This document shows positions 1 through 64,000 of a stretch of DNA of 64,000 nucleotides, in pieces. Both the position numbers and the translations under genes were made by a program. Each line of letters begins with the position of its first letter. Position 1 is the first letter of the stretch. This DNA comes from an uncultured Verrucomicrobiota bacterium (lineage in GTDB: Bacteria > Verrucomicrobiota > Verrucomicrobiia > Palsa-1439). The notes beneath the pieces are model-generated. The model saw nothing but the letters and a program-made list of their open reading frames with translations. It searched no databases and was not told the origin of the DNA. Location of the stretch: the NCBI GenBank assembly GCA_964541945.1, contig CAZISE010000020.1, positions 1,530 through 65,529 on the forward strand, read 5' to 3'.

Positions 1-1240
1 CGGGTTTCTCCGTGCGCAGCTTCACGTGGGTGAACCGCAGCCCTTTGACGTGCCGACAGTAGAAACCGTACGCGGTCAGGACGCCGAACATCGTGCTTTC
101 GGGATACGCGTCGGGTCGCTCCGGGATTTTTCGGGTCGTGTGGGCAATGTCGGCGCCGCCATCAAAGGTGAGGTCAATGTTCTCCAGAGTGATGTTTTCA
201 ATCGGATGCCCCGGCAAGCCGGCAATCGCGCAGCCGTTCGTGGACAGACCGCTTCCCGTGATATTGCGAAGGTGAACGTTGCGCAGCGTTCCCACGCCAG
301 GCTTGGGGCCTTGGCCATAGAGGTGGGCACGATTACCGAGCCGCACAAAAATCGGCGCCATCACGCCCGTGATAGTCACGTCGGAAACCCGCACGTTGTC
401 CATGCGCCCGCCGTCCACAATTTCCAGTGCCACGCCGGCGAGACCGCGTTGTTTGCCATAGATGACCTGTGAATGTTTCGGCGAGAAGACGGTGCAGTTG
501 GAGATGGTGATGTCCACAAACCCGCCGCCGGACTCGGTACCCATTTTCAGCGCGTTGCAATGGCTGCTGATGGTACAATCGGTGATGGTCACATTCCGAC
601 ACGGCTCGGTGGAGAGGCTTTTCAGCACGATGGCATCATCATCGGTGTCCACCCGGCAGCGCGTGACGGTCACGTTGCGGCAACTGTCTATGTCCAGCCC
701 GTCGTTGTTGAACGAGACGTGATTGAACACCTCGATGGTACGCAACGTGATGTTCTCGCAAAGACGACAGTGCAACATCCAACTTCCGGAACTGCGGAGT
801 CGAATCCCTTCAATGACCACATTGCGACAATTCTCCAAGTAGAAGTTTTTCGGACGCGGTTTGGTTTTGTCACGAAAAGCGTCACCGTTGCCGTCAATTG
901 TTCCTTTGCCGCAAATAGAAATGTCATGAAGCCCCTCGCCATGGATCAAAGCGCGGGCGCCGACATAATCCGCCAAGCTTCGACTTCCCAACAGCGTCGC
1001 CCCCTCGTCCAACTCCAGCGTGACGCCGCTTTTCAAGCGGAGCGCCCCTGTTAGAAATGTTCCTTTCGGAACCCACACCGTGCCGCCGTCGTCAATTGCC
1101 TTTTGGATGGCCGCCGTGCAAAGTGTCTGGCCATCGCCTATTGCCCCGTAATCGAGAATGTTCCGCCCCTGACCGTCCACCGCGGAGATCAGGAAAACAA
1201 CAAGCATGATCGTTTGAGTAATTGCCACGGGCATTTGCAT
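1..1240 (-). CDS. Glycoside hydrolase family 28 (polygalacturonase/rhamnogalacturonase-like), N-terminal ~413 aa; the C-terminus lies beyond the window start. Not in the supplied ORF track because it runs off the edge.
   Basis: Manual translation of the reverse strand from ATG (complement of 1238..1240) shows no stop codon down to position 1. N-terminal signal peptide MQMPVAITQTIMLVVFLISAVDG. Right-handed beta-helix motifs typical of GH28: NNDGLDIDSCRNVTVTRCRVDTDDDAIVLKS (NTDG / GDDC equivalents), SSHCNALKMGTE, and repeated NVTI/NITL coil motifs. Confidence 0.75.
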   Translation of the reverse strand, partial: MQMPVAITQTIMLVVFLISAVDGQGRNILDYGAIGDGQTLCTAAIQKAIDDGGTVWVPKGTFLTGALRLKSGVTLELDEGATLLGSRSLADYVGARALIHGEGLHDISICGKGTIDGNGDAFRDKTKPRPKNFYLENCRNVVIEGIRLRSSGSWMLHCRLCENITLRTIEVFNHVSFNNDGLDIDSCRNVTVTRCRVDTDDDAIVLKSLSTEPCRNVTITDCTISSHCNALKMGTESGGGFVDITISNCTVFSPKHSQVIYGKQRGLAGVALEIVDGGRMDNVRVSDVTITGVMAPIFVRLGNRAHLYGQGPKPGVGTLRNVHLRNITGSGLSTNGCAIAGLPGHPIENITLENIDLTFDGGADIAHTTRKIPERPDAYPESTMFGVLTAYGFYCRHVKGLRFTHVKLRTEKP

Positions 1241-1492
1241 ACGCGCAACGATGTGCCTTTCATCCTGATGGCGTCAACGCAAATTTTGACAAGGTACGCA
1301 GGATTGCCCACCTCATCGTTGACATGATCTGGCAAAGTCCTGTCGTCTGCGCTCTGCGAAATCGGCAAAGCCGAATTCCCATTCGAAGGCTGTCAGGTCC
1401 AACTCCACAAACGATGATGAATCTCTACCCAGAACTTGTGTTCAACTCCCTGCCGGGGTAGTCTCCGTGCGAGGAAAGGACGAGGAAACCCC

Positions 1493-4400
1493 ATGAGGAT
1501 TGTTTGGAGCGGTCTACTACTGGCGATAGCCGGCATCGTCTCGGCGCAGGTGCCGCAGATGATCCACTACCAGGGGCGGGTCACCGTCGGTGGTACCAAC
1601 GTGACCGGCAACTACAACTTCCGTTTCGCTTTGGTGGACGGCACGGGTGCGACCACCTACTGGAGCAACGGCACCAGCGCCGTGTCGCTGTCAGTGAACA
1701 AAGGGCTGTACTCGGTGCTGCTCGGCGACACCAGCGTGCCGAACATGGCCTCGTTGCCAGCTAGCGTCTTCACCAACAGCGACGTGCGCCTGCGCGTTTG
1801 GTTTGACGGCGGCGGTGGCGAGCAACAACTCGCTCCCGACCAGCGCATCGCGGCTGTTGGCTATGCGCTGATGGCTGGCACGGTTACGGACGGCGCGATC
1901 ACAAGCAATAAACTCGCTTCTGGTGCCGTCGGCAGCGCGCAACTGGCATCGGGTCTGGCTAACGCCATCGTGCCGTGGCAGGTCAGCGGTTTGCAGACAC
2001 CGGTGGCGGTGGCGAACACCGGCTACATTCTCACCAATGCCGGTTTGACCGAATTGTTGCTGCCGTTTGCCGCCAACATCGGAGATGTGGTGCGCGTGTC
2101 GGGTGTCGGCACCGGGGGCTGGCAGATTGCCCCGAATATCGGACAGAGCATTGCCGGGTACTCGGCAGTCGTTACATTGGGAGGGACGTGGATGCCTTGT
2201 GCGACCAATTCCGAGGCGTGGTATGGATTGGCTGCCGATTATGACGGCAGTACGATTGTGGGAGTCAGTTCGTATGGCGGTCGCATTTGGGTTTCCCATG
2301 ACTCTGGAACGAACTGGATGGCGCGAGAAAATGTGGGGTATTGGACACAAGCGGCCTCCTCTGCCGACGGAACGAAGTTGGCAGTACTCGGTGGAACTGT
2401 TTATGCGACTCGGTCCATCTATACCTCGTCGGATGGTGGAACCAACTGGGTGGCGCGTGATAGCGCCCGCAACTGGAATGGAATCGCCTCCTCCGCCGAT
2501 GGTACCCGCCTTGCAGCGACAGTATCCGGCGGCCAGATTTACATCTCGACGAACTCAGGCGCCACGTGGACGGCGCGCGAACAGAATCGGAATTGGACTG
2601 GCATTTCATCTTCCGCGGACGGGATGAAACTGGTTGCGTCCGTTTACGGCGGCCTGATTTACACTTCGACGGATGGCGGCATCAATTGGACGCCGAGGGC
2701 TTTCACCAACAACTGGTCGCAGATTTCCTCCTCCACGGATGGCACCAAGCTCTTCGTCGGCACGAATCCCGGTTTCCTCTACACATCCAGTGACTCAGGC
2801 GAAACTTGGACACAGCGGGGCACCTCGAATTCATGGGTCTATGTTGCCTCCTCCGGTGATGGCAACCGTTTGATGGCAAACGCTCACGGGGAAAGCGGTC
2901 GCATCTACCTTTCCACCGACGGTGGGACAACATGGAACCAAGTCGAAAACGTCCGTTACTGGCGACAGGTTGCTGTCTCCGGCGACGGGAAGGTGCTCGC
3001 CGCCGTAGTGGACCGCGGATATATTTACGTGTCCCGTGCTGAGATGACAGGAACCACTGTCGCCGGTGCGCAAGGCACGACCGCCACGCTGCAATATCTC
3101 GGCAACGGCGTCTGGCAACCGCTCAATGAATCGTTGCTGGGCAACGGAGTTGTCGGTAGTTCACAACTGCGGGCGGGCGCGGTCGGTACTGCACAACTGG
3201 CCGCCAATGCTGTCCAAACCTCCAACATTGCCACCGGCGCCATCACCGGCGTCAACATCGCCAGCAACACCATCACCGCCGCGCAACTGGCCAAACCACC
3301 CCGCTCCGGCAGCATCGCCTCCGCGACCCTGAGTCTCGATTTCGATCAAGCCGATGGCACCGTCACGTTCGCGCCCCCCTTCAATGCCACGCCGAATGTC
3401 ACACTGAGTTTGGAAACGACCGACCTGACACTCCCCAGCACCAGCACGCTGTTCCTGAAAGGCAAAACAAGCACAAACTTCGCCTTTCACTGGTCGGCAC
3501 TGCCGGTGACAACGCCGGTGACCGTGGACGCGACTGGCAACGTCGGCAGCTTCACTTCGCTGGCGGTGGTCAACGGCACCCCGGCCATCAGTTATCGCGA
3601 CGAGGCCAACTACGACCTGAAATACGTGCGAGCTACCGATACCAACGGCACCGCTTGGGGCACGCCCGTCAGCGTGGACACCGCCGGCAACGTCGGTTAC
3701 TTTACCTCGCTGGCGGTGGTCAACGGCAACCCCGCCATCAGCTACTACGACAGCAGCAATGGTGACCTCAAATACGTGCGGGCCAACGATGCCGACGGCA
3801 CGAGTTGGGGCACGCCCGTCAGCGTGGACACCAACGGCGTCGTCGGCCAATACATTTCAATGGCGGTGGTCAACGGCAACCCGGCGATCAGCTACCACGA
3901 CGAGACAAACCACGACCTGAAATATGTCCGAGCCAACGATGCTAGTGGCACAACTTGGGGCACGCCCGTCAGCGTGGATACCGCCGGCAACGTCGGCAGA
4001 TGCACCTCGCTGGCGGTGGTCAACGGCAACCCCGCCATCAGTTACTACGACGACAGCAACCACGACCTGAAATACGTCCGAGCCAACGACACCAACGGCA
4101 CGACCTGGGCGACACCCCTCACACTGGATGCTACCGGCACCATTGGCTGGGACAACTCGCTGGAAGTGGTCAATGGCAACCCGGCCATCAGCTATCGCGA
4201 TGGCACCAACTACGACTTGAAATACATCCGGGCCACTGACGCCAACGGCACGACTTGGGGCACGCCCGTCCGTGTGGACACTAACGGCGCTGTCGGTATT
4301 TACACTTCGCTGGCGGTGGTCAATGGTCAGCCGGCCATCAGCTACTACGACGAGACAAATCAGGACCTGAAATACGTTCGGGCCAACGACGCCAACGGCG

Positions 4401-4588
4401 CGACCTGGGGCACGCCCGTCAGTTTGGATACCGCTGGCAACGTCGGCCAGTACACCTCGTTGGCGGTGGTCAACGGCCAGCCGGCCATCAGCTACTTCGA
4501 CGTCACCAATCTCGCCCTGAAATTTATTCGTCAGCGCGGCACCAACTATCCGCCTTTCACCGTCAACTGGATCGCCTTGGAACCGTAA
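1493..4588 (+). CDS. Large secreted multidomain protein (1031 aa). It has a signal peptide, an N-terminal 'tail-fibre-like' module (IHYQGRVTVGGTNVTG...FRFALVDG), a BNR/Asp-box-like beta-propeller (6-7 x S-x-D-G-G-T-N-W), an H-type-lectin-like segment and 7 x 50-aa C-terminal repeats that probably form a second 7-bladed propeller.
   Basis: ATG at 1493 preceded by gaggaaaggacgagga (SD-like). Signal peptide MRIVWSGLLLAIAGIVSAQV. Repeated SSDGGTNW / STDGGINW / SSDSGETW / STDGGTTW motifs. Seven tandem repeats of consensus VDTAGNVGQYTSLAVVNGNPAISYYDxxNxDLKYVRANDxNGTxWGTPVS. The ORF-track start at 1436 is probably upstream of the true start. Confidence 0.8.
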   Translation: MRIVWSGLLLAIAGIVSAQVPQMIHYQGRVTVGGTNVTGNYNFRFALVDGTGATTYWSNGTSAVSLSVNKGLYSVLLGDTSVPNMASLPASVFTNSDVRLRVWFDGGGGEQQLAPDQRIAAVGYALMAGTVTDGAITSNKLASGAVGSAQLASGLANAIVPWQVSGLQTPVAVANTGYILTNAGLTELLLPFAANIGDVVRVSGVGTGGWQIAPNIGQSIAGYSAVVTLGGTWMPCATNSEAWYGLAADYDGSTIVGVSSYGGRIWVSHDSGTNWMARENVGYWTQAASSADGTKLAVLGGTVYATRSIYTSSDGGTNWVARDSARNWNGIASSADGTRLAATVSGGQIYISTNSGATWTAREQNRNWTGISSSADGMKLVASVYGGLIYTSTDGGINWTPRAFTNNWSQISSSTDGTKLFVGTNPGFLYTSSDSGETWTQRGTSNSWVYVASSGDGNRLMANAHGESGRIYLSTDGGTTWNQVENVRYWRQVAVSGDGKVLAAVVDRGYIYVSRAEMTGTTVAGAQGTTATLQYLGNGVWQPLNESLLGNGVVGSSQLRAGAVGTAQLAANAVQTSNIATGAITGVNIASNTITAAQLAKPPRSGSIASATLSLDFDQADGTVTFAPPFNATPNVTLSLETTDLTLPSTSTLFLKGKTSTNFAFHWSALPVTTPVTVDATGNVGSFTSLAVVNGTPAISYRDEANYDLKYVRATDTNGTAWGTPVSVDTAGNVGYFTSLAVVNGNPAISYYDSSNGDLKYVRANDADGTSWGTPVSVDTNGVVGQYISMAVVNGNPAISYHDETNHDLKYVRANDASGTTWGTPVSVDTAGNVGRCTSLAVVNGNPAISYYDDSNHDLKYVRANDTNGTTWATPLTLDATGTIGWDNSLEVVNGNPAISYRDGTNYDLKYIRATDANGTTWGTPVRVDTNGAVGIYTSLAVVNGQPAISYYDETNQDLKYVRANDANGATWGTPVSLDTAGNVGQYTSLAVVNGQPAISYFDVTNLALKFIRQRGTNYPPFTVNWIALEP
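3524..4573 (+). repeat. Seven head-to-tail copies of an exactly 150-bp coding tandem repeat, with high DNA identity between copies.
   Basis: Copies start at 3524, 3674, 3824 and so on (gtggacaccgccggcaacgtcgg...ctggcggtggtcaacggcaacccggccatcagctactacgac). Long identical stretches are shared by copies. The antisense pseudo-ORFs 3161..3850 and 3857..4633 in the track are themselves repetitive for this reason. Confidence 0.85.
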
Positions 4589-4824
4589 CCGTTGCTGCCG
4601 CTCAACGCGATTCCCGACAACGGCACCGAACACGCTGTGATTGACACCAACGCGACCGACAACGTCCGTTTCTATCGCATCCTAATCACATATTCTTGGT
4701 CATCCAGCAAGCGGCATGTTCCGGCTTGTCGCCCTTGTGCTCGGCGTCCCGCTTCGCTTGGCTTGTTCCGGATTTCGTATCTTCTGCATCCCGTGGTAAA
4801 CACTTCCGCCTTTGTGGACTTGAT

Positions 4825-4855
4825 GCGCCGATATTCTATCATCGGCGCGTTTCTG
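4825..4855 (+). terminator. Candidate intrinsic terminator hairpin: 8-bp stem gcgccgat/atcggcgc, 8-nt loop, followed by gtttctg.
   Basis: Inverted repeat seen directly at 4825..4848 with a weak U-tract. It lies 240 bp downstream of the stop of the 1493..4588 gene in a 650-bp non-coding stretch. Confidence 0.3.
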
Positions 4856-5243
4856 CCGAATGCCAGACTGCGCGTGCTACCATGCGAGAAACTCGCCTGC
4901 CTGCGCCCCACCGAAATCAGCAAACCCGAGTTCACGTTGGAAGGGTGGCTGGAACGAATCAGCGACGATGATGACCACGCACAGGGCTTGCCTTCGACTC
5001 GCCGTCGGGGGGGATTCCTCACGCCAATGAACGCCCCCCTGCCATCCTGAGCGAAGCGGAAGCCGAGTTCGACGAGACGCAGGCCGCCGCAAATCTCTAT
5101 TGTGCCGCTTCTGGGACGACTCAAGAGAGGAAGCCAAAAACTCTTGTGAAGGTCAAAGTCCCCGGAAGAAATAGGAAAACTAAAACAATGCGGGGTGCCG
5201 CGGTTCGTGTCGTCTCCGCCACGGCAATGAAATCGGTCTGCGC

Positions 5244-6152
5244 TTAGTGCGGTCTGCCTCGTTGGACAAATTGCGAGGGCGAAAGTCCATACACTTTCTT
5301 GAAGGCCCGCGAAAAATGGTACGCATCCGCGAATCCCATTTCCTCCGCCACTTCCTTGACCAGGCGGTCGGAACCCAACAATCGGTCGGCGGCGTGGTTC
5401 ATCTTCAACCGCATCAGGTAATGGTACGGGCTGTTGTGCCCGAATCGGCGGAACAAGCGGCACAAATACGCCTGCTCCACATGACAGGCCGCCGCCACTT
5501 GTTCCACGGTTCGCAACTCACCGTAATGCTGCTCGATGTGTCGTCGGCAGCGTTCGTAGGTCGCAAACGCGCGCGTCGCTGCCGACCCGAACGGGATGGC
5601 GCTTTCCGCAATTTTCAATACCAGCAACTCGACCTGCAGCGCCAAAATCCGCGGGGTATATGGCGTGCGATGCAGCCCGTTGCGAATAAGGTCGTCGAAC
5701 AAGGCCAGCACTTCGCTTGGCGCGGAAGTTTGAATGATCGTGCCCGGTTTTGGCGCGTTACGTCGTAGCAGTGCCTCGGCGTTCTTCCCGGTAAAGTCCA
5801 CGAAATACTTCACCAATGTTTCCTTCGGATCCGAGACGATGTGTTGCGCCACTCCCGGCCCGTAGGAAAACAGCGTCCCCGGCGCCAGCTCCTGTTTGCG
5901 TCCGCCCAGGGTCAACTTCCCCTTTCCGCGCGCAACGAATTCGATGGACCAATATGGAAAACTTCGCCGACGAATCTCGTAATCGGGCGCGCAATGTTCG
6001 CAGCCACCGCAAACCACCGCCAGCGACACGGTCCGGGGCGGGTTCAGATCGAGGTAGAAACGCCGCCCCTCGGAGATTTGCATGGAGAAAAAATCCGGCT
6101 GTTGGCCCTCTTTCACAAGGAGCAGCTTCCACAAGCCTTCCGCCGAAGTCAA
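5244..6152 (-). CDS. AraC-family transcriptional regulator (N-terminal cupin/AraC-binding domain plus C-terminal double HTH).
   Basis: C-terminus EQVAAACHVEQAYLCRLFRRFGHNSPYHYLMRLKMNHAADRLL...VAEEMGFADAYHFSRAFKKVYGLSPSQF is a canonical AraC HTH_18 signature. It is divergently oriented to the epimerase operon. Confidence 0.9.
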   Translation of the reverse strand: MTSAEGLWKLLLVKEGQQPDFFSMQISEGRRFYLDLNPPRTVSLAVVCGGCEHCAPDYEIRRRSFPYWSIEFVARGKGKLTLGGRKQELAPGTLFSYGPGVAQHIVSDPKETLVKYFVDFTGKNAEALLRRNAPKPGTIIQTSAPSEVLALFDDLIRNGLHRTPYTPRILALQVELLVLKIAESAIPFGSAATRAFATYERCRRHIEQHYGELRTVEQVAAACHVEQAYLCRLFRRFGHNSPYHYLMRLKMNHAADRLLGSDRLVKEVAEEMGFADAYHFSRAFKKVYGLSPSQFVQRGRPH

Positions 6153-6242
6153 GAATGGACATCACAGAGTCAAGAACGGTCATTGTAACTTCCGGGGCAT
6201 CTTACTACAGTACGCGCGACATTGGACAGAAGGAGAACCGTC

Positions 6243-7286
6243 ATGAAAAAAGCCAAATACAGTTCGGACACACGGAAGGATGACCTGATTGTTGTCACCG
6301 GCGCCGGGGGATTTATCGGCGGCGCGCTGGTGCGTTATTTCAAGGACAAGGGATTCACCCGCCTCCGGGCGGTGGACAAGAAACCGTTGCCGCAATGGTA
6401 CCAGCGAATTGAGGGAGTCGAATCCCTGTGCCTGGACCTGACCAACGAAGAGTACTGTAAACGTGCCGTGGCCGGCGCCAGGGAAGTGTACAACCTCGCC
6501 GCTGACATGGGCGGGATGGGGTTTATCGAGCGGTTTCGCATCCAGTGCCTGCGCAGCATTCTCATCAACACCCATCTCATTGAGGCCGCCTACCATGCGG
6601 GAGTGGACCGTTATTTCTTCTCCTCCTCCGCCTGCGCCTACAACACCAAACTCCAGGAAGACCCGAATTGCCGCGCCCTGAAGGAATCGGATGCCTATCC
6701 CGCATTTGCCGAACGCGGTTACGGCTGGGAAAAATTGATGTCGGAAATGTTCTGTCAGGAATACTGGGCGGAACGAAAAATGAAGACCTTCATCGCCCGT
6801 TTCCACAACGTCTATGGCCCGTGGGGCACATGGGACGGCGGTCGCGAGAAGGCGCCAGCTGCGCTCTGCCGCAAGGTGATCGAGGCCAAATACGAGGGCG
6901 GCGGCACGCTCGAAATCTGGGGCGATGGCACGCAGACGCGCAGTTTCATGTATATTGATGACTGTGTGAAAGGCATTGATCTCATCATGCACTGCGACAA
7001 ACTCATCGCTACACCGGTCAACCTCGGCACCAGCGAGATGATTTCCATCAACGAACTGGCCAGCATCGCCGAGAAAATCGGTGGCATCCAACTCAAACGC
7101 GTGTATAAACTCGACGCGCCCAAGGGAGTGGCCGGCCGTAACAGCGACAATACGTTCATCAAGTCCGTGCTCGGTTGGGAACCGACAACGCCGATTCGCA
7201 AGGGCCTGGTGCCGACGTTCCGCTGGATCGAACAGCAGTACCTCGACCGCAAAGCCGGCAAAAAAACCGTCGAAGACCATCTCTAG
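6243..7286 (+). CDS. gme: GDP-mannose 3,5-epimerase homolog (GME-type NAD-dependent epimerase; GDP-D-mannose <-> GDP-L-galactose/GDP-L-gulose).
   Basis: Rossmann motif VTGAGGFIGG. Long GME-specific blocks YNLAADMGGMGFI, SSSACAYN, FHNVYGPWGTWDGGREKAPAALCRK, IWGDGTQTRSF and GRNSDNTFIKSVLGWEPT match plant and Methylacidiphilum GME nearly residue for residue. ATG at 6243 is preceded by aggagaa (SD) at the right spacing, so the track start at 6222 is probably 7 codons too long. Confidence 0.85.
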   Translation: MKKAKYSSDTRKDDLIVVTGAGGFIGGALVRYFKDKGFTRLRAVDKKPLPQWYQRIEGVESLCLDLTNEEYCKRAVAGAREVYNLAADMGGMGFIERFRIQCLRSILINTHLIEAAYHAGVDRYFFSSSACAYNTKLQEDPNCRALKESDAYPAFAERGYGWEKLMSEMFCQEYWAERKMKTFIARFHNVYGPWGTWDGGREKAPAALCRKVIEAKYEGGGTLEIWGDGTQTRSFMYIDDCVKGIDLIMHCDKLIATPVNLGTSEMISINELASIAEKIGGIQLKRVYKLDAPKGVAGRNSDNTFIKSVLGWEPTTPIRKGLVPTFRWIEQQYLDRKAGKKTVEDHL

Positions 7287-7292
7287 GACCGC

Positions 7293-8081
7293 ATGGCCGC
7301 CCGAAAGCTCACCGATATCATTGGCAACTTCCCGTACCGCATCGCGCTGGCCGGTGGTTGGATTGACCAGCCGTTTGTATCGGCGCACAATCCCGATCCG
7401 CCCGGCTCGATGGTGGTGATCAGCCTTGAACCGTTGTTCCCGTGGATGGACCGTTGCGGTATTGCCAGCAGCACCCGCCGCATCGCTCTCCAACGCTGGG
7501 GCCGTTTGCCGAAAGGCAACCCGCAGAAACGGGTGGAAGAATTGTACGAAGCCGAAAATCGTGGCAACCCAAATCCCTCCGGCTCGCAAGACATGATCGG
7601 TCTGCTCTACCCCGGCATCAGCCGCCTGGATTACGACATCCGTGTCAAAGGCGGATTTTTTCCCTGCCACATTGAGTCGTGCAACAATCCGAAAATCGCC
7701 CGCTGGCTGGAAACGGTCATCCGCGTGTTGCCTGTCGCGCCGCGTCCCGATGGCTACAGCCCGCTTGGCGTGAAAAATCTCGATCCGACCTGCATCGCCA
7801 GACTCGGACGGACCGGCAAGAACTGCTACGACGCCATTCTTGCCCGCGACGTGAAAAAACTCGGCCAATCCATGAACGACTGTATGGCTTGTTGGGAAAC
7901 CCTCATGCCCCATATCGTCCGCCATCCGACGATCAAGACCGATCTTGTCGCCCTTCTGAAGTATTACCAATCAAACTATCCCGGCGCCATGTACAGCGGT
8001 TGCGGTGGCGGCTATCTTTTCATTGCCTCCGAAGACCCTGTTCCCGGCACTTTCACCGTCAAAGTCCGCATCGCCCCATGA
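7293..8081 (+). CDS. Short (262 aa) GHMP-kinase-like protein (anomeric sugar kinase-like; resembles the N- and C-terminal motifs of fucokinase/heptose kinase).
   Basis: N-terminal YRIALAGGWIDQPF resembles the GHMP motif I of sugar-1-kinases (RISLAGGGTDLP). C-terminal SGCGGGYLFI resembles GHMP motif III (GAGGGGF). There is a weak glycine-rich middle motif PSGSQDMIGL. It is 7 bp downstream of gme. Confidence 0.45.
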   Translation: MAARKLTDIIGNFPYRIALAGGWIDQPFVSAHNPDPPGSMVVISLEPLFPWMDRCGIASSTRRIALQRWGRLPKGNPQKRVEELYEAENRGNPNPSGSQDMIGLLYPGISRLDYDIRVKGGFFPCHIESCNNPKIARWLETVIRVLPVAPRPDGYSPLGVKNLDPTCIARLGRTGKNCYDAILARDVKKLGQSMNDCMACWETLMPHIVRHPTIKTDLVALLKYYQSNYPGAMYSGCGGGYLFIASEDPVPGTFTVKVRIAP

Positions 8082-8800
8082 AACAGGTCATTGTCTCCGC
8101 CAGTTTCGACGACCTGCGGTCGCGTCACATCCGTCTCCTGGAAGAAGCCTCCAAACTCGGCCAGGTTCACGTCCTGCTCTGGTCCGACAAGCTGACCGGC
8201 AACCCGAAGTTTCCCGAAGCCGAACGGCTCTACCTGGTGCAGGCTGTTCGCTACGTCAGCAGTGTCCGTCTCGTGGACGATCCGCGTGACACCGGCCAAC
8301 TCAAACCCGACCTCTGGGTCAGCGAAACCGACCTGAAGCTCGACAGTGACGATTTCCCCGTTCCGCCGCCGATGCCGGGGCCGACGGGGCGCAAGAAGGT
8401 GGTCGTGACGGGATGTTACGACTGGTTTCACTCCGGACACGTTCGTTTTTTCGAGGAAGTCTCGCAGCTTGGCGACCTGTATGTCTGCATCGGTAACGAC
8501 GCCAATGTGCGCCTGCTGAAGGGCGAAGGGCATCCGCTTTTCCCGCAGGAAGAACGCCGTTACATGGTCGGTTCCATCCGCTATGTCAAACAATGCCTGA
8601 TCAATACTGGCACCGGCTGGATGGATGCCGCGCCGGAGATTGACCGCCTCAAACCCGACATCTACGCCGTGAACGAAGACGGCGATCGTCCCGAAAAACG
8701 CGAGTTCTGTGCGCAACACGGCCTTCAATATGTCGTGCTCAAGCGTACCCCCAAGGAAGGGCTGACAAAACGTTCGAGCACGGACTTACGTGGCTTCTGA
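8078..8800 (+). CDS. Tandem cytidylyltransferase-like (HxGH nucleotidyltransferase, RfaE-domain-II/TagD-like) protein. The N-terminal copy has a degenerate motif, the C-terminal copy is canonical.
   Basis: C-terminal domain TGCYDWFHSGHVRFF (G-x-F-D-x-x-H-x-G-H) plus IRYV...D downstream. N-terminal domain SASFDDLRSRHIRLL is a degenerate version. The ATG at 8078 overlaps the upstream stop (ATGA), giving translational coupling. The track ORF 7679..8800 has an implausible 133-aa leader. Confidence 0.6.
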   Translation: MKQVIVSASFDDLRSRHIRLLEEASKLGQVHVLLWSDKLTGNPKFPEAERLYLVQAVRYVSSVRLVDDPRDTGQLKPDLWVSETDLKLDSDDFPVPPPMPGPTGRKKVVVTGCYDWFHSGHVRFFEEVSQLGDLYVCIGNDANVRLLKGEGHPLFPQEERRYMVGSIRYVKQCLINTGTGWMDAAPEIDRLKPDIYAVNEDGDRPEKREFCAQHGLQYVVLKRTPKEGLTKRSSTDLRGF

Positions 8801-8833
8801 TTGTTTGGCCGTGGCGTCGGTATGCCAGCGGGA

Positions 8834-11224
8834 TTAGCGGGAAGCGGTCGCGGCGCGAACGAACTCATCCAGGCTGATCAATGACGTTGGTTTCTGATTC
8901 GCCTCGATTTTGGCAATGGTTTTTTCGATGGCAACGGCCAGTTCGTTTTGATCCTTGTTTTTTCGGTCTTTCTTGATAATCGCCTCGCGCATCTGACGCA
9001 GTTGCGGGAGCCACGGCGCGGCATGGCTGCCATACCGGGCGAGGTACTCCAGGTATTTCGGAATCCGATGGTTCTGTCCCCACCGCTCCGGCTCCATCAA
9101 TTCCACGCACATCGCCATGGCCTCACGAATCCGCAACCGCGACAACAGGTCCACTCCCGCCAGACGGATACCGTCGGCAAACATCTCGCCGCTGGGCGCG
9201 GGTTCTTTCACCGCTTTCACGATGAACGGCAGCAACGCGGCAATATCGCGCTCATCCAGATGCGGATAAATCCGCTGAAGCGAGCTGCGCGTGGTGCCGT
9301 CCTGGTTTTCGAGCACCGCTTTGATGGCCGGGTACAACAGCTCACGGTTCACGCCATCGAGCGACTCGGCCAGGATACTCTTCGGTTCGTGTTTTCCGGG
9401 ACGCGGTGAAAAGAGCGCGCTACAGGCGTACCGTTGTACCATGGCGCGGGGATCGGCGGGGTTGCGGCGAACGGTCAGCCGCAACAACTCCGGCACGGCC
9501 GCTTTTCGGGTGGCCGGCCCCATCTGGGGCAGTGCCTCGGCGGCGAGACATTGTAACCACGGATCGGGGTCCTGGAGCAACGCCAGCAGGCGAGGAGCCG
9601 CCGCCTCGGCCTTCGGGCCGAGCAATCCCAGCGCCTCGCAGGCGCCGTAGCGGGCATTCGGATTGGGACTGGCAAGCAGCGAAAGCAGGCGCGGCACAAA
9701 GTCGCCATCCCGACGACTCAACGCCTGTGCCGAACGTTTTCGCACGGCCGGCGACCAGCTCGACAAACCGGCCAGCAATGTCTCGGTATCGCGGTGGTCG
9801 TAACAGTTCTTTTCGGTCCAAAAACTGAAATCGCGTCCTGCCGCTATGACCTCGGCGGTTTCTTCGCGCGACAGAGGGGTGGCGGCGCCCGGTTTGCGTC
9901 CGGTCAGGTAGAGGCTTTTCAGCGGCAACGCATAGGTGAGCAGATAGGCTCCGGTGCAGTCCCAGTTGTTGTAACGGTGGCCGCCCCAATTGGCGGGCGT
10001 GCCCTGGTAGAGGAAGGTGCCGTCCCAGCCGCGGGCGAGGTCGTAGTACCAGGCGGTTTCCTTGAAGTACGCACTGGTGGCGAGCGGTCCGCAGCGGGAG
10101 ACGCCGGGTATGGCCCAGAGGATGTTAAAGAAGTTGCCGGTGTGGCCACTTTCGCGTTCGGCATAGGCGGCGGTGGCCATTTTGGCGAAGAAATTGGCCG
10201 CCTCGCGGTCGCCCAACAAGTCGTAAAGCACGGCGGCGCTGGAGCATTTGCCATTGTCCTCGTGCCACGGCCACGGGTCATGGTCGCCATACGGGATGGA
10301 GCCTTTTCCGACGTACCAGCGAAGGAACTGGGCCGATTTCAGGATGGCCCGGTCGAGCGCGGGATCATTCACTCCGGCCTCGCGCGCCAGTAACATGGCC
10401 AGCGTCAGGACGATGCCGGGCTGGTTCATGGCGCCGTAACCGTTGAGAATGCCGTCCGCGCGGGCAAAACCATGCCCCCACGTGCCGACACCGCTCTGGC
10501 CGCGGGCAATGTCGAGCGCGAGCCGTCGCAATCCATCAGCGACCGCCGCGTCGCGCGTGGCCAGCGCGTATTCGGCAAGAAACAGCGTCGCATAAGCATA
10601 CCCCCAGGTGACGTATCCGCCCGGCTGATGCGCGGCGACTTTGCGAGCATAGGCGGCAACCAGCGGCTGGTACTCGCTGCGTCCCGAAGCGAGCAACGCC
10701 AGCGCATTGAGGTCGTTGGGGATCGAGACATCTGCCAGCGGTTTTTTTGCGATGGCCCGGCAGCCCAGCTCAAAAATCCGTTGCGACTTCGCGCAGCCGT
10801 ATGGCGCGGTGTCGCTGTAGGCGCCCATCACGGGCAGTTTGAGTTCGATATTTTCCGTGTGGCCGCCGCGCCAGCGCAACAGGCGGAGAAGGCCGTGATG
10901 CGGTTCTTTCTCGGCTTCCGTGATGGCGTTGGCCAACTGAATCCGGGCATCGCCGTCAAATGGCTTGCCGTCAACTCCGAGGATCACATCGCCCCTGGTC
11001 AGCGCACCATCAGCAGGGGAACCTTTTGCCACGGCGGTCACCAGAATCTGACGGGCATCGGTGGTTTGTCCCTGGCGTCCGCTGATCCAGCCACGCGCAC
11101 CGGTCGGGCCGAGTGTCCAGTCGTGAGTGTCATCGGGTTTGTCGCCACGCGTGAAATCGGGCGCGGCCACAACGTGGAGCCCGAGCAGCCACAGCAAGGC
11201 GACGGCGAGAAGTGTTCTGCTCAT
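8834..11224 (-). CDS. Secreted PDZ-domain protein with a central alpha/alpha-toroid-like domain and C-terminal HEAT/PBS-lyase-type repeats (796 aa).
   Basis: Signal peptide MSRTLLAVALLWLLGLHVVAA. PDZ-like KGSPADGALTRGDVILGVDGKPF. Repeats ...NARYGACEALGLLGPKAEAAAPRLLALLQDPDPWLQCLAAEALPQMG typical of HEAT/PBS lyase. Confidence 0.65.
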   Translation of the reverse strand: MSRTLLAVALLWLLGLHVVAAPDFTRGDKPDDTHDWTLGPTGARGWISGRQGQTTDARQILVTAVAKGSPADGALTRGDVILGVDGKPFDGDARIQLANAITEAEKEPHHGLLRLLRWRGGHTENIELKLPVMGAYSDTAPYGCAKSQRIFELGCRAIAKKPLADVSIPNDLNALALLASGRSEYQPLVAAYARKVAAHQPGGYVTWGYAYATLFLAEYALATRDAAVADGLRRLALDIARGQSGVGTWGHGFARADGILNGYGAMNQPGIVLTLAMLLAREAGVNDPALDRAILKSAQFLRWYVGKGSIPYGDHDPWPWHEDNGKCSSAAVLYDLLGDREAANFFAKMATAAYAERESGHTGNFFNILWAIPGVSRCGPLATSAYFKETAWYYDLARGWDGTFLYQGTPANWGGHRYNNWDCTGAYLLTYALPLKSLYLTGRKPGAATPLSREETAEVIAAGRDFSFWTEKNCYDHRDTETLLAGLSSWSPAVRKRSAQALSRRDGDFVPRLLSLLASPNPNARYGACEALGLLGPKAEAAAPRLLALLQDPDPWLQCLAAEALPQMGPATRKAAVPELLRLTVRRNPADPRAMVQRYACSALFSPRPGKHEPKSILAESLDGVNRELLYPAIKAVLENQDGTTRSSLQRIYPHLDERDIAALLPFIVKAVKEPAPSGEMFADGIRLAGVDLLSRLRIREAMAMCVELMEPERWGQNHRIPKYLEYLARYGSHAAPWLPQLRQMREAIIKKDRKNKDQNELAVAIEKTIAKIEANQKPTSLISLDEFVRAATASR

Positions 11225-11236
11225 TGGTGATTCCGC

Positions 11237-12235
11237 TCAGCCCATCCATGGGCGCGAACGGTGACCGCCGGCTACGGCTTTGAGGGCCTGGTCGGCAATG
11301 GCGGTGTTTTCGACGACCTGGAAATCGAACATGCCGACGCAGAGGAAGTCGGCGCCGTTCTCGAAACACCATTGGAAGGCTTGTCGGGGATGAATCGCTC
11401 CGGCGGCTAGTGTTTTGAAGGCAATCCACGGTTTCTTCAAGGTCGCCATGTAATCAATGGTCTCCTTGGCGTCAATGCACCACATGTTGTCGTGATGCAG
11501 CCCGTGCTCGCGTTTGTTGCCGTTGACCTCGTCGAAGATGCGACGATTTTCCACCGGCGTGGCCGACCAGTAGTCGTCACGGTGAAGGGTTTTGACCCAG
11601 AAATCCACTTCGAATCCGGCTAGGACACACTCGCGGATCGTTTCCAGACAATGGGCGCCGATACCGTAGGGAACCTTCTGGGTTTGCATGAACTTCAGCG
11701 CCGACTCGATTTCGCCAAGCTGGCCGTCCTTGACCAGTTTGTCGCAGTAGCCGCCCTGCAGATAGATGGCGTGGGCGCCGTTGTCCACGGAACGTTTGAT
11801 GCCGTCCTTGAGGTTGCTCGTGGCGCAATCGGAGATCCACTGGATTTTACCACCCTGTTTCCAATACGCATTGATCACACGGTCGGAGACGGGGTTGGTC
11901 AACACCGTATTGATGCCGCGCCGCTCGGCCAGGCGGAAGGTTTCAAAAATTTTCTCATCCGTGTGGTACGCCTTGACCAACGGCGACACGTAGATGAGGT
12001 CGCGGCTGTGCGCCCAGCCGCCGATGAGATTGCCGCCGCAAATAATGCGGCTAACCTCCAGGTTCTTGATTTTTCCCTTCGGAAGCTCCAACGGATCTGG
12101 CATCGCAACCGCGGGCGTTCCCGCCTTGATCTCCGCGCTCAGTACCTGCTCCTCAAAACTGTGCCCCACCAACGCCGTGCTGCCGACCGCCAGCGAAGTC
12201 TTCAGAAAACCACGACGACCAATCTTCTTTGACAT
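11237..12235 (-). CDS. Tat-exported hypothetical protein (332 aa; function unknown).
   Basis: Twin-arginine signal MSKKIGRRGFLKTSLAVGSTAL. There is an uninterrupted ORF with good coding periodicity, but no confident family match. Confidence 0.55.
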   Translation of the reverse strand: MSKKIGRRGFLKTSLAVGSTALVGHSFEEQVLSAEIKAGTPAVAMPDPLELPKGKIKNLEVSRIICGGNLIGGWAHSRDLIYVSPLVKAYHTDEKIFETFRLAERRGINTVLTNPVSDRVINAYWKQGGKIQWISDCATSNLKDGIKRSVDNGAHAIYLQGGYCDKLVKDGQLGEIESALKFMQTQKVPYGIGAHCLETIRECVLAGFEVDFWVKTLHRDDYWSATPVENRRIFDEVNGNKREHGLHHDNMWCIDAKETIDYMATLKKPWIAFKTLAAGAIHPRQAFQWCFENGADFLCVGMFDFQVVENTAIADQALKAVAGGHRSRPWMG

Positions 12236-12341
12236 GGCACTCTCTCCGTTTGCGCCGAATCTACGCGGCCCGACGGCAGAGTCAAGAACAGATACCGCAG
12301 TATTGCCAACAACGGGCGGAGTCGGCTACAAAAGAGTTCCT

Positions 12342-13418
12342 ATGCGATACGCAGTCATCATGGCAGGCGGTTCCGGTACCCGGCTGTGGCCGATGAGCCG
12401 GGCCACACTGCCCAAACAACTGATCCCGTTCCTGCAAGGACGCAGTCTGCTGGACATCGCCGTGCAACGCCTCGACGGACTGGTACCGACAGAACGCTGT
12501 TACATCTGCGCCAACCAGGCCCACGCCAAACGAATTCCGCCACACCTGCCTTTCCTCGGCGAACCGGTCGGACGCGACACGCTCAACGCGGTCGGCTTCA
12601 CCGCCGCCGTCATCGCCCGACGCGATCCTGACGCCGTGATTGCCGTGTTCACTGCCGACCACATCATCGAGCCGATCGCTCAGTTCCAGAAAATCGTCGA
12701 ACACGGCTACCGTCTCGCCGAAGAATCGCCCAACACGCTCGTTACCTTCGGCATCGCACCCACCGCCGCCGCGACCGGTTACGGTTACCTGCAGCTTGCC
12801 GAGGCGATTGACGACTCGGCGCGTCGGGTCGCGCAATTCAAGGAAAAACCCGATCCTGCCACGGCCCAGCGCTATTTCGCCGCCGGCCCGACGCGGTATC
12901 TGTGGAACAGCGGCATGTTCGTCTGGCGCGCCGCCACACTGCTGGATTGTATCCGACGGTATCATCCCGAAAACCATGCCGGGCTGATGCGAATTGCCGA
13001 GGCGTGGGACACGCCGCAACGCGACGCCGTCTTGGCGACGGTTTTCCCGACGCTGAAGAAGATCAGCGTGGACTTCGCCGTGATGGAACCGGCCTCGCGC
13101 GACCCGCAGGTGCGCGTGGTGGCCGTGCCGATGCCGCTAAAATGGCTCGATGTCGGCTCCTGGCCGTCGTTTGCCGAGACATGTCCGAAGGACGCCGACG
13201 GCAATGCTCTGGCCGCCGGGCGCGTCCTGTTGATGGATACCCGTCGCAGTCTCATTGCCTCCAACGACCCGAAGCATCTGATTGCCACCATCGGCTGCGA
13301 AGACCTCCTCATCATCCACACGCCCGATGCCACGTTGGTCTGCCGCGCCGACCGGGCCGAGTCCATCAAGGAACTCCATCAACGTGTCGGCGAGAAATTC
13401 GGTAAGGAATTGATTTGA
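12342..13418 (+). CDS. manC: Mannose-1-phosphate guanylyltransferase (GDP-mannose pyrophosphorylase).
   Basis: MRYAVIMAGGSGTRLWPMSRATLPKQL is the canonical ManC/CpsB N-terminus, and the length is 358 aa. The track ORF from 11994 carries a spurious 116-aa extension overlapping the upstream gene in antisense. Confidence 0.85.
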   Translation: MRYAVIMAGGSGTRLWPMSRATLPKQLIPFLQGRSLLDIAVQRLDGLVPTERCYICANQAHAKRIPPHLPFLGEPVGRDTLNAVGFTAAVIARRDPDAVIAVFTADHIIEPIAQFQKIVEHGYRLAEESPNTLVTFGIAPTAAATGYGYLQLAEAIDDSARRVAQFKEKPDPATAQRYFAAGPTRYLWNSGMFVWRAATLLDCIRRYHPENHAGLMRIAEAWDTPQRDAVLATVFPTLKKISVDFAVMEPASRDPQVRVVAVPMPLKWLDVGSWPSFAETCPKDADGNALAAGRVLLMDTRRSLIASNDPKHLIATIGCEDLLIIHTPDATLVCRADRAESIKELHQRVGEKFGKELI

Positions 13419-13420
13419 TC

Positions 13421-14023
13421 ATGCAACCTTGGAAAACCATCTCCCGCCAGGTCGTTCGTGAGTTCGGCAAGTTTCTCACGGTGGAAGTGCATCAGATCGA
13501 GTTACCCGACGGGCGTCGGCTCGACAACTGGCCCTGGCTGGTCTCGCCGCATTTTGTGCTGGTCCTGCTGCGGACGGTTGACGGCCGATTTGTGATTTTC
13601 CGCCAGACCAAATACGCCGTCAAAGGTACCTCGCTGGCACCGGTGGGCGGTCACATCGAGGAGGGTGAGCGTCCGCTGGCCGCTGCCCGACGCGAAGCTC
13701 TGGAAGAGACCGGCTACGTGGCCGCTCGTTGGGTGTCGCTGGGCCGATTCGTCGTCAACGGCAATCACGGCAACGGCGGCGCGCATCTTTATCTGGGGCT
13801 GGACGCCCGTCGCACGACCGCGCCCAGCGGCGGTGATCTGGAGGAACAAAAGTTGTTGTTGTTAACCCGCCGCCAACTGGAAACGGCTCTCGACCGTCAT
13901 CAGTTCAAGGTCCTTGCCTGGTGCGCCCTGATTTTACAGGCGCTGCGTTACCTCGACCAAAAGGAGAAATCATCGCCATGCTCAAAACCGGCATCCTCAA
14001 CCCGCACATCAACTCGTTACTGA
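13421..14023 (+). CDS. NUDIX hydrolase (nucleoside-diphosphate-sugar pyrophosphatase type; candidate GDP-sugar hydrolase).
   Basis: Nudix box GGHIEEGERPLAAARREALEETG. The ATG at 13421 has aaggaa 8 nt upstream. The gene lies 2 bp after the manC stop. Confidence 0.75.
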   Translation: MQPWKTISRQVVREFGKFLTVEVHQIELPDGRRLDNWPWLVSPHFVLVLLRTVDGRFVIFRQTKYAVKGTSLAPVGGHIEEGERPLAAARREALEETGYVAARWVSLGRFVVNGNHGNGGAHLYLGLDARRTTAPSGGDLEEQKLLLLTRRQLETALDRHQFKVLAWCALILQALRYLDQKEKSSPCSKPASSTRTSTRY

Positions 14024-14367
14024 GCCGCATTCGTCACACCAACACGCTGGTCATTGCCGACCGCGGATTCCCCTTCTGGCCGATGATCGAGACGGTGGAC
14101 ATCTCGCTGGTGGACGATGTTCCGACCGTGCTCGACGTGCTCAACGCCATCCGCCCGAACTTTGTGATCGGCAAGGCATGGATGGCGCAAGAGTTCCTCG
14201 CCCACAACCGCGCCCCAACCCGCGCGGCGTTTGCCAGGGCCCTGGCCGGCATCCCGCTCGTCTATGAACCGCACATCGAGTTCAAGAAACGAATCCCGCA
14301 CGCCATCGGCCTCATCCGCACGGGCGACACCGTCCAGTACGCCAATCTCCTCCTGGAATCGGCCTAG
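13978..14367 (+). CDS. fucU: RbsD/FucU-family sugar mutarotase (L-fucose mutarotase / D-ribose pyranase).
   Basis: MLKTGILNPHINSLLSRIRHTNTLVIADRGFPF matches the RbsD/FucU N-terminal signature (H..D.G.P). There is a perfect SD aaggagaaat 8 nt upstream of the ATG at 13978. Confidence 0.8.
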   Translation: MLKTGILNPHINSLLSRIRHTNTLVIADRGFPFWPMIETVDISLVDDVPTVLDVLNAIRPNFVIGKAWMAQEFLAHNRAPTRAAFARALAGIPLVYEPHIEFKKRIPHAIGLIRTGDTVQYANLLLESA

Positions 14368-14463
14368 CACTGAAAGCGGTTGGTTGATTGTTGCCGGCGT
14401 TTTTCTTTGCGCTGGTCAAGCGCGCCGGGCGTGGTAGGCTTCCGCTCCGAGGAGTAACAAAAC

Positions 14464-16347
14464 ATGACGAGATTCGGACTGACCCGGTGGATGGTTTTGT
14501 GGTTTCTGGCGGTTGCAATCGGCGCGGAGGCAGGGACGGATACGGACTACTATCGGATCCGCGGCGGCATTCCCAATAGCCAGTATTTTTTCCAAAACGA
14601 CAAGGTCGGCAATCAATACCTGTTTTTCATTGGCAACACCGTGCTGGCCGGAAAGGGATTGAAGGACCAGAGCCTGCGGTACTCCGCGCAAATGGTAAAA
14701 GGGTTCAAGAAACATTTTCCACAAGCGGGGATCATTGAGACGCGGCACATGCAGCCGGGCGGAAGCTGGTTGGGATTGTATCGGTGCAGTCGGGGGCAAG
14801 CGGTGTTTGGGGAGGTGATCTGCAGCGGACATCTGGCCATTCTCGACTTTGCTGCCGATGACCGGAACATGGATATGGAGACGGTCAAGACCTCTCTGGA
14901 AGGGCTGGTTCGCCAGATCACGCTGTATCGGGCCACTCACAGCCGAATTCTCGTTTACACGCTAACCCCGGAGATGCTGGCGGCGTACAAAGACGGTCGG
15001 ACACCCGAATACATCAAGGTCTGCGAACAAATCGCGGATCATTACGGAATTCCCAGCCTGAACCTGGCCCGGTATGCGGCAGACAAGATTCTCTCCGGCG
15101 CGATTTCCTTCGCGGATTTTTCCGCCGACGGGATTCATCCGACCGATGCGGGAGCGAAGATTTACAACGAGGCCGTGGAAAAGTTCGTGGAGGCACTGAT
15201 GACGGCGTTTCCCGTTCCCGACAAACCCACCGCCTACAAGCTGCCGCCCGCCCTCTTTGCAGAAACCAACGACAATGGGCGCATCATCGCGTATGAGGAC
15301 CCGGTGGTGAAACGGTCCGGCTCCTGGGAACCAGGCCAGGCCAGTCCCATCGGCCCATTCCGCCACATCCTCGTTTCCAGCAAGGTCGGCGACACTTTGT
15401 CACTGAAGTTCAAAGGTTCGGAAATCGGGATCATGGATGTCGTGGATAAGGACAGCGCCGACCTCGAGTATGCGGTGGATGGCAGCGCGTTTCAAAAGCT
15501 CGCCGCACCCAAAGACACGGCAGCCCCGACAATGCGCGCCGTCGCGCTGGTCAAAGGATTGAACCGCGACGCCGATCATGAAATCGTCCTGAGAATCGCT
15601 TCCGACGGAACAACGCGCATGGGCGGGTTTCTGCTCAACGGCACCGTCGCGGACGCCTTTGCGGGGATGAGCACTCTGGAGAAGATTGACGCCATCTATG
15701 CCGCAATGGACCCAATCCGTTATACGCCGCCGACGGGACGGTTTGCGAACATTCCCCGAACAATGGACAAGCTCCACAACGGCGGTGAACTGCGGATGGT
15801 GCTGCTGGGCGACAGCATCATGGGCAACACCTCCGCCTCGTCGTTCGAGCTGTTGCTGATGAGGCACTACCCAAAATGTAAAATCATCAAGATCCCGTCC
15901 CTGCGCAGTTCCACCGGTTGCAAGTACTACCAGCAGGAAAACCGGGTCCAAGACTACGTCCTGAAACATCACCCGGACCTGCTGGTCATCGGCGGCATTT
16001 CCAACGGAGGCGACGCCGAGGCCGTCCGTTCCGTGATCCGACAGGTCCGCGCCCAAAAACCGGACACGGAAGTGTTATTGTTGACACCCGTGTTCGGCTC
16101 CGTCCGCGACGAACATATCCGGACCTGGACACGCGAGATTGACACCACCCGGAGCAATTTCCGCTGGAACCTGCAGAAGGTCGCCACCGAGGAGAAATGC
16201 GCCTTTTTCGACATGACCGGCCCGTGGTGGGAATACATCCAGAACAGCGGCAAAACCTACGGCTGGTTTATGGGCGACGCCGTTCACGCCAACGCGCGCG
16301 GCTGCCAGATCATCGCCCGCCTCCTGGAAATCTGGTTCAAGGAATAA
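14464..16347 (+). CDS. Secreted tandem SGNH/GDSL-hydrolase-fold protein (two SGNH domains; the first lacks the nucleophile Ser).
   Basis: Signal peptide MTRFGLTRWMVLWFLAVAIGAEAG. Domain 1 has FFIGNTVLAG (GDS->GNT) but retains DGIHPTDAG (DxxH block V). Domain 2 has MVLLGDSIMGN and GDAVHANARG. Confidence 0.75.
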   Translation: MTRFGLTRWMVLWFLAVAIGAEAGTDTDYYRIRGGIPNSQYFFQNDKVGNQYLFFIGNTVLAGKGLKDQSLRYSAQMVKGFKKHFPQAGIIETRHMQPGGSWLGLYRCSRGQAVFGEVICSGHLAILDFAADDRNMDMETVKTSLEGLVRQITLYRATHSRILVYTLTPEMLAAYKDGRTPEYIKVCEQIADHYGIPSLNLARYAADKILSGAISFADFSADGIHPTDAGAKIYNEAVEKFVEALMTAFPVPDKPTAYKLPPALFAETNDNGRIIAYEDPVVKRSGSWEPGQASPIGPFRHILVSSKVGDTLSLKFKGSEIGIMDVVDKDSADLEYAVDGSAFQKLAAPKDTAAPTMRAVALVKGLNRDADHEIVLRIASDGTTRMGGFLLNGTVADAFAGMSTLEKIDAIYAAMDPIRYTPPTGRFANIPRTMDKLHNGGELRMVLLGDSIMGNTSASSFELLLMRHYPKCKIIKIPSLRSSTGCKYYQQENRVQDYVLKHHPDLLVIGGISNGGDAEAVRSVIRQVRAQKPDTEVLLLTPVFGSVRDEHIRTWTREIDTTRSNFRWNLQKVATEEKCAFFDMTGPWWEYIQNSGKTYGWFMGDAVHANARGCQIIARLLEIWFKE

Positions 16348-16377
16348 CGCTCTTCATCGTCCAAGCAACCGGCCATT

Positions 16378-17379
16378 ATGAAGCTGTTTTTTGCTCTTCT
16401 GGCAGTCAGCGCCAACTTGTTTGCCGCCGAATTGGTGGACTACGGGCCGCTGGCGTTTCAGCCGGACACCTGGGCTGAGAAAAAACAGGACACCAGAATG
16501 CTGGCCTGGGAAGGCCGTGAGATTGTTTTTCTCACTCTGCCCGGCAACTACGATGCCCGTCTGATGGAACATTGGGTCCGGCGGCTCGACGAAGGTTGGG
16601 CGCTCTACGCCGACCTCACCGGGGCGCGGCCACGTCCCCTCAAACAACTGCACGGCAAAGCCACCATCGCCGCCGTGCCCGACGGGTTTACCTGCGGGGC
16701 CGGTTGCGGGTACATCGGCGCCACCGGCATTGAGCTTTCGATGTTCTACCACTCCAACTATCCGGCATTGAAAAAGAATCCCGACGCCATTCCGCACTAT
16801 GTTTTCTATGAGATGGGCCGCAATTTCTATACCTTTGGCGACCGCCATTCCTGTTTCATCACCGGGTTTGCCGTCTTCATGCGGTACGTTTGCATGGACA
16901 ACCTCCGATGCGCCGACAACGATCTGAAAACCCGCCAGACCATCGAAAAAGCCGAGTCGCTCATCGTCCGCGAGAACATGCCCTTTCTGAAAGCGTTTAC
17001 CAACGCCGGCGGCCTCACCGAAAAACAAGCCCGCCTCAAAATCCATCCCAGCGATCAACCCGTCATCTACGCCTCCGCCATGATGCGCCTCTACCGCGAG
17101 AACGGCGGCAACGACTGGCTTCGCCGCTTCTTCCGCGGCCTCGCCCAATCTCCCACTTCCAGACCCGACACCCGCGAGGGCGCCCTCCAGCAAAGTTGGT
17201 ACTGGTATCTTTGCGCCAGCCTTGCCGCCGGAAAAGATTTGTCCTCGGTGTTTGCAGACCGGTGGCGACTGCCACTGGCCACGACAACACGCCGCCAACT
17301 GGCCTCACTCGACTGGAAACAACCGGGGTTGTCGCCTGCCACCATTTCTGAACAAATCAAACCAGAATGGCTTCCATAA
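16378..17379 (+). CDS. Secreted hypothetical protein (333 aa).
   Basis: Signal peptide MKLFFALLAVSANLFAAE and an uninterrupted ORF. The antisense ORF 16354..17298 is GC-frame noise. Confidence 0.55.
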   Translation: MKLFFALLAVSANLFAAELVDYGPLAFQPDTWAEKKQDTRMLAWEGREIVFLTLPGNYDARLMEHWVRRLDEGWALYADLTGARPRPLKQLHGKATIAAVPDGFTCGAGCGYIGATGIELSMFYHSNYPALKKNPDAIPHYVFYEMGRNFYTFGDRHSCFITGFAVFMRYVCMDNLRCADNDLKTRQTIEKAESLIVRENMPFLKAFTNAGGLTEKQARLKIHPSDQPVIYASAMMRLYRENGGNDWLRRFFRGLAQSPTSRPDTREGALQQSWYWYLCASLAAGKDLSSVFADRWRLPLATTTRRQLASLDWKQPGLSPATISEQIKPEWLP

Positions 17380-18914
17380 AAAAATTTGCCCTCACCACCC
17401 TGACGTTGGCCGTCGCCGCCGTGGCGGCCGAACCGAAGCTCACCGGCGCGGCGAACAAACTCAACATCCTTGTCTTCCTCGTGGACGACATGGGGCTAAT
17501 GGACACGTCGGTACCGTTCCTCACCGACGCGGATGGCAACCCGAAACGTTATCCGCTCAACGACTATTACCGCACACCGAACATGGAACGGCTGGCGGCG
17601 CGCGGCATCCGTTTCAACCATTTTTATGCCATGAGCGTTTGTTCGCCGACGCGTGTTTCCCTGATGACCGGGCAAAACGCCGCCCGTCATCGAACGACAA
17701 ACTGGATCCATCCCGACATCAACAATCGCACCCCACAAGGTCCCGCGAACTGGAACTGGGAGGGATTGAAGAAGAGCGACATCACATTGCCGCGCCTGCT
17801 GGAAACGCACGGTTACCGAACCATCCACATCGGCAAGGGACATCTCGGCCCGCGAAATTTCGAGGGTGCAGACCCGCGAAACCTCGGTTTCGACGTCAAT
17901 GTCGCCGGCAGCGCCATCGGGCATCCGGGCAGTTATTACGGAGAAAAGAACTACGGCAACATCGGCCAAGGTCACAACGGGGTTCCGGGGTTGGAAAAAT
18001 ATCACGGTACCGCCACTTTCCTCACCGAGGCGTTGACTCTTGAGGCCAAAGCCCGACTCCGCGAGACCGTCCGCGATGGCAAGCCGTTCTATCTCTACAT
18101 GGCCCATTACGCCGTCCATTCGCCTTTCCAATCCGATCCGCGGTTTGCCGACCACTACAAAAATTCCGGCAAACCGCCGCCCGCGCAGGCATTCGCTACC
18201 ATGATCGAAGGCATGGACAAATCACTCGGCGACCTCCTCGATGAACTCGATGCGCTTGGCGTGGCCGACAACACGCTTGTCTTCTTCCTCGGCGATAACG
18301 GCACTGACGCGCCTCTCGGCCACCAACACGAGGTGGCCTGCGCCGCGCCGTTGCGCGGCAAAAAAGGCGCGCATTACGAGGGCGGAATGCGCGTGCCCTT
18401 CATCGCCGCGTGGGCCAAACCGTCTCCCGACAATCCACACCAGAAACGTCTGCCCATCCCCGCCGGCGCGATCCAGCCGCAACTGGCCTCCGTGTGCGAT
18501 CTTTTCCCGACACTGTTGAGCCTGCTCGACATCCCGAACCCGACAGGCCATATCGTGGACGGATTCCCCTTGAACACGTTGCTCACCGGTCAGCGCGATA
18601 CCAGCCGTCCCGAGGAATTCCTGATGCACTTCCCGCACTCCCACCGCAGCAGCTATTTTACCGTGTACCGACACGATGAGTGGAAGCTCATCTACCATTA
18701 TTTTCCTTCGGCAGAATCGGAAAACTCCCACTACCAACTCTACAACCTCGCCCACGACCCCTTTGAGCAAACCAATCTCGCCTCCGCACACCCCGAACGC
18801 CTCCGCGCAATGATGCAGGAATTGATCGCCGCGCTGGAGAAACAGAACGCCCTTTACCCGGTGGACAGAACCGGCCAGGAACAAAAACCGGTTCTGCCCC
18901 CGCCCAACCGCTAG
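17367..18914 (+). CDS. Sulfatase (formylglycine-dependent, arylsulfatase family).
   Basis: Signal peptide. LVDDMGLMD ... SVCSPTRVSLMTGQ (C-x-P-x-R FGly motif) ... GKGHLG. Confidence 0.9.
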   Translation: MASIKKFALTTLTLAVAAVAAEPKLTGAANKLNILVFLVDDMGLMDTSVPFLTDADGNPKRYPLNDYYRTPNMERLAARGIRFNHFYAMSVCSPTRVSLMTGQNAARHRTTNWIHPDINNRTPQGPANWNWEGLKKSDITLPRLLETHGYRTIHIGKGHLGPRNFEGADPRNLGFDVNVAGSAIGHPGSYYGEKNYGNIGQGHNGVPGLEKYHGTATFLTEALTLEAKARLRETVRDGKPFYLYMAHYAVHSPFQSDPRFADHYKNSGKPPPAQAFATMIEGMDKSLGDLLDELDALGVADNTLVFFLGDNGTDAPLGHQHEVACAAPLRGKKGAHYEGGMRVPFIAAWAKPSPDNPHQKRLPIPAGAIQPQLASVCDLFPTLLSLLDIPNPTGHIVDGFPLNTLLTGQRDTSRPEEFLMHFPHSHRSSYFTVYRHDEWKLIYHYFPSAESENSHYQLYNLAHDPFEQTNLASAHPERLRAMMQELIAALEKQNALYPVDRTGQEQKPVLPPPNR

Positions 18915-18921
18915 GTTTGTT

Positions 18922-20802
18922 ATGAAAATCCTGCTCCCAGTCCTCCTCTCATGGCTCGTCACCGTCACGTTCGCCGCGGAGAAAACCATTCCGCCACCGC
19001 CACCCAACATCCTCTTCATCCTCGCCGACGACCTCGGCTGGCGGGACGTCGGTTGTTACGGCAGCACCTTCTACGAGACACCCCACATTGACCAACTCGC
19101 CGCCCGAGGAGCACGATTCACCCAGGCATATGCCGCCAACCCGCTCTGTTCGCCAACCCGCGCCAGCATCCTCACCGGTCTCCACCCCGCACGCATCGGC
19201 ATCACCGCGCCCGCATGCCATCTCAAGGAAGCGCAACTCGAAAAGAAACTTGCCACCCCCAATCCCAACACACGCGTCATCCCCGCCGACAGTCTCACGC
19301 GCTTGAAACCCGACTACTTTACACTTGCCGAGGCGTTGAAGGAGGCCGGCTACGCCACCGCTCACTTCGGGAAATGGCATCTCGGATACAACGGCCCCTA
19401 CGAACCGAAAGATCAGGGGTTTGATTTCGACTTCCCTCATACCCCAGCCGCTCCCGGTCCCGGTCCGAGCTACCTTGCGCCGTGGAAGTTCATCAAGGAC
19501 CCTCCGATCGAAGCGCCACCAGGCACGCACATCGAGGATCGCATGTCGCAGGAAGCCGCTCAATTCATCCGCCAACACAAAGACAAACCGTTCTATGTGA
19601 ACTATTGGGCCTACTCCGTCCACTCACCGTGGAATTGCCGACCCGATTACCTCGAACATTTCAAAAAGAAAGTTAACAAGGATGATCCACAACGCAACCC
19701 ACTCTACGCCGCCATGGTCAAGAGCCTCGACGACGCCGTGGGACGCCTGCTCGCCGCCGTGGACGAAACCGGCATCGCCAACCGCACCATCATCGTCTTC
19801 TTCTCCGACAACGGCGGTCATGCCTACCCGCCAGAGAAAACCACCCCCGGCGGATTCACCAATATCCCAGCCACCAGCAACCTGCCTTTGCGCAGCGGCA
19901 AAGCCTCCATCTATGAGGGCGGCACCCGCGAACCGTGTATCATCATCTGGCCGGGTAAAACCAAGCCCGGCACCACCCTCGACGCGCTCTTCCAGAGCGT
20001 GGATTTTTATCCGACGTTGCTGGCCATGTGCGGACTCAAACCGCACTCCGACCTGAAACTCGACGGCTTTGATCAATCCAACACGCTCCTCGGCCAACCG
20101 TCGCCACGCGACCGCGTCTTCTGCCATTTCCCGCACGGGAGTAAACAACAAGCCGTCAACATACCCGGATTCCAACCCAGCACCTACGTCCGCAAAGACG
20201 ACTGGAAACTCATTCGCTTCTACGCCGACAACGACGACGGTTCCGACCGCCTTGAACTCTACAACCTCAAAAACGATCCCGGCGAAACCAAAAACCTCGC
20301 CGCCGAGAACCCCGAACTCACCCGCGAACTCAACAACCTTATCAGCGGTTTCCTGCGCGACACCGATGCCGTGATACCCATCCGCAACCCGAATTATGGC
20401 GTCGTCTCGACGTCCCCGGACGACCCGCTCCAGAGCTGGAAAGCCCGCGGGTGCGACGCCATTGTCAAAGATGGCATCGTCACTGTGACCGGCAAAGCCA
20501 ACAGCCCGTTCCTCGGTGTCAGCGCCAACATCCGGGGACCCGCCACCGTGAAACTCCGCGCTCGTTGCCCTCACGGCGGCGACGGCAAAATCGAATGGCT
20601 ACCGCCCGGCAAGAACCCGGTTCCTGTTCGGTCTGTCCCATTCGCTCTTTCACCCGGCGACTGGCAGGAGGTGACTGTGGATGTGCCTGCCGAAGACCCC
20701 ATCGGCATCCTCCGTATCTATCTTCCCGCCCGGAAACAATCTGTCGAGATTGACTGGATTGAACTCAAAGCCGGTGCTACCCTGCGTCGCTGGAACTTCT
20801 AA
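18922..20802 (+). CDS. Sulfatase (formylglycine-dependent) with an extra C-terminal beta-sandwich-like domain.
   Basis: [15 protein letters not shown] ... [13 protein letters not shown] ... GKWHLG, 626 aa. Confidence 0.9.
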
Positions 20803-20813
20803 CAACATACCTA

Positions 20814-21500
20814 ATGAAACCACTCATCTCCGTTCTTCTCGTTGCGCTGGCGTTGACCGCCATCGCCCAGGAAACCGACACACGTCTCCACTCCGACGGC
20901 AAAGGCTGGCGGCTGGACAAAGCGAAGGTTACCAACCCGAACCTGCCGCGCGTGTTGCTCATCGGCGACTCGATCCTCAACGGCTACGGCAAACAGGTCA
21001 CTGCCGCGCTCGACGGCAAAGCCTACGTGGACATGTGGGTGAACCCGTATTGTCAGTCGGAACATTACAACAAACTCCTTGCCGAGGTGCTGGAAAAGAA
21101 CGGCCCATACGATGTCGTCCACTTCAACATGGGACTGCATGGCTGGCAAAAAGGTCGTATCCAGGAGGGCAGATTTGAGCCACTCACCAGAGCCTATGTG
21201 GAGGTCATCAAACAGAAATTGCCGAAAGCAAAAATCATCTGGGCCAGCATCACGCCCGTGACCGTGAAAGGTAAACCGACCGAACTCGATCCTGAGATCA
21301 ACCCGATCATCGTCGCTCACAATCGCATGGCCGCCAACGTCATGGCCGAGTTGAACGTGCCCGTAAACGATTTCTACTCGCTGTTGGTCAACAAGCTCGA
21401 ACTCGCTCGCGGCGACCAGTTCCACTGGAAAGCTGACGCCTACAAACTCCTTGCGCAGACAACGGCCGACTCGATCCTGCGCGAATTGAAGAAGCGGTAA
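20814..21500 (+). CDS. SGNH/GDSL esterase (carbohydrate O-acetylesterase-like).
   Basis: Signal peptide. [24 protein letters not shown] and [10 protein letters not shown] (DxxH). Paralog of 25380..26204. Confidence 0.8.
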
Positions 21501-21896
21501 GCGAGTTGCGGAGGGGTGTGATCAGAAGTAATGGTCAGAGCGGATAAGCTTTCAGCCGGCTCAAATTCGTTTTGTGGGCGGAGTGACGGGGACGCTTCCG
21601 TTACTGGGCAAACCGGAAGCACGTCTTACAAGATCGCACGCGGCCCACTACTTTTGATCACATCCGAGCGGGAGTAGCCCCCCGACGACACCTCGGTCTT
21701 GTGGCATCGGGGACGCATCCATTGTCGCAAAGCCAACGGTTGTCATCGATACGGTGGCCACTTTTGTGTAACACCGAATCCGTCGCAACGACTTTGCGCT
21801 CCGCAGAAGCGCGGCCGCAACCATGCGATGCCCGGAGCAAAAACCGCGATATTTACGGTCGCGGCAACAGGGCGAGGTTTGATACAATTTACCCTG

Positions 21897-22859
21897 ATGA
21901 AGCTGTTTCCCGCCCTGTTTGTGGCGTTGCTGGCCTCGCTCGCTGTCGCCGAGTCGCCGACGAATCTTTTGTCGGCGCTCTCGTCGCCGGTGTTGTTCCG
22001 GGGCGATGAGAACATCGGCTACCGTGACCCGTTGTTGCTCTGGCACGACGGGACGTTTCACATGTTCTTCACACTTGGCGAGAGAAAGCCCGACGCGGTT
22101 TATCTTCATCTCGCTCACAGTACCAGCCGCGATCTCCGGACCTGGACGCCGCCGCGCAAGTTGACGCCGAACGATCTGAATCTCAACTTCGTCAGCCCCG
22201 GCAGCGTGGTACGGTTTGGCGGCGAATGGATTTTGTGCGCGTCCACCTACCCGCAACCCAATGGCGAGCGCTACGGCAACGACATGGCGCGGTTATTTTT
22301 GTTTCGCAGCGCTGATCTCGAACATTGGTCGGAACCGGAACTGATCCGGGTCAAAGGCCCCGACGTGCCGATCGAGAAGATGGGACGAATGATTGATGCG
22401 TACTTGATGCCGGACAAGGACGATCCAGGGAAATGGTGGTGTTTCTACAAACAGAACGGCGTCAGCATGAGTTGGTCGCGCGACCTGCGCACATGGACCT
22501 ACGCGGGCAGCACGAAAGCGGGCGAGAATGTCTGCGTGCTCGTGCACGACGGGCGTTATCGGATGTTTCACGCGCCACACAACGGCATTGGCGTGAAAAC
22601 CTCCGCCGACCTGCGGACGTGGACCGACGACGGGCCGTTGATTACGCTGGGACAGAAGGACTGGCCGTGGGCGCAAGGACGCTTGACGGCGGGGTACGTG
22701 GCCGACCTGCGCCAAGTGCCGGGCATTGGGAAATATGTGATGGTCTTCCACGGGACCGGTCCTGAACCGGAGCCGGTGAAGTTCTTGACGCACGGCTGCA
22801 TCGGCATTGCTTGGAGCGATGATTTGAAAACGTGGTCGTGGCCGGAGAAAAAACCTTGA
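21897..22859 (+). CDS. Five-bladed beta-propeller glycoside hydrolase (GH43/GH117-like).
   Basis: Signal peptide MKLFPALFVALLASLAVAES. NIGYRDPLLLWHDGTFHMFFT (catalytic-base Asp context of GH43-type propellers). Repeated ...DL(R/K)TW(T/S) blade ends. Confidence 0.65.
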   Translation: MKLFPALFVALLASLAVAESPTNLLSALSSPVLFRGDENIGYRDPLLLWHDGTFHMFFTLGERKPDAVYLHLAHSTSRDLRTWTPPRKLTPNDLNLNFVSPGSVVRFGGEWILCASTYPQPNGERYGNDMARLFLFRSADLEHWSEPELIRVKGPDVPIEKMGRMIDAYLMPDKDDPGKWWCFYKQNGVSMSWSRDLRTWTYAGSTKAGENVCVLVHDGRYRMFHAPHNGIGVKTSADLRTWTDDGPLITLGQKDWPWAQGRLTAGYVADLRQVPGIGKYVMVFHGTGPEPEPVKFLTHGCIGIAWSDDLKTWSWPEKKP

Positions 22860-22869
22860 GCCGCTGCGG

Positions 22870-25246
22870 TCAATTCGTCCCTTGATGGAAGGGTTTGCCT
22901 TGGCGGTAAAGTTCCAGCCGCGCCTGGATACCAGCGACCAAGTTGGGATCGCCTCGCTTCAGAGCGTATTCGACAGCTTTCGTTGCGATTTGAACCGCAT
23001 CGGTAAATCGTCCTGCTTCGGCATAGCTGGCGCCGAGAACATCCAGTGCCCGCGGGTCCTGATACCGCGGTCAGCTCACAGAGACGGCTGGCCAGTTCGA
23101 CGGCCTGTCTACCGTTCCGCAGGGCGGGATCGGGTGCCGTCGCCAGAATCCAGGCGAGCGCATTGAGCGAGTTCTCATCGGGTGACAACCGTACCGCTTC
23201 TGAATAGCATTGGACCGCCTCGGAGAGGCGACCTTTTCGCACCATGATTCGTCCAAGAGTGAAATAGGCATTGCTCTTGTTCGGATCGAGACGGATGGCT
23301 TCGTTCAAATGAACGATGGCCTCATCCAAGCGTCCTCTGGCAAAGAGAAACATACCCAGATTATTCTGCGCATTCGCGGCGGCTGGGTTGAGTCTGACCG
23401 ACTCGGCGCATGCACGGATGGCCTCATCGAGGTTTCCCTGTTTCGCGAGAGTAACGGCGAGGTTGTACCAAACGACGGCATCGCCAGGGGTCAGTTTTAT
23501 CGCCTTGTTCAGGCAGACAATGGCTTCTAGAAATTGGCTCATGTCGGACAAAGCGGTTGCCAGATTGACAAGGGCGCTTGGATTTTCCGGGTTCATTTCC
23601 AGCGCCTTCCGATAGTGCGCGATGGCCTGCTCCAGGTCGCCGCCCGTGCGAAAAGCGTTGCCCGCTCTCACCCACGAGACATCGTCAACGAACTGCTCAC
23701 GGATTTTTCGGATACCGTCGCCCTTGAGATTGACAAATTCGGGAATATTGGCGGCGCGATCCGGTTCGGTAAAATGCTCAAGAAGAACGGGCGGACTGCT
23801 GTTCCCCTCCCCATCCATATGAGCCAAAAACAATCGCGTATAGGGAGTTCCTGTCTTGGAAGAAAAGACCAGCCATCGGCTGTTCGGTGACCAACTGTGC
23901 CAAGAATTCATTCTTGGCAGGTTACAGGCCAGACGCCGCGCCATGCCACCTTCAGATGGGATAATGTATAATTCACTGTCCGGCTGCAACAACATGAAGC
24001 TGGTTGCCTGACAAAACACAATCCATTTACCATCGGGCGAAAATTTCGGAAAAAAATTGCTCCGGCCATTGTGCGATGCCCCGCGTAACGGTTCGGCAAC
24101 GCCGCCTTTTCCATCGTTGAAGGGCACACGATACAAGTCGTACAGGAAGGTCTTGCCTTCCTTCAGGAATTCACGGCACTCCTCATCGGTCAACAAGACG
24201 GCATTCATCCGTTCGAAATGGCGCAGCTTGTACGCCCGACTCCGTGCAAACACAATCCATTTGCCGTCGGGACTCCAAACGGGGTTGCTCTGTACAAACG
24301 CGGGATCATCAGCGCCCGGCAATGTCTTGAATTCGCCGCTCTGACGGTCGTAAACGGCCAAGATACCCTGGATCGGGAAAAAGAGCTGGGAAAACTCCAA
24401 CCCGGGCGTGGCGAGAAACACGGAGCGGTCCTTGACCGTGCTGACCACATACCGCCCATCGGGCGAGACCTGAGAAAGCAAGCCAAACGTTTCCTGCCCG
24501 TCGTCACGCCTGAAATTGCTCCACGTGATGATTCGGTCTTTTGTCAGGCATATTTCCGCTTCAATGGGAGCAGTGACATAGGAGCCTCTGTCGTTGGCAT
24601 AATCCACGTCCATACCCAAAACGCGCCCATCCAGAGAAAATGAATGACAATTTCCGCATACGGGCAATTTTTCCAAAACCACCGCAGGCGGTTCTTCGGA
24701 CGACACGTATCCGAGCCGCCAACGGATTTTTGTCGGGTCCTGAACGGCCTTCACAAAAGGAAGGTTTACTTCCCGATAGAAAATGGGAGCTCCCACAGGG
24801 TCACGCGACGCCCGCAACGACAGCGAAGCCGAACACAAAACCGTCTCCGGACGCGCGCGATTCATGCCGAAAAGCGTCACGGTTGCAGGCTGCTCCACAC
24901 ATAACGATTTGATCTGTTCCCATTCCGCCCGCGCGGGTTTCCATTGTGGCTGATCCGAGACAAACGTCAGCGGTTTGCCACCGCCGGCAAATGTGAACCG
25001 TAGCAACCACCGGTCGGCTGCTTTCTCCTCCGCGTGCCATCGAAAAACCGGCGCCGCCATCTCCATCGGGAAAACGGTTCCATCTAATGGTGTGTCAATC
25101 GTTACTTTACCATGTCCTCTGCCAGGGCGTTCCCTATCGAGAATCCCTTTCCTCTCTCGATCAAACCACTTCACCCACCCCAAAAACACCAGAACAACCA
25201 AAGCGGAGATTGCACACAAGGTCATGTGCCTCAACGACCTTTTCAT
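22870..25246 (-). CDS. TPR-repeat plus TolB/PD40-type beta-propeller protein carrying a +1 frameshift near 23070 (possible pseudogene or sequencing error). The intact C-terminus continues in another frame to the stop at 22870.
   Basis: PD40-like SPDGRYVVS, SPDGKWIVFAR and SPDGKWIVFCQ. At least 6 TPR units. After ...AVELASRLCELT the track frame becomes nonsense and overlaps the GH43 gene. The -1 frame reads *PRYQDPRALDVLGASYAEAGRFTDAVQIATKAVEYALKRGDPNLVAGIQARLELYRQGKPFHQGTN*, a classic TPR-protein C-terminus. Confidence 0.7.
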
Positions 25247-25379
25247 AACCTCATATTCTCAACCGGCATTGTTACCGAACAGCCGTTCCAGTTTCAACCG
25301 GAATGACTCGCCGCAAACATAGGGTCTCCCGCCGATGATTTTCGTAGGCAATCGTCAGCCGATTTGGTATAAGAAATTC

Positions 25380-26204
25380 ATGATGATCACTCGATGGATT
25401 CTCCTTGTCGCCGTTTTGCTTGTCCCGTTGCGCGCGTACGCGCAACCGGCCGCGACTGAACCGACCAATGCCAGAGAGGCGGCCGAAAAGAAGGCTGCCG
25501 TGGACAGGGCCAACGACGAGAAATACCAACGATGGAAAGCGACATGCTCACCGGAAGAACAGGCGTGGTTGAAGGTGCTGGAAGAAAATCTCGGCAGTTT
25601 CTACCTGCCGCTCTACAAAATGGAAAAAGCCCGCGGCAGCGTCAGCGCCTGGGACTACGTCAAGGACGACCCGAAGCTGCCCCGCGTGTTGCTCATCGGT
25701 GATTCCATCTCGCGTGGCTACACCCTCCCCGTCCGCAAGGCGCTCGCGGGCAAGGTCAACGTCCACCGCGCCCCGGAAAACTGCGGCTCGACCGCCAACG
25801 GCCTGAAGAAACTCGACATCTGGCTCGGTGACGGCAAGTGGGATCTGATTCACTTCAACTTCGGCATCCACGACCGCGCTACCCAACCCGCCGACTATGA
25901 GCAGCGGCTTGAAACCATTATCGTCCGACTGCAAAAAACGGGCGCAAAACTGATCTGGGCCAGCACCACGCCGTTGCCCGCCGAGAGCCGCTACGGCAGC
26001 GACGCGGCCATCGTCGAACGCAACGCCATTGCCGCCCGCGTCATGGCAAAACATGGTATCCCCGTGAACGACCTTTACGCGCGCGTCAAACCGCGTCTGG
26101 CCGAGTTCCAAAATCCCAATGACTGCCATTTCAACAGCGCCGGCTACGAGTTTCTCGGTCAACAAATTGCCGCGGAAATCCTGGCCGCGCTTGGAAACAA
26201 ATAA
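25380..26204 (+). CDS. SGNH/GDSL esterase (paralog of 20814..21500).
   Basis: Signal peptide [44 protein letters not shown] and NDCHFNSAGY. Confidence 0.8.
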   Translation: MMITRWILLVAVLLVPLRAYAQPAATEPTNAREAAEKKAAVDRANDEKYQRWKATCSPEEQAWLKVLEENLGSFYLPLYKMEKARGSVSAWDYVKDDPKLPRVLLIGDSISRGYTLPVRKALAGKVNVHRAPENCGSTANGLKKLDIWLGDGKWDLIHFNFGIHDRATQPADYEQRLETIIVRLQKTGAKLIWASTTPLPAESRYGSDAAIVERNAIAARVMAKHGIPVNDLYARVKPRLAEFQNPNDCHFNSAGYEFLGQQIAAEILAALGNK

Positions 26205-26288
26205 CTCCCCTGCTCCGCTCTCGGCAGCGTCACGGACAACGTTTAGCCCCACGCCCTCTCATCGGGCGGCCGCAACGCGCAAACAATT

Positions 26289-29033
26289 TTACCGACAGTC
26301 CCGGTTGCAGGCGAGCGACGGTTTTGCGCCGGGCATATCGTCGCGAGGACGCTCTTTGAGCATTGCGGTAATCGGCTCGAAGGTTTTCAGGATGGCCTGG
26401 TAGTCGGGATCGTCGGCACTGGCGAATACCGCTTGGCCGCAGGTCTCGGCGCCGCCGGCGGACCTGGCGAGCGGGGCGAGAAGAAAACGGTTTCGTTGCG
26501 GGTTGGTGATGCGGATCCAAACCTCGCGTGGGAATTGACCGTTCCGATGGCACCCGGCACAGCGGCGGGCCGCAACGTTGGCCAGCGTTTTATCGAGATC
26601 GGCAGGATAAACACGGCGGCAACCGCGCAGTTCGGGATACGCCGGCTCGGTGGCGCCGTAGTAGGGAACGTTGAGGTCTATCCACTGGAAAATACGGCGG
26701 CGGCTGGAGTCGTCCATTTCCACTTTGGAATGACCGGCGAGAATCATGTCGGCGAGTTTGCTGCGGGGGCTGCCCCAGGTTTTGGGGGTGACTTCGAGGA
26801 TGTTGGCTTCCATGCCGTTGTAGGTCGGAATCCAGTTTACATACGGGCTGTCGTATTCGCCTTCGCCGCCGCGTTTGCGACCGCGGGCGAGGTTTTCGTA
26901 GGAAACGTTGAAGTAGTCGGTCTTGTCGCCGGTCAGGTCAATGCGTTTGGGCGGGTTCGGACCGCTGTGGCAACGAATGCAATAACGGTCGAGCACGGGC
27001 TGGACAATGCTGGCATAGTCAAAGCCAACATCCTGTCCCCACTCCGGGGGACGCAATTCACGCGCGTTCGCGCGGAGTGCGTCGGGACGCGCGGGTTGCG
27101 CGAGACTGCTGCGATTCTCGTGGCAACCGATGCAGCCCTGGATTTCACCGGGCATGAGGTGGGTAAAGGTGCGCATGCGTTGAACGGCGCGGCCCTGGGC
27201 GTCGAGCGCCATGAAATAGATCGGCACGCCGGCGGGCACTTTGAAACAGGCGGAGCCGTCGGCCTCGACGGGCGCATAGCCCCAGACTTTTTTGGCGGCG
27301 TACGTGGCGCCGCAGGAGATGACGGGGAACTGGAAACCGAATGCGCGATGGTTGAGGTCAATGCGAACGGGTTTTTCCATTTCCTGTACAACGGCGATTT
27401 CGGCTACTTCGCCTTTGCGGACGTGCGGCTCAAGGCCGTTATAAACATTCTGAATGAAGACAGTGGCCCACCCGGTCTCGCTGGTCTTGTCCGGCAACGT
27501 GGTCGGAATCACCGGCGGAGACGGGCGCGGCACAAACGGTTGCGGGTTGTAGAACCCCATGCCGTCACGCGGCGTCAACACAATCGTTTCCTCCACGCCG
27601 GCGAAGTCGCGCAACAGGATCGTGCCGTTTTTGGAGACAAGGTACCGCTGGTTGTCGAGCGGATACGGCGTGGAGTACGGGCCGCGCACGTGGTTCCCGT
27701 TACCTTTGTCCACCTGGCCGATGTTGATTTCGGGCGTGAGATTCTGGATAGCGGCCTGAGCGTTCACGCCACGGGCGCGATCAATGATGCCGATGGCGCC
27801 ACGGGCGGGACCGTTGTGGGCGGTCAGCGTGCAAATGATCTTTGTGGTGCCGGGGATGGAGCGCGCTTCCATGAATGTTGCGGGACTGAGTGCCCGGTTG
27901 CCGTAGTAACCGGCAAGGCCGGTTCCGTCGGGGTTAATCGTCCACAGGCTCTGAATGGGGATGGCCGGTTTGTCCACGTATTCCCAACGCGAGTAGATGA
28001 GGCGACCGTCGTGGAGGACACTCGGCGTGAAATCATTGACGATGTTTGCGGAGAGCCGGCGCGGATTTTTACCATCGGCATCCATGCGGTAAAGCAGCCC
28101 GACGGGCGAAACCCAGCAGTAGGCAAACCGCGCCGAGCGGGTCGAGAGAAAGGCAATGCCGCCGTCGGGAAGCCAACAGGCATTGTAATCATGCCAGTAT
28201 CCCGCGGTGAGTTGGCGCAAGTCGGAACCGTCGGCGTTGACGGTAAAAAGGTGGTACCCTTCGTTCTCGGTTTTGCGCCAACTGAAAAGCACGGTCTTGC
28301 CGTCATAGGAGAGGTCGCAGTCCAGAATCTGCCCCTGGCCGGCGTCCACAAGCCGTCGCAGAGCGCCGGTGTTCGGCGTAAATACGAAGAGACCGCCGCC
28401 GGGACGGAAGCCTTCGGTGTGGTAGGTATAGACGTGCGAGGAATCAATCGGATGACGTTGGATGAGGAGCAACGGCCCGATGTCCACCCTGGCGGGCTTG
28501 CGTTTCGGAGCGTCGCCGGGCAATGAACCTTCGGGCGCAGGCGCGGCAAACACCATGATCTCCGATGCGCCGGGATTGAGGCCGCCGTGGGAACTGAGGA
28601 ACTTCAGTGTCATCCGTTTCACCGTGGCGGGGGCGGGCAGAGTAAGCCGTTGTGGCGCGCTGGTCATTTCGAGCCGACCGGTGAGCGCGGGTTTGTCAGC
28701 GTTGTCGAGATGAACGGCGTAGTCTTTCCAACATTCGGTATCCATCCAGGCAGTCCGTCCGTAATAGACAATTTGCGCAACCGTAACCGGCTCCGGCCAT
28801 TCGAGGATAAACTCCGCGCCGTTACGATGAGTCTCGCCGCGGACACACCAGGCGGCATTCAGGTCGTTGTGACTGCCGGCGTCGGGAATCGTGCCGTCCA
28901 CGGCGAACCGGGCGCAGTAGGCCGCGCTGTATTCGGAGCTGGCTGTGGCTGTGGCTTTGCGCGCAAGGTTCTCCGGTGTCGCGCCGTAAACGGCGACGCT
29001 CATCAGGAACAGGCAAGGAATTGTGCGCGACAC
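26289..29033 (-). CDS. Secreted protein with an F5/8-type-C (discoidin) domain, a TolB-like beta-propeller and C-terminal planctomycete-type cytochrome c domains (three CxxCH haem motifs).
   Basis: Signal peptide MSRTIPCLFLMSVAVYG. CxxCH motifs at GCIGCHENRS, YCIRCHSGPN and RCAGCHRNGQ. PD40-like SYDGKTVLFSW and NADGSDLRQLT. Confidence 0.8.
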   Translation of the reverse strand: MSRTIPCLFLMSVAVYGATPENLARKATATASSEYSAAYCARFAVDGTIPDAGSHNDLNAAWCVRGETHRNGAEFILEWPEPVTVAQIVYYGRTAWMDTECWKDYAVHLDNADKPALTGRLEMTSAPQRLTLPAPATVKRMTLKFLSSHGGLNPGASEIMVFAAPAPEGSLPGDAPKRKPARVDIGPLLLIQRHPIDSSHVYTYHTEGFRPGGGLFVFTPNTGALRRLVDAGQGQILDCDLSYDGKTVLFSWRKTENEGYHLFTVNADGSDLRQLTAGYWHDYNACWLPDGGIAFLSTRSARFAYCWVSPVGLLYRMDADGKNPRRLSANIVNDFTPSVLHDGRLIYSRWEYVDKPAIPIQSLWTINPDGTGLAGYYGNRALSPATFMEARSIPGTTKIICTLTAHNGPARGAIGIIDRARGVNAQAAIQNLTPEINIGQVDKGNGNHVRGPYSTPYPLDNQRYLVSKNGTILLRDFAGVEETIVLTPRDGMGFYNPQPFVPRPSPPVIPTTLPDKTSETGWATVFIQNVYNGLEPHVRKGEVAEIAVVQEMEKPVRIDLNHRAFGFQFPVISCGATYAAKKVWGYAPVEADGSACFKVPAGVPIYFMALDAQGRAVQRMRTFTHLMPGEIQGCIGCHENRSSLAQPARPDALRANARELRPPEWGQDVGFDYASIVQPVLDRYCIRCHSGPNPPKRIDLTGDKTDYFNVSYENLARGRKRGGEGEYDSPYVNWIPTYNGMEANILEVTPKTWGSPRSKLADMILAGHSKVEMDDSSRRRIFQWIDLNVPYYGATEPAYPELRGCRRVYPADLDKTLANVAARRCAGCHRNGQFPREVWIRITNPQRNRFLLAPLARSAGGAETCGQAVFASADDPDYQAILKTFEPITAMLKERPRDDMPGAKPSLACNRDCR

Positions 29034-29034
29034 T

Positions 29035-29925
29035 CTATTTCTTGGGTGGCTTTGGGGCGCCTTTGGGGTCGAGGTTGGCTTTCAGGTCCTCGTCGGTCAC
29101 AGTGGACTCGACTCCGTTGGCGGGGACCTCGACTTTGGCGACCCAAACCAACGCATTCAGGATGATTTTGCGCATGTTTTCATTGCCCCAGCCGGTGTGA
29201 TTGTGGCCGCCGGTGAAACCGAAGCCGCGACCGCCGTTGGGACGCTCGAACGCCCAAGCGACGATCTGCGGTTTTCCCTCGGCAACATCTTTGCGCACGG
29301 CGGGATTACCGCTGTGAGGGCCGTCGGGACGTTTCAAGGTGTCGGCAGGCGGGAGGTCAAAGAGGATGGGGGTAACGCCTTTCATGCCGTCGGCAAACCG
29401 CATGTGGTAATACCATTCATCGTTGATCGAGAATGGTTTCACTCCGCGAGTGATGGGGTGTTGGGGCAGTTCCTTGAAGTGGGCGGTCCAAAAGGGGTTG
29501 ACCGACCAGTGGGTCTCGAAACAGCCCCCAATCCACTGAATGAATTCTTTGTTGCCTTTTTCCGTGGTCGGTTCCACGGCATAGTGGATGAGAGCGAGAC
29601 CAACGCCTTTGTCCATCAGTTTGCCCAGTGTCTGGAGATTGTCGCCCTGCAACGCAGGGTGTCCGCCGCCGCCGTCACTGTAAATGGCGATTGCCGCGGC
29701 GCCGTCAAAAACGGAGGCGTCCTTCGGCCAGCCGTTGAGGCAGACGACCGCTTGCACAAGTCCGGACTGGTCGAGACATTTTTTGAAAAGCAGCATACCG
29801 GCATTGTGTTCGTGCGCACCGGGGCCGTGACTGGGACGACCGGCGATCAGGACAATTTTCGGGGGCGCGGCAAGACAGACAGTCGTTATCAGACTAACAA
29901 TGGCGATGGTAACGGGTGTTTTCAT
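29035..29925 (-). CDS. ThuA-like (trehalose-utilisation A / class-I glutamine amidotransferase-like) secreted protein.
   Basis: ThuA-like blocks AHEHNAGMLLFKKCL ... IAIYSDGGGGHP ... FTGGHNHTGW. The ATG at 29925 (MKTPVTIAIVSLITTVCLAAP) has a perfect SD aaggagatgacc upstream. The track start at 29949 is probably too far upstream. Confidence 0.8.
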   Translation of the reverse strand: MKTPVTIAIVSLITTVCLAAPPKIVLIAGRPSHGPGAHEHNAGMLLFKKCLDQSGLVQAVVCLNGWPKDASVFDGAAAIAIYSDGGGGHPALQGDNLQTLGKLMDKGVGLALIHYAVEPTTEKGNKEFIQWIGGCFETHWSVNPFWTAHFKELPQHPITRGVKPFSINDEWYYHMRFADGMKGVTPILFDLPPADTLKRPDGPHSGNPAVRKDVAEGKPQIVAWAFERPNGGRGFGFTGGHNHTGWGNENMRKIILNALVWVAKVEVPANGVESTVTDEDLKANLDPKGAPKPPKK

Positions 29926-29939
29926 GGTCATCTCCTTGA

Positions 29940-30830
29940 TCATGCCCACGCTTCGGCGAGCTGTTGGCGCAGGACTTTGGCCGCCTGCACGGCTTCCTCG
30001 TCAAACTGTTTCCCCCAGCCGCCCTCAATGGAAATGCGGTCGGCGTACCCGATGCTCTTCAGCGCCTTGAAATAGGGGCGAAAATCGGTTTCCTCCTTGC
30101 CGGGCGCTTTCCGTCCCGGCATCGTGGCGACATGCACATGGCGAATGCGTTTGCCCGCTTTGAGAATGGATTCGGGGCCTTCAGCGTCCTTCATCATGTG
30201 ATAAATGTCGGCATGCAACTGAACCCCCGGATGTCCAATGGCATCCACCAGTTCCGCCCCCTCGTCCACGCGGGTGAGGAAGTTACACTCTTTCTTGTTG
30301 AGCGGCTCCAACACAATGATAACCCCGTTGTCGTGCGCAACCGGAGCGATTTTCTTGCAAAACGCGATGAATTGTTCGCGCGCTTGCTCGGGAGAAAACC
30401 CTTCCGGAATCCGACGCGCGCCGCCGCTGCCAAGGACAATTCGCGCCACACCCACCTTTGGCGCGCGCCGAATCGCTGCCGTCGCGTACACAACCGCTTC
30501 ATCCGTCCGCGCGCCCGGTCCGACAAGTTTCAGTTCGGCGGGGATGAACCCGTTGCAGGCGCGCACGGGCAAGTCGGCCGCTTTGATCTCCGCCAGCCGT
30601 TTCTCAAACACCTCCTCGCCCTCTTTCGGCACCAACACCTGCGCCACGCCACCCTCGACAAACTGGAATCCGGCCTTTTTCATGGCCGCCGCCTTCTGAT
30701 AGGAGGTACAGATGCCCAATTCCAAATCGGGCCCTGTACCGGCCAGCGCAACGGGCAGATACTTGTGAATGGCCAGTGTGGAAGCCACCGTCGAGGCGGT
30801 CACAAGAAAACGGCGTCGAGAGATCATCAT
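29940..30830 (-). CDS. Tat-exported sugar-phosphate isomerase/epimerase (xylose-isomerase-like TIM barrel).
   Basis: Twin-arginine signal MMISRRRFLVTASTVAS. ...VLEPLNKKECNFL...HADIYHMMKDAE...RIRHVHVA is typical of the AP_endonuc_2/xylose isomerase-like fold. Confidence 0.8.
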   Translation of the reverse strand: MMISRRRFLVTASTVASTLAIHKYLPVALAGTGPDLELGICTSYQKAAAMKKAGFQFVEGGVAQVLVPKEGEEVFEKRLAEIKAADLPVRACNGFIPAELKLVGPGARTDEAVVYATAAIRRAPKVGVARIVLGSGGARRIPEGFSPEQAREQFIAFCKKIAPVAHDNGVIIVLEPLNKKECNFLTRVDEGAELVDAIGHPGVQLHADIYHMMKDAEGPESILKAGKRIRHVHVATMPGRKAPGKEETDFRPYFKALKSIGYADRISIEGGWGKQFDEEAVQAAKVLRQQLAEAWA

Positions 30831-31088
30831 GCGCTGTATCTAAACACAAGCCACCCTCAACGTCAACGCGCCTCGATGTGTGATTCCCAGAATCATTAGC
30901 GTGAGGGTGGATGGAGATGGGGCACCATCAAAAGCGCTGGAGTAACCCTCGTCACGATTGGCAACGCGCCGGATTGAAGGCCGCGACGCCTTCGATGACC
31001 AACAGCAGATCACCAAATGCCTCACCAAGACACACCTCTGGCACGGAACTACCAGTTGCGAAACGTTATTGACCCAGAAGCCCCCCTC

Positions 31089-31845
31089 TCAACCACTGCT
31101 GGCCACTACCCCCAATTGTCGCCACTTCGGCAACAGCTCCGCCAACAACCCTCGCCACCACGTCACCCAGCCCGCCGGCACGTACAGACTCGTCTTGATC
31201 TGCCGCGCATGCCATCCCATTTCCACCGGTGTCAACAGCAGATGCTGAATCAGCATGCGCACACGCTTCGGCACTTCGCTCTCCGGCAAGTACAACAGCT
31301 TCAACGCTTGCAACACATCGTAGGCCAACGTCGCCAACGCATGGAAACATTGATTCGTCGTCAACCGCTGACACGGTGGATGATGCAGTTGGAAGTCGCT
31401 CGGCCGCTGTTCCAAATCCCCCTTGAGCCGATGCCGCTCAAACGCCCGTTGCACTTCGCCTGCCCGATCGTCGCAGGTCACAAACTCCCGCCTGCTCCGG
31501 CGCAGCGCATCCCGACCGGCCATCACCGATGGCCCGCAATCATTCGCCCAACGCGCTCTGATCGGGAATCTTCTCCACACCCAACAACCTCTTCAACGAC
31601 TCATCCTCATCGAGCCGTTCCCCGTCGGCAATGGCGACACCGCCGCTGGTGAAGGCAAACAAAAAGGCGGCCACATACACTTTGGTATCGAAGCCTTTGG
31701 AACGATCCGTGCGCGGGTCTAGTGACGGGGTTTCTCGCACGCGCTTCCAGAGACCGAACTGGGTCAACAGCGCAGCGACGATGTTGTCCTTCCCGAGGTC
31801 TTCCTTGGCTGTGCCAAGATCCATTGCTGAACTTGACGGACACAA
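31089..31845 (-). mobile_element. Remnant of a DDE transposase gene (IS4/IS1380-like). It is N-terminally truncated and internally frameshifted (two overlapping ORFs, 31540..31845 and 31089..31580).
   Basis: The two minus-strand ORFs join into one protein: ...LKRLLGVEKIPDQSALGE | WANDCGPSVMAGRDALRR...TNQCFHALATLAYDVLQALK. The tail (N-x(8)-LAYN/D...K) is the conserved C-terminal transposase motif. Upstream the expected N-terminus is replaced by the promoter of the next gene. Confidence 0.45.
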
Positions 31846-31935
31846 CTATCGTGTAACCATCTGCTGGGCAGTGCGTATATTACGATAGAAGCATAAAATA
31901 AATTAGCTTACACCCCAAGGGAGGGAAAACCTATC

Positions 31936-33885
31936 ATGAACAGGTGCATGCTGACGATGTTGTTGCTGTCCGTCGCCACGAGCCTGCAACCCGTTACCGC
32001 TGCCGAGCAATCCAAATCCACAACAGGAGGCGGACCTCTAGCGGGCGCGTTGTCATACGAGTGCGATGACGCCTGCTTGCTTCCGGGAGCACCGGTTCCT
32101 CCAGGGAAATATGCCGTAGTGTCGCCGGTGGGCAAACAAACCGTTCAAATGATCAAACAGGCACCTCGCTTGGATACTCTACACGGAAAGACGATCGCGG
32201 TCGTGGGCGGAAGTTTCATGGCCAACATCACGCATCCCGAGATTAAGAGGCTGATCCTAGCGAACTACCCGACTGCCAAGGTGCTTTTGCTGGACGAAAT
32301 AGGTTCGGGCGGTCCGTTTCCTGGTCCCGGTGTTAGAAGGCAGGCCAGTGAGGAGTTTCAGAAAAATCTCAAAAAGATGGGCGTGCACGCGGTGATATCA
32401 GGGAATGGCGGGTGCGGACTGTGCACGCCGAAGGAAACGGGATCGAGCATCGCGGCTGAATACGTGGGTATTCCCGCCGTAACCATCGCAGCACCGGCTT
32501 TTGTGAAGCAGGTGTATTCCATATCGGTCAACAACGGCGTGCCCGCGCCGCGAGCCGCCACCTACCCCGGCGCATTTGCGGCTCATACACGAGATGAGCT
32601 GATTCAAAACACCAGAAACGTCCTCTGGCCCCAGATCGTTGAGGCATTGACGAAACCTATCACCGAGACGGAAATCGCCGAACGCCGCAAAGCAGGAGTC
32701 GAAGACCCCAAGGAACGTGTGTTCGTGGGCACCGTTGACGGGGTAAACAGGTTTTTCATAGAGCAGCATTGGGCTGACGGGTTGCCGATCATTCCACCCA
32801 CGGTAGAACGGGTGGAGGAGTTTTTGAAATATACCGACCAGCCTTGGGATGAGGTTGTCGCCGTGCTTCCCATCGCCTATCGGAAGGTCTTGGTCTGGCA
32901 CGTTGCGGTCAATGGCGTGATGGCGGGATGTCCGCCGGAGTTCATGCCGCTGTTGATCGCCTATACCAAAGCTCTGGCTGATGGCGATTATCGGCGCACG
33001 TTGTCCAGCACCCATGCATGGACACCCTTCTGCTGGGTGAACGGACCGGTTGCCAGACAACTGGGCATTGACTTTCAACAGGGGCTTATTAATGAGCCAC
33101 GAAATGCCGTTCTTGGCCGGTTTATTAATTTGGCCATGTTGAATCTGGGTGGTTACTACATCAAACAGGACCGGATGGGGACCTTTGGTTATCTCATGCC
33201 GTGGTGCTTGGCGGAAGATGAACAAGCTTGTCTCAAGATTGGCTGGCAGCCCTACCACGTGCAGCAAGGGTTTAAACTGAACCAGAGCACTTTGACCGCT
33301 GCTTCCGCCCTGTTGTGGGGCAATAATCTCACCCCGGCAACGTCCAACCCCGAGAAGATCATGCAGGTTATGGCTTGGGATGCAGTGGAGAAAAGCCAGT
33401 TTGCTACAGGTAGCGGTCCGCGGCTCACGCCCCGGACCATTCTGATTACCGAGTACATCGCCCGCGACCTTGCCCGTGGTTATCCCACGAAGGAAAAGCT
33501 GGAACAGGCCTTGATCGCAACGGCGCGAAGACCTGCGTATGAACGAGCCTTTGCCAACTATTGGGCGAACCCCGGTAGTGCGTTTAACCCTGCCAGATAC
33601 ACGTTGGAGCAACACCTCAACAAAATCATAAAAGACGAGAATGCAATGCTGACAGCCCCACCTCCGTGGTTCCCCAAAGTTCAAGGGCTGGAAAAAATAT
33701 ATACTGTTCCCGTGATGAAGCCCGGCACGACAGCGATTCTGGTCACCGGGGACGCGGACAGAAACAAGGTGCAAACCATACCCGGCGGCAATCACGTCAC
33801 GATAGAAATCAAATTACCCGCCAACTGGGATGCCCTGATGGCAAAGCTCGGTTATCGTCCATTGAAAGAGTTCTTCCTCCAATAA
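31936..33885 (+). CDS. Secreted hypothetical protein (649 aa) with an N-terminal UGSC-like redox motif (GNGGCGLCT); compositionally atypical and probably horizontally acquired.
   Basis: Strong RBS agggagggaaaa and AT-rich promoter region. Signal peptide MNRCMLTMLLLSVATSLQPVTAAEQ. Lower GC by eye and rare codons (AGA/AGG/ATA/CTA/TTA) relative to flanking genes. Sits next to the IS remnant. Confidence 0.7.
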   Translation: MNRCMLTMLLLSVATSLQPVTAAEQSKSTTGGGPLAGALSYECDDACLLPGAPVPPGKYAVVSPVGKQTVQMIKQAPRLDTLHGKTIAVVGGSFMANITHPEIKRLILANYPTAKVLLLDEIGSGGPFPGPGVRRQASEEFQKNLKKMGVHAVISGNGGCGLCTPKETGSSIAAEYVGIPAVTIAAPAFVKQVYSISVNNGVPAPRAATYPGAFAAHTRDELIQNTRNVLWPQIVEALTKPITETEIAERRKAGVEDPKERVFVGTVDGVNRFFIEQHWADGLPIIPPTVERVEEFLKYTDQPWDEVVAVLPIAYRKVLVWHVAVNGVMAGCPPEFMPLLIAYTKALADGDYRRTLSSTHAWTPFCWVNGPVARQLGIDFQQGLINEPRNAVLGRFINLAMLNLGGYYIKQDRMGTFGYLMPWCLAEDEQACLKIGWQPYHVQQGFKLNQSTLTAASALLWGNNLTPATSNPEKIMQVMAWDAVEKSQFATGSGPRLTPRTILITEYIARDLARGYPTKEKLEQALIATARRPAYERAFANYWANPGSAFNPARYTLEQHLNKIIKDENAMLTAPPPWFPKVQGLEKIYTVPVMKPGTTAILVTGDADRNKVQTIPGGNHVTIEIKLPANWDALMAKLGYRPLKEFFLQ

Positions 33886-34344
33886 TGGCAAAGGCGAAAG
33901 CAGGCGCACAACAGTTTGGACGGGCGCGGCGGCTTTAATGCCGTGGGGGCGGGGGTAAGCGACGCGTTTTTTGCGTAAGAAGTAGCGATCGGTTTTCATG
34001 CAATACAGCTCGAAGTAGTGGAGTTGCATGAAGAAAAAGATTTACCTGAAGCGGGTCGTAGCTGGCCAGATTGGGGTGAGTGGCAGTAGGATGTGTTTGC
34101 CTGCCGCCCTCTCCCCCCAGGGCGCTAGGGAGGCGCTTCTTGGGAGAAGGGACGGAGAGTAGCTTGTAGCTCTCTCATGTGCAGGGGACTCATCACCTTC
34201 AACTTCACCCCCCAAGTGGGGCACGATCTCCCCACCGGTTCCCAAGGCGTTGCAATTCGCCGCTTGACGCTGGCGGTTGCAAGGGGTAAAAGGAGCGCAA
34301 CTTATGGCGTCAAGGAGGACGCGTTGGGGAGACTGACAATTTAG

Positions 34345-35376
34345 ATGTTTGGCAAGTTTCTAAACTATTTTTCCACCGACATCGGGATCGATTTAGGCAC
34401 CGCGAACACCCTCGTTTATGCGCGGGATCGCGGTATTGTTTTGCGAGAGCCAAGCGTGGTCGCCATTCAGACCGGCACCAGCCACGTCCTGGCGGTGGGA
34501 GAAGAGGCGAAGCGGATGTTGGGCCGAACGCCAGGCAACATCACCGCCATCCGCCCCATGAAAGACGGCGTTATTGCCGATTTCGAGATCACCGAAGCGA
34601 TGCTGCGCTACTTCATCAGCAAGGTTCATTCCGGCCGTTACGGGGTGAAACCGCGCGTGGTGGTGGCTGTCCCCAGTGGCATCACCGAAGTCGAGAAACG
34701 CGCCGTCAAAGACAGTGCGGAACATGCCGGGGCCAGACACCCGGTATATCTCATTGAAGAACCGATGGCGGCTGCCATCGGCGTTGGGCTGCCGGTGCAA
34801 GAGCCGGCAGGCAACATGATTGTGGATATTGGCGGCGGCACGACCGAAGTGGCCATCATCAGCCTGGCGGGGATTGTGCTCAGCCGCAGCGTGCGTGTAG
34901 CAGGAGACGAACTGGATGAAGCGATTATCCAGTACATGAAACGCGCTTACAACCTGGACATTGGGCCGCGCATGGCGGAGGACATCAAGATCAACGTCGG
35001 CTCGGCGTACCCCTTGGAACACGAATTGACCATGGAAGTCAAAGGCCGTGACCTGGTGGCCGGCCTGCCGAAAACCTTGACTGTCACCTCCGAGGAAATC
35101 CGCGAGGCGTTGCAGGAACCGATCTCGACCATCATCGAGAGTATCCGCATGACGCTGGAGCGATGTCCCGCCGAATTGTCCGCCGACCTCGTGGATCGCG
35201 GTATCGTGCTGGCAGGCGGCGGTGCGCTCATCCGCGGCATTGACAAGCTTTTGTCCGAAGAAACCGGCCTCCCCGTTCATGTGGCTGACGACCCACTCAG
35301 CGCCGTCGCCATGGGCACGGGGGTTGTTCTTCAAGAACTTGGTTTCCTTGAGAAACTGGCGCGCAATTCCTCCTAG
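34345..35376 (+). CDS. mreB: Rod shape-determining protein MreB (actin homolog).
   Basis: [41 protein letters not shown]...[16 protein letters not shown] is a canonical MreB sequence. Confidence 0.95.
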
Positions 35377-35439
35377 GCCCGATTTGCCACTCCTGCCCCA
35401 CACTCGCGTTGTTGAGGCCGCCACGGCGGCATAAATTAG

Positions 35440-36219
35440 TTGAAGCGAGAAAATTTGGTCATTATTGGGCTGTTTGTGTTGGCATGGGCATTGTTGCTCG
35501 GTCAGCCGACGCGGGTGGGCGCCCGGCTGCGAACCTTGTTTGTGCAGCTTGGGACCCCCTTCGAGCGTCTTGGCGACCTGATTCCCGTCCTTCGCACCCA
35601 CGCCGCTCTCTCACGCCACAACGATCGACTTCGTGCCGAAAACAACGATCTCCGCCGCCAAATCACCGAACTGCAACATCAACGTGCCGAGAACCAACAG
35701 CTCCGCGCCCTGCTCCAAATCAAACAGGCCGCTCCCTGGCGCACCGTCGGCGCCCGGGTCATTGGCCGTGACGCCTCCAACTGGTGGAAAAGCATCCAGA
35801 TTGACCGTGGCAGCGACGATGGCGTCCGCCCCGACCTGCCCGTGCTCAGCGCCAGCGGGTTGGTCGGCAAAACTGTTTCCGTTACCGCTGGCGAAAGCCG
35901 CGTCCTGCTGCTGCTCGACGCTTCCTGCAAAATCGGCGCGCTTCTGGAAACCAGCCGCGACCCCGGGATTGTCAGTGGTGCTCATGCCGCCTTCTCCCGT
36001 GAACCGCGATTGGAAATGACCTTTGTGGACCGCAAGGTCTCCGTGAAAGTCGGCGAAGGCGTGTACACCTCCGGGCTGGGCGGCATTTTCCCCCGCGGCA
36101 TCCTCATCGGCACCGTCACAGGCGCCGATCTCGATCCGCAGGGCTTGTATCAAAGCGTCGAACTCAAACCCGCCGCCGACTTTCATCGGCTGGAGGAAGT
36201 GATGGTGATTATCCCATGA
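35440..36219 (+). CDS. mreC: Rod shape-determining protein MreC (TTG start proposed).
   Basis: N-terminal TM helix, coiled-coil HNDRLRAENNDLRRQITELQHQRAENQQLRALL and a beta-rich C-terminus. Position immediately after mreB. Confidence 0.8.
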   Translation: MKRENLVIIGLFVLAWALLLGQPTRVGARLRTLFVQLGTPFERLGDLIPVLRTHAALSRHNDRLRAENNDLRRQITELQHQRAENQQLRALLQIKQAAPWRTVGARVIGRDASNWWKSIQIDRGSDDGVRPDLPVLSASGLVGKTVSVTAGESRVLLLLDASCKIGALLETSRDPGIVSGAHAAFSREPRLEMTFVDRKVSVKVGEGVYTSGLGGIFPRGILIGTVTGADLDPQGLYQSVELKPAADFHRLEEVMVIIP

Positions 36220-36686
36220 ACTTCCTCCTCATGGCCATCTTCACCCTGTCGCTGACCGCGCTCCAGGCGCGGTTGCCGACGGCCTGGTGGCTGGGCGGTG
36301 TCCGTTTCGAGTTTTTGCCTGCACTGGTGGCTTTCGGGGCGCTAACGTTCCGTCACCGCCGCTGGGCTGTCACGTTGGCGGTTACGGCCGGTTTTTTGCA
36401 GGACGCTCTTTCGGCGGCGCCATTCGGCAACACTATGGCGGCCTACGCGTTGGCGGCGTTCCTGTTGACGGGCATGGCGCGGGCGTTCGACCGCGAGGCG
36501 CTCTGGATGCAAATGCTGGGCGGCGCGTTGGTCAGTCTGGTGGCGTCGCTGGCCGCCTGTGCTGTCGTCGGGTTTGGCGGCGGCGCGGCATGGAAGATAT
36601 CGCTACTGGCCGTTCTCAGCGCGGCTGTGACACCGGTGGTGTTTTTTGTGTTGGATTTTTTGCGTTGGAGGCTGCGGGTGACATGA
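36216..36686 (+). CDS. mreD: Rod shape-determining protein MreD (polytopic membrane protein).
   Basis: Five predicted TM helices, 4-bp overlap with mreC and 4-bp overlap (ATGA) with mrdA. Confidence 0.7.
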   Translation: MNFLLMAIFTLSLTALQARLPTAWWLGGVRFEFLPALVAFGALTFRHRRWAVTLAVTAGFLQDALSAAPFGNTMAAYALAAFLLTGMARAFDREALWMQMLGGALVSLVASLAACAVVGFGGGAAWKISLLAVLSAAVTPVVFFVLDFLRWRLRVT

Positions 36687-38557
36687 TTTTGACGGCTCCA
36701 TTTCGGGACAACAATCCGCGGCTTCACGTTGTTGGCGCTCTTGTTGGTGTCGGGTTGCTGATCTTGTTGCTGGCGTTGTTCCGCGTGCAGGTGCTGCACG
36801 CCGAGATGTACGGCAGCCGCGAACAATCCCAGTCGCTCCGACGCATTCGTATTCCGTCAGCCCGCGGTGACATTGTGGACCGCCACGGCGTGGTACTGGC
36901 GGAAAATCGGCCGCGTTACGATGCTGTTATCTATCTCGACCAGCTCCGCGGCTCAAAACGACAGGATATTTACCGGGTCATTCATTCACATCTGGCGCTG
37001 CTGGCGCAAACGATGAATCTGCCGGTGACGTTGACGGAACAGGAAATTCGCGCCCATTACCTGAAACGGCGTCCGTTGCCGCTGGTGGTCTGGCGCGATC
37101 TTTCGCCGTCGCTGGCGGCGCAATTTGCGGAGCGAGCGGGTCATTTGCCCGCGGTGGACCTGGTGGCGACGCCGGTGCGCCATTACCCGCACGGCTCACT
37201 GGCGGCGCATGTGCTCGGTTTTTCCGGACAGGCCGAGCAACCGGACGACGAGGAGGCCGACGAGTTTTACTATTACCAAGCCGACACCGCGGGCAAACAG
37301 GGTGTCGAAAAGGTCTGCGACGAATATCTGCGCGGCGCGCCCGGTGGACGCACCATCCGGGTCAATCCCAGCGGCCAGACCGTTGCCGAAACCGGGTACA
37401 AACCGGCCGAACGCGGTGACCGCGTGGTGCTGACGTTGGACGCCCGGATCCAAAGAATTGTCGAACAGGCGCTGGACCGCGCACCCTTGCCGGCGGGGGC
37501 GGAACTACGGGCCGCCGCGGTGGTGCTCGACCCGCGCACCGGCGAGGTTCTGGCCATGGCGAGCCGTCCGACGTTTGACCCGAATCTGTTCACACCCGGC
37601 GCGCCGGCGGAACAACTTTCATGGGTGTTGCGCAATCCGGCCAGCCCGCTGTTGAACCGGGCCATCGGCGCCCGGTACGCGCCCGGTTCGATCTTCAAGC
37701 CGGTGACCTTGTTGGCCGGGCTGCAACACGGCGCGGTCACCTCGGCCGACAGCGTTCTCTGTGAAGGATCATTGCACATCGGCAATCGTTCGTTCGGCTG
37801 TTGGAACCGGCGCGGCCACGGACGAGTGGATGCCGCCACGGCGTTGCGGCTTTCGTGCGACGTGTGGTTTTACCAGAAAGGGCTTGCTATCAAGGCCGAA
37901 ACCATCGCGAAAGAAGCCGGTGAATTCGGCCTCGGCCAGCTCTGCGGCCTGGACCTCGATGGCGAAAAACCCGGCCTGGTTCCGACCCCGGCCTGGAAAC
38001 GATTGACGCTCGGTGAACGCTGGTGGGATGGTGACACGGCACAGTTGTCCATTGGACAGAGTTTTCTGCTGGTCACTCCGCTTCAAATGGCCTGTCTGAC
38101 CGCCGCGCTGGCCAACGGCGGGACCGTGTGGCGACCCTTTGTGGTCCAGCGCGTGGTAACCGCCGAAAACCTCATCGTGAGCGAAACCAAGCCGGAAGCG
38201 CGTCGCCGCATCTCCGCGTCGCCGTCCGACATCGAATTTGTGCGGCAGGCCATGTTGTCGGTGGTGCAGGCAACTGACGGGACCGGACGCGCCGCCGCCG
38301 TCCGGGGCATCCGGGTCGCCGGCAAAACCGGCACCGCCGAGGCCGACCTGCGGGTTCACGGCGCGACGCAACGGGTAAAACGAACCTGGTTCATCGCCTT
38401 CGCGCCATACGAATCGCCCGAAGTGGCGCTGGCTGTCCTGTTTGAGGAAGGCGCCAGCGGCGGGCACACCGCGGCGCCGGTGGCCGGACAGATTCTGGCC
38501 GGGATTTTCGGCAGGACGGTGGAGCGAGTGGGACAGGAGGGGCTTCATGCCGACTAA
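36683..38557 (+). CDS. mrdA: Penicillin-binding protein 2 (peptidoglycan D,D-transpeptidase MrdA).
   Basis: MILTAPFRDNNPRLHVV...RGDIVDRHGVVLAEN (PBP dimerisation domain). Transpeptidase motifs SIFKP (SxxK), SCDV and KTGTA. Confidence 0.9.
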   Translation: MILTAPFRDNNPRLHVVGALVGVGLLILLLALFRVQVLHAEMYGSREQSQSLRRIRIPSARGDIVDRHGVVLAENRPRYDAVIYLDQLRGSKRQDIYRVIHSHLALLAQTMNLPVTLTEQEIRAHYLKRRPLPLVVWRDLSPSLAAQFAERAGHLPAVDLVATPVRHYPHGSLAAHVLGFSGQAEQPDDEEADEFYYYQADTAGKQGVEKVCDEYLRGAPGGRTIRVNPSGQTVAETGYKPAERGDRVVLTLDARIQRIVEQALDRAPLPAGAELRAAAVVLDPRTGEVLAMASRPTFDPNLFTPGAPAEQLSWVLRNPASPLLNRAIGARYAPGSIFKPVTLLAGLQHGAVTSADSVLCEGSLHIGNRSFGCWNRRGHGRVDAATALRLSCDVWFYQKGLAIKAETIAKEAGEFGLGQLCGLDLDGEKPGLVPTPAWKRLTLGERWWDGDTAQLSIGQSFLLVTPLQMACLTAALANGGTVWRPFVVQRVVTAENLIVSETKPEARRRISASPSDIEFVRQAMLSVVQATDGTGRAAAVRGIRVAGKTGTAEADLRVHGATQRVKRTWFIAFAPYESPEVALAVLFEEGASGGHTAAPVAGQILAGIFGRTVERVGQEGLHAD

Positions 38558-39662
38558 CGCGCCCATAACGGTTTTCAAACGCATGGATTGGCTGCTGTTT
38601 GCGGTAATGATCGCGCTGGTAGTTGTCGGCGTTTGTTTTATCTACAGCGCGTCCTATCGCGGGCCGGGACAACCGATGCCGTCGTTTTGGCGGATGCAGT
38701 TGGTGTGGTTCGGCGTCGGGCTGGGATTGTATCTGGTGGTGATGGCGGTGGATTACCGCTTGATCTGTCAGTGGGCAACGCTGTGGTATGCGCTGGCCAT
38801 TTTGCTGCTGCTGCTCGTGCTGGTCGTTGGCGTGAAGGTGTACGGCGCGCGGCGGTGGCTGGGGGTGGGACGGCTCGGCATTCAGCCGGCGGAACTGGCG
38901 AAGCTGGCGCTGATCATCGGCCTGGCCTACTACCTGTTTCATCGGACACCCGAACAGCGGCGGCGCGCTTCGACGGTGTGGAGCGGGTTGCTGTTGATGG
39001 CGATGCCGTTTGTGTTGATTTTGGTCGAGCCGGATCTCGGTTCGGCCATGACGTTGATCCCGATCACATTCGGGATGTTGTTTGTGGCCGGTGCGCGGGG
39101 TAAACACCTTGTGCTGGCCGCGTTGTTGGGTTTGTGCCTGACGCCCGTGGCGTGGTGGCACATGAAGAAATACCAGCGCCAGCGGTTGACGGTGTTTTTG
39201 AATCCGGACCGTGACCCGCTCGGCGCGGGATGGAACTTGAACCAGTCCTTGATCGCCGTCGGAAGCGGCGGCGTAACAGGGAAAGGATTTCTGCAGGGAA
39301 CGCAGAACTCGCTGGGGTATTTGCCGCGCACGGTGGCGCCGAACGATTTTCTGTTCAGCGTGATTGCTGAGGAGAAAGGGTTTGTCGGCAGCGCCGGCGT
39401 GGTGGGGTTGTATGCCCTGCTGTTGTGGCGCGGGCTGTGGATTGCAGCCCATGCGCGCGACCGTCTCGGCATGTTGTTGGCGACGGGCATCGTGGCCATG
39501 TTGTTTTTCCATGTGTTCGTCAACATCGGCATGACCATCGGACTGATGCCGGTAACGGGAGTGCCCTTGCCGCTGCTCAGCTATGGCGGTTCGTTCGTGC
39601 TGGTCACCATGACGGCACTGGGATTGTTGCAAAACATATGGATTCACAGGAGAAACTACTGA
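38547..39662 (+). CDS. rodA: Rod shape-determining protein RodA (SEDS-family peptidoglycan glycosyltransferase).
   Basis: MPTNAPITVFKRMDWLLFAVMIALVVVGVCFIYSASY...NPDRDPLGAGWNLNQSLIAVGSGGVTGKGF. RBS ggacaggagggg. Confidence 0.9.
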   Translation: MPTNAPITVFKRMDWLLFAVMIALVVVGVCFIYSASYRGPGQPMPSFWRMQLVWFGVGLGLYLVVMAVDYRLICQWATLWYALAILLLLLVLVVGVKVYGARRWLGVGRLGIQPAELAKLALIIGLAYYLFHRTPEQRRRASTVWSGLLLMAMPFVLILVEPDLGSAMTLIPITFGMLFVAGARGKHLVLAALLGLCLTPVAWWHMKKYQRQRLTVFLNPDRDPLGAGWNLNQSLIAVGSGGVTGKGFLQGTQNSLGYLPRTVAPNDFLFSVIAEEKGFVGSAGVVGLYALLLWRGLWIAAHARDRLGMLLATGIVAMLFFHVFVNIGMTIGLMPVTGVPLPLLSYGGSFVLVTMTALGLLQNIWIHRRNY

Positions 39663-39663
39663 C

Positions 39664-41265
39664 ATGGAAGTCATCAAGAAACTGATCCAAAAAAGCGAAG
39701 AATTGTTGCTGGGCCGACGAAAACTCACCCACAAGGAAATCATCGTCAACGCCGAAGCGCTGGAAAACCGCGTGGCGTTGCTGGAACACGGCCAACTGGA
39801 GGAATTCAGCATCGAACGCACCACCGAGAAACGTATTGTGGCCAGCATCTTCAAGGGCAAAATCAAAAACCTTGAACCCGGCCTGAAAGCCGCTTTCGTG
39901 GACATCGGCTTCGAGAAAAACGCCTTCCTGCATTACTGGGACATCATCCCGGAGTCGCTGGCCGAGCGCGTGGACCTGGTGGAAACACCCGGCGAACAAA
40001 AAACGCCCCAGAAAAAAATCAGCCAAAACGACATTCCCAAACTCTATCCGCCCGGCTCCGAAGTCATCGTTCAGGTCGTCAAAGGCCCCATCGGCACCAA
40101 AGGCCCCCGCATCACCACCAACATCAGCATCCCCGGCCGCTACCTCGTGCTGATGCCATTCGACCCCTCTCGCGGCATCTCCCGCAAGATTGAAGATGAA
40201 AAAGAGCGTCAACGCCTCAAAAGCATCGTTCGCGACCTGAAACTACCCGAAGGGATGGGCGTCATTGTCCGCACCGTCGGCGAAGGACAAAAGAAACGCT
40301 ACTTCATCCGCGACCTTGAACTGCTCCTCCAAACTTGGAAACAGGTCGAGGAAAAAATCAAAAAAGAACCGGCCCCGTGCTGCGTTTTCCAGGAACCCGA
40401 CCTCATCGAGCGCACCGTTCGCGATTTCCTCACCGAGGAAATTGACCGTATCGTCGTGGACAACGAGGACGCCTATGAACGCATCCGCAACATGATCGGA
40501 CAAATCAGCCGCCGCTCCCGCGGCAAGGTCCGCCTCTACACCGAGCCGACGCCGATCTTCACCAAGTTCAACGTCGAACGACAGATCGAAAACGCCTTCC
40601 GACGCCAGGTCTGGCTCAAAAGCGGCGGCTACATCTGCATTGATGAAACCGAAGCGCTGGTGGCCATTGACGTCAATACTGGCCGCCACAAGAGCCAGAA
40701 AGACCTCGATACCACCATCCTTCAGACCAACCTGGAGGCCGCCGAGGAAATCTGCCGCCAGTTGCGCCTGCGCAACATCGGCGGCCTCATCGTCGTGGAC
40801 TTCATTGACATGCGCCACCGCCGCGACCAGCAACAGGTCCTCCAAAAAATGCGCGAGGGCGTCAAACGCGACAAGGCCAAAACCCGCATCCTGCCCATCT
40901 CACAACTCGGCCTGCTCGAAATGACCCGCCAACGCCATAGCGAAAGCATGGCCAGCGCCGTCTATGAAGACTGCCCCTACTGCAAGGGCAAAGGCATGGT
41001 CAAGAGCGCCCTCTCGATGTCCGTCGAAATCCAGCGTAAAATCAGCGAGGTCCTGCGACGGCTCCGCGAAAAAGGGCACCACGAGCAACCGCACATCCGC
41101 ATCTTCGTTCATCCCGAAGTCCTCAATCGCCTCCGCACCGAGGATGAGGCGCTGCTCATCGAACTGGAAAAGAAACTCAACGGCAAACTCAGCTTCCGCG
41201 CCGATCCTTCCTTCCACTTCGAACAATTCAAGATCACCGATGCCGTAACCGGTCAGGAATTGTAA
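39664..41265 (+). CDS. rng: Ribonuclease G/E family endoribonuclease (Rng/CafA-like).
   Basis: S1 domain IVASIFKGKIKNLEPGLKAAFVDIGFEKNAFLH, catalytic domain ...ALVAIDVNTGRH... and the Zn-link CPYCKGKG. Located after rodA as in many mre clusters. Confidence 0.85.
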   Translation: MEVIKKLIQKSEELLLGRRKLTHKEIIVNAEALENRVALLEHGQLEEFSIERTTEKRIVASIFKGKIKNLEPGLKAAFVDIGFEKNAFLHYWDIIPESLAERVDLVETPGEQKTPQKKISQNDIPKLYPPGSEVIVQVVKGPIGTKGPRITTNISIPGRYLVLMPFDPSRGISRKIEDEKERQRLKSIVRDLKLPEGMGVIVRTVGEGQKKRYFIRDLELLLQTWKQVEEKIKKEPAPCCVFQEPDLIERTVRDFLTEEIDRIVVDNEDAYERIRNMIGQISRRSRGKVRLYTEPTPIFTKFNVERQIENAFRRQVWLKSGGYICIDETEALVAIDVNTGRHKSQKDLDTTILQTNLEAAEEICRQLRLRNIGGLIVVDFIDMRHRRDQQQVLQKMREGVKRDKAKTRILPISQLGLLEMTRQRHSESMASAVYEDCPYCKGKGMVKSALSMSVEIQRKISEVLRRLREKGHHEQPHIRIFVHPEVLNRLRTEDEALLIELEKKLNGKLSFRADPSFHFEQFKITDAVTGQEL

Positions 41266-41295
41266 CACGACACTCCAGCGGTCTGACCAAGTTCG

Positions 41296-41325
41296 CGTGG
41301 CATGTTGCCGCGGCAACATGCCACG
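41296..41325. terminator. Perfect 30-bp palindrome cgtggcatgttgccg|cggcaacatgccacg between convergent genes (rng on + and the DMT transporter on -); candidate bidirectional terminator hairpin.
   Basis: Seen directly. The 15-bp arms are exact reverse complements, followed by gcacggagcgggtttt. Confidence 0.45.
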
Positions 41326-41440
41326 CACGGAGCGGGTTTTCATGCACGGCGCAATCCATTGGCACCGACACGGAAACACCGCGACTCGCGTTTGCGCCTG
41401 GGCTTCTTACGCCACCGGTGTGCGCGCGGACCGCGGCTTA

Positions 41441-42364
41441 TTACGCCGACGATCCCATCACGACGGTTTTCTCCTTTGCCATCAGCGTGAGGAAGGCTCC
41501 GCCAATCAAAATGCCGCCAGAAATCAGTTGCCCGACGCCCATTTGCTCGCCAAACAACCAGCGCGAGATCAGCAGCGTCCCCAGCGGAGTCGTCAGCAAC
41601 ATCGTGGCGCAAACCGACACCGTCAATCGCCGCATTGCATAGTAATACAACGTGTGCCCGACACCGATGCAGAACGCGCCCGACGCGATCATGATGGCAT
41701 TCACATGCCACGGCATCCGCCACCACAACCCAAGATGACCAAAACATAACGCGACCACAAACAACACCACCGTCGTGTAAATGCCCACCACGGCAAACGA
41801 CCTTGTGGAGCCGATCTCTTCGGTGGGGCGTTTCACCACGACACTGTACGTGGACCAGGAGAGCGCCGCGAGCAACGCGAGCGCCACGCCCGCGTTGACC
41901 TCCATTCGCCCCAAATCCCCCCGCCACAACGCCAACCCCAACGTGCCGCCAATGGTCAGCGTCAGCCCCACCAAGAAACGTTTTGATCGCAATAACCAGC
42001 GTTCATCCCGATAAAACACAAAGGCAAGCAACGCGGAGAAAAAGACGCTGGACTTGTTCAGGAACGACGCCAGACCGGGATGAATCCAGTTCAAGGCCAC
42101 CGTCCAGGAAATCTGATGTCCCAGGTTCGGAAGAGTCGCCGCCAGCAGGACCAGCAGCAGTCGCCGATCCAAAACCGCGACCGGTCCGCGCCCACGCCGC
42201 GCAAGAAACGGCAACACCACCAGCGTGCCGCTGGCGTATCGGTAGAAATTCTGCGTGTGCGAATCGTATCCTTCCCGAATCAGGTATTTCACGAACACAC
42301 TCGACAGACTCCACGCCACCAACACCACCGACAATGCGAGGATCCCTTTTTGTCGTTCCGTCAC
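41441..42364 (-). CDS. DMT-superfamily (EamA-like) transporter.
   Basis: Ten predicted TM helices and two EamA-like halves. Confidence 0.8.
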   Translation of the reverse strand: MTERQKGILALSVVLVAWSLSSVFVKYLIREGYDSHTQNFYRYASGTLVVLPFLARRGRGPVAVLDRRLLLVLLAATLPNLGHQISWTVALNWIHPGLASFLNKSSVFFSALLAFVFYRDERWLLRSKRFLVGLTLTIGGTLGLALWRGDLGRMEVNAGVALALLAALSWSTYSVVVKRPTEEIGSTRSFAVVGIYTTVVLFVVALCFGHLGLWWRMPWHVNAIMIASGAFCIGVGHTLYYYAMRRLTVSVCATMLLTTPLGTLLISRWLFGEQMGVGQLISGGILIGGAFLTLMAKEKTVVMGSSA

Positions 42365-42407
42365 AATGAGCGCGCATCCTAGGCGAATCCTGTGCTAGAA
42401 TCAAACC

Positions 42408-42983
42408 ATGCTCGCGCCCCACCTGCTGCTCAACGCCTATAGCCAGGGCATCTTTCCCATGGCAGTCGCCCCCGACGGCGAGATTGCCTGGTTCTCACCC
42501 GACCCTCGCGCCGTCATCCCTCTGGATCACCGCTTTCACATCCCCCACGGTCTTCGTCGCGTCCTGAAGAAAGGCCGTTTCACCATCACGTTTGACCACG
42601 ACTTCGAAACCGTCATGCGCGAGTGCGCCGCTCGTCGGGAAGGAACGTGGATTTCCGAAGAAATCATCCAAAGCTATTGCCTGCTCCACCGCCTCGGCTT
42701 CGCCCACAGCGTCGAGACCCGCCTCCACGACAAACTCGTCGGCGGCCTCTACGGCGTCCACATCGGCGGCGCGTTTTTCGGCGAAAGCATGTTTCACCGG
42801 GTCACGGATGCCTCCAAGGTGGCGTTGGTGTCGCTGGTCGAGCGATTACGCCACCAAAAGTTTGTACTGCTGGACACTCAGTGGCAGACATCCCACCTGG
42901 CACAGTTCGGCACCGAAGAAATTCCGCGCCACGAATACCTGCGACGCTTGCGACACGCCATTTCCCTCCCCTGCTTCTTCTAG
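42408..42983 (+). CDS. aat: Leucyl/phenylalanyl-tRNA--protein transferase.
   Basis: MLAPHLLLNAYSQGIFPMA...AWFSPDPRAVIPLDHFHIP..RL...FDHDFETVMRECA...WI..E.I..Y..LH.LG.AHSVE...KLVGGLYGV.IG..FFGESMF. Confidence 0.9.
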   Translation: MLAPHLLLNAYSQGIFPMAVAPDGEIAWFSPDPRAVIPLDHRFHIPHGLRRVLKKGRFTITFDHDFETVMRECAARREGTWISEEIIQSYCLLHRLGFAHSVETRLHDKLVGGLYGVHIGGAFFGESMFHRVTDASKVALVSLVERLRHQKFVLLDTQWQTSHLAQFGTEEIPRHEYLRRLRHAISLPCFF

Positions 42984-43720
42984 CGATACTGCAGCAACCA
43001 GATTGTCTCCAACGTCGCGCCAAAGTTCAACAGAGCGTGCAAAAAAATACACAAACTGACCGCCCCGGTCCACAGCCGAACCGCGCCCAACACCAAACCA
43101 CCCACCAAAATATAGAGCATTCCCAACCAGTCATATTGCAGATGAATCACGGCCCACAAGACGGACGTCAGCGCGATGGCCCCCACCCCACCCACACGAC
43201 TGTGCTGCAAGCCGGTAAACAAGAACCCGCGAAAGAAAATCTCCTCAAACAACGGCGCCGCCAACACCAACGCCACCCAGAACAATGGTTTGTTGCCCGC
43301 CGTCCGATACGCCTCCACCATTACCTCCGGCACAATCGGACGCCCCAACCACACCGATACCGAATCGCATCCCACCAGATACACGGCCAGCGCCAACAAC
43401 GACACGACGACCTGGCGCCCTGACGGCAATTTCAACGCCAGATACTCCCCAACCCGCATCGGTTTGCGCAAACTCGCCAACCACACCGTCAATCCACCGG
43501 CCAGCGGCGTCGCCGTCAAGGTGGCCAGATACAAGACCGACCCGTTGCTCTCCGACTCCTTGAGGTTTTGCAACGGCACCTGGTTCGCCACGGCAAACGC
43601 GATGGTGACCATGGTTTGCACCATCACAAACACACCAAAAATCGCCGCGCTCAAACCGACGCTCGCCCAAAACCCCCACGGGTTTGGCCGCAGTAGCGGC
43701 GGCACCCCGTCCCCTCTCAT
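42980..43720 (-). CDS. CPBP-family intramembrane glutamic endopeptidase (CAAX protease-like).
   Basis: AAPLFEEIFFRGFLFTGL (EExxxR), AVIHLQYDW and FLHALLNF (FxxxH). RBS aaggaagg upstream of the ATG at 43720. The track start at 43828 is probably too long. Confidence 0.8.
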   Translation of the reverse strand: MRGDGVPPLLRPNPWGFWASVGLSAAIFGVFVMVQTMVTIAFAVANQVPLQNLKESESNGSVLYLATLTATPLAGGLTVWLASLRKPMRVGEYLALKLPSGRQVVVSLLALAVYLVGCDSVSVWLGRPIVPEVMVEAYRTAGNKPLFWVALVLAAPLFEEIFFRGFLFTGLQHSRVGGVGAIALTSVLWAVIHLQYDWLGMLYILVGGLVLGAVRLWTGAVSLCIFLHALLNFGATLETIWLLQYR

Positions 43721-45216
43721 TTCTTTGCACCCTTCCTTTTCGGTTCCTTGTGCAACACCACTGTCACATCGTTTGTCTGTGGCGCGCCGGGAGTGCTCCG
43801 TCCGTTGGCAACATATTGCTCCAAGCATTTGGTCAATCGTTCGACGATTTCCGGGTGTTCCTGGTACACGTTGGTTTGTTCTCCGACATCCGTCTCCATG
43901 TCGTACAATTGCACCGGCGGTAATCCCTGCGCTTCTTTGCTACCGGGACGCGGCGCGCTCCAGCCGCCGGAATCGGCGCAGAGTTCGAGTTTCCAGCGGC
44001 CTTCGCGGATGGCGAATGACCCGTTGATGGAATGATGCACCACCACGCGCGGATAGGTCTCCCCGCGCAACGCCGGCAGGAAACTGACACTGTCTTCGCC
44101 GGCGTTCTCGGGCAATCGAACGCCCAGAATCTCGGCGCAGGTGGCCATCAGATCGGTCAAACAGATGGGTTGGTGGCTGGTCGAGGCGGGTTTGACTTTG
44201 CCGGGCCAACGCACCACAAACGGAATGCGATGGCCCCCATCAAAGATGTCGGCCTTGTAACCGCGACGGTCGGCGCTGGCAAAATGTCCCGATGCCTCAA
44301 GATGTTTGATGTTGGCCGCGGGCGAGCAACCGTTGTCGCTGGTGAAAATCAACAGGGTATCGTTAACAATGCCTTTTTCCTCCAGCGCCTTCGCGACCTC
44401 ACCCACCGCCCAGTCGGTTTCCATGACAAAATCACCATAATCACCAAGACCACTTTTGCCCTGCCATTCTTTCGTCGGCACAATCGGCGCGTGCGGCGAG
44501 TTCAACGACAGATACAGAAAAAACGGCGAACGAGTTTTGCCGATGAACTCGACAGCCTTGCGGGTCAGCGTCGGCAAAACGTCCACCGCCTCGAATCCGG
44601 GCGCCGCCGGCCCGGAGCGCCCCCATTTCTTTGTGGCTGTTGGCGGCTCCGTAAACCGGTCGTTCTCAATAAACGCAAACGGCGGCATGTCCAGCGATCC
44701 GCTGATACCGAAAAAGTAGTCAAACCCGCGCGTCGTCGGTCCGTCGGCAATTCGTTGTTGCGCATCCAACTGCGCGGCGCTGCCGCTCTCGATTTGATCG
44801 CTGAACGCAGTTCCCTTGCGGCCCGGCATCGTCATACCGAGATGCCATTTGCCAATGCAGGCGGTGACGTAGCCGTGTTGCCGGAGCAATGACGGCACCG
44901 TCAGCCGATCGGCGGCAATCAACGCGGGGCTGAATCCGCCCAGCACACCCGACTGAAGCCGCGTCCGCCAGTTGTAACGGCCCGTGAGAATGCCGTAGCG
45001 GGTCGGTGTGCAGACGGCGGAACTGGCGTGCGCAGTGGTAAACGACATACCTTCCGCCACGAGACGGTCCATGTGAGGAGTCGGAATCTTGCCCCGCTGG
45101 GGATTCAACGCCTGTACGTCTCCGTAACCGAGGTCGTCACAGAGAATATAGACAATGTTCGGTTTGTCCGCCGCAAGAGCCGCGGACGCCAACATCATCA
45201 GCAGGATCTGTTTCAT
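43717..45216 (-). CDS. Sulfatase (formylglycine-dependent).
   Basis: MKQILLMMLASAALAADKPNIVYILCDDLGYGDV...SAVCTPTRYGILTGRY...GKWHLG. Start at 45216 (the track start is 133 codons too long). Confidence 0.9.
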   Translation of the reverse strand: MKQILLMMLASAALAADKPNIVYILCDDLGYGDVQALNPQRGKIPTPHMDRLVAEGMSFTTAHASSAVCTPTRYGILTGRYNWRTRLQSGVLGGFSPALIAADRLTVPSLLRQHGYVTACIGKWHLGMTMPGRKGTAFSDQIESGSAAQLDAQQRIADGPTTRGFDYFFGISGSLDMPPFAFIENDRFTEPPTATKKWGRSGPAAPGFEAVDVLPTLTRKAVEFIGKTRSPFFLYLSLNSPHAPIVPTKEWQGKSGLGDYGDFVMETDWAVGEVAKALEEKGIVNDTLLIFTSDNGCSPAANIKHLEASGHFASADRRGYKADIFDGGHRIPFVVRWPGKVKPASTSHQPICLTDLMATCAEILGVRLPENAGEDSVSFLPALRGETYPRVVVHHSINGSFAIREGRWKLELCADSGGWSAPRPGSKEAQGLPPVQLYDMETDVGEQTNVYQEHPEIVERLTKCLEQYVANGRSTPGAPQTNDVTVVLHKEPKRKGAKK

Positions 45217-46529
45217 GGTAGTCGTCCTGTCTTTGCCGCTTCCGCGGCAATTTTCCCGGCGGCTTCGCCCATGGCGACGGCGTTGCCAGTGACGCGATAG
45301 CTGGCGTGCGCGATGAAATCGCCGCTGATGCAACGGCCCGCCATCAAAAGACCGTCCACGTCTTTCGCGATCAACGCCCGCAACGGGATGTCGTACGGCT
45401 TCGCCTTGAACCCGCCGTGTGAGATGGTTTCTGTCCGGTTTTTCTCCGGGGTCGGGGCGTGAATGTCCACGTTGAACGTGACCCGACAGACGGCATCGGG
45501 ATGACGAGTGCCGTTGATCAGATCGTCGCGGGTCACCGTGTATCGCCCGTGAATCCGTCGTCCGTCGCGCACCCCGATCTGCTCGGCGCTGGCCACGACC
45601 TGCATTCCTTCCCACGGACCGCCAAGTGCCCGCAGGGCGCGCACCACACGGTGAATCTCCGCCCGCGCTCGCAACGTCGCTGCCGTCACCTGCCGCGCGT
45701 CGAACGGTCGGACACCGTACTCGTGGTTGATCATTACCAGCACGAGATTGTCGCGCACATGGAACAACGTCGGATGCCCGTAGGAGGTCGTCACGCCCGC
45801 CCGTTGGAGTTCGCGCTGAAACGCCTCGACCGCCGGCAGATGGCGATTGTCGTCCTGGTAAAACGACAGGTATTCACCCAGCGCCGCAGCGTCCCGGACC
45901 ACCGCCAGCGCGTTGAGCGTCATCGGTTGGCACTCGCCGTCCGGGCCGCGCCCGAAATCCCAACCACACCCGGCCAGCGCGCCAAGATCGCCGTCGCCGG
46001 TGCAGTCAATGAACATCCTTGCCCGCCACGCTTCACGGCCCGACTTGGATTCGGTGACAATGGTTGTCAACCGGTCTACCTCGCGGTAAGCGGCCACCAC
46101 GGGCGTCAGCAACTGCGTTTTTACGCCTGTTTCCTCGCACATTTCTTCCAGCAAAAGTTTCATCGCTTCCGGCTCGTACACAAAACGGCTCGGATTCTTC
46201 TGGCGTCGCGCGTGACGCGCATCGAGCCGCTTTTTCAGTTCCGCGGGAAGCCCCGGCTTGTCAAAATCGAAGATGTAGGTCAACAGCCCGGCCGTCCAGA
46301 CCCCGCCCAGACAGCCGCGCCATTCAAAGAGTCGTGTCCGGGCGCCGGCGCGCGCTGCGCTAATGGCGGCGGCAACACCCGCCGGGCCGCCGCCGCAGAC
46401 GATCACATCCGCGTCGTCGCGCAACGGCAACGGGCGTTGGGGCGGGGCCGCGGCACACGGCGTCCGTGTCGTCGCGGCGGCAACGCCCGCTGCCAGTCGT
46501 CCGAGAAAGGCGCGTCGGGTTGTCGTCAT
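45213..46529 (-). CDS. Tat-exported FAD-dependent oxidoreductase (FAD_oxidored/PF12831-like).
   Basis: Twin-arginine MTTTRRAFLGRLAAGVAAA. DVIVCGGGPAGVAAAISAARAGARTRL (GxGxxG). 4-bp overlaps with both neighbours. Confidence 0.8.
   Translation of the reverse strand: MTTTRRAFLGRLAAGVAAATTRTPCAAAPPQRPLPLRDDADVIVCGGGPAGVAAAISAARAGARTRLFEWRGCLGGVWTAGLLTYIFDFDKPGLPAELKKRLDARHARRQKNPSRFVYEPEAMKLLLEEMCEETGVKTQLLTPVVAAYREVDRLTTIVTESKSGREAWRARMFIDCTGDGDLGALAGCGWDFGRGPDGECQPMTLNALAVVRDAAALGEYLSFYQDDNRHLPAVEAFQRELQRAGVTTSYGHPTLFHVRDNLVLVMINHEYGVRPFDARQVTAATLRARAEIHRVVRALRALGGPWEGMQVVASAEQIGVRDGRRIHGRYTVTRDDLINGTRHPDAVCRVTFNVDIHAPTPEKNRTETISHGGFKAKPYDIPLRALIAKDVDGLLMAGRCISGDFIAHASYRVTGNAVAMGEAAGKIAAEAAKTGRLP
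45251..45415. repeat. About 165-bp tract roughly 95% identical to 47291..47455, covering the 3' ends of the two FAD-oxidoreductase paralogs (probable gene-conversion tract).
   Basis: Aligned by eye: about 8 mismatches in about 165 bp, whereas the rest of the two genes is clearly more diverged. Confidence 0.8.
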
Positions 46530-47251
46530 GGTTTGGCGTACTCCGAAGGGGTCATGAACACACAGTTTTTGGACCGAAGAAACTCCACGATCTGGATGAA
46601 CCCGTTCCAGCGCTCGGCACTATGCCAGTTGGGCGGATGACCTTGCAAAACGAGGAATTTCTCTTTTGCAGCGACGCGTTCATAGGTTGTTTTAAACTTC
46701 TCGAAGTCGGGCACGAACGTTGGGTTTTCCAACGCCATCACACGCGGCAGGGAAATTTTCTTGTAGTATTTGGGCTGGCGCGGTCCGTAGAGCCAGATTT
46801 GGATTTCGGGTACGGCATCGAGCGCCTGCTCGGTTGCCTCGGTCGTCGCGCTCCAGTGCGGGCCAAAGGCGGACAATGTAAAACCGAGTTTCTCTTTCGC
46901 CAGGCGTTCGCAACGCTCCAGGATGGCTTTTTGTTCCTCAAACGAGCCTTGCTCGAACTCGCCGTTTTTGTCGTCCTTGGTTCGCTCACGATAGCCGTGG
47001 AGCCAGAACTCGATGTGCCCCTTCTTGTTCATCTTCCTGATCCAGTCAAAGTAGGACGGGTTGTTTGATTCAAGCGACGAACCGATAATGCCGAACGACG
47101 CTTTCAAGCGGTTGGTCTCGATGTAATCGGCCACGCGCTGCCAGTTGGGGTGAAGCGGCTGTCGCACGTCGTCCAGCTTCAGAATCACCACTGGCGGCTC
47201 GGCACGAACCGTTACCGTCAGCCACAGGATGGTAGCCAGCCATCGTTTCAT
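46526..47251 (-). CDS. Secreted polysaccharide-deacetylase-like (NodB/CE4-like) protein.
   Basis: Signal peptide MKRWLATILWLTVTVRAEP. VVILKLDDV (TFDDG-like) and WLHGYRE (H-x-x-H-like). Assignment is tentative. Confidence 0.5.
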   Translation of the reverse strand: MKRWLATILWLTVTVRAEPPVVILKLDDVRQPLHPNWQRVADYIETNRLKASFGIIGSSLESNNPSYFDWIRKMNKKGHIEFWLHGYRERTKDDKNGEFEQGSFEEQKAILERCERLAKEKLGFTLSAFGPHWSATTEATEQALDAVPEIQIWLYGPRQPKYYKKISLPRVMALENPTFVPDFEKFKTTYERVAAKEKFLVLQGHPPNWHSAERWNGFIQIVEFLRSKNCVFMTPSEYAKP

Positions 47252-48555
47252 GGTAACCGTCCTGTCGTGGCAACCTGGGCGGCCACTTTGCCGGCGGCTT
47301 CGCCCATGGCGACGGCGTTGCCGGTGACGCGATAGCTGGAGTGCGCAATGAAATCGCCGCTGATGCAGCGACCCGCCATCAAAAGACCGTCCACGTCTTT
47401 CGCGATCAACGCCCGCAACGGAATGTCGTACGGCTTCGCCCGGAACCCGGCGCCGGTAGTTCCCTTGCTCTTTGTCGGGTCGGTCGAGTGAACGTCAATC
47501 GGGAATGTCACATGGCAGACCGCGTCCTCCTGTCGGCGTCCCTCACGCAGGTCGTCAACGGTCACGGTGTAACGTCCACGCAGGCGACGACCTTCGCGCA
47601 CGCCGATCTGCGCGGCAGTGGCGACGATGTGGAGGTTTTTCCATGGCCCACCGAGGGAGCGCAAGCCGTTGACGAGTTGGTGAAGTTCCTTGCGCGCTCG
47701 AAGCGTCGCGGCGGTCAAATCGCGTGCGTCGGTGCCCAGCACGCCGTACTCGTGATTGGCCATCAACGCGAACAGGTCGTCGCGCAAACGAAACAGCGTC
47801 GGTTTCGCATACGAGGGCGACAGGCCGCCCTTCTCCATCGCCGCGCGCAACCGTTCTTTTGGCCCGGACCTGTCCCGATCATCGTCCTCACGGTAAAACC
47901 CCCGCACTTCCGACGGCACAAGACCGCTGACCAGTGCCATCAACGTCATCGGCTGGGTCCTGCCTGTTTCGGGATGACCGAGATCGAACCCGCAACCCGC
48001 CGCCGCGCCGAGATCGCCGTCGCCGGTGCAGTCAATGAAGACTTTTCCCGGCACGGCTTCACGTCCCGATTTCGATTCGGTAATGACGTGCGTCAGCCGT
48101 TGACCGTCACGACGGGCGGCGCACACGCGCGTGTGAAGCTGGATTTCGACGCCGGCTTCGGCACAAAGCTCTTCCAACACCAGTTTCATCACTTCCGGTT
48201 CGTAGCCGTTGCGGTTGCTGGCGGCGCGTCCGCCGTGTGTTTCCAACCGTTGAAAGATTTCCGTCATCAGGCCGCTCTTGTTCGCGTGATCGAGAATCCA
48301 ACTCAGCAGACCGGTCGTCCAAATGCCGCCGAGACAACCGTGCAGTTCCAGCAACAACGTCTTTGCGCCGGCGCGCGCCGCGCTGATGGCAGCGGCGACA
48401 CCGGCCGGGCCGCCGCCGCAGACAACCACGTCTGCGCCCGGTCGCAGCGGCAGAGGACGGACCGGTTCCTCGAACCCGTCGGAAGCGGCTTCCAGAGGCA
48501 CGCGTCCGAGAGCGACACCGGTCACGACGCTGCCGAGAAAGGCGCGTCGGTTCAT
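47248..48555 (-). CDS. Tat-exported FAD-dependent oxidoreductase (paralog of 45213..46529).
   Basis: MNRRAFLGSVVTGVALG. DVVVCGGGPAGVAAAISAARAGAKTLL. C-terminus MAGRCISGDFIAHSSYRVTGNAVAMGEAAGK is nearly identical to its paralog. Confidence 0.8.
   Translation of the reverse strand: MNRRAFLGSVVTGVALGRVPLEAASDGFEEPVRPLPLRPGADVVVCGGGPAGVAAAISAARAGAKTLLLELHGCLGGIWTTGLLSWILDHANKSGLMTEIFQRLETHGGRAASNRNGYEPEVMKLVLEELCAEAGVEIQLHTRVCAARRDGQRLTHVITESKSGREAVPGKVFIDCTGDGDLGAAAGCGFDLGHPETGRTQPMTLMALVSGLVPSEVRGFYREDDDRDRSGPKERLRAAMEKGGLSPSYAKPTLFRLRDDLFALMANHEYGVLGTDARDLTAATLRARKELHQLVNGLRSLGGPWKNLHIVATAAQIGVREGRRLRGRYTVTVDDLREGRRQEDAVCHVTFPIDVHSTDPTKSKGTTGAGFRAKPYDIPLRALIAKDVDGLLMAGRCISGDFIAHSSYRVTGNAVAMGEAAGKVAAQVATTGRLP
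47291..47455. repeat. Second copy of the roughly 165-bp near-identical tract (see 45251..45415).
   Basis: Same alignment. Confidence 0.8.
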
Positions 48556-49211
48556 TCGGGCAACTCCCGGATCTGGATGGAGCGGTACCAGGCCTCGTCG
48601 TTGTGATCGGTCAGCATAATATGGCCTCGAATTTTCGTGCCGAAATCCGGGTATTTTTTGAATTTGCTGTTTGCGATTCCGTTTTTCACGGCGTCGCTAC
48701 CCAACTCGTATTCCAGGACTTTCTTCCCGTTCAACCAGTGCTCAACCTTGTTACCGTTGACGACGATTTTCGAGAGGTTCCATTCGCCCGCCGGCTTCAG
48801 TGGTTTGTCGGGCGCGGGCGCCAACACATCATAGAAAGCCGCGGTTTTGGCCTTGTCGGGCAGTTTTTTCCATTTCTCATGGTTGTCGTCGAGCATCTGG
48901 TATTCGTGGCCGGGCGCTTGCGGGCGTTTTTCGGTGACGAAATATTTCACGCCATTGTTGGCGCCGGGTTTGAGCAGCCATTCCCAGGTTAGTTCGAAGT
49001 TGTTGTAGGTCTTTTCGGTAATGATGTCGCCGCCTTTTTGACCGGCGAGTTTTTTGAGGATGCCGTTTTCGACTTTCCAACCGTCTCCAATGGGGGTGCC
49101 GGCGGGTTTGTTGTAGGGACGCCAGCCTTTGAGAGACTGGCCGTCGAAGAGCGGCTCGTCAGCGCGAGCGACCAGGGAGACGACGAGGAGAAAGAGAGCA
49201 AGTGTTTTCAT
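48552..49211 (-). CDS. DUF1080 (3-keto-disaccharide-hydrolase-like / LamG-like) secreted protein.
   Basis: MKTLALFLLVVSLVARADEPLFDGQSLKGWRP...GDGWKVENGIL..........ITEKTYNNFELTWEW and ...GHIMLTDHNDEAWYRSIQIREL are DUF1080 hallmarks. Start at 49211 with a 4-bp overlap with the upstream gene. Confidence 0.75.
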   Translation of the reverse strand: MKTLALFLLVVSLVARADEPLFDGQSLKGWRPYNKPAGTPIGDGWKVENGILKKLAGQKGGDIITEKTYNNFELTWEWLLKPGANNGVKYFVTEKRPQAPGHEYQMLDDNHEKWKKLPDKAKTAAFYDVLAPAPDKPLKPAGEWNLSKIVVNGNKVEHWLNGKKVLEYELGSDAVKNGIANSKFKKYPDFGTKIRGHIMLTDHNDEAWYRSIQIRELPE

Positions 49212-50524
49212 GTGGGATATTGCCAGGGGCCGCGGTAGTCGCGGCGCAGGAGTTGATTGGCGTCGGGATCGCCGATGATGGTTTCTTTCGCGCCATCCCA
49301 GAGGATGCTGCGGCCGAGTTTGTAGGAGAGCATGCCGAGCAGGGCACAACAGGTGGAGCGATGAATCTCCTCGATGTCGCAGACGGGTTTGCGCCCTGTC
49401 TGGATGGCGTCGAGAAAGTCGGCCCAGAGTTCCTTGATGTTCTGGCCGTCGGGCTGACCAAGGCGCGCGTCCTCATGGAGGACCGGTTCGTTTTTGTTGA
49501 CGGGATAAAATGTCCAGCCGTCCTGCCACCCCATGTGGAAGGTGCCTTTGGTGCCGTAGAAGTAGCAGCCGACGTTTTCGCCTTTCTCGGCATTGTTCCC
49601 GGCAAAAAGGCGGTGTTCCCACTGCACGGTGAGCGACTCAAACTCCCAGGTGGCAACCTGATGATCGGGGGCATCGCTGGTCTGCTCGTCTTTGGTACAC
49701 ACTGCCAGGCCTTTGACGGGACGACCGCCGTGGGAGAAGACCTTGCGAGGGTGTTTCTCGTCGGTAATCCAGAGAACCTGATCGAGCCAGTGAATACCCC
49801 AGTCCCCAAGCGTGCCGTTGGCGTAATCGAGGAAGTTGCGAAACCCCTTCGGGTGAATGCGTGGGTTGAACGGACGCAACGGCGCGGGACCGCACCACAT
49901 TTCCCAATCGAGTTCGCGGGGTGGCTCTACATTTTTCTGCGGCGTTTCAGGGCCGCCGCCATAGTGGACAAAACAACGGACCATGCCGATTTTGCCGGCC
50001 TTGCCGGCACGAAGGAACTCCCGTCCGCTGACGTTGTGCGGGGAAACGCGGCGGTGGGTACCCACCTGCACGACGCGGCCGGCCGCGCGCGCGGCGTTAA
50101 CCATCGCGCGACCTTCGGCAATGGTGTGGCTGATCGGTTTCTCGACGTAAACATGCGCGCCCGCCTTGACTGCGGCAATGGTCGGGAGCGCGTGCCAGTG
50201 ATCCGGTGTGCCGACAATCACAATGTCAGGTTTCTGCTGGTCGAGCAAATCGCGGTAGTCACGATAAAGTTTTGGCTGGTCGCCGGTAAGTTTCTGGACG
50301 CGCTCGGCGGTCCTGTCGAGGTGTCGCCGATCCACGTCGCAAAGACCGACAATCGGACACGAACCGCTGGCCATGGCCTCGGTAAGGATGTTATTCCCCC
50401 ACCAACCGCAACCGATGAGGGCGGTGCGGTATTTTCGCGCAGGTGTGTCGGCGCGGAGGATTGGCCACGCGGCCAACGCCACGCCCGCGGCGGCGGAGGT
50501 TTTGAGGAACTGGCGACGGTTCAT
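49208..50524 (-). CDS. Tat-exported Gfo/Idh/MocA-family NAD(P)-dependent oxidoreductase (glycoside 3-dehydrogenase-like).
   Basis: Twin-arginine MNRRQFLKTSAAAGVALAAWP. Rossmann IGCGWWGNN and ...VYVEKP.... Confidence 0.85.
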   Translation of the reverse strand: MNRRQFLKTSAAAGVALAAWPILRADTPARKYRTALIGCGWWGNNILTEAMASGSCPIVGLCDVDRRHLDRTAERVQKLTGDQPKLYRDYRDLLDQQKPDIVIVGTPDHWHALPTIAAVKAGAHVYVEKPISHTIAEGRAMVNAARAAGRVVQVGTHRRVSPHNVSGREFLRAGKAGKIGMVRCFVHYGGGPETPQKNVEPPRELDWEMWCGPAPLRPFNPRIHPKGFRNFLDYANGTLGDWGIHWLDQVLWITDEKHPRKVFSHGGRPVKGLAVCTKDEQTSDAPDHQVATWEFESLTVQWEHRLFAGNNAEKGENVGCYFYGTKGTFHMGWQDGWTFYPVNKNEPVLHEDARLGQPDGQNIKELWADFLDAIQTGRKPVCDIEEIHRSTCCALLGMLSYKLGRSILWDGAKETIIGDPDANQLLRRDYRGPWQYPT

Positions 50525-51281
50525 GGCGGCTCCTTTCGTTTGGTGCTTATCCTACAACAGAGGCGCGCATTTGGCGAGCCATCATTGTGCGCTGATTGCC
50601 ACGTCTTCCCATCATGCCAAAAACCACCACCTCGTTGGAATACCCCACACAACAGGTTGCCTCCATGAGAATGAGAGATTCGACATCGTCAAGAAACCCA
50701 CTCAAAACCTCCGTTAATTCTCCCACGAGATCATGGTAAATTCACACACTCTGCTGCAAATAACCAAAACCGTTGTCCCGCAGCCATCGTCATAAACGAA
50801 GACGGGCGCTTCTGTTGCCAACCGACAGCGCAAACAACAACTGTCGCCAGCGTCCGTCCCAACACCGTGCCCGGCGCGACGGCGCATCGCGTCCGCCCAA
50901 AACCGCCAATCGTCCCAGGTCGGCCAATCGGCGTACCCATTGTTCCCCGTGTTGTTCGCGGACCAGCAATTGGCGCTGTTCCAGACGGTGGAGTTGGCGC
51001 CGTAGCACGTGTCGGCGTTCCCATGCTTCAAACGGCGCGGTGAGACTAGCAAAGGTGGGCCGCAAGAGTTTGTCGCCTGCCCACAGTAACCTTATCAATG
51101 TTTCTTCCACGATGGATGTGGTCCGCATTAGTTCGTCTCCCTCTTGACTGTTTCACTCTTTTGGCAATGCGGGAAATCCGGTGTTTTGTGGTCGTTGTGG
51201 CGGTTGGGACTGACAATTGTGATCGTGGCTGACAACCCGGGACGGTTGCGGCGGTTGAAAGGGATCAGCGACGGCAAATGT

Positions 51282-52580
51282 TCAGGCGGCAGGCGATGAG
51301 GCCGAATCAGAGGCGTGGGATGACTCCAACGGCGTCACGGGGTCAATGAACAGCCAGCAGACCGCGCCGATGGCGTAGGCGGCAGCGGCGGCCCAGAAGG
51401 CAGCGTTCCAATTGTCGCTGGTGAGTTTGAGGAGATAGGCGATGGCAATCGGGCAGAGCGTACCGCCGGCCTGTCCCATCATGTTCATTGTGCCGGATAA
51501 CGACCCGGCATAACGCCCCCCGATGTCCATACAGGCGCCCCAAGCACCGGGCATGGCGAGATCGTTGGAAAAGCTGGCGATACCGAGCACGACCATTGCC
51601 AGGGTGGCGCTGGCAATGTTGGGAGACCACGCCAACATGATGGCGGCGGCAGCGAGACCGGTGACCGCCAGGGCGCGACGGGCGCGGGCGGTGTTGCCCA
51701 GCCATTCGGCGGCGCGGGTGGCAATCAGGCCGCTGAAGAGGCTGCCCAGTCCGCCAAAGAACAACGGCAAACCGGCAAGCAAGGCTCCTTTTTCGAGGCT
51801 GACGTGGCGCGCCTCGCGCAGGTAGGTCGGCAACCAGGTGATGTAGAAATACCAGCCGAAGTTCATGCAGAAGAACGGCACAAACAACAGCCAGATTCGG
51901 GGGCTGGTCAGCAATCGTCGCCAGGGCACCTTGACGTGTCCGGCGGCATACAGTTCGGCGCCGTCCAGTAATGCCAGTTCCTCTTTGGTCATGTCGGGAT
52001 GTTCGCGGGGATTGTCGCGGAACCAGCGATAAAACCAGACGGCCCATACCACGCCGAGCAATCCAAAAATCCCAAATGTCCACCGCCAGCCGACCAGGCG
52101 CATGACCCAGACGACCAGCAGCGGCGTGAACGCTCCGCCCCAGCGGGCGCTCAGCCACATGATTCCTTGGGCGCGGACTCGTTCGTGTTTGGGCAACCAG
52201 ATGGTGAATACCTTTGTGATGTTCGGGAAACAACCGGCCTCCCCGGCGCCGAACAGAAACCGGCAGACGATCATCGAGGTCAGGTTCCACGCCCAGCCGG
52301 TGGCGGCGGTGAACAGCGACCACATTGTCACCACACGCATCAACATCCGGCGCGGTCCGAACTTGTCGCCCATCCAGCCAAATGGCACTTCCAACAAGCC
52401 GTAGGCGAGCGTGAAGGCGGCAAACACCAGGCTCATCTGTTCCTTGGTGAAACGGAGGTCGCGTTGGATGTCGCCGGAGGCTTGCGAAATACAGACCCGA
52501 TCCACGTAGGTGATGACCGCCAGGGTGACGGCAAACACGACCACCGTGTGTCGAACGCGCGGCGCGGAAGTTTTGTTCAT
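51282..52580 (-). CDS. MFS transporter (sugar/sugar-acid permease type).
   Basis: 12 TM helices. GWMGDKFGPRRML (MFS motif A-like). Start at 52580 with ATGA overlap with the upstream sulfatase stop. Confidence 0.85.
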   Translation of the reverse strand: MNKTSAPRVRHTVVVFAVTLAVITYVDRVCISQASGDIQRDLRFTKEQMSLVFAAFTLAYGLLEVPFGWMGDKFGPRRMLMRVVTMWSLFTAATGWAWNLTSMIVCRFLFGAGEAGCFPNITKVFTIWLPKHERVRAQGIMWLSARWGGAFTPLLVVWVMRLVGWRWTFGIFGLLGVVWAVWFYRWFRDNPREHPDMTKEELALLDGAELYAAGHVKVPWRRLLTSPRIWLLFVPFFCMNFGWYFYITWLPTYLREARHVSLEKGALLAGLPLFFGGLGSLFSGLIATRAAEWLGNTARARRALAVTGLAAAAIMLAWSPNIASATLAMVVLGIASFSNDLAMPGAWGACMDIGGRYAGSLSGTMNMMGQAGGTLCPIAIAYLLKLTSDNWNAAFWAAAAAYAIGAVCWLFIDPVTPLESSHASDSASSPAA

Positions 52581-53962
52581 GTCCCTTCTTTGCCGGGGCG
52601 TTCGACGGGGATGTTGTCCTTCGCCCAAGAGGCCAGTTCGGTTTGGAGTTTTTGGAGGATGTTGGCGTGTTGCGGGTCGGTGGCGAGGTTGTTCGTCTCC
52701 CAGGGATCGTTGGTGAGGTGGAAAAGTTGGGTATGGGTTTGGGTGTTGATGTCGTATTCGATCAGTTTCCAATCACGGGTGCGGAGGGCGCGCATCAGGT
52801 GTGAATAGGCAAAGAACAACGTTTCTCGAACATTTTCCTGTTGACCTTTTAGCAGCGGCAGCAGGTTGCGGCCATCGGTGCAGGAGGACGGCGGCCTCAA
52901 CCCGGCCATGGCACAGACGGTGGGGAAAATGTCGAGCAGATAACAGAAGGCGTCGGTTCGTTTGTCTTTGGGCAGGCCAGGGCCGGTGATGATCAAGGGG
53001 ACGCGGATGCTATGGTCGTAGAGACTTTGTTTGCCCATCAAACCGTGCTGGCCAACGGCCAGGCCGTTGTCGCCGGCAAAGATGACGATGGTGTTGTCGG
53101 CCAGCCCGCTCTGGCGCAGGGCGGCCAGAATGCGGCCCATCTGGGCGTCGGTGGCGGTTGTCAGGGCGTAGTAGGCGGCGATGTGTTGGCGGATTTCTTC
53201 CGGAGTGCGCGGGTAGGGCGCCAGCAACTCATCGCGGAGGTTTCGTATGCCGATGTCGAACGGGTGTTCGGGTTGAAAGTTTGGCGGCAGGGGCAGTTTC
53301 GAGGCGTCGTAGATGTCGTGAAAGTGCTTCGGGCCAACACGCGGATCATGCGGTGTGCGAAATGAAACATACGCGAAAAAGGGTGTCCCGGTTTTTTGTG
53401 TCTGCAGGAACTTGATGGCGGCGTCAGCCAACACCTCGGCATCGAATCTGGTTTCGACGCGGTTGTTCACGAGTTGGCCGTCGGCAAGATCGCACACGGG
53501 CATATTGAAATGGTCGCCCATACCGCCAACGAAGATGGCTTCTCCCTGTTGAAAACCGCGACGGAGGGAAGCCTTGTCCTGGTGCCATTTGCCGGTGATG
53601 AATGTGCGATACCCGTTTTGGTGGAGCCATTCGGACATCATGACGTGGTCGGAAGGTATGACCGCGCCGTCTTTTTGGAGACGCGCCAGTCCTCGTCCCG
53701 TCATCAACATGGCCCGGCTCGGGATGCAGACCGCTCCCTGCATGCTGCCCATGATGGCCGCATGGGTGAAACTGACGCCGTCCTTTGCCAGTGCATCCAT
53801 GTGCGGTGTGAGGATTTCCCGGCAACCAAGCGCATGAATCGTGTCAAACCGCTGATCGTCGGTAAACAACAACAGGAAATTGGGGCGTTGCTCCGTGGCG
53901 TCGGCGCGCGCCAACAGCCCACCAAGCATGACAAGCGCCGCGAGTTTGATGATGCCTCTCAT
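52577..53962 (-). CDS. Sulfatase (formylglycine-dependent).
   Basis: MRGIIKLAALVMLGGLLARADA. FLLLFTDDQRFD ... GAVCIPSRAMLMTGR ... GKWH. Confidence 0.9.
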   Translation of the reverse strand: MRGIIKLAALVMLGGLLARADATEQRPNFLLLFTDDQRFDTIHALGCREILTPHMDALAKDGVSFTHAAIMGSMQGAVCIPSRAMLMTGRGLARLQKDGAVIPSDHVMMSEWLHQNGYRTFITGKWHQDKASLRRGFQQGEAIFVGGMGDHFNMPVCDLADGQLVNNRVETRFDAEVLADAAIKFLQTQKTGTPFFAYVSFRTPHDPRVGPKHFHDIYDASKLPLPPNFQPEHPFDIGIRNLRDELLAPYPRTPEEIRQHIAAYYALTTATDAQMGRILAALRQSGLADNTIVIFAGDNGLAVGQHGLMGKQSLYDHSIRVPLIITGPGLPKDKRTDAFCYLLDIFPTVCAMAGLRPPSSCTDGRNLLPLLKGQQENVRETLFFAYSHLMRALRTRDWKLIEYDINTQTHTQLFHLTNDPWETNNLATDPQHANILQKLQTELASWAKDNIPVERPGKEGT

Positions 53963-54008
53963 GTGTTGCGCATTCTTCAATTCTTTTGTTTCTTTTTCAA
54001 GCTTCCCG

Positions 54009-57000
54009 TCACGGCATTCCGCCGAGCACCGTTTCCGCGCTGTCAAAGGTCGAGCCGTCCGCCGCCACACCTTCGACGCGAAACCGCAACGGTTTCGTTG
54101 CGTCGCTGACCGGCACGGTGATTTCGAACGGATATTCTGCGTCCTCCGTCTTGCGCCATTCGCCGTCGAGTTGGTAGTGGAACGTCACGCGCCGCGCCTG
54201 TTTGGGCAACGCGGTGCACCAGAGATAAGCGTCCCACGGACCGGGTTTGACCTGAATCGCTGCCCCGCGGGCTTCGACGCCCTTCAACGTCGTCGCCACC
54301 GTCACGCTGCCGGGACGTGGCGATGGCGAGTCGTCGCGTGCGGGCAACGGGATGTTCACGCGGTCAAACGTCAACACCGTCAACGCGCGGGCGGGCACGG
54401 TGCGGGTGAGGCGGCGTTTGCGTCCGATCAGGCATTCGACGGTCACCTTTTCGGGGCGATGATTTTCGTTCATCAGGATGACGAGCAGTTTGTGGCCCGT
54501 GTGAGCGAGCAGGTAATTGATGGCGGGGTTGTCGAGTGTGACGATACCACGGCGGAACAAAAGCCATGCGTTATCGGTGTCAAACACCCTACCGGGAGCG
54601 TGTCCGTACACACGGCTGTCGAACCATGCATACCCGTGTTGGCGCTGGCTCGGAAAAGTAATCTTTCCGCCCGACAACAGCGCCGCCTCGGCCACCAGAT
54701 AGTCAATCGTCCACGCCAGATGCGGCAGGATGTGATGATAGTAGATGCACGACACGTCCGGGCCGACGTACGGATAACGCGGGTTCAACGGCAGGTCGGT
54801 CAACCCGACCACGTAATAACCCGGATAGTTGGCCCAGCGGCCAAGCGTGGTATTGCGGGCATAGGTCTCAAACATCCGGTCGCCCGTGTACGCCGCCAGC
54901 CGCAGGAAATTCGGCGCCCACGCCGACTGGTAGATCATCGCCCCGCCACTGTCGCGTCGGTAATAGGTGACCGGTTGCTCGAAACCGAGGCCGACATTGG
55001 ACGGGATCCAAGCGGGCACGGAATGTTCGGGCGCATCACCGGGGCGGCGAGGGAAACCGAGACGGAATTTCTCCGGACCTTTCCACCAGATATGGCTCGG
55101 CGAACTGACCTCGGCGCTGACCATGATGTTTGTGGACGGAATGACCGGCTGGGTCCAGACACTTGTCATCAACTGGCGCGCGCCAAATACCGCGCCGTCG
55201 AGGTAGCGTTTCTCGCCGGTCGCCTCGTACATCCGCAACAAACCTTCCCAGTCGGGCACAAAGGTGAGATTGAAGAACGGTTGCGGACCGATCTCGGCGC
55301 GCGGCGCTGTGAGAACATGTCGGGCCAGATACTCGTCGGCGAGTTGTTTTGCCTTCTCGATGTTGCCCCGCGCCAGCCATTCCTCGAATTCCTGCCCGTG
55401 ACTGTAACCCGTGGTTGGGCGAACGCCGTCGTCGGGCAATGCAATCTGGCGGAACGCCTCTGTTCGCCGATGAGTCAGTTCCCACAGGCCAAGATAGGCG
55501 GTTGTGCCGTAAATGCGAACCGGACCACTCATGTTGCCGGCGGGATAGCTTGAGCCGGTGTTGTCAGGTTCGGGCGAGAAATGCGGTTGACTGCGTGAGA
55601 GCATAAACTCCATCGTCGGCAAGGCGCGGCGACGGTACAGTTCCTCGTTACCGGTCAGCCAATACAGCGACAGCGGTGTCAACGGCGAGGCGTGGGTGAC
55701 GCCGTTGAGTGTTTCGATCTGATACGGGCCTTTTGCCCGTTCCCACCAACCGCCGAAGTTGTCGTCCATCACCAGGTCAATCATGTTCAGCGCCGCCTCG
55801 GTCAACGACACGCCGACGTTGGCTCGATAATCTTTCCATTGGAACACCTCGTCCGCCGCCGTCCGATAGCCGTCGTACCAGTCACCCGGCCGGGCCAACA
55901 CGCGGAATCGGAACCGCAACGTCGCGCCCGCCTCGCAACGCGCCCGCGCCGTTCCCGGCACCGGCCCGTAAATGGCCGGTTGGACCTCGCCAGCGGGGTT
56001 GCGCAGCGCCAACGCGAATCGCGGGTCGCGCCGGTCCGGCCACGCGAACGGAATCTCCGACGGATCACCGCACACGGCCCAGACATTTGAGCCGCCCGTC
56101 TGCATCAGCGCCACCGGTGTTGGCGTCAACGGCGAGAGCAATGCGACAGGCCGCGAAGGAAACCGTTTCCGATGCCACATCATCGGCAGGAGCAATTCGT
56201 CCACCTCAGCCAACGGCTTTGCCTGAAACAGATGATAACCGAGCGAGTACGAGCCGGTTTTCGCCGGCTGAAATGCCAGTTCCACACGCGCGGCGCGTTC
56301 CCCCGGACACAGTTCCCAGGTCGCGCTCAACTCGCCCATCTCCTCCGGTTCAAACCGCAGCACCACCCTCCCCTGCTCCATCGTAACGTCGCGCGGACGA
56401 AACACAACCGCCCGTCCGGCTTCCCAAACCGCCATGCCGCCGCCAAGCCGCGTCTGAAACGGGCCGACACGAATCGGACGCAGTTCGCCGCCGCTCCAGG
56501 AGGGGTAAAAACCGTCCTGACGCAACTCGACCGGTTTTTCGCCGCCCACAACGACATAACTTTCGGCGACGGCATCAGCACCGACATCTTCCCAGCGTCC
56601 GTCGCGCCGAACAAAAACGCGCGGACGGGCATGGCGGAACTCAATGCGAACGAATTCGTTTTCGAGCGTGGCATCACCCGCGCCAGTGCCGGGGGTACGA
56701 AACGGGTTCGCGTTGTTCGGCACGGGCAGTTCCAGCGGCTTGACGCGATGCGCGCCGAGCGATCCGGACGGCGTGAACGCGAGATTATCGGTCAACAGAA
56801 TCGCGTCGGCGCGGGCAAACGGCCTGCCGATGTCATGAACACCGAGCCACAACGGCCCGACATCGAGATCAAACGTGCCGCCCCGTTCCCAGTGGTAGCC
56901 GGGCTTGCCGGATTGGCCGAAGGTCTGTTCCAGGATGGTTCCGCCAACGGAAACCTTGAACAGGCGGGTGCCGGGACGGTCATCGGGGAAATCGGCGGAA

Positions 57001-57236
57001 CGCACCCAGAGCGCATATCGTCCCTTGCGCGGAATCTGAACGGCAGTGACGGCGGGCAGTTTTGCGCCATGCGGCCCGTTGAACAACGCGCCGCTGCCGG
57101 AGTGTCCCGGTGGACGTCCACTGGTGACGGTCCAATCGCCGAAGAACTGAAACTCCTCGCATTCCACGCCGATGGTAACAGCCCGGCCTGAAACGATCGT
57201 GAGCAGCAGAAAAAAGGGCAAAACAAAGAGGCGCAT
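54009..57236 (-). CDS. Large secreted hypothetical protein (1075 aa) with an N-terminal CBM-like beta-sandwich; putative novel glycan-active enzyme (polysaccharide-lyase/GH-like) of the sulfatase locus.
   Basis: Signal peptide MRLFVLPFFLLLTIVSGRA. Start IGVECEEFQFFGDW resembles CBM6/35-type modules. Long uninterrupted ORF with sulfatases on both sides. No confident family match. Confidence 0.65.
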   Translation of the reverse strand: MRLFVLPFFLLLTIVSGRAVTIGVECEEFQFFGDWTVTSGRPPGHSGSGALFNGPHGAKLPAVTAVQIPRKGRYALWVRSADFPDDRPGTRLFKVSVGGTILEQTFGQSGKPGYHWERGGTFDLDVGPLWLGVHDIGRPFARADAILLTDNLAFTPSGSLGAHRVKPLELPVPNNANPFRTPGTGAGDATLENEFVRIEFRHARPRVFVRRDGRWEDVGADAVAESYVVVGGEKPVELRQDGFYPSWSGGELRPIRVGPFQTRLGGGMAVWEAGRAVVFRPRDVTMEQGRVVLRFEPEEMGELSATWELCPGERAARVELAFQPAKTGSYSLGYHLFQAKPLAEVDELLLPMMWHRKRFPSRPVALLSPLTPTPVALMQTGGSNVWAVCGDPSEIPFAWPDRRDPRFALALRNPAGEVQPAIYGPVPGTARARCEAGATLRFRFRVLARPGDWYDGYRTAADEVFQWKDYRANVGVSLTEAALNMIDLVMDDNFGGWWERAKGPYQIETLNGVTHASPLTPLSLYWLTGNEELYRRRALPTMEFMLSRSQPHFSPEPDNTGSSYPAGNMSGPVRIYGTTAYLGLWELTHRRTEAFRQIALPDDGVRPTTGYSHGQEFEEWLARGNIEKAKQLADEYLARHVLTAPRAEIGPQPFFNLTFVPDWEGLLRMYEATGEKRYLDGAVFGARQLMTSVWTQPVIPSTNIMVSAEVSSPSHIWWKGPEKFRLGFPRRPGDAPEHSVPAWIPSNVGLGFEQPVTYYRRDSGGAMIYQSAWAPNFLRLAAYTGDRMFETYARNTTLGRWANYPGYYVVGLTDLPLNPRYPYVGPDVSCIYYHHILPHLAWTIDYLVAEAALLSGGKITFPSQRQHGYAWFDSRVYGHAPGRVFDTDNAWLLFRRGIVTLDNPAINYLLAHTGHKLLVILMNENHRPEKVTVECLIGRKRRLTRTVPARALTVLTFDRVNIPLPARDDSPSPRPGSVTVATTLKGVEARGAAIQVKPGPWDAYLWCTALPKQARRVTFHYQLDGEWRKTEDAEYPFEITVPVSDATKPLRFRVEGVAADGSTFDSAETVLGGMP

Positions 57237-57241
57237 ACAGA

Positions 57242-58663
57242 TTATTCCATTGGTTCGGTTGATTGTGCGTTGCGTTTCCAAAGTTTCACCGCCGTATCGT
57301 TGCGTTGCGGCGGGCCGGGCGTGCTGCGTCCATCGGCAATCATTTTTTCCATCCATTTTGTGAGTTGCTGGACGGTTTCCTTGTCGGCGTCCTGGCGGTT
57401 TCGCCGCTCGCCGATGTCGTCGGACATGCGGTAAAGCTGGACCGGCGCGCCGTCCTTGCCGCCCTTGTTCCAGCCGCCCGAACCGGCGCCGAAAATGAGT
57501 TTGGCGTCGCCCCGTCGAATCGCAAACATGCCGTTGATCGAGTGGTGAACGACCATGTCGCGAACCGGGCGGTCTTCGCCTTTGAGCAGTGGCAGGATGC
57601 TGACGCTATCTTCGCCGGCGTTGTCGGGCAACTGCGCGCCGAGGATGTCGGCTACAGTGGCCATCAGATCGGTCAGACAGGTCAGTTGGGCGCACACGCG
57701 GCCGGGCCTGACAACGCCGGGCCAGCGAACGAAGAACGGGATGCGATGGCCGCCGTCCCAGATATCGGACTTGTAACCGCGAAATTGCGCGCTCGGATAA
57801 TGTCCCTGTTTTTCGAGTTTGGCCACGCCGGCAGCGGGCGAGCAGCCGTTGTCACTGGTGGCAATGACCAGCGTGTCACTGGCGATGCCCGCCCTGTCGA
57901 GCGCGGCCAACACTTCGCCAACGGCCCAATCGGTTTCCATCACGAAATCGCCGTAGTCGCCGAGTCCGCTTTTGCCCTGCCACTCGGCGGTCGGCGCAAT
58001 CGGTGTGTGCGGCGAGTTGAGAGCGAAATAGAGAAAGAATGGTTGGCCGGTCTTGGCTCGCGCGGCAATATAGTCGGCGGCATGGCGGGTTAATTTCGGA
58101 AGCATGTCCACCGGTTCAACCATTTCAGTGACGCGCTCGTCCAAAAACATCGAGTGCATCGTCCGCGCGTGATGGAACCCGTAGAAATGATCGAACCCGC
58201 GCGTCAACGGCCCATCCTGTGTGCGCGCCCCCATCGGAGCGCCCTGTCTCTTCCCTTTCACGCGTTGGACATCCAGCGTGAAACCCAGATGCCATTTTCC
58301 AATGCAGGCGGTATGATAACCGTGTTGTTTGAGCAGGGCGGGCACCGTGAACCGATCGGCGGCAATCAGCGGTTCCGCGTAATCGCTGAGGACACCGTGT
58401 TGGAGGCGGGTGCGCCAGGCATACCGGCCCGTGAGCACGCCGTAACGGGTCGGCGTGCAGACCGATGAGCCGCTGTGCGCGTCGGTGAAGGTCATGCCCT
58501 GCGAGGCCAGACGGTCAAGGTGCGGTGTGGGGATTTTGCCGTTTTGCGGATTCAGGCAGTGGACGTCGCCATAACCGAGGTCATCGGCGAGGATGTAAAC
58601 GATGTTCGGCCTCTCGGCGGCGGGCGCCGTGGCCGCCGCCAGCAACAGGGCAACCAACAACAT
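57242..58663 (-). CDS. Sulfatase (formylglycine-dependent); paralog of 43717..45216.
   Basis: NIVYILADDLGYGDV ... SSVCTPTRYGVLTGRY ... GKWHLG. Confidence 0.9.
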   Translation of the reverse strand: MLLVALLLAAATAPAAERPNIVYILADDLGYGDVHCLNPQNGKIPTPHLDRLASQGMTFTDAHSGSSVCTPTRYGVLTGRYAWRTRLQHGVLSDYAEPLIAADRFTVPALLKQHGYHTACIGKWHLGFTLDVQRVKGKRQGAPMGARTQDGPLTRGFDHFYGFHHARTMHSMFLDERVTEMVEPVDMLPKLTRHAADYIAARAKTGQPFFLYFALNSPHTPIAPTAEWQGKSGLGDYGDFVMETDWAVGEVLAALDRAGIASDTLVIATSDNGCSPAAGVAKLEKQGHYPSAQFRGYKSDIWDGGHRIPFFVRWPGVVRPGRVCAQLTCLTDLMATVADILGAQLPDNAGEDSVSILPLLKGEDRPVRDMVVHHSINGMFAIRRGDAKLIFGAGSGGWNKGGKDGAPVQLYRMSDDIGERRNRQDADKETVQQLTKWMEKMIADGRSTPGPPQRNDTAVKLWKRNAQSTEPME

Positions 58664-58677
58664 GTCATGGCAACGAC

Positions 58678-60009
58678 TCACGATCGTCTGTCTCTCTTGT
58701 GTTTCCTGTTGGGAGGTTCTTTGGAGGCGTTGGATGGCGACCAGGCGGGGTCTTGTGGATTTGCCACGGTCAACGCGCACGAGTCGCCGTACTCTTGTTG
58801 CGCCTTCTCCAGAAGCGCCATCATCTCTCTGATTTTGTCGGCATATTCCTCTTTTCCTGAAAGGTCGTTGCTCTCGTATGGATCGGTCTGAAGATCGAAG
58901 AGCTGGGTCTTGTGGATGCGCGGGTAACGAATCAGTTTCCAGCGCTCATCCCGGACCGCTCGTTGAACATCCTTGTAGGCGGTCAAGGCATGGTCGCGCA
59001 CCTTGACTGTCTTGCCCGTGATAATCGGGGCGAGACTTTTGGCGTCAAGTCCTGCCGGCACGGGTATCCCAGTCAACTCACAAAGGGTCGGATAAATGTC
59101 CATGAGATACGCCAGGGCAACAGTCTCGCCCTTCGGAATTCCGGGACCGGCAAAAACAAGCGGGACATGCATTCCGCCGAACTCATAGAGGTTTTGTTTG
59201 CCAAGCAGGCCGTGTTCACCCAGTGAAAGACCGTTGTCCCCGGCTACCACGATGATGGTGTTGTCGAATTGCCCGACTTGTTTCAGAGCATCGAGAATAC
59301 GGCCCACCTGGTCATCGAGATACGTAATCGAGGCGTAATAACGAGCGAGTTTTCCAGTAACGCTTTCCCGTGTGCGTGGCCACGGAAGGGTTTTCTCATC
59401 GCGAACGGTCATTTCGCCATTGTTGAACGGGTGAAACGGCAGGAAATTCCGCGGCAACGGGATATCGGCGGCTTGGTACATTGGATAATAACGGTCGGGC
59501 GCGTATTGCGGGTCGTGCGGTTCCTGCGGCGCATAATAGAGAAAAAGCGGTTTCTGACCGGCCTGTCGCTGGAGGAAGGCAATGATGTGGTCGGCGTTGC
59601 CCTCGGCGGTCCTGCCATCCAGATGCTGATCGAAATCGGCGTCCAGCGCATTTGGGGTGTTACTGAACTTACCACTGCGAATGGAAGCGTATCCGGCGGC
59701 TTTGATTGTCCGAGCCAGCGTCGGTGTGTTGTCGCGTTTACGGAAGTAACTGATACCGGTCTGAATCATGGTGCGACTCGGCAGACAGACCGCGCCGACG
59801 TTTGATCCAAGCGTGTACGCATTGCGAAAGACGAAACCGTTTTCGACAACACGGTCAAGATGGGGCGTCTTGACTACCGTGTTGCCGAGCGCGCGCAATC
59901 CGTCCGGACGCAAATCATCCGCGAGAATGAACAGCACATTGGGCTTGGAAACGGCCATGACCGGTGCCGCGGAAAACAGCAACGCAACAAGAAGGATTCC
60001 TTTATTCAT
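58678..60009 (-). CDS. Sulfatase (formylglycine-dependent).
   Basis: [31 protein letters not shown] ... AVCLPSRTMIQTG. Confidence 0.9.
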   Translation of the reverse strand: MNKGILLVALLFSAAPVMAVSKPNVLFILADDLRPDGLRALGNTVVKTPHLDRVVENGFVFRNAYTLGSNVGAVCLPSRTMIQTGISYFRKRDNTPTLARTIKAAGYASIRSGKFSNTPNALDADFDQHLDGRTAEGNADHIIAFLQRQAGQKPLFLYYAPQEPHDPQYAPDRYYPMYQAADIPLPRNFLPFHPFNNGEMTVRDEKTLPWPRTRESVTGKLARYYASITYLDDQVGRILDALKQVGQFDNTIIVVAGDNGLSLGEHGLLGKQNLYEFGGMHVPLVFAGPGIPKGETVALAYLMDIYPTLCELTGIPVPAGLDAKSLAPIITGKTVKVRDHALTAYKDVQRAVRDERWKLIRYPRIHKTQLFDLQTDPYESNDLSGKEEYADKIREMMALLEKAQQEYGDSCALTVANPQDPAWSPSNASKEPPNRKHKRDRRS

Positions 60010-60132
60010 GCGACATCGTTTTGACCGTGAGCGAGCCACATTATTCGACGCTTCCCGTTGCTCGGTCAACCTTTTTGCCGACGAAGACAGATTTGCGCTT
60101 GTCTGCGCGAAAAGAATTGTTATTTTGGTACC

Positions 60133-60921
60133 ATGACGTTGCGCTTCCGCATCCGTCTTGCAAGTCTCGCCGCCGCGCTCGGTGTTGCATCGGCAGGCTG
60201 GGCCGGCCAGTTGCCCGACGGCTGGTACTACCAAGAATCCGGCGGGATGGTGGTCGGCGAAGGCGAAATTTTCAGCGCCCGCACCACCGGCACCGGTTCC
60301 AACACAAATTCATGGAAAATCGCACCCGACGAGGTTACCGGCGGCGATAACACCCTGAGCATCACCAACGCCCGCGGCGGCCAATATGTCCAGGTTCTCC
60401 CCGATACCGGCGCCCCCGGCTCTCCGACCAACCCGCCCAGCATCCAATACCAAATGAGCCTGGTCACCACCGGCATCTACCAACTCTACGTCCGCTGGGA
60501 AGGCAACGGCATCACCGGCACCAACAGCTTCGGCTCCAGCGACTCCCTGTTTGCCGACATCGTCGAACTCAAGGATGGCACCGGCGGACTCATCGCCGAC
60601 TGGTATGAGCTGAATCAGTCGCTGGACGGCAATTTCGCCACCAACCCGTGGGACGCCGGCGGCGGTTTCGAGCAAAACGTCGCAAGCCCCGCCAACAGCG
60701 CCATGACATGGGCGGTAACCTCGCCGGGCATCTACACCCTGCGATTCTCCCAACGCGAAGACGGCGCGGCGGTGGACGCATGGGTCTTTCAATTGAGTTC
60801 GCTTCCCGCCCCAACAGGCGACGGTCCTGCCATGTCGGTGCTCATTCCTGAACCATCGTCGGGCCTGTTGGTGTTGGGTGGGCTTGGCGCCTTGTTGTTC
60901 TGGCGACGACGCTCGCATTGA
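60133..60921 (+). CDS. PEP-CTERM-anchored secreted protein (exosortase substrate).
   Basis: Signal peptide MTLRFRIRLASLAAALGVASAGWA. C-terminal ...VLIPEPSSGLLVLGGLGALLFWRRRSH (PEP motif, TM helix, basic tail). Confidence 0.75.
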   Translation: MTLRFRIRLASLAAALGVASAGWAGQLPDGWYYQESGGMVVGEGEIFSARTTGTGSNTNSWKIAPDEVTGGDNTLSITNARGGQYVQVLPDTGAPGSPTNPPSIQYQMSLVTTGIYQLYVRWEGNGITGTNSFGSSDSLFADIVELKDGTGGLIADWYELNQSLDGNFATNPWDAGGGFEQNVASPANSAMTWAVTSPGIYTLRFSQREDGAAVDAWVFQLSSLPAPTGDGPAMSVLIPEPSSGLLVLGGLGALLFWRRRSH

Positions 60922-62708
60922 GACGGCGCGCCGTGCATGGTCATGCCCTATTGTTGGTTGGCGTCATTGCGTTGAGCGACCAACCGCCCAACACCTGGAT
61001 CAAACGTTCTCCCCTGACCGACGCGCCTCCCTCGCCGCGCATGGGTTACGAAGACGCCGCCGTCTGGGACAACCACCACCACCATCTCATCCGCTACGGC
61101 GGCCACAACCAGGGCGGCGGCGGCGAACAAAACGCCGAGGTCTGGACCTACGATCCTGCCACCGCGACATGGACGTTGAGAGAACCGAACACCTCGCCAC
61201 CGGGCGTTTGTTGCGCCCAACAAAACCTTTTCGATCCCGTTCACGCCCGTTACCTCCGTTTCCCCGCCTTCAGCGGCAGCCACGGCTGGCAATGGTGGCG
61301 CGAAATCTACCTCAACAACTCTTCTGTCTGGTCCTACGACCCTGCCGCCAACCGCTGGCGCAACCTCCGCCCGCTGCCCGCCCCGCGTCTGGCGCCGTTG
61401 CGATGCGCCTCGTACGACACCGACCACAATCTCGCCGTCCTTTTCGGCGGCGAAGGCAGTCACGAAGGCACGCTCCTCTATGATCCGAGCCTGAACATCT
61501 GGACCTGGCCAAAACCGCCGAAACAGCCCCCGTTTCGCAGCGGCGGCAACATGGCCTACGACGCCTCCTGTCAACTTCACATTCTCTTCGGCGCACAGTT
61601 TACCAACGACCCGCACACCTGGGCCTACGACCTCGCCAAAAACGAATGGCGAGACCTCCAACCGCCCGTTATGCCGCCGACCGACAAAAACGATGCCGTT
61701 CTTGCCTACGACAGTCTCCACCGTGTCATCCTCGCTGTTATCCGCGCCGCCGACGGCTCTCTCCAGACCTGGGCGTTCAACACCGCGGCCAATCGCTGGA
61801 CGAAAATGAACCCCAACATGGAGCCTGATCCATCGGGCAACCGCGCCCGGTGTTTTGTTTTCGCCCCCGAACTCAACCTCGCCATCCTGGAAAATCGTAC
61901 CCAACACGAACAGCAAATCTGGACCTATCGTTTCGCCAACGCGCCGCCCGCGACAAGCTCGCCGCGGCCCCGCCTGCCGCGGTTCGCTGAGGACGGCGTT
62001 GTCTCGGTGATCTCAACTCGTCGCGTCGAACTGACCTGGAAAGGCGCCGCGCCCCGCTGGCACGTCGAGCGAGCGGCAGTCGAGGTGTTTACCGAAGATC
62101 AACTCCGCCGATTGAAATCACGAACACCGCCGCTGGCGGAACCGTCGGTGGGCGCGTTCAAACGTATCGGCCCATTCACCCGTCTGGCCACCGTTGGCGA
62201 ACCGTCGTACACCGACACGAGTGTGGACCTCACAAAACCGGCCTCGGCGGAAGGCGCGCCAAGTTATGAGGATTCTCTGCACGCCGACCATCTCGATCCG
62301 TCGGGCCGCCCCTACCGCTACGCGGTGTATGCGTATCGGGTGGTGACCGACGACGGCGCCGTTTCCCCAGCGTGGTTCACGATACCGTCGGCGCCGCAAT
62401 TTGTGTTTTCGCGGGAGGCGGGCGAGACGTGCGAGTTGAAATGGGTGGCCAACCCGGAAAAAGGCATCCAGGGCTACCGGGTGTACCGCATGGACGGACG
62501 GTTCGACAAGGAACCAATCTCGCGTCTGACCCCGGATCCGCTGGCAACAACCTCGTTTGCCGACCCGACAGCCGGCAAGAAAACACGGCGTTATTACGTG
62601 GTGGCGGTGGATGCGATTGGTCAGGAAGGGTTTCCGTCGGCGCCGGTGTGGTACGAGCGGGAATGGAAAAGGTTTTACGACGGTTTTGCCGGCGAGTGGC
62701 ACCAGTGA
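60918..62708 (+). CDS. Kelch-repeat (galactose-oxidase-type beta-propeller) protein with C-terminal fibronectin-III-like domains.
   Basis: Repeated ...W.YDP..N.W... / ...HTWAYDLAKNEWRDL kelch blades. C-terminal FN3-like ...CELKWVANPEKGIQGYRVYR. Start codon uncertain (TTG 60918 or GTG 60930). Confidence 0.7.
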   Translation: MRRRAVHGHALLLVGVIALSDQPPNTWIKRSPLTDAPPSPRMGYEDAAVWDNHHHHLIRYGGHNQGGGGEQNAEVWTYDPATATWTLREPNTSPPGVCCAQQNLFDPVHARYLRFPAFSGSHGWQWWREIYLNNSSVWSYDPAANRWRNLRPLPAPRLAPLRCASYDTDHNLAVLFGGEGSHEGTLLYDPSLNIWTWPKPPKQPPFRSGGNMAYDASCQLHILFGAQFTNDPHTWAYDLAKNEWRDLQPPVMPPTDKNDAVLAYDSLHRVILAVIRAADGSLQTWAFNTAANRWTKMNPNMEPDPSGNRARCFVFAPELNLAILENRTQHEQQIWTYRFANAPPATSSPRPRLPRFAEDGVVSVISTRRVELTWKGAAPRWHVERAAVEVFTEDQLRRLKSRTPPLAEPSVGAFKRIGPFTRLATVGEPSYTDTSVDLTKPASAEGAPSYEDSLHADHLDPSGRPYRYAVYAYRVVTDDGAVSPAWFTIPSAPQFVFSREAGETCELKWVANPEKGIQGYRVYRMDGRFDKEPISRLTPDPLATTSFADPTAGKKTRRYYVVAVDAIGQEGFPSAPVWYEREWKRFYDGFAGEWHQ

Positions 62709-63476
62709 TCAGAATGTTTCGCCACGCGCCGTGAAATTGTTTCTCTCCGCGACCATGTCCGCCCAGGTCATTCGCTGGACGCGTCCGTCGAAGGCCGCCC
62801 AGATGGCCACACCGCGATGTCGCAAAGCGGGTTGATAGGACGGGTTGGTGCCAAACACCCATTGGCCAAGCGAGCCGGGACGGCTGAAGGAACTGCCCGT
62901 GCGACGATACAATCCCGAGCCGGGGGCGCTACCCGGCTGGGGTTGACCGCAATCACCGACCAGCCACGTGTCAGAAGGACGCGGCAATTTCGAGCTTTGT
63001 AGGGCGGCGCTGAAAACGGCTGATTTGCTTTGTTCGTAGCGGAAGATGCTGCTGCAGACGCCGTAGCCGCCCCAGTTGGCCTTCCAGCCGTTGGAATCCT
63101 CCGCCAGCAGTTCCTCCTGGCGGACGCTGGGGCATCGCCAGACGCCGGAAGTGGGAGTGTTGGGCAGGAACTTGAGGTTACGCAACACTTCGTTCCAGTT
63201 GGCGCCGCTGGCCGAGTCCACCAAGTTGCCGTTGGGCGCTTTGACCTGTGTCCATGTACCCTGATCCAGCCAGGGCATCTGGCCAAATTCGTTCTCGTAG
63301 GCAAGCAAGGCCGCGGCGATCTGGCGAAGGTTGTTGGTGCAAGTGGCCATGCGGGCGTTTTCCTTGATCCGCCCAAACACGGGAAACATCATCCCGGCCA
63401 GCACCGCGATGATCGCGATTACCACCAACAACTCGATCAGGGTAAAGGCACTGTCTTTGCCCGCAGAGGGTCGCAT
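62709..63476 (-). CDS. Prepilin-type N-terminal cleavage/methylation-domain protein of the DUF1559 / 'H-X9-DG' family.
   Basis: AFTLIELLVVIAIIAVLAGMMFPVF (class-III signal/pseudopilin N-terminus). C-terminal HRGVAIWAAFDGRV (H-x9-DG). Confidence 0.85.
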   Translation of the reverse strand: MRPSAGKDSAFTLIELLVVIAIIAVLAGMMFPVFGRIKENARMATCTNNLRQIAAALLAYENEFGQMPWLDQGTWTQVKAPNGNLVDSASGANWNEVLRNLKFLPNTPTSGVWRCPSVRQEELLAEDSNGWKANWGGYGVCSSIFRYEQSKSAVFSAALQSSKLPRPSDTWLVGDCGQPQPGSAPGSGLYRRTGSSFSRPGSLGQWVFGTNPSYQPALRHRGVAIWAAFDGRVQRMTWADMVAERNNFTARGETF

Positions 63477-63479
63477 GTG

Positions 63480-64000
63480 TTATTTGTTTTTCTCAGGTCG
63501 CGTCCTGCCGAACGGCCCGTCCACGCCGTCGGACGGTTGTTGTTCGGCAAACTGGTCGTCATCCCTGAGTTCTTTCTTCAACCGATACAACTCCGCCTTC
63601 AATTTCGCAACTGTTTCCGCAGCGGCGGGGTCGTTGTAGATATTGTGAAGTTCCTGGGGATCGTTCACCAGGTCGTAGCATTCCCACTGGTCTTTCTTCC
63701 AGAAATAGATCAGCTTGTGCGTTTCAGTGCGAACACCGTAATGGGCACGGGTGTTGTGGTCGCCGGGATCGTGGTAGTAGCGGTAATACCAGCTTGTCCG
63801 CCAGTCGGCGGGACGCTCGCCTTTGATCAACGGCACGAGGGAACGGCCCTGCATGTCGGCAGGGACAGCCAGTCCCGCCATGTCCATGAAGGTGGGCGCA
63901 AAATCGGTGTTGATGCCCATCGCAGCCTGGGTCGAGCCGGGTTTGGCGACACCGGGCCAGCGGACCAGGAACGGCATTTTGATGGATTCCTCGTACATGA
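63480..64000 (-). CDS. Sulfatase, C-terminal part only (the gene continues beyond the window end).
   Basis: ...MPFLVRWPGVAKPGS...DFAPTFMDMAGL...WECYDLVNDPQELHNIYND is a typical sulfatase C-terminal domain. Confidence 0.8.
   Translation of the reverse strand, partial: MYEESIKMPFLVRWPGVAKPGSTQAAMGINTDFAPTFMDMAGLAVPADMQGRSLVPLIKGERPADWRTSWYYRYYHDPGDHNTRAHYGVRTETHKLIYFWKKDQWECYDLVNDPQELHNIYNDPAAAETVAKLKAELYRLKKELRDDDQFAEQQPSDGVDGPFGRTRPEKNK

Follow-up and report, generated by a model that had tools for sequence, protein, structure and literature searches.

We lean, though not strongly, towards the view that the three adjacent genes at positions 6243-8800 of the window (the whole 64-kb stretch of DNA that was analysed) form the conserved centre of a cassette that a sugar induces. 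This cassette would feed L-galactose into central metabolism via GDP-sugars, in a way that recalls the Leloir/Isselbacher route. The overall path would run from L-galactose to L-galactose-1-phosphate (L-Gal-1-P), GDP-L-galactose (GDP-L-Gal), GDP-mannose and mannose-1-phosphate. More tentatively, we consider it possible that this is a previously undescribed "GDP-Leloir" catabolism of L-galactose, present, whether split or fused, in hundreds of species that span at least eight phyla. No published description of a GDP-sugar route for L-galactose was found in the literature, and the published L-galactose pathways that we found are oxidative.

All the genes listed in the earlier note, which was made from the letters of this DNA, were found at their places. 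Gene 1 (6243-7286, plus strand, 347 aa) is, as judged from its sequence, an orthologue of GDP-mannose 3,5-epimerase (GME or GM35E), with a predicted activity of interconverting GDP-D-mannose and GDP-L-galactose/GDP-L-gulose. The plant-type GME announced by the earlier note was thus borne out, since the best solved relatives are the plant GMEs 8sg0 (3e-76) and 2c59 (2e-74), in a plant GME range of 3e-76 to 1e-73. GDP-fucose synthase came next (9e-24), followed by GalE-type enzymes (1e-18), and the heptose epimerase model TIGR02197 reached 7e-15 only, so that the nearest relatives are GMEs and not GMER, GalE or HldD. GM35E enzymes are defined by a catalytic S/Y/K triad, a Cys acid and a Lys base where GMER has His, and further by an Arg (not Lys) acidifying the Cys, a second Arg that binds the diphosphate, and an Asn that is conserved (PMC8787198). 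All eight signature residues (S143, C145, Y174, K178, N203, K217, R243, and R306 in Arabidopsis numbering) are present in the window protein, which is 44% identical to Arabidopsis GME, a sequence whose numbering agrees with the residues of PMC8787198. The residues are likewise complete in the GME orthologues of loci L085-L090 from Verrucomicrobiota and Bacteroidales. Moreover, between phyla of glycan-degrading bacteria this plant-type GME is still 72-84% identical.

Gene 2 (7293-8081, plus strand, 262 aa) follows after 6 nt (GACCGC), and not after the 7 bp counted previously. It belongs to a reduced GHMP-fold family without existing annotation: the window protein had no match in Pfam or NCBIfam and did not reach the thresholds of GHMP_kinases_N or GHMP_kinases_C, the latter being touched only by distant fusion homologues (P0348 at 1.3e-6, P0312 and P0313 at about 1e-2). 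Its structural model, on the other hand, has the GHMP two-domain fold and is nearest to galactokinase and fucokinase, which are anomeric sugar kinases. The GHMP-like kinase of the earlier note therefore held for the modelled fold and found no match in the profile searches. The fucokinase domain of FKP was among the best fold matches, with 12-14% sequence identity; the sequence match to FKP was not significant (E 0.09-0.3) and covered GHMP motifs I and III only. We compared motif I (R..L.GG..D), motif II (the P-x-G-S-G-L-G-S-S-A phosphate loop), the G-x-Q-D motif with the catalytic Asp, and motif III (G-x-G-G-G). Across 28 diverse members, R16, G21, W23, D25, G97, Q99, and D100 were invariant and G236-G240 nearly so, and, judged from the pattern of the sequence and its predicted secondary structure, these residues would fall at the expected places of motifs I and III (the latter glycine-rich) and of the QD motif. 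The position of motif II is taken by a divergent loop (G56, S60, R62) with the unusual pattern R-x-G-[IM]-[AC]-[TS]-[SG]-T-R, and in length the protein falls about 70-90 residues short of known sugar kinases; both features count against the catabolic route. We propose gene 2 as a predicted anomeric sugar kinase acting as L-galactose 1-kinase.

Gene 3 (8078-8800, plus strand, 240 aa) starts within gene 2 through the ATGA overlap already described in the earlier note. It matches Pfam CTP_transf_like (PF01467) at 4.5e-16 (59.7 bits against a threshold of 21), best over residues 110-210, and its AF2 model (pLDDT 91) found human ethanolamine-phosphate cytidylyltransferase (ECT, 4xsv, TMq 0.74), HldC (5xf2) and TagD (1coz) in Foldseek. 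The C-terminal half (about 8390-8797) carries HSGH (H118-S-G-H121), RYVK and RTPKEGLxxRSST, which are the HxGH, RYV(D/K) and RTxGxST(T) motifs of the PF01467 HxGH family with its Rossmann-like domain. The N-terminal half (about 8078-8380) has the same fold but is degenerate: it reads FDDLRSRH without HxGH and is partly deleted in this lineage. Thus, the tandem HxGH protein of the earlier note is a tandem cytidylyltransferase fold, with HxGH in the C-terminal half only. By motifs and model, this C-terminal domain is a complete HxGH nucleotidyltransferase of the TagD/ECT/HldC type, and we propose it as an L-Gal-1-P nucleotidylyl (perhaps guanylyl) transferase that would use GTP. To our knowledge, the characterised HxGH transferases of the TagD, ECT/CCT and HldC types use CTP or ATP, not GTP. 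This weighs against the catabolic route, as the relatives of gene 3 use CTP/ATP whereas GME is a GDP-sugar enzyme, and the hand-over from gene 3 to GME is a prediction.

It also leaves room for a reading that we consider improbable, in which genes 2 and 3 would make a CDP- or ADP-activated compound (heptose-like, or a polyol phosphate) while GME and ManC supply a separate GDP-linked block of one and the same product, or in which gene 2 would be a GHMP protein other than a kinase. The nucleotides used by the nearest solved relatives of gene 3 and the atypical motif II would suit it, as would PfkB and HAD genes directly upstream in L086, which recall the ADP-heptose route, and the NCBI name of the fusion protein, "FAD synthase". 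Yet PfkB and HAD were found in one lineage only, riboflavin context is absent save for an incidental ribD in L146, and the SDR is a GME and not an HldD-type heptose epimerase. The mutarotase fusions and the linkage to an exo-glycosidase and monosaccharide transporters, described below, point to a free hexose instead. The earlier note had allowed for a place of gene 3 in an unrelated heptose or FAD pathway; this transferase of TagD/ECT/HldC type is not in either, because the adjoining SDR carries the GM35E signature.

An AraC-family regulator is encoded upstream and divergently, as had been noticed before (minus strand, 5244-6116, 290 aa from a GTG at 6116, with the upstream TTG at 6152 likewise open; the 290-aa call was taken from the near-identical contig L081). 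The protein has a C-terminal double HTH (Pfam HTH_18 9e-21, HTH_AraC) and an N-terminal cupin-type sensor (AraC_binding 2.4e-10). A direct repeat with a 21-bp period lies on the plus strand at 6147-6183, inside the 126-bp AraC-GME intergenic region, with the half-sites AGTCAAGAAtGGaCAT (6147-6162) and AGTCAAGAAcGGtCAT (6168-6183). They are the only perfect matches to AGTCAAGAANGGNCAT in 64 kb (0.17 expected with up to two mismatches). Direct-repeat half-sites about 21 bp apart near a promoter are in keeping with the AraC/XylS family, and we regard this repeat as a putative operator to which the regulator would bind. The same layout was seen in 12 related loci, where RGTCAAKAA..G.CAT is followed 21 bp on by a related second half-site, and in most Planctomycetota loci a TATAAT-like box comes after the half-sites. 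The operator core AGTCAAGAA has three exact matches in 64 kb (at 6147, 6168 and 12280) against 0.21 expected. The third copy (12280-12288, plus strand) lies 54-72 nt upstream of a gene for a ManC-type mannose-1-phosphate guanylyltransferase (plus strand, 12342 or 12360 to 13418, the start at 12342 being MRYAVIMAGGSGT).

ManC is followed on the same strand by a NUDIX NDP-sugar pyrophosphatase-like protein (13421-14023, 200 aa, Pfam NUDIX) and an RbsD/FucU-family sugar mutarotase/pyranase (13978-14367, 129 aa), the last two genes overlapping by 46 nt. Two minus-strand genes (8834-12235) separate this unit from gene 3, and in many relatives ManC or NUDIX lies directly 3' of gene 3. Going by the third operator core, the displaced ManC-NUDIX-RbsD unit may share one AraC regulon with the GME operon. 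ManC matches Pfam NTP_transferase and ManC_GMP_beta-helix as well as TIGR01479 (8e-73), has no PMI domain, and among solved structures comes closest to the mannose-1-phosphate guanylyltransferase 2x5s (4e-48). The NUDIX protein has its nearest solved relatives in NudF (5c7q, 2e-11) and ADP-ribose pyrophosphatases. The mutarotase (Pfam RbsD_FucU 9e-25) is closer to D-ribose pyranase 3p12 (1e-16) than to the FucU homologue 2wcu (6e-3), and its RbsD-like rather than FucU-like sequence would speak against the catabolic route. All three genes are within 5.6 kb downstream, in line with the 6 kb of the earlier note, which had called the last one a FucU/RbsD L-fucose/L-galactose mutarotase. The sulfatase-rich context was found again, with three sulfatases in the window.

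To define how far this arrangement is kept, 80 genome loci of the split family were collected via gene 2. GME was directly upstream of gene 2 in 66 of 77 evaluable loci, and gene 3 directly downstream in 59 of 74; ManC or NUDIX came next after gene 3 in 20 of 64 (ManC in 15). This arrangement is not due to chance. The order GME-gene 2-gene 3 is kept in at least seven phyla (Verrucomicrobiota, Planctomycetota, Chloroflexota, Latescibacterota, Acidobacteriota, Spirochaetota, and Armatimonadota), which answers the point of conservation in relatives raised with the original observation, and split and fused forms together cover at least eight bacterial phyla. A divergent AraC gene with the conserved operator repeat often accompanies the cassette; of 69 evaluable loci, 26 had the AraC orthologue (48-79% identity) upstream in divergent orientation. 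ManC, NUDIX, RbsD/FucU mutarotases, sugar transporters and GH29 also recur. NUDIX follows gene 3 or ManC in L004, L026, L036, L046, L049, L061, L085, and L087. An RbsD/FucU-family gene is found in 10 of 80 loci, and in L085 and L087 the mutarotase, an SSF symporter or CUT2-type ABC transporter, and GH29 adjoin the regulator. Among single observations, rhamnose genes and RhaM domains were seen near some loci, and P0313 is a fusion of GT2 with gene 2.

More than 5,000 proteins join the C-terminal domain of gene 3 to the gene 2 domain, and among them those of about 378 aa are named Bacteroidales by NCBI. One transferase-kinase fusion carries an additional RhaM mutarotase domain. In this fusion family (Bacteroidales where named), the fused protein sits between GME and GH29, with GME directly upstream in 54 of 58 loci and GH29 in 43 of 80; LacI-family regulators and ManC recur. 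The GH29 clade is common to split- and fusion-family loci, and seven operon-linked members from Verrucomicrobiota, Planctomycetota, Bacteroidales and metagenome loci share 39-79% identity. The two that were compared (L087 and L089) matched the exo-alpha-L-galactosidase BpGH29 at 1e-87 to 3e-97, and the best other solved GH29 at 1e-55 to 1e-60. This likeness does not fix specificity, and L-galactosidase activity is a prediction from sequence. Against the catabolic route, GH29 is rare in the split family (within 6 kb in 7 of 80 loci), neither GH29 nor a transporter was found in the 64-kb window, and at many loci the cassette's neighbours are housekeeping genes with no relation to it.

GH29 is mainly a fucosidase family, and together with the FKP fucokinase among the best fold matches, the rhamnose genes and RhaM domains nearby, and the ability of GME to yield GDP-L-gulose (PMC6678494), this would fit another L-sugar as substrate. 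In that case L-fucose, or for example L-gulose, would enter, with L-fucose leading over GDP-L-fucose to GDP-D-rhamnose for catabolism or D-rhamnose glycans. We give this little credence, as the linked GH29 clade is nearest to BpGH29, with E-values some 30-40 orders of magnitude better than for the other solved GH29s, the epimerase retains all GM35E residues, and, from the chemistry, GDP-D-rhamnose would have no known entry into central metabolism. By chemistry, it is L-galactose that a 3,5-epimerase turns into something of direct use, namely mannose. Altogether, the fusions, the transporters and the exo-alpha-L-galactosidase-like GH29 clade favour a catabolic shunt, and L-galactose over L-fucose. 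The nucleotide-sugar route put forward in the earlier note is supported, in its catabolic branch, and each of the refuting conditions set there turned out in its favour.

From the observed gene identities and folds, GM35E residues, gene order, fusions, operator repeat and association with transporters and the GH29 clade, we infer the enzymatic activities, the sugar, the GTP use by gene 3, the direction of flux and the inducer as follows. Outside the cell or in the periplasm, an exo-alpha-L-galactosidase-like GH29 would free L-galactose, to be imported by an SSF or CUT2-ABC transporter, neither enzyme nor importer being present in the window. The right anomer would be provided by the RbsD/FucU-type mutarotase (in a few loci of the fusion family, by a RhaM-type one) and phosphorylated at C1 by gene 2, the reduced GHMP-fold kinase, to beta-L-Gal-1-P. 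With an NTP, presumably GTP, the C-terminal domain of gene 3 would then form GDP-beta-L-Gal and PPi. GME, working opposite to the plant direction, would give GDP-alpha-D-mannose, from which mannose-1-phosphate would be freed either by ManC (pyrophosphorolysis, regenerating GTP) or by NUDIX (hydrolysis to GMP), and converted to fructose-6-phosphate by housekeeping enzymes. The AraC protein, acting on the 6147-6183 repeat and probably also on the site upstream of ManC, would activate the genes in the presence of the sugar.

ManC, GME and NUDIX together also look like biosynthetic GDP-sugar clusters, an analogy that speaks against this catabolic route and for a salvage or anabolic cassette, which we hold to be unlikely. 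Here, kinase and transferase would activate scavenged L-galactose and/or L-fucose in the manner of FKP, ManC and GME would form a de novo branch, GDP-L-Gal (or GDP-L-Fuc) would serve cell-surface glycosyltransferases encoded elsewhere, and NUDIX would trim the pool like Gmm of colanic-acid clusters. The triad of kinase, transferase and mutarotase and the fucokinase-like fold matches agree with this, ManC-GME being the forward biosynthetic order too. SDR, NUDIX and ManC resemble GDP-fucose clusters, such as the E. coli colanic-acid cluster. The P0313 fusion with GT2 points the same way, as does a GT4 about 6 kb off in L086. However, this GT4 is the only glycosyltransferase seen in the six Pfam-annotated loci, the labelled loci show neither a glycosyltransferase nor an export gene that would recur beside the cassette, and AraC/LacI sugar-sensing regulators, importers and an exo-glycosidase nearby are the usual catabolic layout. 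Furthermore, salvage alone would need no GME, and yet no other partner is as constant (66/77 and 54/58), which counts against this reading.

If the catabolic reading is true, it would bring three new components: a minimal GHMP anomeric kinase family without a Pfam model, a GDP-mannose 3,5-epimerase that works in reverse as its physiological task, and an HxGH transferase of the TagD/ECT/HldC type that uses GTP, of which we know no characterised example. It would also explain the wide spread and high conservation of plant-type GME in glycan-degrading bacteria.

Among known systems, two share parts with the cassette and were rejected as its identity. FKP, the bifunctional L-fucokinase/L-fucose-1-P guanylyltransferase of Bacteroides, likewise couples an anomeric GHMP-fold kinase to a nucleotidyltransferase (fused at times in the cassette) for an L-galactose-configured sugar. 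Its transferase domain belongs with the ManC-like sugar nucleotidyltransferases and not with the HxGH type, and the cassette's partner or fusion domain is PF01467 (HxGH), not NTP_transferase. Moreover, FKP has no GME linkage and serves glycan synthesis, not catabolism. The ADP-heptose pathway (HldE, GmhB, HldD) also combines a kinase, an HxGH-fold sugar-1-P nucleotidyltransferase (HldC and HldE domain II being fold matches) and an SDR epimerase. The HldE kinase, however, is PfkB-type and not GHMP-fold like the cassette protein, the cassette SDR is GME-type, and no sedoheptulose isomerase or phosphatase is found in the conserved core.

Oxidative L-galactose catabolism, known from Phocaeicola vulgatus and from the lgu genes of Luteolibacter sp. 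LG18, has the same presumed substrate and purpose and no enzyme in common with the cassette. It leads from L-galactose to L-galactonate and via D-tagaturonate and KDG, one example being from Verrucomicrobiota (PMC12632266). Gene 1 shares family and signature residues with the plant GME of the Smirnoff-Wheeler ascorbate pathway and with MfGM35E of Methylacidiphilum fumariolicum, the only characterised bacterial GME, which has a different, presumed LPS context (PMC6678494). ManC then GME is also the first part of the plant route, but the direction proposed for the cassette is reversed, and HIT-family GDP-L-Gal phosphorylase, phosphatase or L-Gal dehydrogenase genes do not recur near it. In the Leloir/Isselbacher D-galactose route, a mutarotase, a GHMP anomeric kinase, an NDP-sugar and an SDR epimerase from rare to common sugar likewise lead to a hexose-1-phosphate. 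The cassette differs in having a 3,5- instead of a 4-epimerase, a reduced and unannotated GHMP kinase family, a first transferase of HxGH (TagD/ECT) fold with no GalT-type (HIT) transferase, and, by prediction, GDP instead of UDP and an L-sugar. Gene 3 and ManC would act as a pair of pyrophosphorylases between which NTP and PPi cycle, a feature shared with the Isselbacher route.

Three adjoining genes on the plus strand, delimited by ORF listing and translation, encode a GDP-mannose 3,5-epimerase (GME, or GM35E; gene 1, 6243-7286), a kinase-like protein with a predicted GHMP fold (gene 2, 7293-8081) and a predicted cytidylyltransferase-fold protein (gene 3, 8078-8800); together they are called the cassette. 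The earlier note had described them as tightly linked, and their linkage, common strand and the ATGA overlap of genes 2 and 3 were all found, but the gap between genes 1 and 2 is 6 nt (TAG GACCGC ATG) and not 7. The divergent AraC-family regulator is present at 5244-6116 (HTH_18, HTH_AraC and AraC_binding), and the ManC-type guanylyltransferase (about 12342-13418), the NUDIX NDP-sugar-hydrolase-like protein (13421-14023) and the RbsD/FucU-family protein (13978-14367) were likewise located nearby on the plus strand, at about 12342-14367. Two minus-strand genes stand between gene 3 and ManC, one encoding a 796-aa DUF6288/HEAT/PDZ protein (8834-11224) and the other a 332-aa protein without Pfam match (11237-12235). 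Since this pair (8834-12235) is absent at that place in relatives where ManC directly follows gene 3 (L007, L049, L051, L059 and L063), it has the look of an insertion by which, in the window lineage, the operon was split and ManC-NUDIX-RbsD separated from gene 3.

The window holds three sulfatases. Two of them adjoin each other in the segment directly after the RbsD-like gene (14464-20802), following a 627-aa GDSL-like esterase and a 333-aa protein without Pfam match, and the same order from the RbsD-like gene onwards is seen in contigs L081 and L082; the third lies at 43717-45615. Upstream of AraC, L081 (JGI Ga0272448_1000088), whose gene 2 is 100% identical to that of the window, encodes a DDE transposase, GH28 and MgtE (5251-7609), and the window has at the corresponding place (1436-5243) a 1050-aa BNR/Sortilin-Vps10/DUF4959 protein, which is a strain-level rearrangement beside the AraC regulator. 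The HZS_alpha (hydrazine synthase alpha middle) domain is present in a large protein of the window, at 26289-29033 on the minus strand (914 aa, with DUF7402), and in another of L086, at 12308-15013, which there adjoins the cassette.

All the sequence tests that we applied identify gene 1 as a GDP-mannose 3,5-epimerase. As the earlier note had proposed, it is of the plant type: plant GMEs are its closest solved relatives (3e-76 to 1e-73, the next family coming at 9e-24), and it keeps 8/8 residues used in the GM35E literature to tell GM35E from GMER and GalE. Gene 2 gave no Pfam or NCBIfam match, and nothing significant was found in the PDB either by phmmer (E 0.07-0.3) or with a profile of 35 homologues (E 0.3). 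Its sole sequence resemblance, non-significant, was to the fucokinase of FKP, the bifunctional L-fucokinase/L-fucose-1-P guanylyltransferase of Bacteroides, at the first and the last of the GHMP motifs, and the placement of gene 2 came from structure prediction only. Its AlphaFold2 model, built with 35 homologues as input (pLDDT 88, pTM 0.88), unambiguously predicts a GHMP fold, which agrees with the GHMP-like protein suspected before. The top Foldseek matches of this model were the heptokinase WcbL, galactokinase and FKP, kinases that gene 2 falls short of by about 70-90 residues. Among 28 members, down to 29% identity, R16, G21, W23, D25, G38, R62, N89, G97, Q99, D100, Y114, P124 and P206 are invariant and G56, S60, S98 and G236-G240 nearly so; these residues would match the expected places of motif I, a divergent motif II, the catalytic G-x-Q-D aspartate and motif III. 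The homologues of gene 2 number more than 7,700, none of them named, and the cassette holds at least one unannotated enzyme family. The RfaE/ADP-heptose pathway, named in the earlier note as an alternative together with that of FAD synthetase, was rejected because of the GM35E signature of the SDR and the non-PfkB kinase.

The model of gene 3 (pLDDT 91) predicts a tandem cytidylyltransferase fold like that of human ECT, with single-domain matches that include HldC and TagD. The tandem fold expected for this protein is thus retained, but HxGH, expected in both halves, is kept only in the C-terminal one, as are RYVK and an RTxGxST-like motif; the N-terminal half has FDDLRSRH instead, about 30 residues having been lost in the window lineage. 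To our knowledge, the characterised enzymes of this fold use CTP or ATP, whereas GME acts on GDP-sugars, and the nucleotide specificity of gene 3 is therefore the main weak point of the route proposed here.

We looked at the conservation of the cassette by a GTDB scan with one genome per species, which gave 576 gene 2 relatives, and counted neighbourhoods in the best 80 of these (L001-L080). Genes were labelled by tblastn of reference proteins together with Pfam-labelled contigs, greedy longest-ORF calling having given too much noise at the high GC content of the genomes. As predicted, the neighbourhood is conserved: among the best 80 of 576, GME was directly upstream of gene 2 in 66/77 evaluable loci and gene 3 directly downstream in 59/74. 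A divergent AraC orthologue was found upstream in 26/69 and ManC or NUDIX downstream in 20/64 evaluable loci, with an RbsD-like gene in 10, GH29 in 7 and an SSF symporter in 4 of the same 80. By Pfam labels, GH29, GH3, an SSF symporter and RbsD/FucU lie on the AraC side in L085, with gene 2, gene 3 and NUDIX on the GME side; in L087, the AraC side has GH39, GH29, a CUT2-type ABC transporter and RbsD/FucU, and the GME side gene 2, gene 3, ManC and NUDIX. Chance adjacency of the cassette genes is ruled out by the cross-phylum conservation and by fusions. In these 80 loci GME and gene 2 are 62-84% identical over at least seven phyla (Verrucomicrobiota, Planctomycetota, Chloroflexota, Latescibacterota, Acidobacteriota, Spirochaetota and Armatimonadota among the best 80), and since this far exceeds the expectation from vertical descent, it suggests that the whole cassette may have spread laterally. 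Contiguity is not obligatory, as L084 (Anaerobaca lacustris), L088, L014, L041 and L073 carry gene 2 without adjoining gene 3 or without adjoining GME. In Anaerobaca lacustris (GCA_030012215) the order is AraC-GME-gene 2. A variant operon without the AraC gene was seen in L086 (gene 2 81% identical to that of the window), where GME is immediately preceded, on its own strand, by a HAD hydrolase, a 322-aa protein and a PfkB kinase (6205-9997).

The AraC-GME intergenic region contains a direct repeat of AGTCAAGAAnGGnCAT at 6147-6162 and 6168-6183 (period 21 bp), and no third perfect match occurs in 64 kb, 0.17 being expected when up to 2 mismatches are allowed. Related layouts of two half-sites occur at 12 loci of Verrucomicrobiota and Planctomycetota, with a TATAAT-like box after the half-sites in most of the Planctomycetota loci among them. 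The 9-mer core of this putative operator, AGTCAAGAA, has one further copy in the window (12280-12288), making 3 occurrences in 64 kb against 0.21 expected. This copy is just upstream of ManC, which suggests that the displaced ManC-NUDIX-RbsD unit belongs to the putative cassette regulon and that the AraC protein of the cassette may still govern it or have come to do so.

Distant gene 2 relatives (29-48% identity), obtained by an exhaustive HMMER search, include fusion proteins. A cytidylyltransferase domain precedes the gene 2 domain in P0249, P0257 and P0402 (about 378-385 aa); the gene 2 domain is also joined to two cytidylyltransferase domains (P0264), to a RhaM mutarotase and a cytidylyltransferase (P0312), to PNP_UDP_1 and a cytidylyltransferase (P0348) and to GT2 (P0313). 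The domain content of the phosphorylase (P0348) and GT2 (P0313) fusions hints at other substrates or uses of the gene 2 module. More than 5,000 proteins belong to the 378-aa fusion family, the NCBI-named ones being mostly from Bacteroidales; one half is 49-51% identical to the C-domain of gene 3 and the other 44-47% to gene 2, and the SDR beside the fusion shares 58% identity with the window GME, 8/8 signature residues being retained. In 80 metagenome loci found by a fusion query, GME was directly upstream in 54/58 evaluable loci, and a GH29 gene was present in 43/80 and directly downstream in 25/54; a LacI-family regulator also occurs, and a ManC-type gene in one sub-lineage. Some fusion records bear the NCBI name "FAD synthase", including those of the Bacteroidales proteins P0397 and P0402 (L089 and L090), where, given the partner domain and the neighbours GME, GH29 and LacI, it looks like a misannotation. 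Such a function was rejected for the fusion, which has no flavin context and whose fused partner is a sugar-kinase-like GHMP domain.

To define the sugar, seven operon-linked GH29s were compared, four from Verrucomicrobiota/Planctomycetota loci, two from Bacteroidales and one from an unassigned metagenome contig (L146). With 39-79% identity to one another, the seven form one clade. Among solved structures, the top match of the L087 and L089 enzymes was BpGH29 (1e-87 and 3e-97, the best other GH29 giving 1e-55 and 1e-60), an exo-alpha-L-galactosidase from the Bacteroides plebeius porphyran locus. The porphyran locus also has an L-galactose-6-sulfatase. L-galactose is found in red-algal porphyran, and further sources are agarans, pectin RG-II, some xyloglucans and cereal xylans. 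The chemistry favours L-galactose as the substrate: because GME interconverts GDP-L-galactose and GDP-D-mannose, this is the sugar that it can turn directly into a central metabolite. With the 6-deoxy analogue L-fucose, 3,5-epimerisation of GDP-L-fucose gives GDP-D-rhamnose, and L-fucose catabolism by this route was rejected, as that product would have no evident catabolic use.

The L-galactose-type nucleotide-sugar pathway of the earlier note is thus supported and narrowed to L-galactose catabolism. L-galactose would be imported and a mutarotase would supply the right anomer; gene 2, as an anomeric kinase, would make beta-L-Gal-1-P, which gene 3, as a nucleotidyltransferase, would convert to GDP-L-Gal; GME in reverse would give GDP-Man, and Man-1-P would be released by ManC (pyrophosphorolysis) or NUDIX (hydrolysis). 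We infer all six steps from L-galactose to Man-1-P. That ManC and NUDIX would be alternative exit enzymes fits with ManC, NUDIX or both coming after gene 3, varying by genome. The main rival, salvage of L-Gal or L-Fuc into the cell's own glycans as with FKP, is rated lower than catabolism on three grounds: no partner is as constant as GME, glycosyltransferases do not recur in the vicinity, and the surroundings are those of an inducible sugar-utilisation locus. Plant-like ascorbate/L-galactose biosynthesis was rejected as well, since its HIT-type phosphorylase, phosphatase and dehydrogenase do not recur.

Our literature search returned no paper on an L-galactose kinase, a bacterial GDP-L-galactose pyrophosphorylase or this cassette, and nothing relevant on a phosphorylative L-galactose route or on GME in fucoidan or porphyran regulons. 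The bacterial L-galactose catabolism found there is oxidative (Phocaeicola vulgatus and Luteolibacter LG18; PMC12632266), and the sole characterised bacterial GME found, from Methylacidiphilum, has a different, presumed LPS context (PMC6678494). The significance of the cassette is high, depending on its biochemistry. If true, the phosphorylative nucleotide-sugar route would be a new entry in carbohydrate metabolism, giving a function to more than 7,700 "hypothetical" gene 2-family proteins and to more than 5,000 fusion proteins now labelled "cytidyltransferase-like" or, by NCBI, "FAD synthase", and a physiological role to bacterial GME, hitherto guessed to serve LPS synthesis. Making GDP-L-galactose and L-sugars is described as an industrial bottleneck in GME reviews; an L-galactose 1-kinase and a GDP-L-galactose pyrophosphorylase would help their production, and the AraC protein with its putative operator could serve as an L-galactose-responsive switch. 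In its logic, the proposed route is a variant of the Leloir/Isselbacher and FKP-type schemes.

Follow-up and report, generated by a model that had tools for sequence, protein, structure and literature searches.

A manC, NUDIX and rbsD-type gene trio of a Verrucomicrobiota bacterium looks like the split-off end of a widespread bacterial gene set around GDP-mannose 3,5-epimerase

Why should a GDP-mannose pyrophosphorylase gene (manC) be followed closely by the genes of a NUDIX hydrolase and a sugar mutarotase? The question is raised by three genes in the 64,000-nucleotide stretch of a Verrucomicrobiota contig analysed here (the window). A sequence-only reading had proposed that manC is separated by 2 nt from a NUDIX gene, that the latter overlaps a FucU/RbsD-family gene by 46 nt, and that the trio shares an L-sugar nucleotide metabolism with the nearby GME gene, which encodes GDP-mannose 3,5-epimerase. 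This layout proved correct to the base (Table 1), and the two overlapping frames share positions 13978-14023. The AAGGA ahead of the NUDIX ATG sits within the 3' end of manC (13404-13408). The third gene does have the Shine-Dalgarno sequence of its own that had been ascribed to it, AAGGAG at 13961-13966, 11 nt 5' of its ATG. The three genes are presumably co-transcribed. A cassette of AraC regulator, GME, GHMP-kinase-like and tandem cytidylyltransferase-like genes lies 3.5 kb upstream of the trio, with two opposite-strand genes in between. Contigs from other public metagenome runs span the trio junctions (X3 record 1 covers 6200-14400, X4 record 14 covers 11465-14001, X8 record 32 covers 13335-14400), with no insertions or deletions listed against them at 13400-14400. 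Therefore, the junctions are not assembly artefacts. The contigs of four other runs have the identical arrangement, both intervening genes included, and none of them represents a strain with manC directly behind the cassette.

Table 1. Positions of the trio, the cassette and the neighbouring DNA elements in the window
Feature	Position	Strand	Remarks
AraC-family regulator	5244-6152	-	Pfam HTH_18, HTH_AraC, AraC_binding; divergent from GME operon; start codon uncertain
13-nt motif, copy 1	6165-6177	+	AraC-GME intergenic; second of two direct repeats 21 nt apart
GME (GDP-mannose 3,5-epimerase)	6243-7286	+	Pfam Epimerase; phmmer against PDB
GHMP-kinase-like protein, unnamed family unk262	7293-8081	+	no Pfam match; predicted-structure similarity
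Tandem cytidylyltransferase-like protein	8078-8800	+	Pfam CTP_transf_like; start overlaps unk262 stop (ATGA)
Two intervening opposite-strand genes	8834-12235	-	DUF6288/PDZ/HEAT protein and 332-aa protein (Pfam)
13-nt motif, copy 2	12277-12289	+	14 nt 5' of -35-like TTGCCA
Promoter-like TTGCCA-18 nt-TACAAA (putative)	12303-12332	+	upstream of manC
manC	12342-13418	+	ATG 12342, stop TGA 13416-13418, 358 aa
NUDIX hydrolase gene	13421-14023	+	ATG 13421, stop TGA 14021-14023, 200 aa
RbsD/FucU-family gene	13978-14367	+	ATG 13978, stop 14365-14367, 129 aa
Weak terminator-like hairpin and T-run	14379-14408	+	behind trio

The first protein carries an NTP_transferase domain (PF00483, 120 bits) and a ManC beta-helix (PF22640, 55 bits), both above the Pfam cut-off. 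Its residues 8-25, AGGSGTRLWPMSRATLPK, fit the N-terminal pattern GGxGxRLxP...PK, which we take to be the nucleotide-binding signature of mannose-1-phosphate guanylyltransferase. The match to the NCBIfam model of the bifunctional GMP/PMI enzyme, TIGR01479, is partial (252 bits, under the cut-off of 373; model positions 3-345 of 467), and the 358-aa protein has no C-terminal isomerase part. Thus, it is a predicted monofunctional mannose-1-phosphate guanylyltransferase, and it belongs to a cassette-linked clade. In a tree of 38 rows, the window ManC falls within a clade of 19 with 100/100 support, apart from nine other ManCs fetched from its own family. Every cassette-linked ManC that the tree contains from Verrucomicrobiota and Planctomycetota, 14 in number (12 wide loci, G028 and G038), belongs to this clade. 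Each genome searched gave one ManC match; in the window genome (G000) the sole match is the manC of the trio.

The second protein has a NUDIX domain (PF00293, 49 bits, above the Pfam cut-off), and the Nudix box GX5EX7REUXEEXGU is intact at residues 77-99, GHIEEGERPLAAARREALEETGY. It stays under the NCBIfam cut-offs of NudE (25.8 against 169 bits), TIGR00052 (YffH/AdpP; 21.9 against 79.6) and MutT (17.4 against 148). Its 13 PDB matches at E<=0.01 are mostly named ADP-ribose pyrophosphatase and include no NudK or Gmm entry. The best of them, and the closest solved relative, is at low overall similarity the NudF/NDPSase Bd3179 (E 2.4e-11, 47 bits). According to passages of the study of this Bdellovibrio Nudix enzyme, it prefers GDP-mannose over ADP-ribose; ADP-ribose pyrophosphatases are marked by a proline 15 residues past the last glycine of the Nudix box, and the mark of NDPSases is an Asp-X-Lys triplet that the C-terminal helix carries some 65 residues past that glycine (PMC4629899). 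The proline is missing from the window protein, which has Asn113 instead, and from all 12 aligned homologues. At the NDPSase position we found Lys163 at +65, but the triplet is Gln-Phe-Lys; in the 12 homologues the triplet is Glu-Phe-Lys five times and Asp-Phe-Lys once. The product is a NUDIX hydrolase, probably of the NDP-sugar pyrophosphatase type. Fourteen more distant homologues from the phylum (35-54% identity) have no trio or cassette genes within 1.5 kb, with the single exception of an SDR epimerase 43% identical to GME, and their neighbour genes are mixed (Pfam scans of 9 loci, 41/91 ORFs).

The third gene had been called a FucU/RbsD mutarotase, and here the family was right and, judged by sequence, the FucU type was not. 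The RbsD_FucU Pfam domain covers the full length of the protein (residues 1-128, 88.8 bits, above the cut-off). The NCBIfam D-ribose pyranase model gives 86.2 bits, below its cut-off of 93 (orthologues, 74-93 bits), and the L-fucose mutarotase model gives 17.2 bits with a cut-off of 141. The best PDB matches are D-ribose pyranases (3p12, 1ogc), and the FucU homologue 2wcu matches only at E 0.006. In alignments, the blocks HT, IAD, H.EFK and IRTG..YAN are identical to those of B. subtilis RbsD 1ogc and of 3p12. By its sequence, the protein is of the RbsD type, not the FucU type, and its close relatives are publicly named 'D-ribose pyranase'. Only the gene neighbourhoods point to the predicted role in L-galactose or L-fucose-type metabolism. 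Orthologues adjoin an aldo-keto reductase and a Zn-dehydrogenase in 5 of the 13 loci scanned, three of these five also having an Amidohydro_2 protein and two an AraC regulator; LacI and a symporter are the neighbours in 2 of the 13. Neither a PfkB ribokinase nor a clear ribose transporter was found beside the gene, be it in the window, in the loci of the relatives or in the 13 scanned. In addition, 18 genomes of another family encode the RbsD-type gene and have no cassette orthologue.

Is the trio peculiar to one strain? Co-occurrence in related genomes had been named as the check, and it turned out that the exact trio is present in three of the four genomes of the window's genus and only in that genus. 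Thus, it is no one-strain accident. The other two trio genomes, G002 and G003, have the identical architecture with an overlap of 43 nt. The junction of the manC stop and the NUDIX start is kept in four genomes of two genera, including G014 from another genus. The last 13-15 or so residues of the NUDIX protein form a C-terminal extension found only in the three trio genomes, while nine aligned homologues end earlier. Since the tail is limited to these genomes, the overlap looks like read-through into the mutarotase gene after its placement there. A NUDIX-mutarotase fusion by -1 frameshift was rejected: although the mutarotase gene is read in the -1 frame of NUDIX, no slippery heptamer was seen in the overlap.

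The nearby GME is genuine, as had been claimed. It matches the plant GME structures 8sg0 and 2c59 over its full length (residues 23-345, E 3.5e-76 with 260 bits and E 1.8e-74). Of 8000 candidates scored with the GHMP-like protein, 7774 are homologues at E<=0.001. An AF2 model of the window member (pLDDT 72) has the sugar-1-kinases WcbL, the fucokinase part of FKP and HddA as its best Foldseek matches (E about 2e-4, TM about 0.6). Its phosphate-loop motif is divergent, and the fucokinase part of FKP is also among its best motif matches. The cytidylyltransferase-like protein has two homologous halves in related loci. Together with the trio, the mutarotase, putative GHMP-like kinase, nucleotidyltransferase, epimerase and pyrophosphorylase types all lie within 8.2 kb of the window. 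As for the genes that separate cassette and trio, the 332-aa protein has a weak TAT-signal match under the Pfam cut-off, a database search with it returned unnamed clusters only, and its gene adjoins manC in G002 too. The intervening pair is missing at this position in locus L068, where manC stands directly behind the cassette.

To see the trio genes in a wider setting, we used 80 cassette loci anchored on the GHMP-like gene (tblastn, E<=1e-8, at least 50% query coverage). The cassette is spread over several phyla: GME is present in 69 loci, the cytidylyltransferase-like gene in 65, and an AraC orthologue, adjoining GME, in 24. The trio genes are found beside it singly or in pairs (manC in 16 loci, the RbsD-type gene in 9, NUDIX in 3), and all three together in none of the 80. 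All 16 manC copies are on the same strand, 0.84-2.3 kb past the GHMP-like gene; nine are from Verrucomicrobiota, four from Chloroflexota and three from Planctomycetota. L068 has the unbroken order AraC, divergent from GME, GHMP-like, cytidylyltransferase-like (twice), manC and NUDIX. The RbsD-type gene is downstream of the cassette in five loci and divergent from it in four, that is, in at least two arrangements and at least three phyla; in L090 and L095 both it and manC stand behind the cassette. In G006, from another genus of the same family, the mutarotase gene and AraC are on one side and GME, GHMP-like, cytidylyltransferase-like (twice) and NUDIX on the other, with a sodium:solute symporter and GH3 behind the mutarotase gene. 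NUDIX follows the cassette without manC both here and in L065. GH29 alpha-L-fucosidase and LacI each recur in the surroundings of seven loci; symporter, ABC ATPase and GH43 genes also occur there, and the whole has a catabolic look. Our literature search found no paper describing such a cassette. The proposed link of the trio to GME metabolism was borne out in part. Its genes recur beside the GME cassette in the 80 loci and in G006, but the exact trio is confined to one genus, where G002 carries trio and cassette on different contigs. G003 (96% complete) speaks against an obligatory link, as the search for GME and GHMP-like genes came up empty in this trio genome; G014 (99% complete) has manC-NUDIX and likewise gave neither of the two. 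Apparently, the trio is the detached tail of a widespread bacterial gene set.

What could such a gene set do? The reading that we prefer, with about an even chance of being right, is that the trio is the distal module of a GME-centred route, controlled by the AraC regulator, that brings free L-galactose (or a close L-hexose) into mannose metabolism via GDP-sugars. In this Leloir-like route, the mutarotase at the entry and ManC and NUDIX at the exit would come from the trio. The RbsD-type protein would interconvert the free sugar's anomers or ring forms, the GHMP-like protein would phosphorylate it at C1, and the tandem cytidylyltransferase-like protein would make the NDP-L-sugar. GME would then work in reverse, from GDP-L-galactose to GDP-D-mannose. 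From here, ManC could release mannose-1-phosphate and GTP by pyrophosphorolysis; alternatively, NUDIX could release mannose-1-phosphate and GMP irreversibly. Phosphomannomutase and mannose-6-phosphate isomerase would lead to fructose-6-phosphate; G000 holds four PMM/PGM-family genes and a type I PMI. In the window's genus, the module would have been severed from the cassette, and placement of the mutarotase gene behind NUDIX would have created the 46-nt overlap. The cassette-type ManC would also have become the only GDP-mannose synthase of the cell there. In its broadest form the proposal is tentative, and we hold it to be somewhat more doubtful than even: trio and cassette would constitute an undescribed, horizontally mobile Leloir-type L-galactose pathway, made of an RbsD-fold mutarotase, a new anomeric kinase family, reverse GME and a dedicated ManC clade carried by the cassette that releases mannose-1-phosphate, accompanied or not by a GDP-sugar Nudix pyrophosphatase, and the imported ManC would have displaced the native housekeeping enzyme in some Verrucomicrobia.

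The trio could instead serve a housekeeping GDP-mannose pool, which we consider unlikely. ManC would make GDP-mannose, the coupled NUDIX would trim it back, much as in the pair of manC and the Nudix gene gmm (wcaH) of E. coli or with NudK, and the mutarotase gene would be a passenger from a local rearrangement. Under this explanation manC must serve biosynthesis, because it is the only ManC homologue in G000 and this genome encodes Gmd (503 bits; Gmd-like genes are on other contigs than the trio). The manC-NUDIX pair of G014, which lacks both cassette and mutarotase gene, the trio of G003 with no cassette found, the junction kept across two genera and the genus-specific NUDIX tail over the mutarotase gene all agree with it. 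It does not account for the NUDIX genes that follow the cassette without manC, nor for a mutarotase gene that joined the cassette in several arrangements and phyla. Moreover, there is no gmd, fcl or manB within the window, and its ManC groups with the cassette-linked clade instead of the ManCs of its own family.

Another explanation, quite unlikely in our view, is the biosynthesis and salvage of GDP-L-galactose (or GDP-L-gulose) for envelope glycans. ManC and forward GME would then act de novo, in the sequence of reactions known from plants; free L-galactose would be recycled by the mutarotase, GHMP-like kinase and nucleotidyltransferase, as L-fucose is by Fkp with FucU, and NUDIX would clear surplus or side-product GDP-sugars. 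The gene set and its co-location fit this too, and bacterial GME is seen as biosynthetic, for LPS or antibiotics, in passages of published papers (PMC8787198, PMC6678494). However, no glycosyltransferase was found in the recurrent cassette clusters (33/53 cluster representatives scanned) or beside the cassette or trio of the window. The AraC and LacI regulators are of the sugar-utilisation type, glycoside hydrolases and transporters recur nearby, and a mutarotase and an anomeric kinase work on imported free sugar.

If the public annotation is right and the adjacency accidental, the trio holds a D-ribose pyranase and a housekeeping ADP-ribose pyrophosphatase. The D-ribose pyranase score close to its cut-off, the RbsD proteins as best PDB matches, the public names of close relatives and the names of most NUDIX matches favour this, and still it is very unlikely. 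No ribokinase or clear ribose transporter accompanies the mutarotase gene in the loci scanned, the NUDIX protein lacks the proline marker, and an accident does not explain why the genes keep turning up with the GME cassette. The two enzymes would not be coupled either, since ADP-ribose hydrolysis gives ribose-5-phosphate and no free ribose. The least credible explanation is an outward, Smirnoff-Wheeler-like flux to free L-galactose and an ascorbate-like or lactone product, in which ManC, GME, a NUDIX cleaving GDP-L-galactose to L-galactose-1-phosphate, a phosphatase and the mutarotase would follow one another: GME is of the plant type, NUDIX could replace GDP-L-galactose phosphorylase and free sugar is a mutarotase substrate, but the window has no L-galactose dehydrogenase-like or lactone oxidase gene, the GHMP-like kinase would oppose this direction, and the catabolic-type regulators and hydrolases speak against it.

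The inward L-galactose route that we prefer would resemble several known systems. It would have the same order of enzyme types as the Leloir/Isselbacher D-galactose pathway (GalM, GalK, GalT or UDP-sugar pyrophosphorylase, GalE), namely a mutarotase, a GHMP-type anomeric kinase, a nucleotidyltransferase, an SDR epimerase and the release of hexose-1-phosphate by a pyrophosphorylase. The carrier there is UDP and here would be GDP, and the 4-epimerase is replaced by the 3,5-epimerase GME. A protein of the RbsD/FucU fold would take the place of GalM and its fold, the putative kinase belongs to a short unnamed GHMP-like family with its divergent phosphate-loop motif, and the transferase has the cytidylyltransferase-like (HIGH) fold. 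NUDIX would add a hydrolytic exit. In Bacteroides, Fkp with FucU recycles L-fucose, likewise converting a free L-sugar to the beta-L-sugar-1-phosphate and the GDP-L-sugar. However, Fkp is one fused polypeptide whose pyrophosphorylase is of the NTP_transferase type, and it serves glycan synthesis, whereas here the parts are separate, the transferase fold is another one, and GME with ManC/NUDIX would lead to mannose metabolism. In the E. coli colanic-acid cluster manC stands beside the Nudix gene gmm (wcaH), and NudK (GDPMK) is also a Nudix NDP-sugar hydrolase. The manC-Nudix pairing is seen here too, but only these two members of the module (manB, manC, gmd, fcl, gmm) are adjacent, and the window Nudix has a canonical box and ADPRase-type relatives.

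Luteolibacter sp. LG18 is an L-galactose user of the same phylum as the window genome. According to passages of its description (J Bacteriol 2025), it has a proven oxidative L-glucose/L-galactose (lgu) pathway with a non-phosphorylating start, which includes the AraC-type regulator 'Btr' and two dehydrogenases, one NADP-dependent for L-galactose and one NAD-dependent for L-galactonate, and its lguG cluster contains a gene annotated 'rbsD' with a putative role (PMC12632266). The clusters of the window mutarotase orthologues, with aldo-keto reductase and Zn-dehydrogenase, look similar to those of LG18, and these two enzymes may be orthologues of LguA and LguD. LG18 oxidises the free sugar, whereas G000 has the GDP-sugar cassette, and the queries used found in it no close orthologues of the enzymes of the oxidative L-galactose route. 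The plant Smirnoff-Wheeler pathway (VTC1 GDP-mannose pyrophosphorylase, GME, GDP-L-galactose phosphorylase) shares the pairing of a ManC-type enzyme with GME. Plants run it outward to L-galactose and ascorbate, whereas here the kinase-like gene, the mutarotase and the catabolic-type regulators point inward, and there is no HIT-family phosphorylase.

If the preferred reading is true, there would be a physiological role for bacterial GME other than the LPS or antibiotic-sugar guess made in passages of published papers (PMC8787198, PMC6678494). The 129-aa subfamily, whose thousands of members now carry the label D-ribose pyranase, would have to be re-annotated as L-hexose mutarotase. In addition to the oxidative routes, bacteria would have a third way of using the L-galactose of algal and plant glycans, and the housekeeping gene manC would have been replaced by a catabolic cassette. 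For making GDP-L-sugars, the enzymes would be useful in practice too.

The DNA upstream of the two gene groups has an element in common. Across the 3.95-Mb genome, an exact 13-mer was found at just two sites, ahead of GME and of manC (about 0.1 expected), and none of 200 shuffles reached this. Inspection by eye revealed similar direct repeats between AraC and GME at 21 other loci; the motif upstream of manC is not conserved in G002, G003 and G014. On the opposite strand, it contains the TTGACT -35-like hexamer of the divergent gene. The TTGCCA and TACAAA blocks are conserved in the manC upstream alignment of G000, G002 and G003; a consensus promoter scan left this site uncalled and gave no plus-strand promoter-like site. 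Terminator-like sites are not above chance (3 against 2.1 expected), and the hairpin behind the trio folds no better than shuffles (z-score -0.37). An array of GDSL esterases and sulfatases, not conserved in G003, occupies 14464-21500 on the 3' side of the trio.

The three genes of the trio lie where the sequence-only reading had placed them, as confirmed by the sequence and the translations. Pfam matches are above the cut-off for each product (NTP_transferase and the ManC beta-helix for manC, NUDIX for the second gene, RbsD_FucU for the third). Both junctions are covered by contigs of other public metagenome runs, with no insertions or deletions listed in 13400-14400. Because these contigs cover the junctions without indels, the overlap between the NUDIX and mutarotase genes is not a sequencing frameshift. 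An alignment of homologues showed that the C-terminal tail of the NUDIX protein is an extension specific to the genus. In the account with the best support, the overlap would have been born when the mutarotase gene came to sit behind the NUDIX gene.

Features of the trio, the upstream cassette and the genes between them (window positions)
Feature	Position	Strand	Remarks
AraC-family gene	5244-6152		divergent from GME
GME	6243-7286	+	matches plant GDP-mannose 3,5-epimerase structures, E 3.5e-76
GHMP-like gene	7293-8081	+	262 aa; no Pfam family
Tandem cytidylyltransferase-like gene	8078-8800	+	starts in ATGA overlap (8078-8081) with the 262-aa gene
Two genes between cassette and trio	8834-12235	-	DUF6288/PDZ/HEAT protein; 332-aa protein of an unnamed Planctomycetota/Verrucomicrobiota family
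manC	12342-13418	+	358 aa; stop TGA 13416-13418
NUDIX gene	13421-14023	+	200 aa; ATG 2 nt past manC stop; AAGGA 13404-13408 within manC
RbsD/FucU-family gene	13978-14367	+	129 aa; AAGGAG 13961-13966; 46-nt overlap with NUDIX gene

The nearby GME operon, with which the trio had been proposed to share L-sugar nucleotide metabolism, is real. The two cytidylyltransferase halves form one uninterrupted frame of about 240 aa. The 262-aa GHMP-like protein belongs to a huge family: 7774 of 8000 scored candidates match it at E ≤ 0.001, one of them from Anaerobaca lacustris. A profile built from 20 members gave sub-threshold matches only, on two GHMP motifs of the Bacteroides fucokinase/GDP-fucose pyrophosphorylase (E 0.27). 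Its AlphaFold model (pLDDT 72, pTM 0.77) suggests similarity to the sugar-1-kinases WcbL, the fucokinase part of FKP, HddA and galactokinase (E about 2e-4, TM about 0.6). A distant second group of the family (31-40% identity, in frames some 380-600 aa long) was seen in 43 of the 401 genomes sampled from the phylum, for example at G411:C1:4040920-4041633. A minus-strand ORF of 596 aa (6180-7970) that runs opposite to GME and the GHMP-like gene and has no family match was rejected as spurious. Such antisense frames are typical of GC-rich DNA, and similar ones recur in related loci.

The triplet recurs in related genomes, but among the 41 relatives compared the complete trio is confined to one genus (the source genome G000, G002 and G003). 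In the fourth genome of this genus manC reaches the contig end, and G014, from another genus, has manC-NUDIX only. In the relative G006 the mutarotase gene flanks the AraC gene of a cassette that continues, divergently from AraC, as GME, GHMP-like gene, both cytidylyltransferase-like halves and NUDIX. To widen the comparison, we anchored a scan on the GHMP-like gene and took the best 80 of 568 stretches encoding a relative; by record title, these come from Verrucomicrobiota, Planctomycetota, Chloroflexota, Latescibacterota, Acidobacteriota and Spirochaetota. With a match defined as tblastn E ≤ 1e-8 over at least half of the query, GME was found in 69 of the 80 loci, the cytidylyltransferase-like gene in 65, AraC in 24, manC in 16, the mutarotase in 9 and NUDIX in 3; at least 3 kb of downstream sequence was available in 59 loci. 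For a single-copy gene, the chance of lying in a given 10 kb of a few-Mb genome is well under 1%. The 16 manC copies without exception follow closely on the cassette, in its orientation, and the mutarotase gene is downstream in five loci and divergent upstream in four. One locus (L068) reads AraC, then divergently GME, GHMP-like gene, both cytidylyltransferase-like halves, manC and NUDIX. All three trio genes together were found in none of the 80 loci.

In the best-supported reading, to which we give about even chances, the trio is the distal part, now detached, of a Leloir-like L-galactose route. The mutarotase would act at the entry, and ManC and NUDIX at the exit, yielding mannose-1-phosphate. 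Literature searches found no published description of such a route. The N-terminus of ManC has the usual nucleotide-binding signature. Against the bifunctional NCBIfam model it matches the guanylyltransferase part (positions 3-345 of 467; 252 bits, cut-off 373), and this comparison revealed no isomerase domain. Since it is the sole ManC-like match in a genome that also has a strong Gmd match, we infer that the window ManC makes GDP-mannose in the cell. PMM/PGM-family genes and a type I PMI are also present in this genome.

A maximum-likelihood tree was built from 38 ManC proteins: 18 of 40 relatives, hand-picked, four manC-NUDIX genomes and 16 cassette-linked copies, with the partial G001 copy excluded; it was rooted by midpoint only, and long branches meet at the root. 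The window ManC falls, on a long branch, within a 100/100 clade of 19, which includes all 14 cassette-linked ManCs of Verrucomicrobiota and Planctomycetota in the tree (from 12 wide-scan loci and the relatives G028 and G038). Nine other fetched ManCs from the window's own family form a distinct 99/98 clade; it includes G006 and G019, whose cassettes contain no manC. Each genome searched gave one ManC match; therefore, the cassette-type gene has apparently displaced the native manC in the window's genus, G014 and G011. The four Chloroflexota cassettes have a ManC from a different clade, which argues that the cassette recruits ManC activity as such.

Several observations speak against an obligatory link between trio and cassette. 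In G003 (96% complete) the trio is present, and GME and the GHMP-like gene were not found; neither were they in G014 (99% complete) and G011 (91% complete), which have the cassette-type ManC. G002 has the trio on one contig and the cassette on another. In the phylum sample, 6 of the 7 genomes with a cassette orthologue have a NUDIX homologue (E ≤ 1e-30), compared with 9 of the 394 others; one family accounts for five of the six, and there the genes are dispersed. Around 14 more distant NUDIX homologues, no trio or cassette genes lie within 1.5 kb, save one 43%-identical GME-like epimerase. The NUDIX gene is an occasional member of the cassette. A rival reading, a plain GDP-mannose pool module in which the mutarotase gene is a passenger, we consider unlikely. 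Under the L-galactose reading, ManC would be kept where the cassette is gone because it would double as a housekeeping enzyme.

A module for both biosynthesis and salvage of GDP-L-galactose seems more doubtful still. In published work, bacterial GME is ascribed to LPS or antibiotic synthesis (PMC8787198, PMC6678494). All ORFs from the 80 loci were grouped into clusters; of the 53 representatives of recurrent clusters, 33 were scanned, and no glycosyltransferase was among them. The recurrent neighbours include a GH29 alpha-L-fucosidase and a LacI regulator (seven loci each), as well as a symporter, an ABC ATPase, GH43 and an apiosidase-like protein.

It is quite improbable that the annotated functions hold, that is, ribose for the third gene and ADP-ribose for NUDIX. 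The Nudix box is canonical (residues 77-99), and the nearest solved relative is Bdellovibrio Bd3179 (E 2.4e-11). According to PMC4629899, Bd3179 is an NDP-sugar hydrolase with a preference for GDP-mannose over ADP-ribose, and two sequence markers are defined: a proline for ADP-ribose pyrophosphatases and Asp-X-Lys for NDP-sugar hydrolases. The proline is missing in the window NUDIX and in all 12 aligned homologues. The second site is Gln-Phe-Lys in the window protein, Glu-Phe-Lys in five of the 12 homologues and Asp-Phe-Lys in one. Because of these residues, the predicted specificity leans away from ADP-ribose. The third gene had been called a FucU/RbsD mutarotase; the family assignment holds, but by sequence the gene is of the RbsD type, not the FucU type: the D-ribose pyranase model gives 86 bits (cut-off 93) and the L-fucose mutarotase model 17 bits (cut-off 141), and the top PDB matches are D-ribose pyranases. 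The 129-aa subfamily, publicly named 'D-ribose pyranase', is very large (7993 of 8000 scored candidates match at E ≤ 1e-20) and very conserved (78-99% identity across the top 120 matches).

The mutarotase is present in 27 of the 401 sampled genomes of the phylum. We fetched 14 of its loci and, leaving out a near-duplicate (L124, of L123), scanned 13 with Pfam (78 of 164 ORFs of at least 200 aa, hand-picked); no ribokinase was found among these ORFs. An aldo-keto reductase and a Zn-dehydrogenase adjoin the mutarotase in five of the 13 loci, with an Amidohydro_2 protein in three of the five, an AraC gene in two and an MFS transporter in one. By gene type, such loci resemble the opening steps of the non-phosphorylating L-fucose/L-galactose routes (mutarotase, 1-dehydrogenase, cog3618 lactonase), as outlined in PMC11199699. 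In gene types they also resemble the lgu pathway of Luteolibacter LG18 (PMC12632266). That paper reports proven L-galactose and L-galactonate dehydrogenases, an AraC-type regulator and, in the lguG cluster, a gene annotated as a putative 'rbsD'. The five genomes with an oxidative-looking mutarotase cluster have no cassette orthologue of at least 55% identity, and no close orthologues of the oxidative-cluster enzymes were found in the source genome. Two other loci have LacI and a symporter, one has GH43 and GH2, and the remainder are uninformative; a sodium:solute symporter and GH3 lie behind the G006 mutarotase. That the route runs outward, to free L-galactose, is the least probable alternative.

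The source genome has a second RbsD/FucU-family gene (C68:4183-4596; 138 aa, 31% identical), which scores about equally as FucU (44 bits) and RbsD (39 bits). It is flanked by a 226-aa ORF without a Pfam match, with a DUF5610 gene beyond, and by a DUF3450/TolA-like gene. In the same genome (C1:217006-218937), a 67%-identical homologue of the MFS transporter next to the L123 mutarotase was matched in three separate pieces, perhaps because of a frameshift or an interruption.

One 13-mer is found, letter for letter, upstream of both GME and manC; none of 200 shuffles reached such a match. The 3.95-Mb genome, in which about 0.1 copies are expected, has no others. The GME-side copy belongs to a pair of direct repeats with 21-nt spacing (6140-6180). 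By eye, the AraC-GME spacers of 21 other loci from several phyla (L029-L105) have a direct repeat of about 21-nt spacing with the core GTCAAnAAT...CAT, and a third copy, nearer to GME, is present in several Planctomycetota loci. This repeat is likely the operator of the cassette's AraC regulator. The manC-upstream copy (12277-12289) ends 14 nt ahead of a -35-like TTGCCA, and the 13-mer is possibly a regulatory site common to GME and manC. The 13-mer is not kept ahead of manC in G002, G003 and G014, and its reverse strand contains TTGACT, read by a promoter scan as the -35 of the divergent gene.

The 332-aa protein encoded between cassette and trio has a weak TAT-signal match below the Pfam cut-off, and G002 carries two paralogues of its gene in the same place. 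Directly past the trio (14464-22859, plus strand) lie tightly spaced genes for a GDSL esterase (627 aa), a 333-aa protein, two sulfatases and a second GDSL protein. In G003 the array is not conserved at this place. It also contains a weak GH43/BNR-like match below the Pfam cut-off and looks like a polysaccharide-processing set.

Follow-up and report, generated by a model that had tools for sequence, protein, structure and literature searches.

The protein encoded at positions 31936..33885 (+ strand) of the window, by which we mean the whole analyzed stretch of 64,000 nucleotides from an uncultured Verrucomicrobiota bacterium, is in the reading which we on balance favor an exported Cys-type UGSC protein whose redox domain is inserted into an uncharacterized module and which acts as a self-contained extracytoplasmic thiol oxidoreductase, its gene having been acquired by transfer within the PVC group. 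Since the GOS survey, UGSC proteins have been known as some of the most abundant selenoproteins of aquatic environments (Zhang and Gladyshev, 2008; PMC2398784); the name "UGSC-containing protein" is used in that study, which already included a "UGSC/Unknown_1" fusion. These proteins are still without a known function (PMC13188914). The locus described here offers a handle on them, as the selenocysteine position is fixed by alignment at Cys160 and the module of about 420 residues, which is the probable partner of the UGSC domain, is physically joined to it. As the protein is a Cys form it can be expressed without the selenocysteine machinery.

The 649 amino acid reading frame was found as described in the first-pass annotation, which had called the protein secreted. 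By reading the sequence we recognize in residues 1–22 (MNRCMLTMLLLSVATSLQPVTA|AE; 31936..32001, + strand) the n-, h-, and c-region pattern of a signal peptide, and the predicted export route is accordingly that of a Sec-type signal peptide. A hydrophobic stretch of 12 residues scoring at least 1.95, the threshold used for grouping, is present in 48 of 49 Cys-form relatives, and the AF2 model of the signal region consists of a helix (residues 2–15) followed by a disordered linker. The long antisense reading frame at 32398–33795 (– strand) was judged to be a shadow ORF. We collected 2708 homologs of the protein, the top 120 of which are all at least 73% identical. The family comprises 3597 representative clusters when the UGSC-only proteins are included, is as conserved as MreB, and occurs also in gut Akkermansia-like and rumen bacteria.

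Residues 61–239 (32116..32652, + strand) match the UGSC family PF24696 over profile positions 2–171 of 172 with 55.2 bits (gathering cut-off 25, E 1.2e-14). Within this domain the sequence GNGGCGLCT (residues 156–164) holds the redox motif C160-G-L-C163 (32413..32424, + strand), which is invariant in the clade and in which both cysteines are encoded by TGC (32413–32415 and 32422–32424). The U/C-G-x-C-T-P motif of the UGSC family (PF24696, NF041046) is thereby shared at the matching position, and in the UGSC family, as in the family of the window protein, Sec and Cys forms coexist. The alignment column of Cys160 holds an in-frame TGA in 45 of 80 divergent loci and TGC or TGT in 18. In the TGA forms more than 100 codons are open upstream of the TGA, and a SECIS-like hairpin, found after the TGA forms only, follows 11–31 nt past the UGA (minimum free energy –23.6 kcal/mol vs –15.7 kcal/mol in the Cys forms, which as a group lack the hairpin; p 4e-12). 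By these sequence comparisons the first cysteine of CGLC, Cys160, occupies the selenocysteine position, and since TGA occupies the same column in 45 related loci, Cys replaces Sec in the window protein, which supports the initial suggestion of a UGSC-like motif with Cys in place of Sec. In the window gene itself no in-frame UGA was found, codon 160 being TGC; it encodes a Cys homolog. Divergent full-length relatives carry the variants CGGC, CGSC, CGTC, or CGAC, with C163 being invariant. The equivalog cut-off of NF041046 was not reached (35.6 bits vs 125, with only profile positions 51–147 matched), and the window protein is therefore not a stand-alone UGSC protein of about 147 residues. Unlike these it is exported and bears its CGLC-containing UGSC domain nested in the module of about 420 residues.

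A thioredoxin-like fold had been guessed for UGSC in the literature and had also been considered for the surroundings of the CGLC motif in the first-pass annotation. The AF2 model of the 649-residue protein (pLDDT 91.6, pTM 0.89; computed with the diverse alignment, as a run with close homologs only gave a pLDDT of 62.5) instead predicts five consecutive beta-alpha units (86–90/96–110, 115–118/136–147, 152–158/163–176, 181–185/187–199, and 207–209/219–239). In this model CGLC (160–163) follows strand 152–158 and opens helix 163–176, which places the CxxC at a helix N-terminus, and the thioredoxin topology (beta-alpha-beta-alpha-beta-beta-alpha) is not adopted by the UGSC domain. Foldseek matched the UGSC domain to CheY/REC, PurE, and NQO1 only, with no thioredoxin-fold protein among the top 50. 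According to the model the UGSC domain is flavodoxin-like and not thioredoxin-like, which would correct the earlier assumption for UGSC. The model further indicates that the window protein is tightly packed and consists of two parts.

These two parts do not simply follow one another. The gene had been thought to encode an N-terminal UGSC domain fused to a large C-terminal domain, but conservation and alignment place a first segment of the large module, residues 42–67 (32059..32136, + strand), ahead of the UGSC core. This segment comprises the cysteine pair C43/C47 in ECDDAC and the strand YAVVSP. A chimera without residues 68–255 gave a contiguous alignment to UGSC-less relatives, with residues 42–67 matching their N-termini. 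By this alignment the UGSC core (approximately residues 68–255) is nested inside the module of about 420 residues. The main body of the module (residues 256–649; 32701..33882, + strand) contains the columns T289, A324, C332, G370, L376, R395, E427, and G445, invariant in 62 sequences which are 26–84% identical to the window protein. Cys332 (32929..32931, + strand; motif NGVMAGC-PPE), located in the model at the start of helix 334–347, is the sole family-wide conserved cysteine beyond the CGLC motif and is at least 90% conserved in the UGSC-less relatives too. Self-processing at Gly331-Cys332 of the Ntn-hydrolase or pyruvoyl type was considered and set aside because the model puts Cys332 between two helices and not at the start of a strand. 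That the large remainder of the protein is uncharacterized was borne out: a Pfam search at E values up to 10 with the module and three UGSC-less relatives gave no match, a PDB sequence search with the single protein and with the 62-sequence profile gave nothing under E 0.27, and Foldseek found no relative of the large module in the PDB. The carriers of the UGSC-less module are giant surface proteins from uncultured bacteria.

The UGSC-less module stands at the N-terminus of proteins of 900–2400 residues which contain CBM26, pullulanase X25, dockerin, Listeria-Bacteroides repeats, and CotH. Possibly the module is therefore an enzyme of the cell surface or one active on carbohydrates, and the UGSC insert would serve just as its redox-switch regulator. 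PVC bacteria are polysaccharide specialists, and a 93% identical relative is flanked by a sulfatase and glycosyltransferases. Carbohydrate genes are, however, not consistent in the neighborhoods, a CAZy-type Pfam signal was not found in the module, glycoside hydrolases seldom have an invariant cysteine at a helix N-terminus, and numerous family members are cytoplasmic selenoproteins, so that we assign this explanation a low probability.

Proteins in which a thiol-disulfide domain is fused to a catalytic domain that depends on cysteine are known, such as Neisseria PilB (Trx-MsrA-MsrB) and the Prx-Grx hybrids. The window protein may follow the same logic, namely a CxxC or UxxC domain joined to a second domain in which just one cysteine is essential, located in the cell envelope and without an operon partner; a conserved operon partner was not found among 115 loci. 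The partner search yielded as its largest "cluster" the UGSC half that precedes the TGA. In sequence and fold the PilB and Prx-Grx fusions are unrelated to the window protein, the redox domain of which is predicted to be flavodoxin-like and is inserted rather than appended. In the thiol oxidoreductase reading the UGSC redox domain, flavodoxin-like by the model and distantly PrdB/GrdB-like, would be inserted into the module of about 420 residues in such a way that a putative site formed by Cys332, E427, R395, and T289 acts on a substrate, and C160/C163 would cycle between dithiol and disulfide and thereby reset or feed the Cys332 site, by analogy to the thioredoxin-like domains in Trx-MsrA/B or Prx-Grx fusions. 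This reading draws also on the mixed neighborhoods, in which a small number of TrxR-like or pyridine-nucleotide disulfide oxidoreductases stand next to cytoplasmic forms, and on a rhodanese fusion in locus L081. A more far-reaching proposal, which we put forward tentatively and do not expect to hold in all its parts, is that the module has a new fold with Cys332 as catalytic residue and represents an unrecognized class of Cys/Sec oxidoreductases, extracytoplasmic here and inside the cell in the Sec form, with the PrdB-like insert as built-in redox partner, and that the gene has spread across PVC and gut phyla under very strong purifying selection.

Outside UGSC, the CGLC region is related in sequence only to PrdB (E 1e-3, across the Sec site) and GrdB, the similarity being weak and local around the Sec site. 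The family and PrdB have in common the UxxC order (PMC2398784), in which Sec is the nucleophile and Cys the resolving residue. A reductive cleavage of the PrdB/GrdB kind could thus be envisaged, in which a small substrate is bound and activated by the module, a C-N, C-S, or C-O bond in it is cleaved through direct attack by Cys160 (Sec in relatives), and Cys163 later resolves the adduct to a disulfide which needs re-reduction. Catabolism of small molecules is suggested by the genes around the cytoplasmic Sec forms, which encode solute-binding proteins, amidohydrolases, and hydantoinases. The scores of the window protein are, however, one to two orders under the equivalog cut-offs (TIGR04483, 18.6 vs 300; TIGR01917, 12.3 vs 602), its context differs, a PrdA/GrdE pyruvoyl partner was found neither in the window nor among 187 neighbor ORFs in 91 loci, and a Pfam Gly_reductase signal was not found in the module. 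An obvious electron donor is also wanting for a reductase which is exported. As the module is retained in relatives without UGSC its chemistry does not wholly depend on Cys160. We therefore regard such a cleavage reaction as unlikely.

The predicted localization of the relatives is tied to the residue at the Sec position: 48 are secreted Cys forms and 40 cytoplasmic Sec forms, and there are two secreted Sec forms and one cytoplasmic Cys form. Judged from these predictions Sec forms are mostly cytoplasmic and Cys forms exported. The Sec forms of loci L071 and L077, 73–76% identical to the window protein and within its clade, carry predicted Tat signals and resemble in this respect the Tat-exported selenoenzymes periplasmic formate dehydrogenase and [NiFeSe] hydrogenase. 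These enzymes are unrelated in sequence and cofactors, and the window protein differs from them by its Sec-type signal and its cysteine. The split between cytoplasmic Sec and exported Cys forms together with the rare Tat-exported Sec forms would constitute a useful natural experiment on the conditions under which cells bear the cost of selenium.

The Tat signals of L071 and L077, a route typical for proteins which fold or take up their cofactor before they are exported, could also speak for metal binding in place of redox chemistry, with the CGLC pair, C43/C47, and Cys332 as ligands of a metalloenzyme or of an extracytoplasmic metal-handling protein. Exported CxxC motifs frequently bind metals, selenocysteine is a metal ligand in some enzymes, and the additional pair C43/C47, at least 90% conserved within the exported clade, is specific to the exported forms. 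Its absence from the cytoplasmic forms, however, leaves Cys332 as the only other family-wide cysteine, and no His/Cys cluster of the kind found in Fe-S or Zn sites was seen. Moreover, UxxC families are generally redox-active (PMC13188914, PMC2398784). We thus hold metal binding to be rather improbable and retain the thiol oxidoreductase reading.

As to its genomic setting, the gene has, as had been noted from the sequence, an IS remnant on one side and the mre operon on the other. The remnant (31089..31845, – strand) is an internally deleted IS1380-family transposase whose two ORF fragments match NCBIfam NF033539 (31540–31845 corresponding to profile positions 18–93, E 3.6e-5, and 31089–31580 to positions 309–415 of 419, E 4.9e-11), with a weak Pfam DDE_Tnp_1_4 match as well. 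Downstream follow MreB (E 6.5e-150) and MreC (E 2.2e-45). That the IS1380 element mobilized the gene in the manner of ISEcp1 was considered and rejected, as the transposase points away from the gene and does not lie upstream of it in the same orientation. Flanking direct repeats, a tRNA, or a second IS copy were not found, the inverted and direct repeat pairs present being short and probably due to chance, and an Rfam search over the whole 64-kb window gave no match. Three genomes with an MreB 89–92% identical keep the order mreBCD-PBP2-rodA-rng, and the gene is not within 10 kb upstream. In blastn comparisons with L116, L118, and L120 the homology to the upstream region of the relatives' mreB starts at 34253–34342, with none leftward, and we take the stretch 34253..34344 (+ strand) as the right boundary of a lineage-specific segment. 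No synteny of the window's neighbor genes was detected with 35 genome loci, and all close relatives have the gene in differing contexts.

The gene had been described as foreign on account of its composition. Its lower GC content (0.552 vs 0.597 in the remainder of the window) and its use of the rare codons AGA, AGG, ATA, CTA, and TTA (3.4% vs 0.8%, z +3.7) were confirmed. The GC3 of 0.635 is the third lowest among 38 genes (mean 0.723, sd 0.037, z –2.4), and the synonymous-usage distance is the largest among these 38 genes of one 64-kb window (z +2.4). The gene is the compositionally most atypical one in the window, yet only moderately so; the region 58678–60234 has a comparable GC3 of 0.617. 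The nearest homologs, 84–86% identical, are from Verrucomicrobia and hence from the phylum of the host. Foreign origin is thus weakened but not refuted, since same-phylum homologs were found and synteny was not.

It is conceivable, though in our view the lesser possibility, that the gene is native to this verrucomicrobial lineage and has been passed on vertically, its codons reflecting gene-specific constraints and its position an ordinary rearrangement at the IS insertion site. This would agree with the shared phylum, with the lack of direct repeats or a tRNA at the flanks, with the identity of 91–93% to the nearest non-conspecific relatives, which resembles the 92% of MreB, and with the modest GC3 deficit which the copies of these relatives likewise show within their own genomes. 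On the other hand the identity to Phycisphaerales (82%) and to proteins labeled Bacillota (74–77%) is far above the expectation for vertical descent across phyla, the context is different in every close relative, and the enriched rare codons argue against an expression-driven bias. In a neighbor-joining distance tree, computed without support values, environmental and gut/rumen clades separate, each with Planctomycetota and Verrucomicrobiota mixed and both including Thermoguttaceae and Verrucomicrobia, and by this tree the family follows habitat and not phylum. Probably the gene reached a subclade of the Verrucomicrobia some time ago via transfer within the PVC group and later moved beside mreB.

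Directly upstream of the gene an AT-rich promoter had been proposed. The AT-richness was confirmed, as the 60 nt from 31877 have 65% AT, joint top within the window, but a scan for promoters and terminators at the gene found neither a sigma-70 consensus nor a terminator match, and no conservation of the leader was found in the 91–93% identical relatives. The 120 nt upstream of the gene (57.5% AT) are joint highest of the gene upstream regions together with those of the divergent transposase fragment, which uses the same intergenic DNA. The AT-rich leader (31877..31935, + strand) contains the Shine-Dalgarno sequence GGGAGGG (31919–31925) 10 nt before the ATG, which with a duplex energy of –11.8 kcal/mol ranks first of 38 (next best –8.5) and is, as had been claimed, the strongest in the window.

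The gene at 31936–33885 (+) is an open reading frame of 649 codons, and its interest lies more in four points concerning the whole family than in this particular locus: a nested architecture, a flavodoxin-like fold, a compartment split of Sec and Cys forms, and an abundant module with neither annotation nor structure. Residues 61–239 of the window protein match the Pfam UGSC-family domain (PF24696; 55 bits, cut-off 25), and the whole protein stays below the cut-off of the NCBIfam equivalog for stand-alone UGSC (seleno)proteins (35.6 vs 125). By these profile scores it is a member of the UGSC family at the domain level and not the stand-alone equivalog. Residues 240–649 gave no Pfam match even at E = 10 and no PDB match with either the single sequence or a 62-sequence profile, in agreement with the first-pass annotation, which had called the large remainder uncharacterised. 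The homologs fall into 2708 clusters at 90% identity, the best 120 of which share 73% identity or more and are without exception named "hypothetical," and into 3597 (E up to 1e-3) or 303 (E up to 1e-30) representatives at 50% identity, all three counts taking in UGSC-only and module-only proteins. A fusion called "UGSC/Unknown_1," possibly with the present module, had come up in a 2008 paper (PMC2398784), and a 2026 review still lists the UGSC family without a characterised function (PMC13188914).

Many of the 50% representatives are 450–470 aa long and their alignment starts at about query residue 170, just past the motif. For this subgroup of short representatives we fetched 80 metagenome loci and read the upstream DNA in frame. 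In 45 of the 80 loci an in-frame TGA occupies the Cys160 column, embedded in G-x-G-x-U-G-[S/T/A/V]-C-T-P and preceded by more than 100 open codons which code for the initial half of the UGSC domain; another 18 of the 80 have TGC or TGT there. In the TGA forms a stable hairpin begins 11–13 nt past the UGA (e.g., GCCCGC-CGUGUU-GCGGGC), and other TGA subgroups have a stem of different sequence at the same place. A bacterial SECIS element would be expected at just this place and with this shape. The hairpin has no counterpart in the Cys forms (mean MFE −23.6 kcal/mol for TGA vs −15.7 kcal/mol for Cys; Mann–Whitney p = 4e-12). The TGA codons together with the SECIS-like hairpin demonstrate that Cys stands in place of Sec, as had been proposed from the sequence alone; codon 160 in the window is TGC, and CGLC is found in 29/29 close genomic homologs covering the region.

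Full-length proteins were rebuilt from 91 loci and assigned to export classes by a hydrophobicity score. This predicted 48 exported Cys forms, 40 cytoplasmic Sec forms, two exported Sec forms and one cytoplasmic Cys form, the cytoplasmic Sec class including the loci L071 and L077, whose signals the score missed. Both encode Sec forms 73–76% identical to the window protein (Sec codons L071:1860 and L077:5968) with a twin-arginine signal and a lipobox (TRRDFLAAGAM...LSAC). Read from these signals, they are apparently Tat-exported lipoprotein selenoproteins, and thus exported selenoproteins would occur inside the clade of the window protein. In the exported Cys forms a conserved pair of cysteines comes after the signal peptide; it reads ECDDAC in the window protein (predicted signal peptide MNRCMLTMLLLSVATSLQPVTA, then AE) and CPDGVC or CDETC in others. 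At locus L081 a Sec form of 63% identity (529–2880, Sec codon 1408) combines a signal peptide with an N-terminal rhodanese domain (PF00581, E 1.3e-15) whose active-site loop retains a Cys; this single fusion hints at sulfur chemistry. EF-hands are present in other family members. At locus L054 a tandem paralog with the full architecture (399–2123, +) lies directly 5′ of a Sec form. It has ISGGSTTLMTP in place of the redox motif, with no Cys or Sec, and could be a non-redox partner subunit.

A structure model from close homologs only was poor (pLDDT 62.5), and a diverse alignment (26–84% identity to the query) gave pLDDT 91.6 and pTM 0.89. The fold predicted for the UGSC domain is flavodoxin-like; the thioredoxin-like fold which the first-pass annotation had suggested looking for around CGLC is therefore rejected. 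Across the diverse alignment T289, A324, C332, G370, L376, R395, E427, and G445 are invariant and W279, D281, G282, P287, P288, N326, E335, N390, N403, and E429 nearly so, Cys332 being placed by the model at the N-terminus of helix 334–347. Some relatives lack the UGSC domain, and most of those examined have an N-terminal signal peptide, the Cys motif and F-x-V-V-S-P. After in silico removal of residues 68–255 from the window protein, 7 of 11 UGSC-less proteins gave one unbroken alignment with the remainder, running from residue 42 to its C-terminal end (E 1e-106 or better). Thus the UGSC core has been inserted into a larger module, or excised from it in the UGSC-less relatives, and the proposed fusion of an N-terminal UGSC domain to a C-terminal domain gives way to a nested arrangement. 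Among the UGSC-less proteins, at least 90% retain Cys332, which suggests that the module has chemistry of its own. The 527-aa relative P0142 shows a permuted or tandem arrangement, with the module leading and a UGSC-like segment beginning at the C-terminal end.

The best-supported explanation is that the window protein would act as a self-contained thiol (or selenol) oxidoreductase, as the Sec/Cys interchange in U/CxxC, the invariant second Cys and the tightly packed module with its own invariant Cys suggest. The same cysteines could alternatively form a metal site. In a PrdB-like reductive cleavage residue 160 would instead attack the substrate directly; the remaining profile signals of the window protein are indeed PrdB and GrdB matches centred on CGLC, but they are very weak and the protein was rejected as a member of either family. 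A third rival, a carbohydrate or surface enzyme carrying a redox switch, may be considered in view of the UGSC-less relatives, several of which are proteins of 900–2400 aa. Domains in these large proteins are CBM26, pullulanase X25, dockerin, Listeria–Bacteroides repeats, CotH, and Cu-amine-oxidase-N1, the first five occurring among the giants P0148, P0151, and P0152. Returning to the oxidoreductase, no conserved partner gene was found beside cytoplasmic or exported forms. The cytoplasmic forms neighbour transporter solute-binding proteins, amidohydrolases, hydantoinases, and a few pyridine-nucleotide disulfide oxidoreductases; ECF sigma factors (domains in 5 of 103 neighbour ORFs) and Ser/Thr kinases are occasionally near exported forms. 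Five loci of the gut/rumen clade (L007, L012, L014, L024, and L028), with hosts assigned to different phyla, have a Ser/Thr-kinase-like protein of 330–714 aa within a few kb.

As had been noticed at first reading, the gene sits between an IS remnant and the mre operon, with mreB, mreC, mreD, PBP2, and rodA on its 3′ side. The minus-strand fragments 31540–31845 and 31089–31580 match positions 18–93 and 309–415 of a 419-position IS1380 transposase model and, judged from these matches, are one internally deleted, dead IS1380-family transposase lacking profile positions ~94–308. Since the 5′ end of this remnant (31089–31845) lies within ~90 nt of the start codon, the IS end may have contributed some of the AT-rich leader. 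Further upstream, 26289–30830 (−) holds a cluster of the "sugar/unknown" type typical of PVC bacteria, with no relation to the relatives' mre operon: a 914-aa protein (26289–29033) with a hydrazine-synthase-alpha middle domain, DUF7402, F5/8 type C and a weak cytochrome c signal, a ThuA-like protein (29035–29949) and a xylose-isomerase-like TIM barrel (29940–30830). An Rfam scan of 1–64000 found no family at the gathering threshold.

The Shine–Dalgarno sequence GGGAGGG (31919–31925, 10 nt 5′ of the ATG) is, as claimed, the strongest in the window (−11.8 kcal/mol, the runner-up −8.5). The claimed AT-rich promoter held only in part. AT content in the 120 nt upstream is the joint highest, shared with the divergent transposase fragment, which uses the same intergenic DNA, but scanning found neither a sigma-70 consensus promoter nor an intrinsic terminator, so that the promoter is still a guess. 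Neither the strong Shine–Dalgarno nor the AT-rich leader is conserved in the 91–93% relatives.

MreB's named relatives at 81–89% identity are Verrucomicrobia or Verrucomicrobiae throughout, and the host is therefore a member of the Verrucomicrobiota. The gene had been called foreign. Against this, its nearest homologs are also from Verrucomicrobia (84–86%), copies in the closest relatives likewise have a slightly low GC3 and an excess of rare codons, and in other hosts gene GC roughly follows host GC (offsets −0.05 to +0.08); in its favour, window neighbours are shared at none of 35 relatives' genome loci, so that same-phylum homologs were found but not in syntenic positions, and the family tree separates environmental from gut/rumen clades with Planctomycetota and Verrucomicrobiota mixed in each. 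In the 91–93% relatives the gene stands by itself in different surroundings. Identity is 82% to a Phycisphaerales copy and 74–77% to proteins on long Bacillota-labelled contigs. Gene transfer among PVC bacteria is thus well supported at the family level. In three genomes with MreB of 89–92% identity (L116, L118, and L120) the order mreB-mreC-mreD-PBP2-rodA-RNase E/G-AIRC (PurE-like) is kept relative to window 34345–41000, DNA homology beginning at 34253–34342; the gene is absent within 10 kb upstream of mreB. The upstream genes differ in each of the three, which suggests a recurrent rearrangement point. For this copy the data do not fit a fresh arrival; they fit an acquisition older than the split between the window's lineage and its nearest known relatives, with a later relocation at a breakpoint marked by an IS.

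Among 38 window genes called by a self-trained codon model, the gene has the largest synonymous usage distance (z +2.4, rank 38/38), the third lowest GC3 (0.635 vs 0.723 ± 0.037 in the others, z −2.4) and 3.4% of AGA, AGG, ATA, CTA, and TTA codons vs 0.8% (z +3.7). The odd codon usage first seen by eye is thus real, and the compositional deviation is moderate. One further gene, at 58678–60234 (−), may likewise be odd in composition: its GC3 of 0.617 is similar and its choice of synonymous codons atypical.
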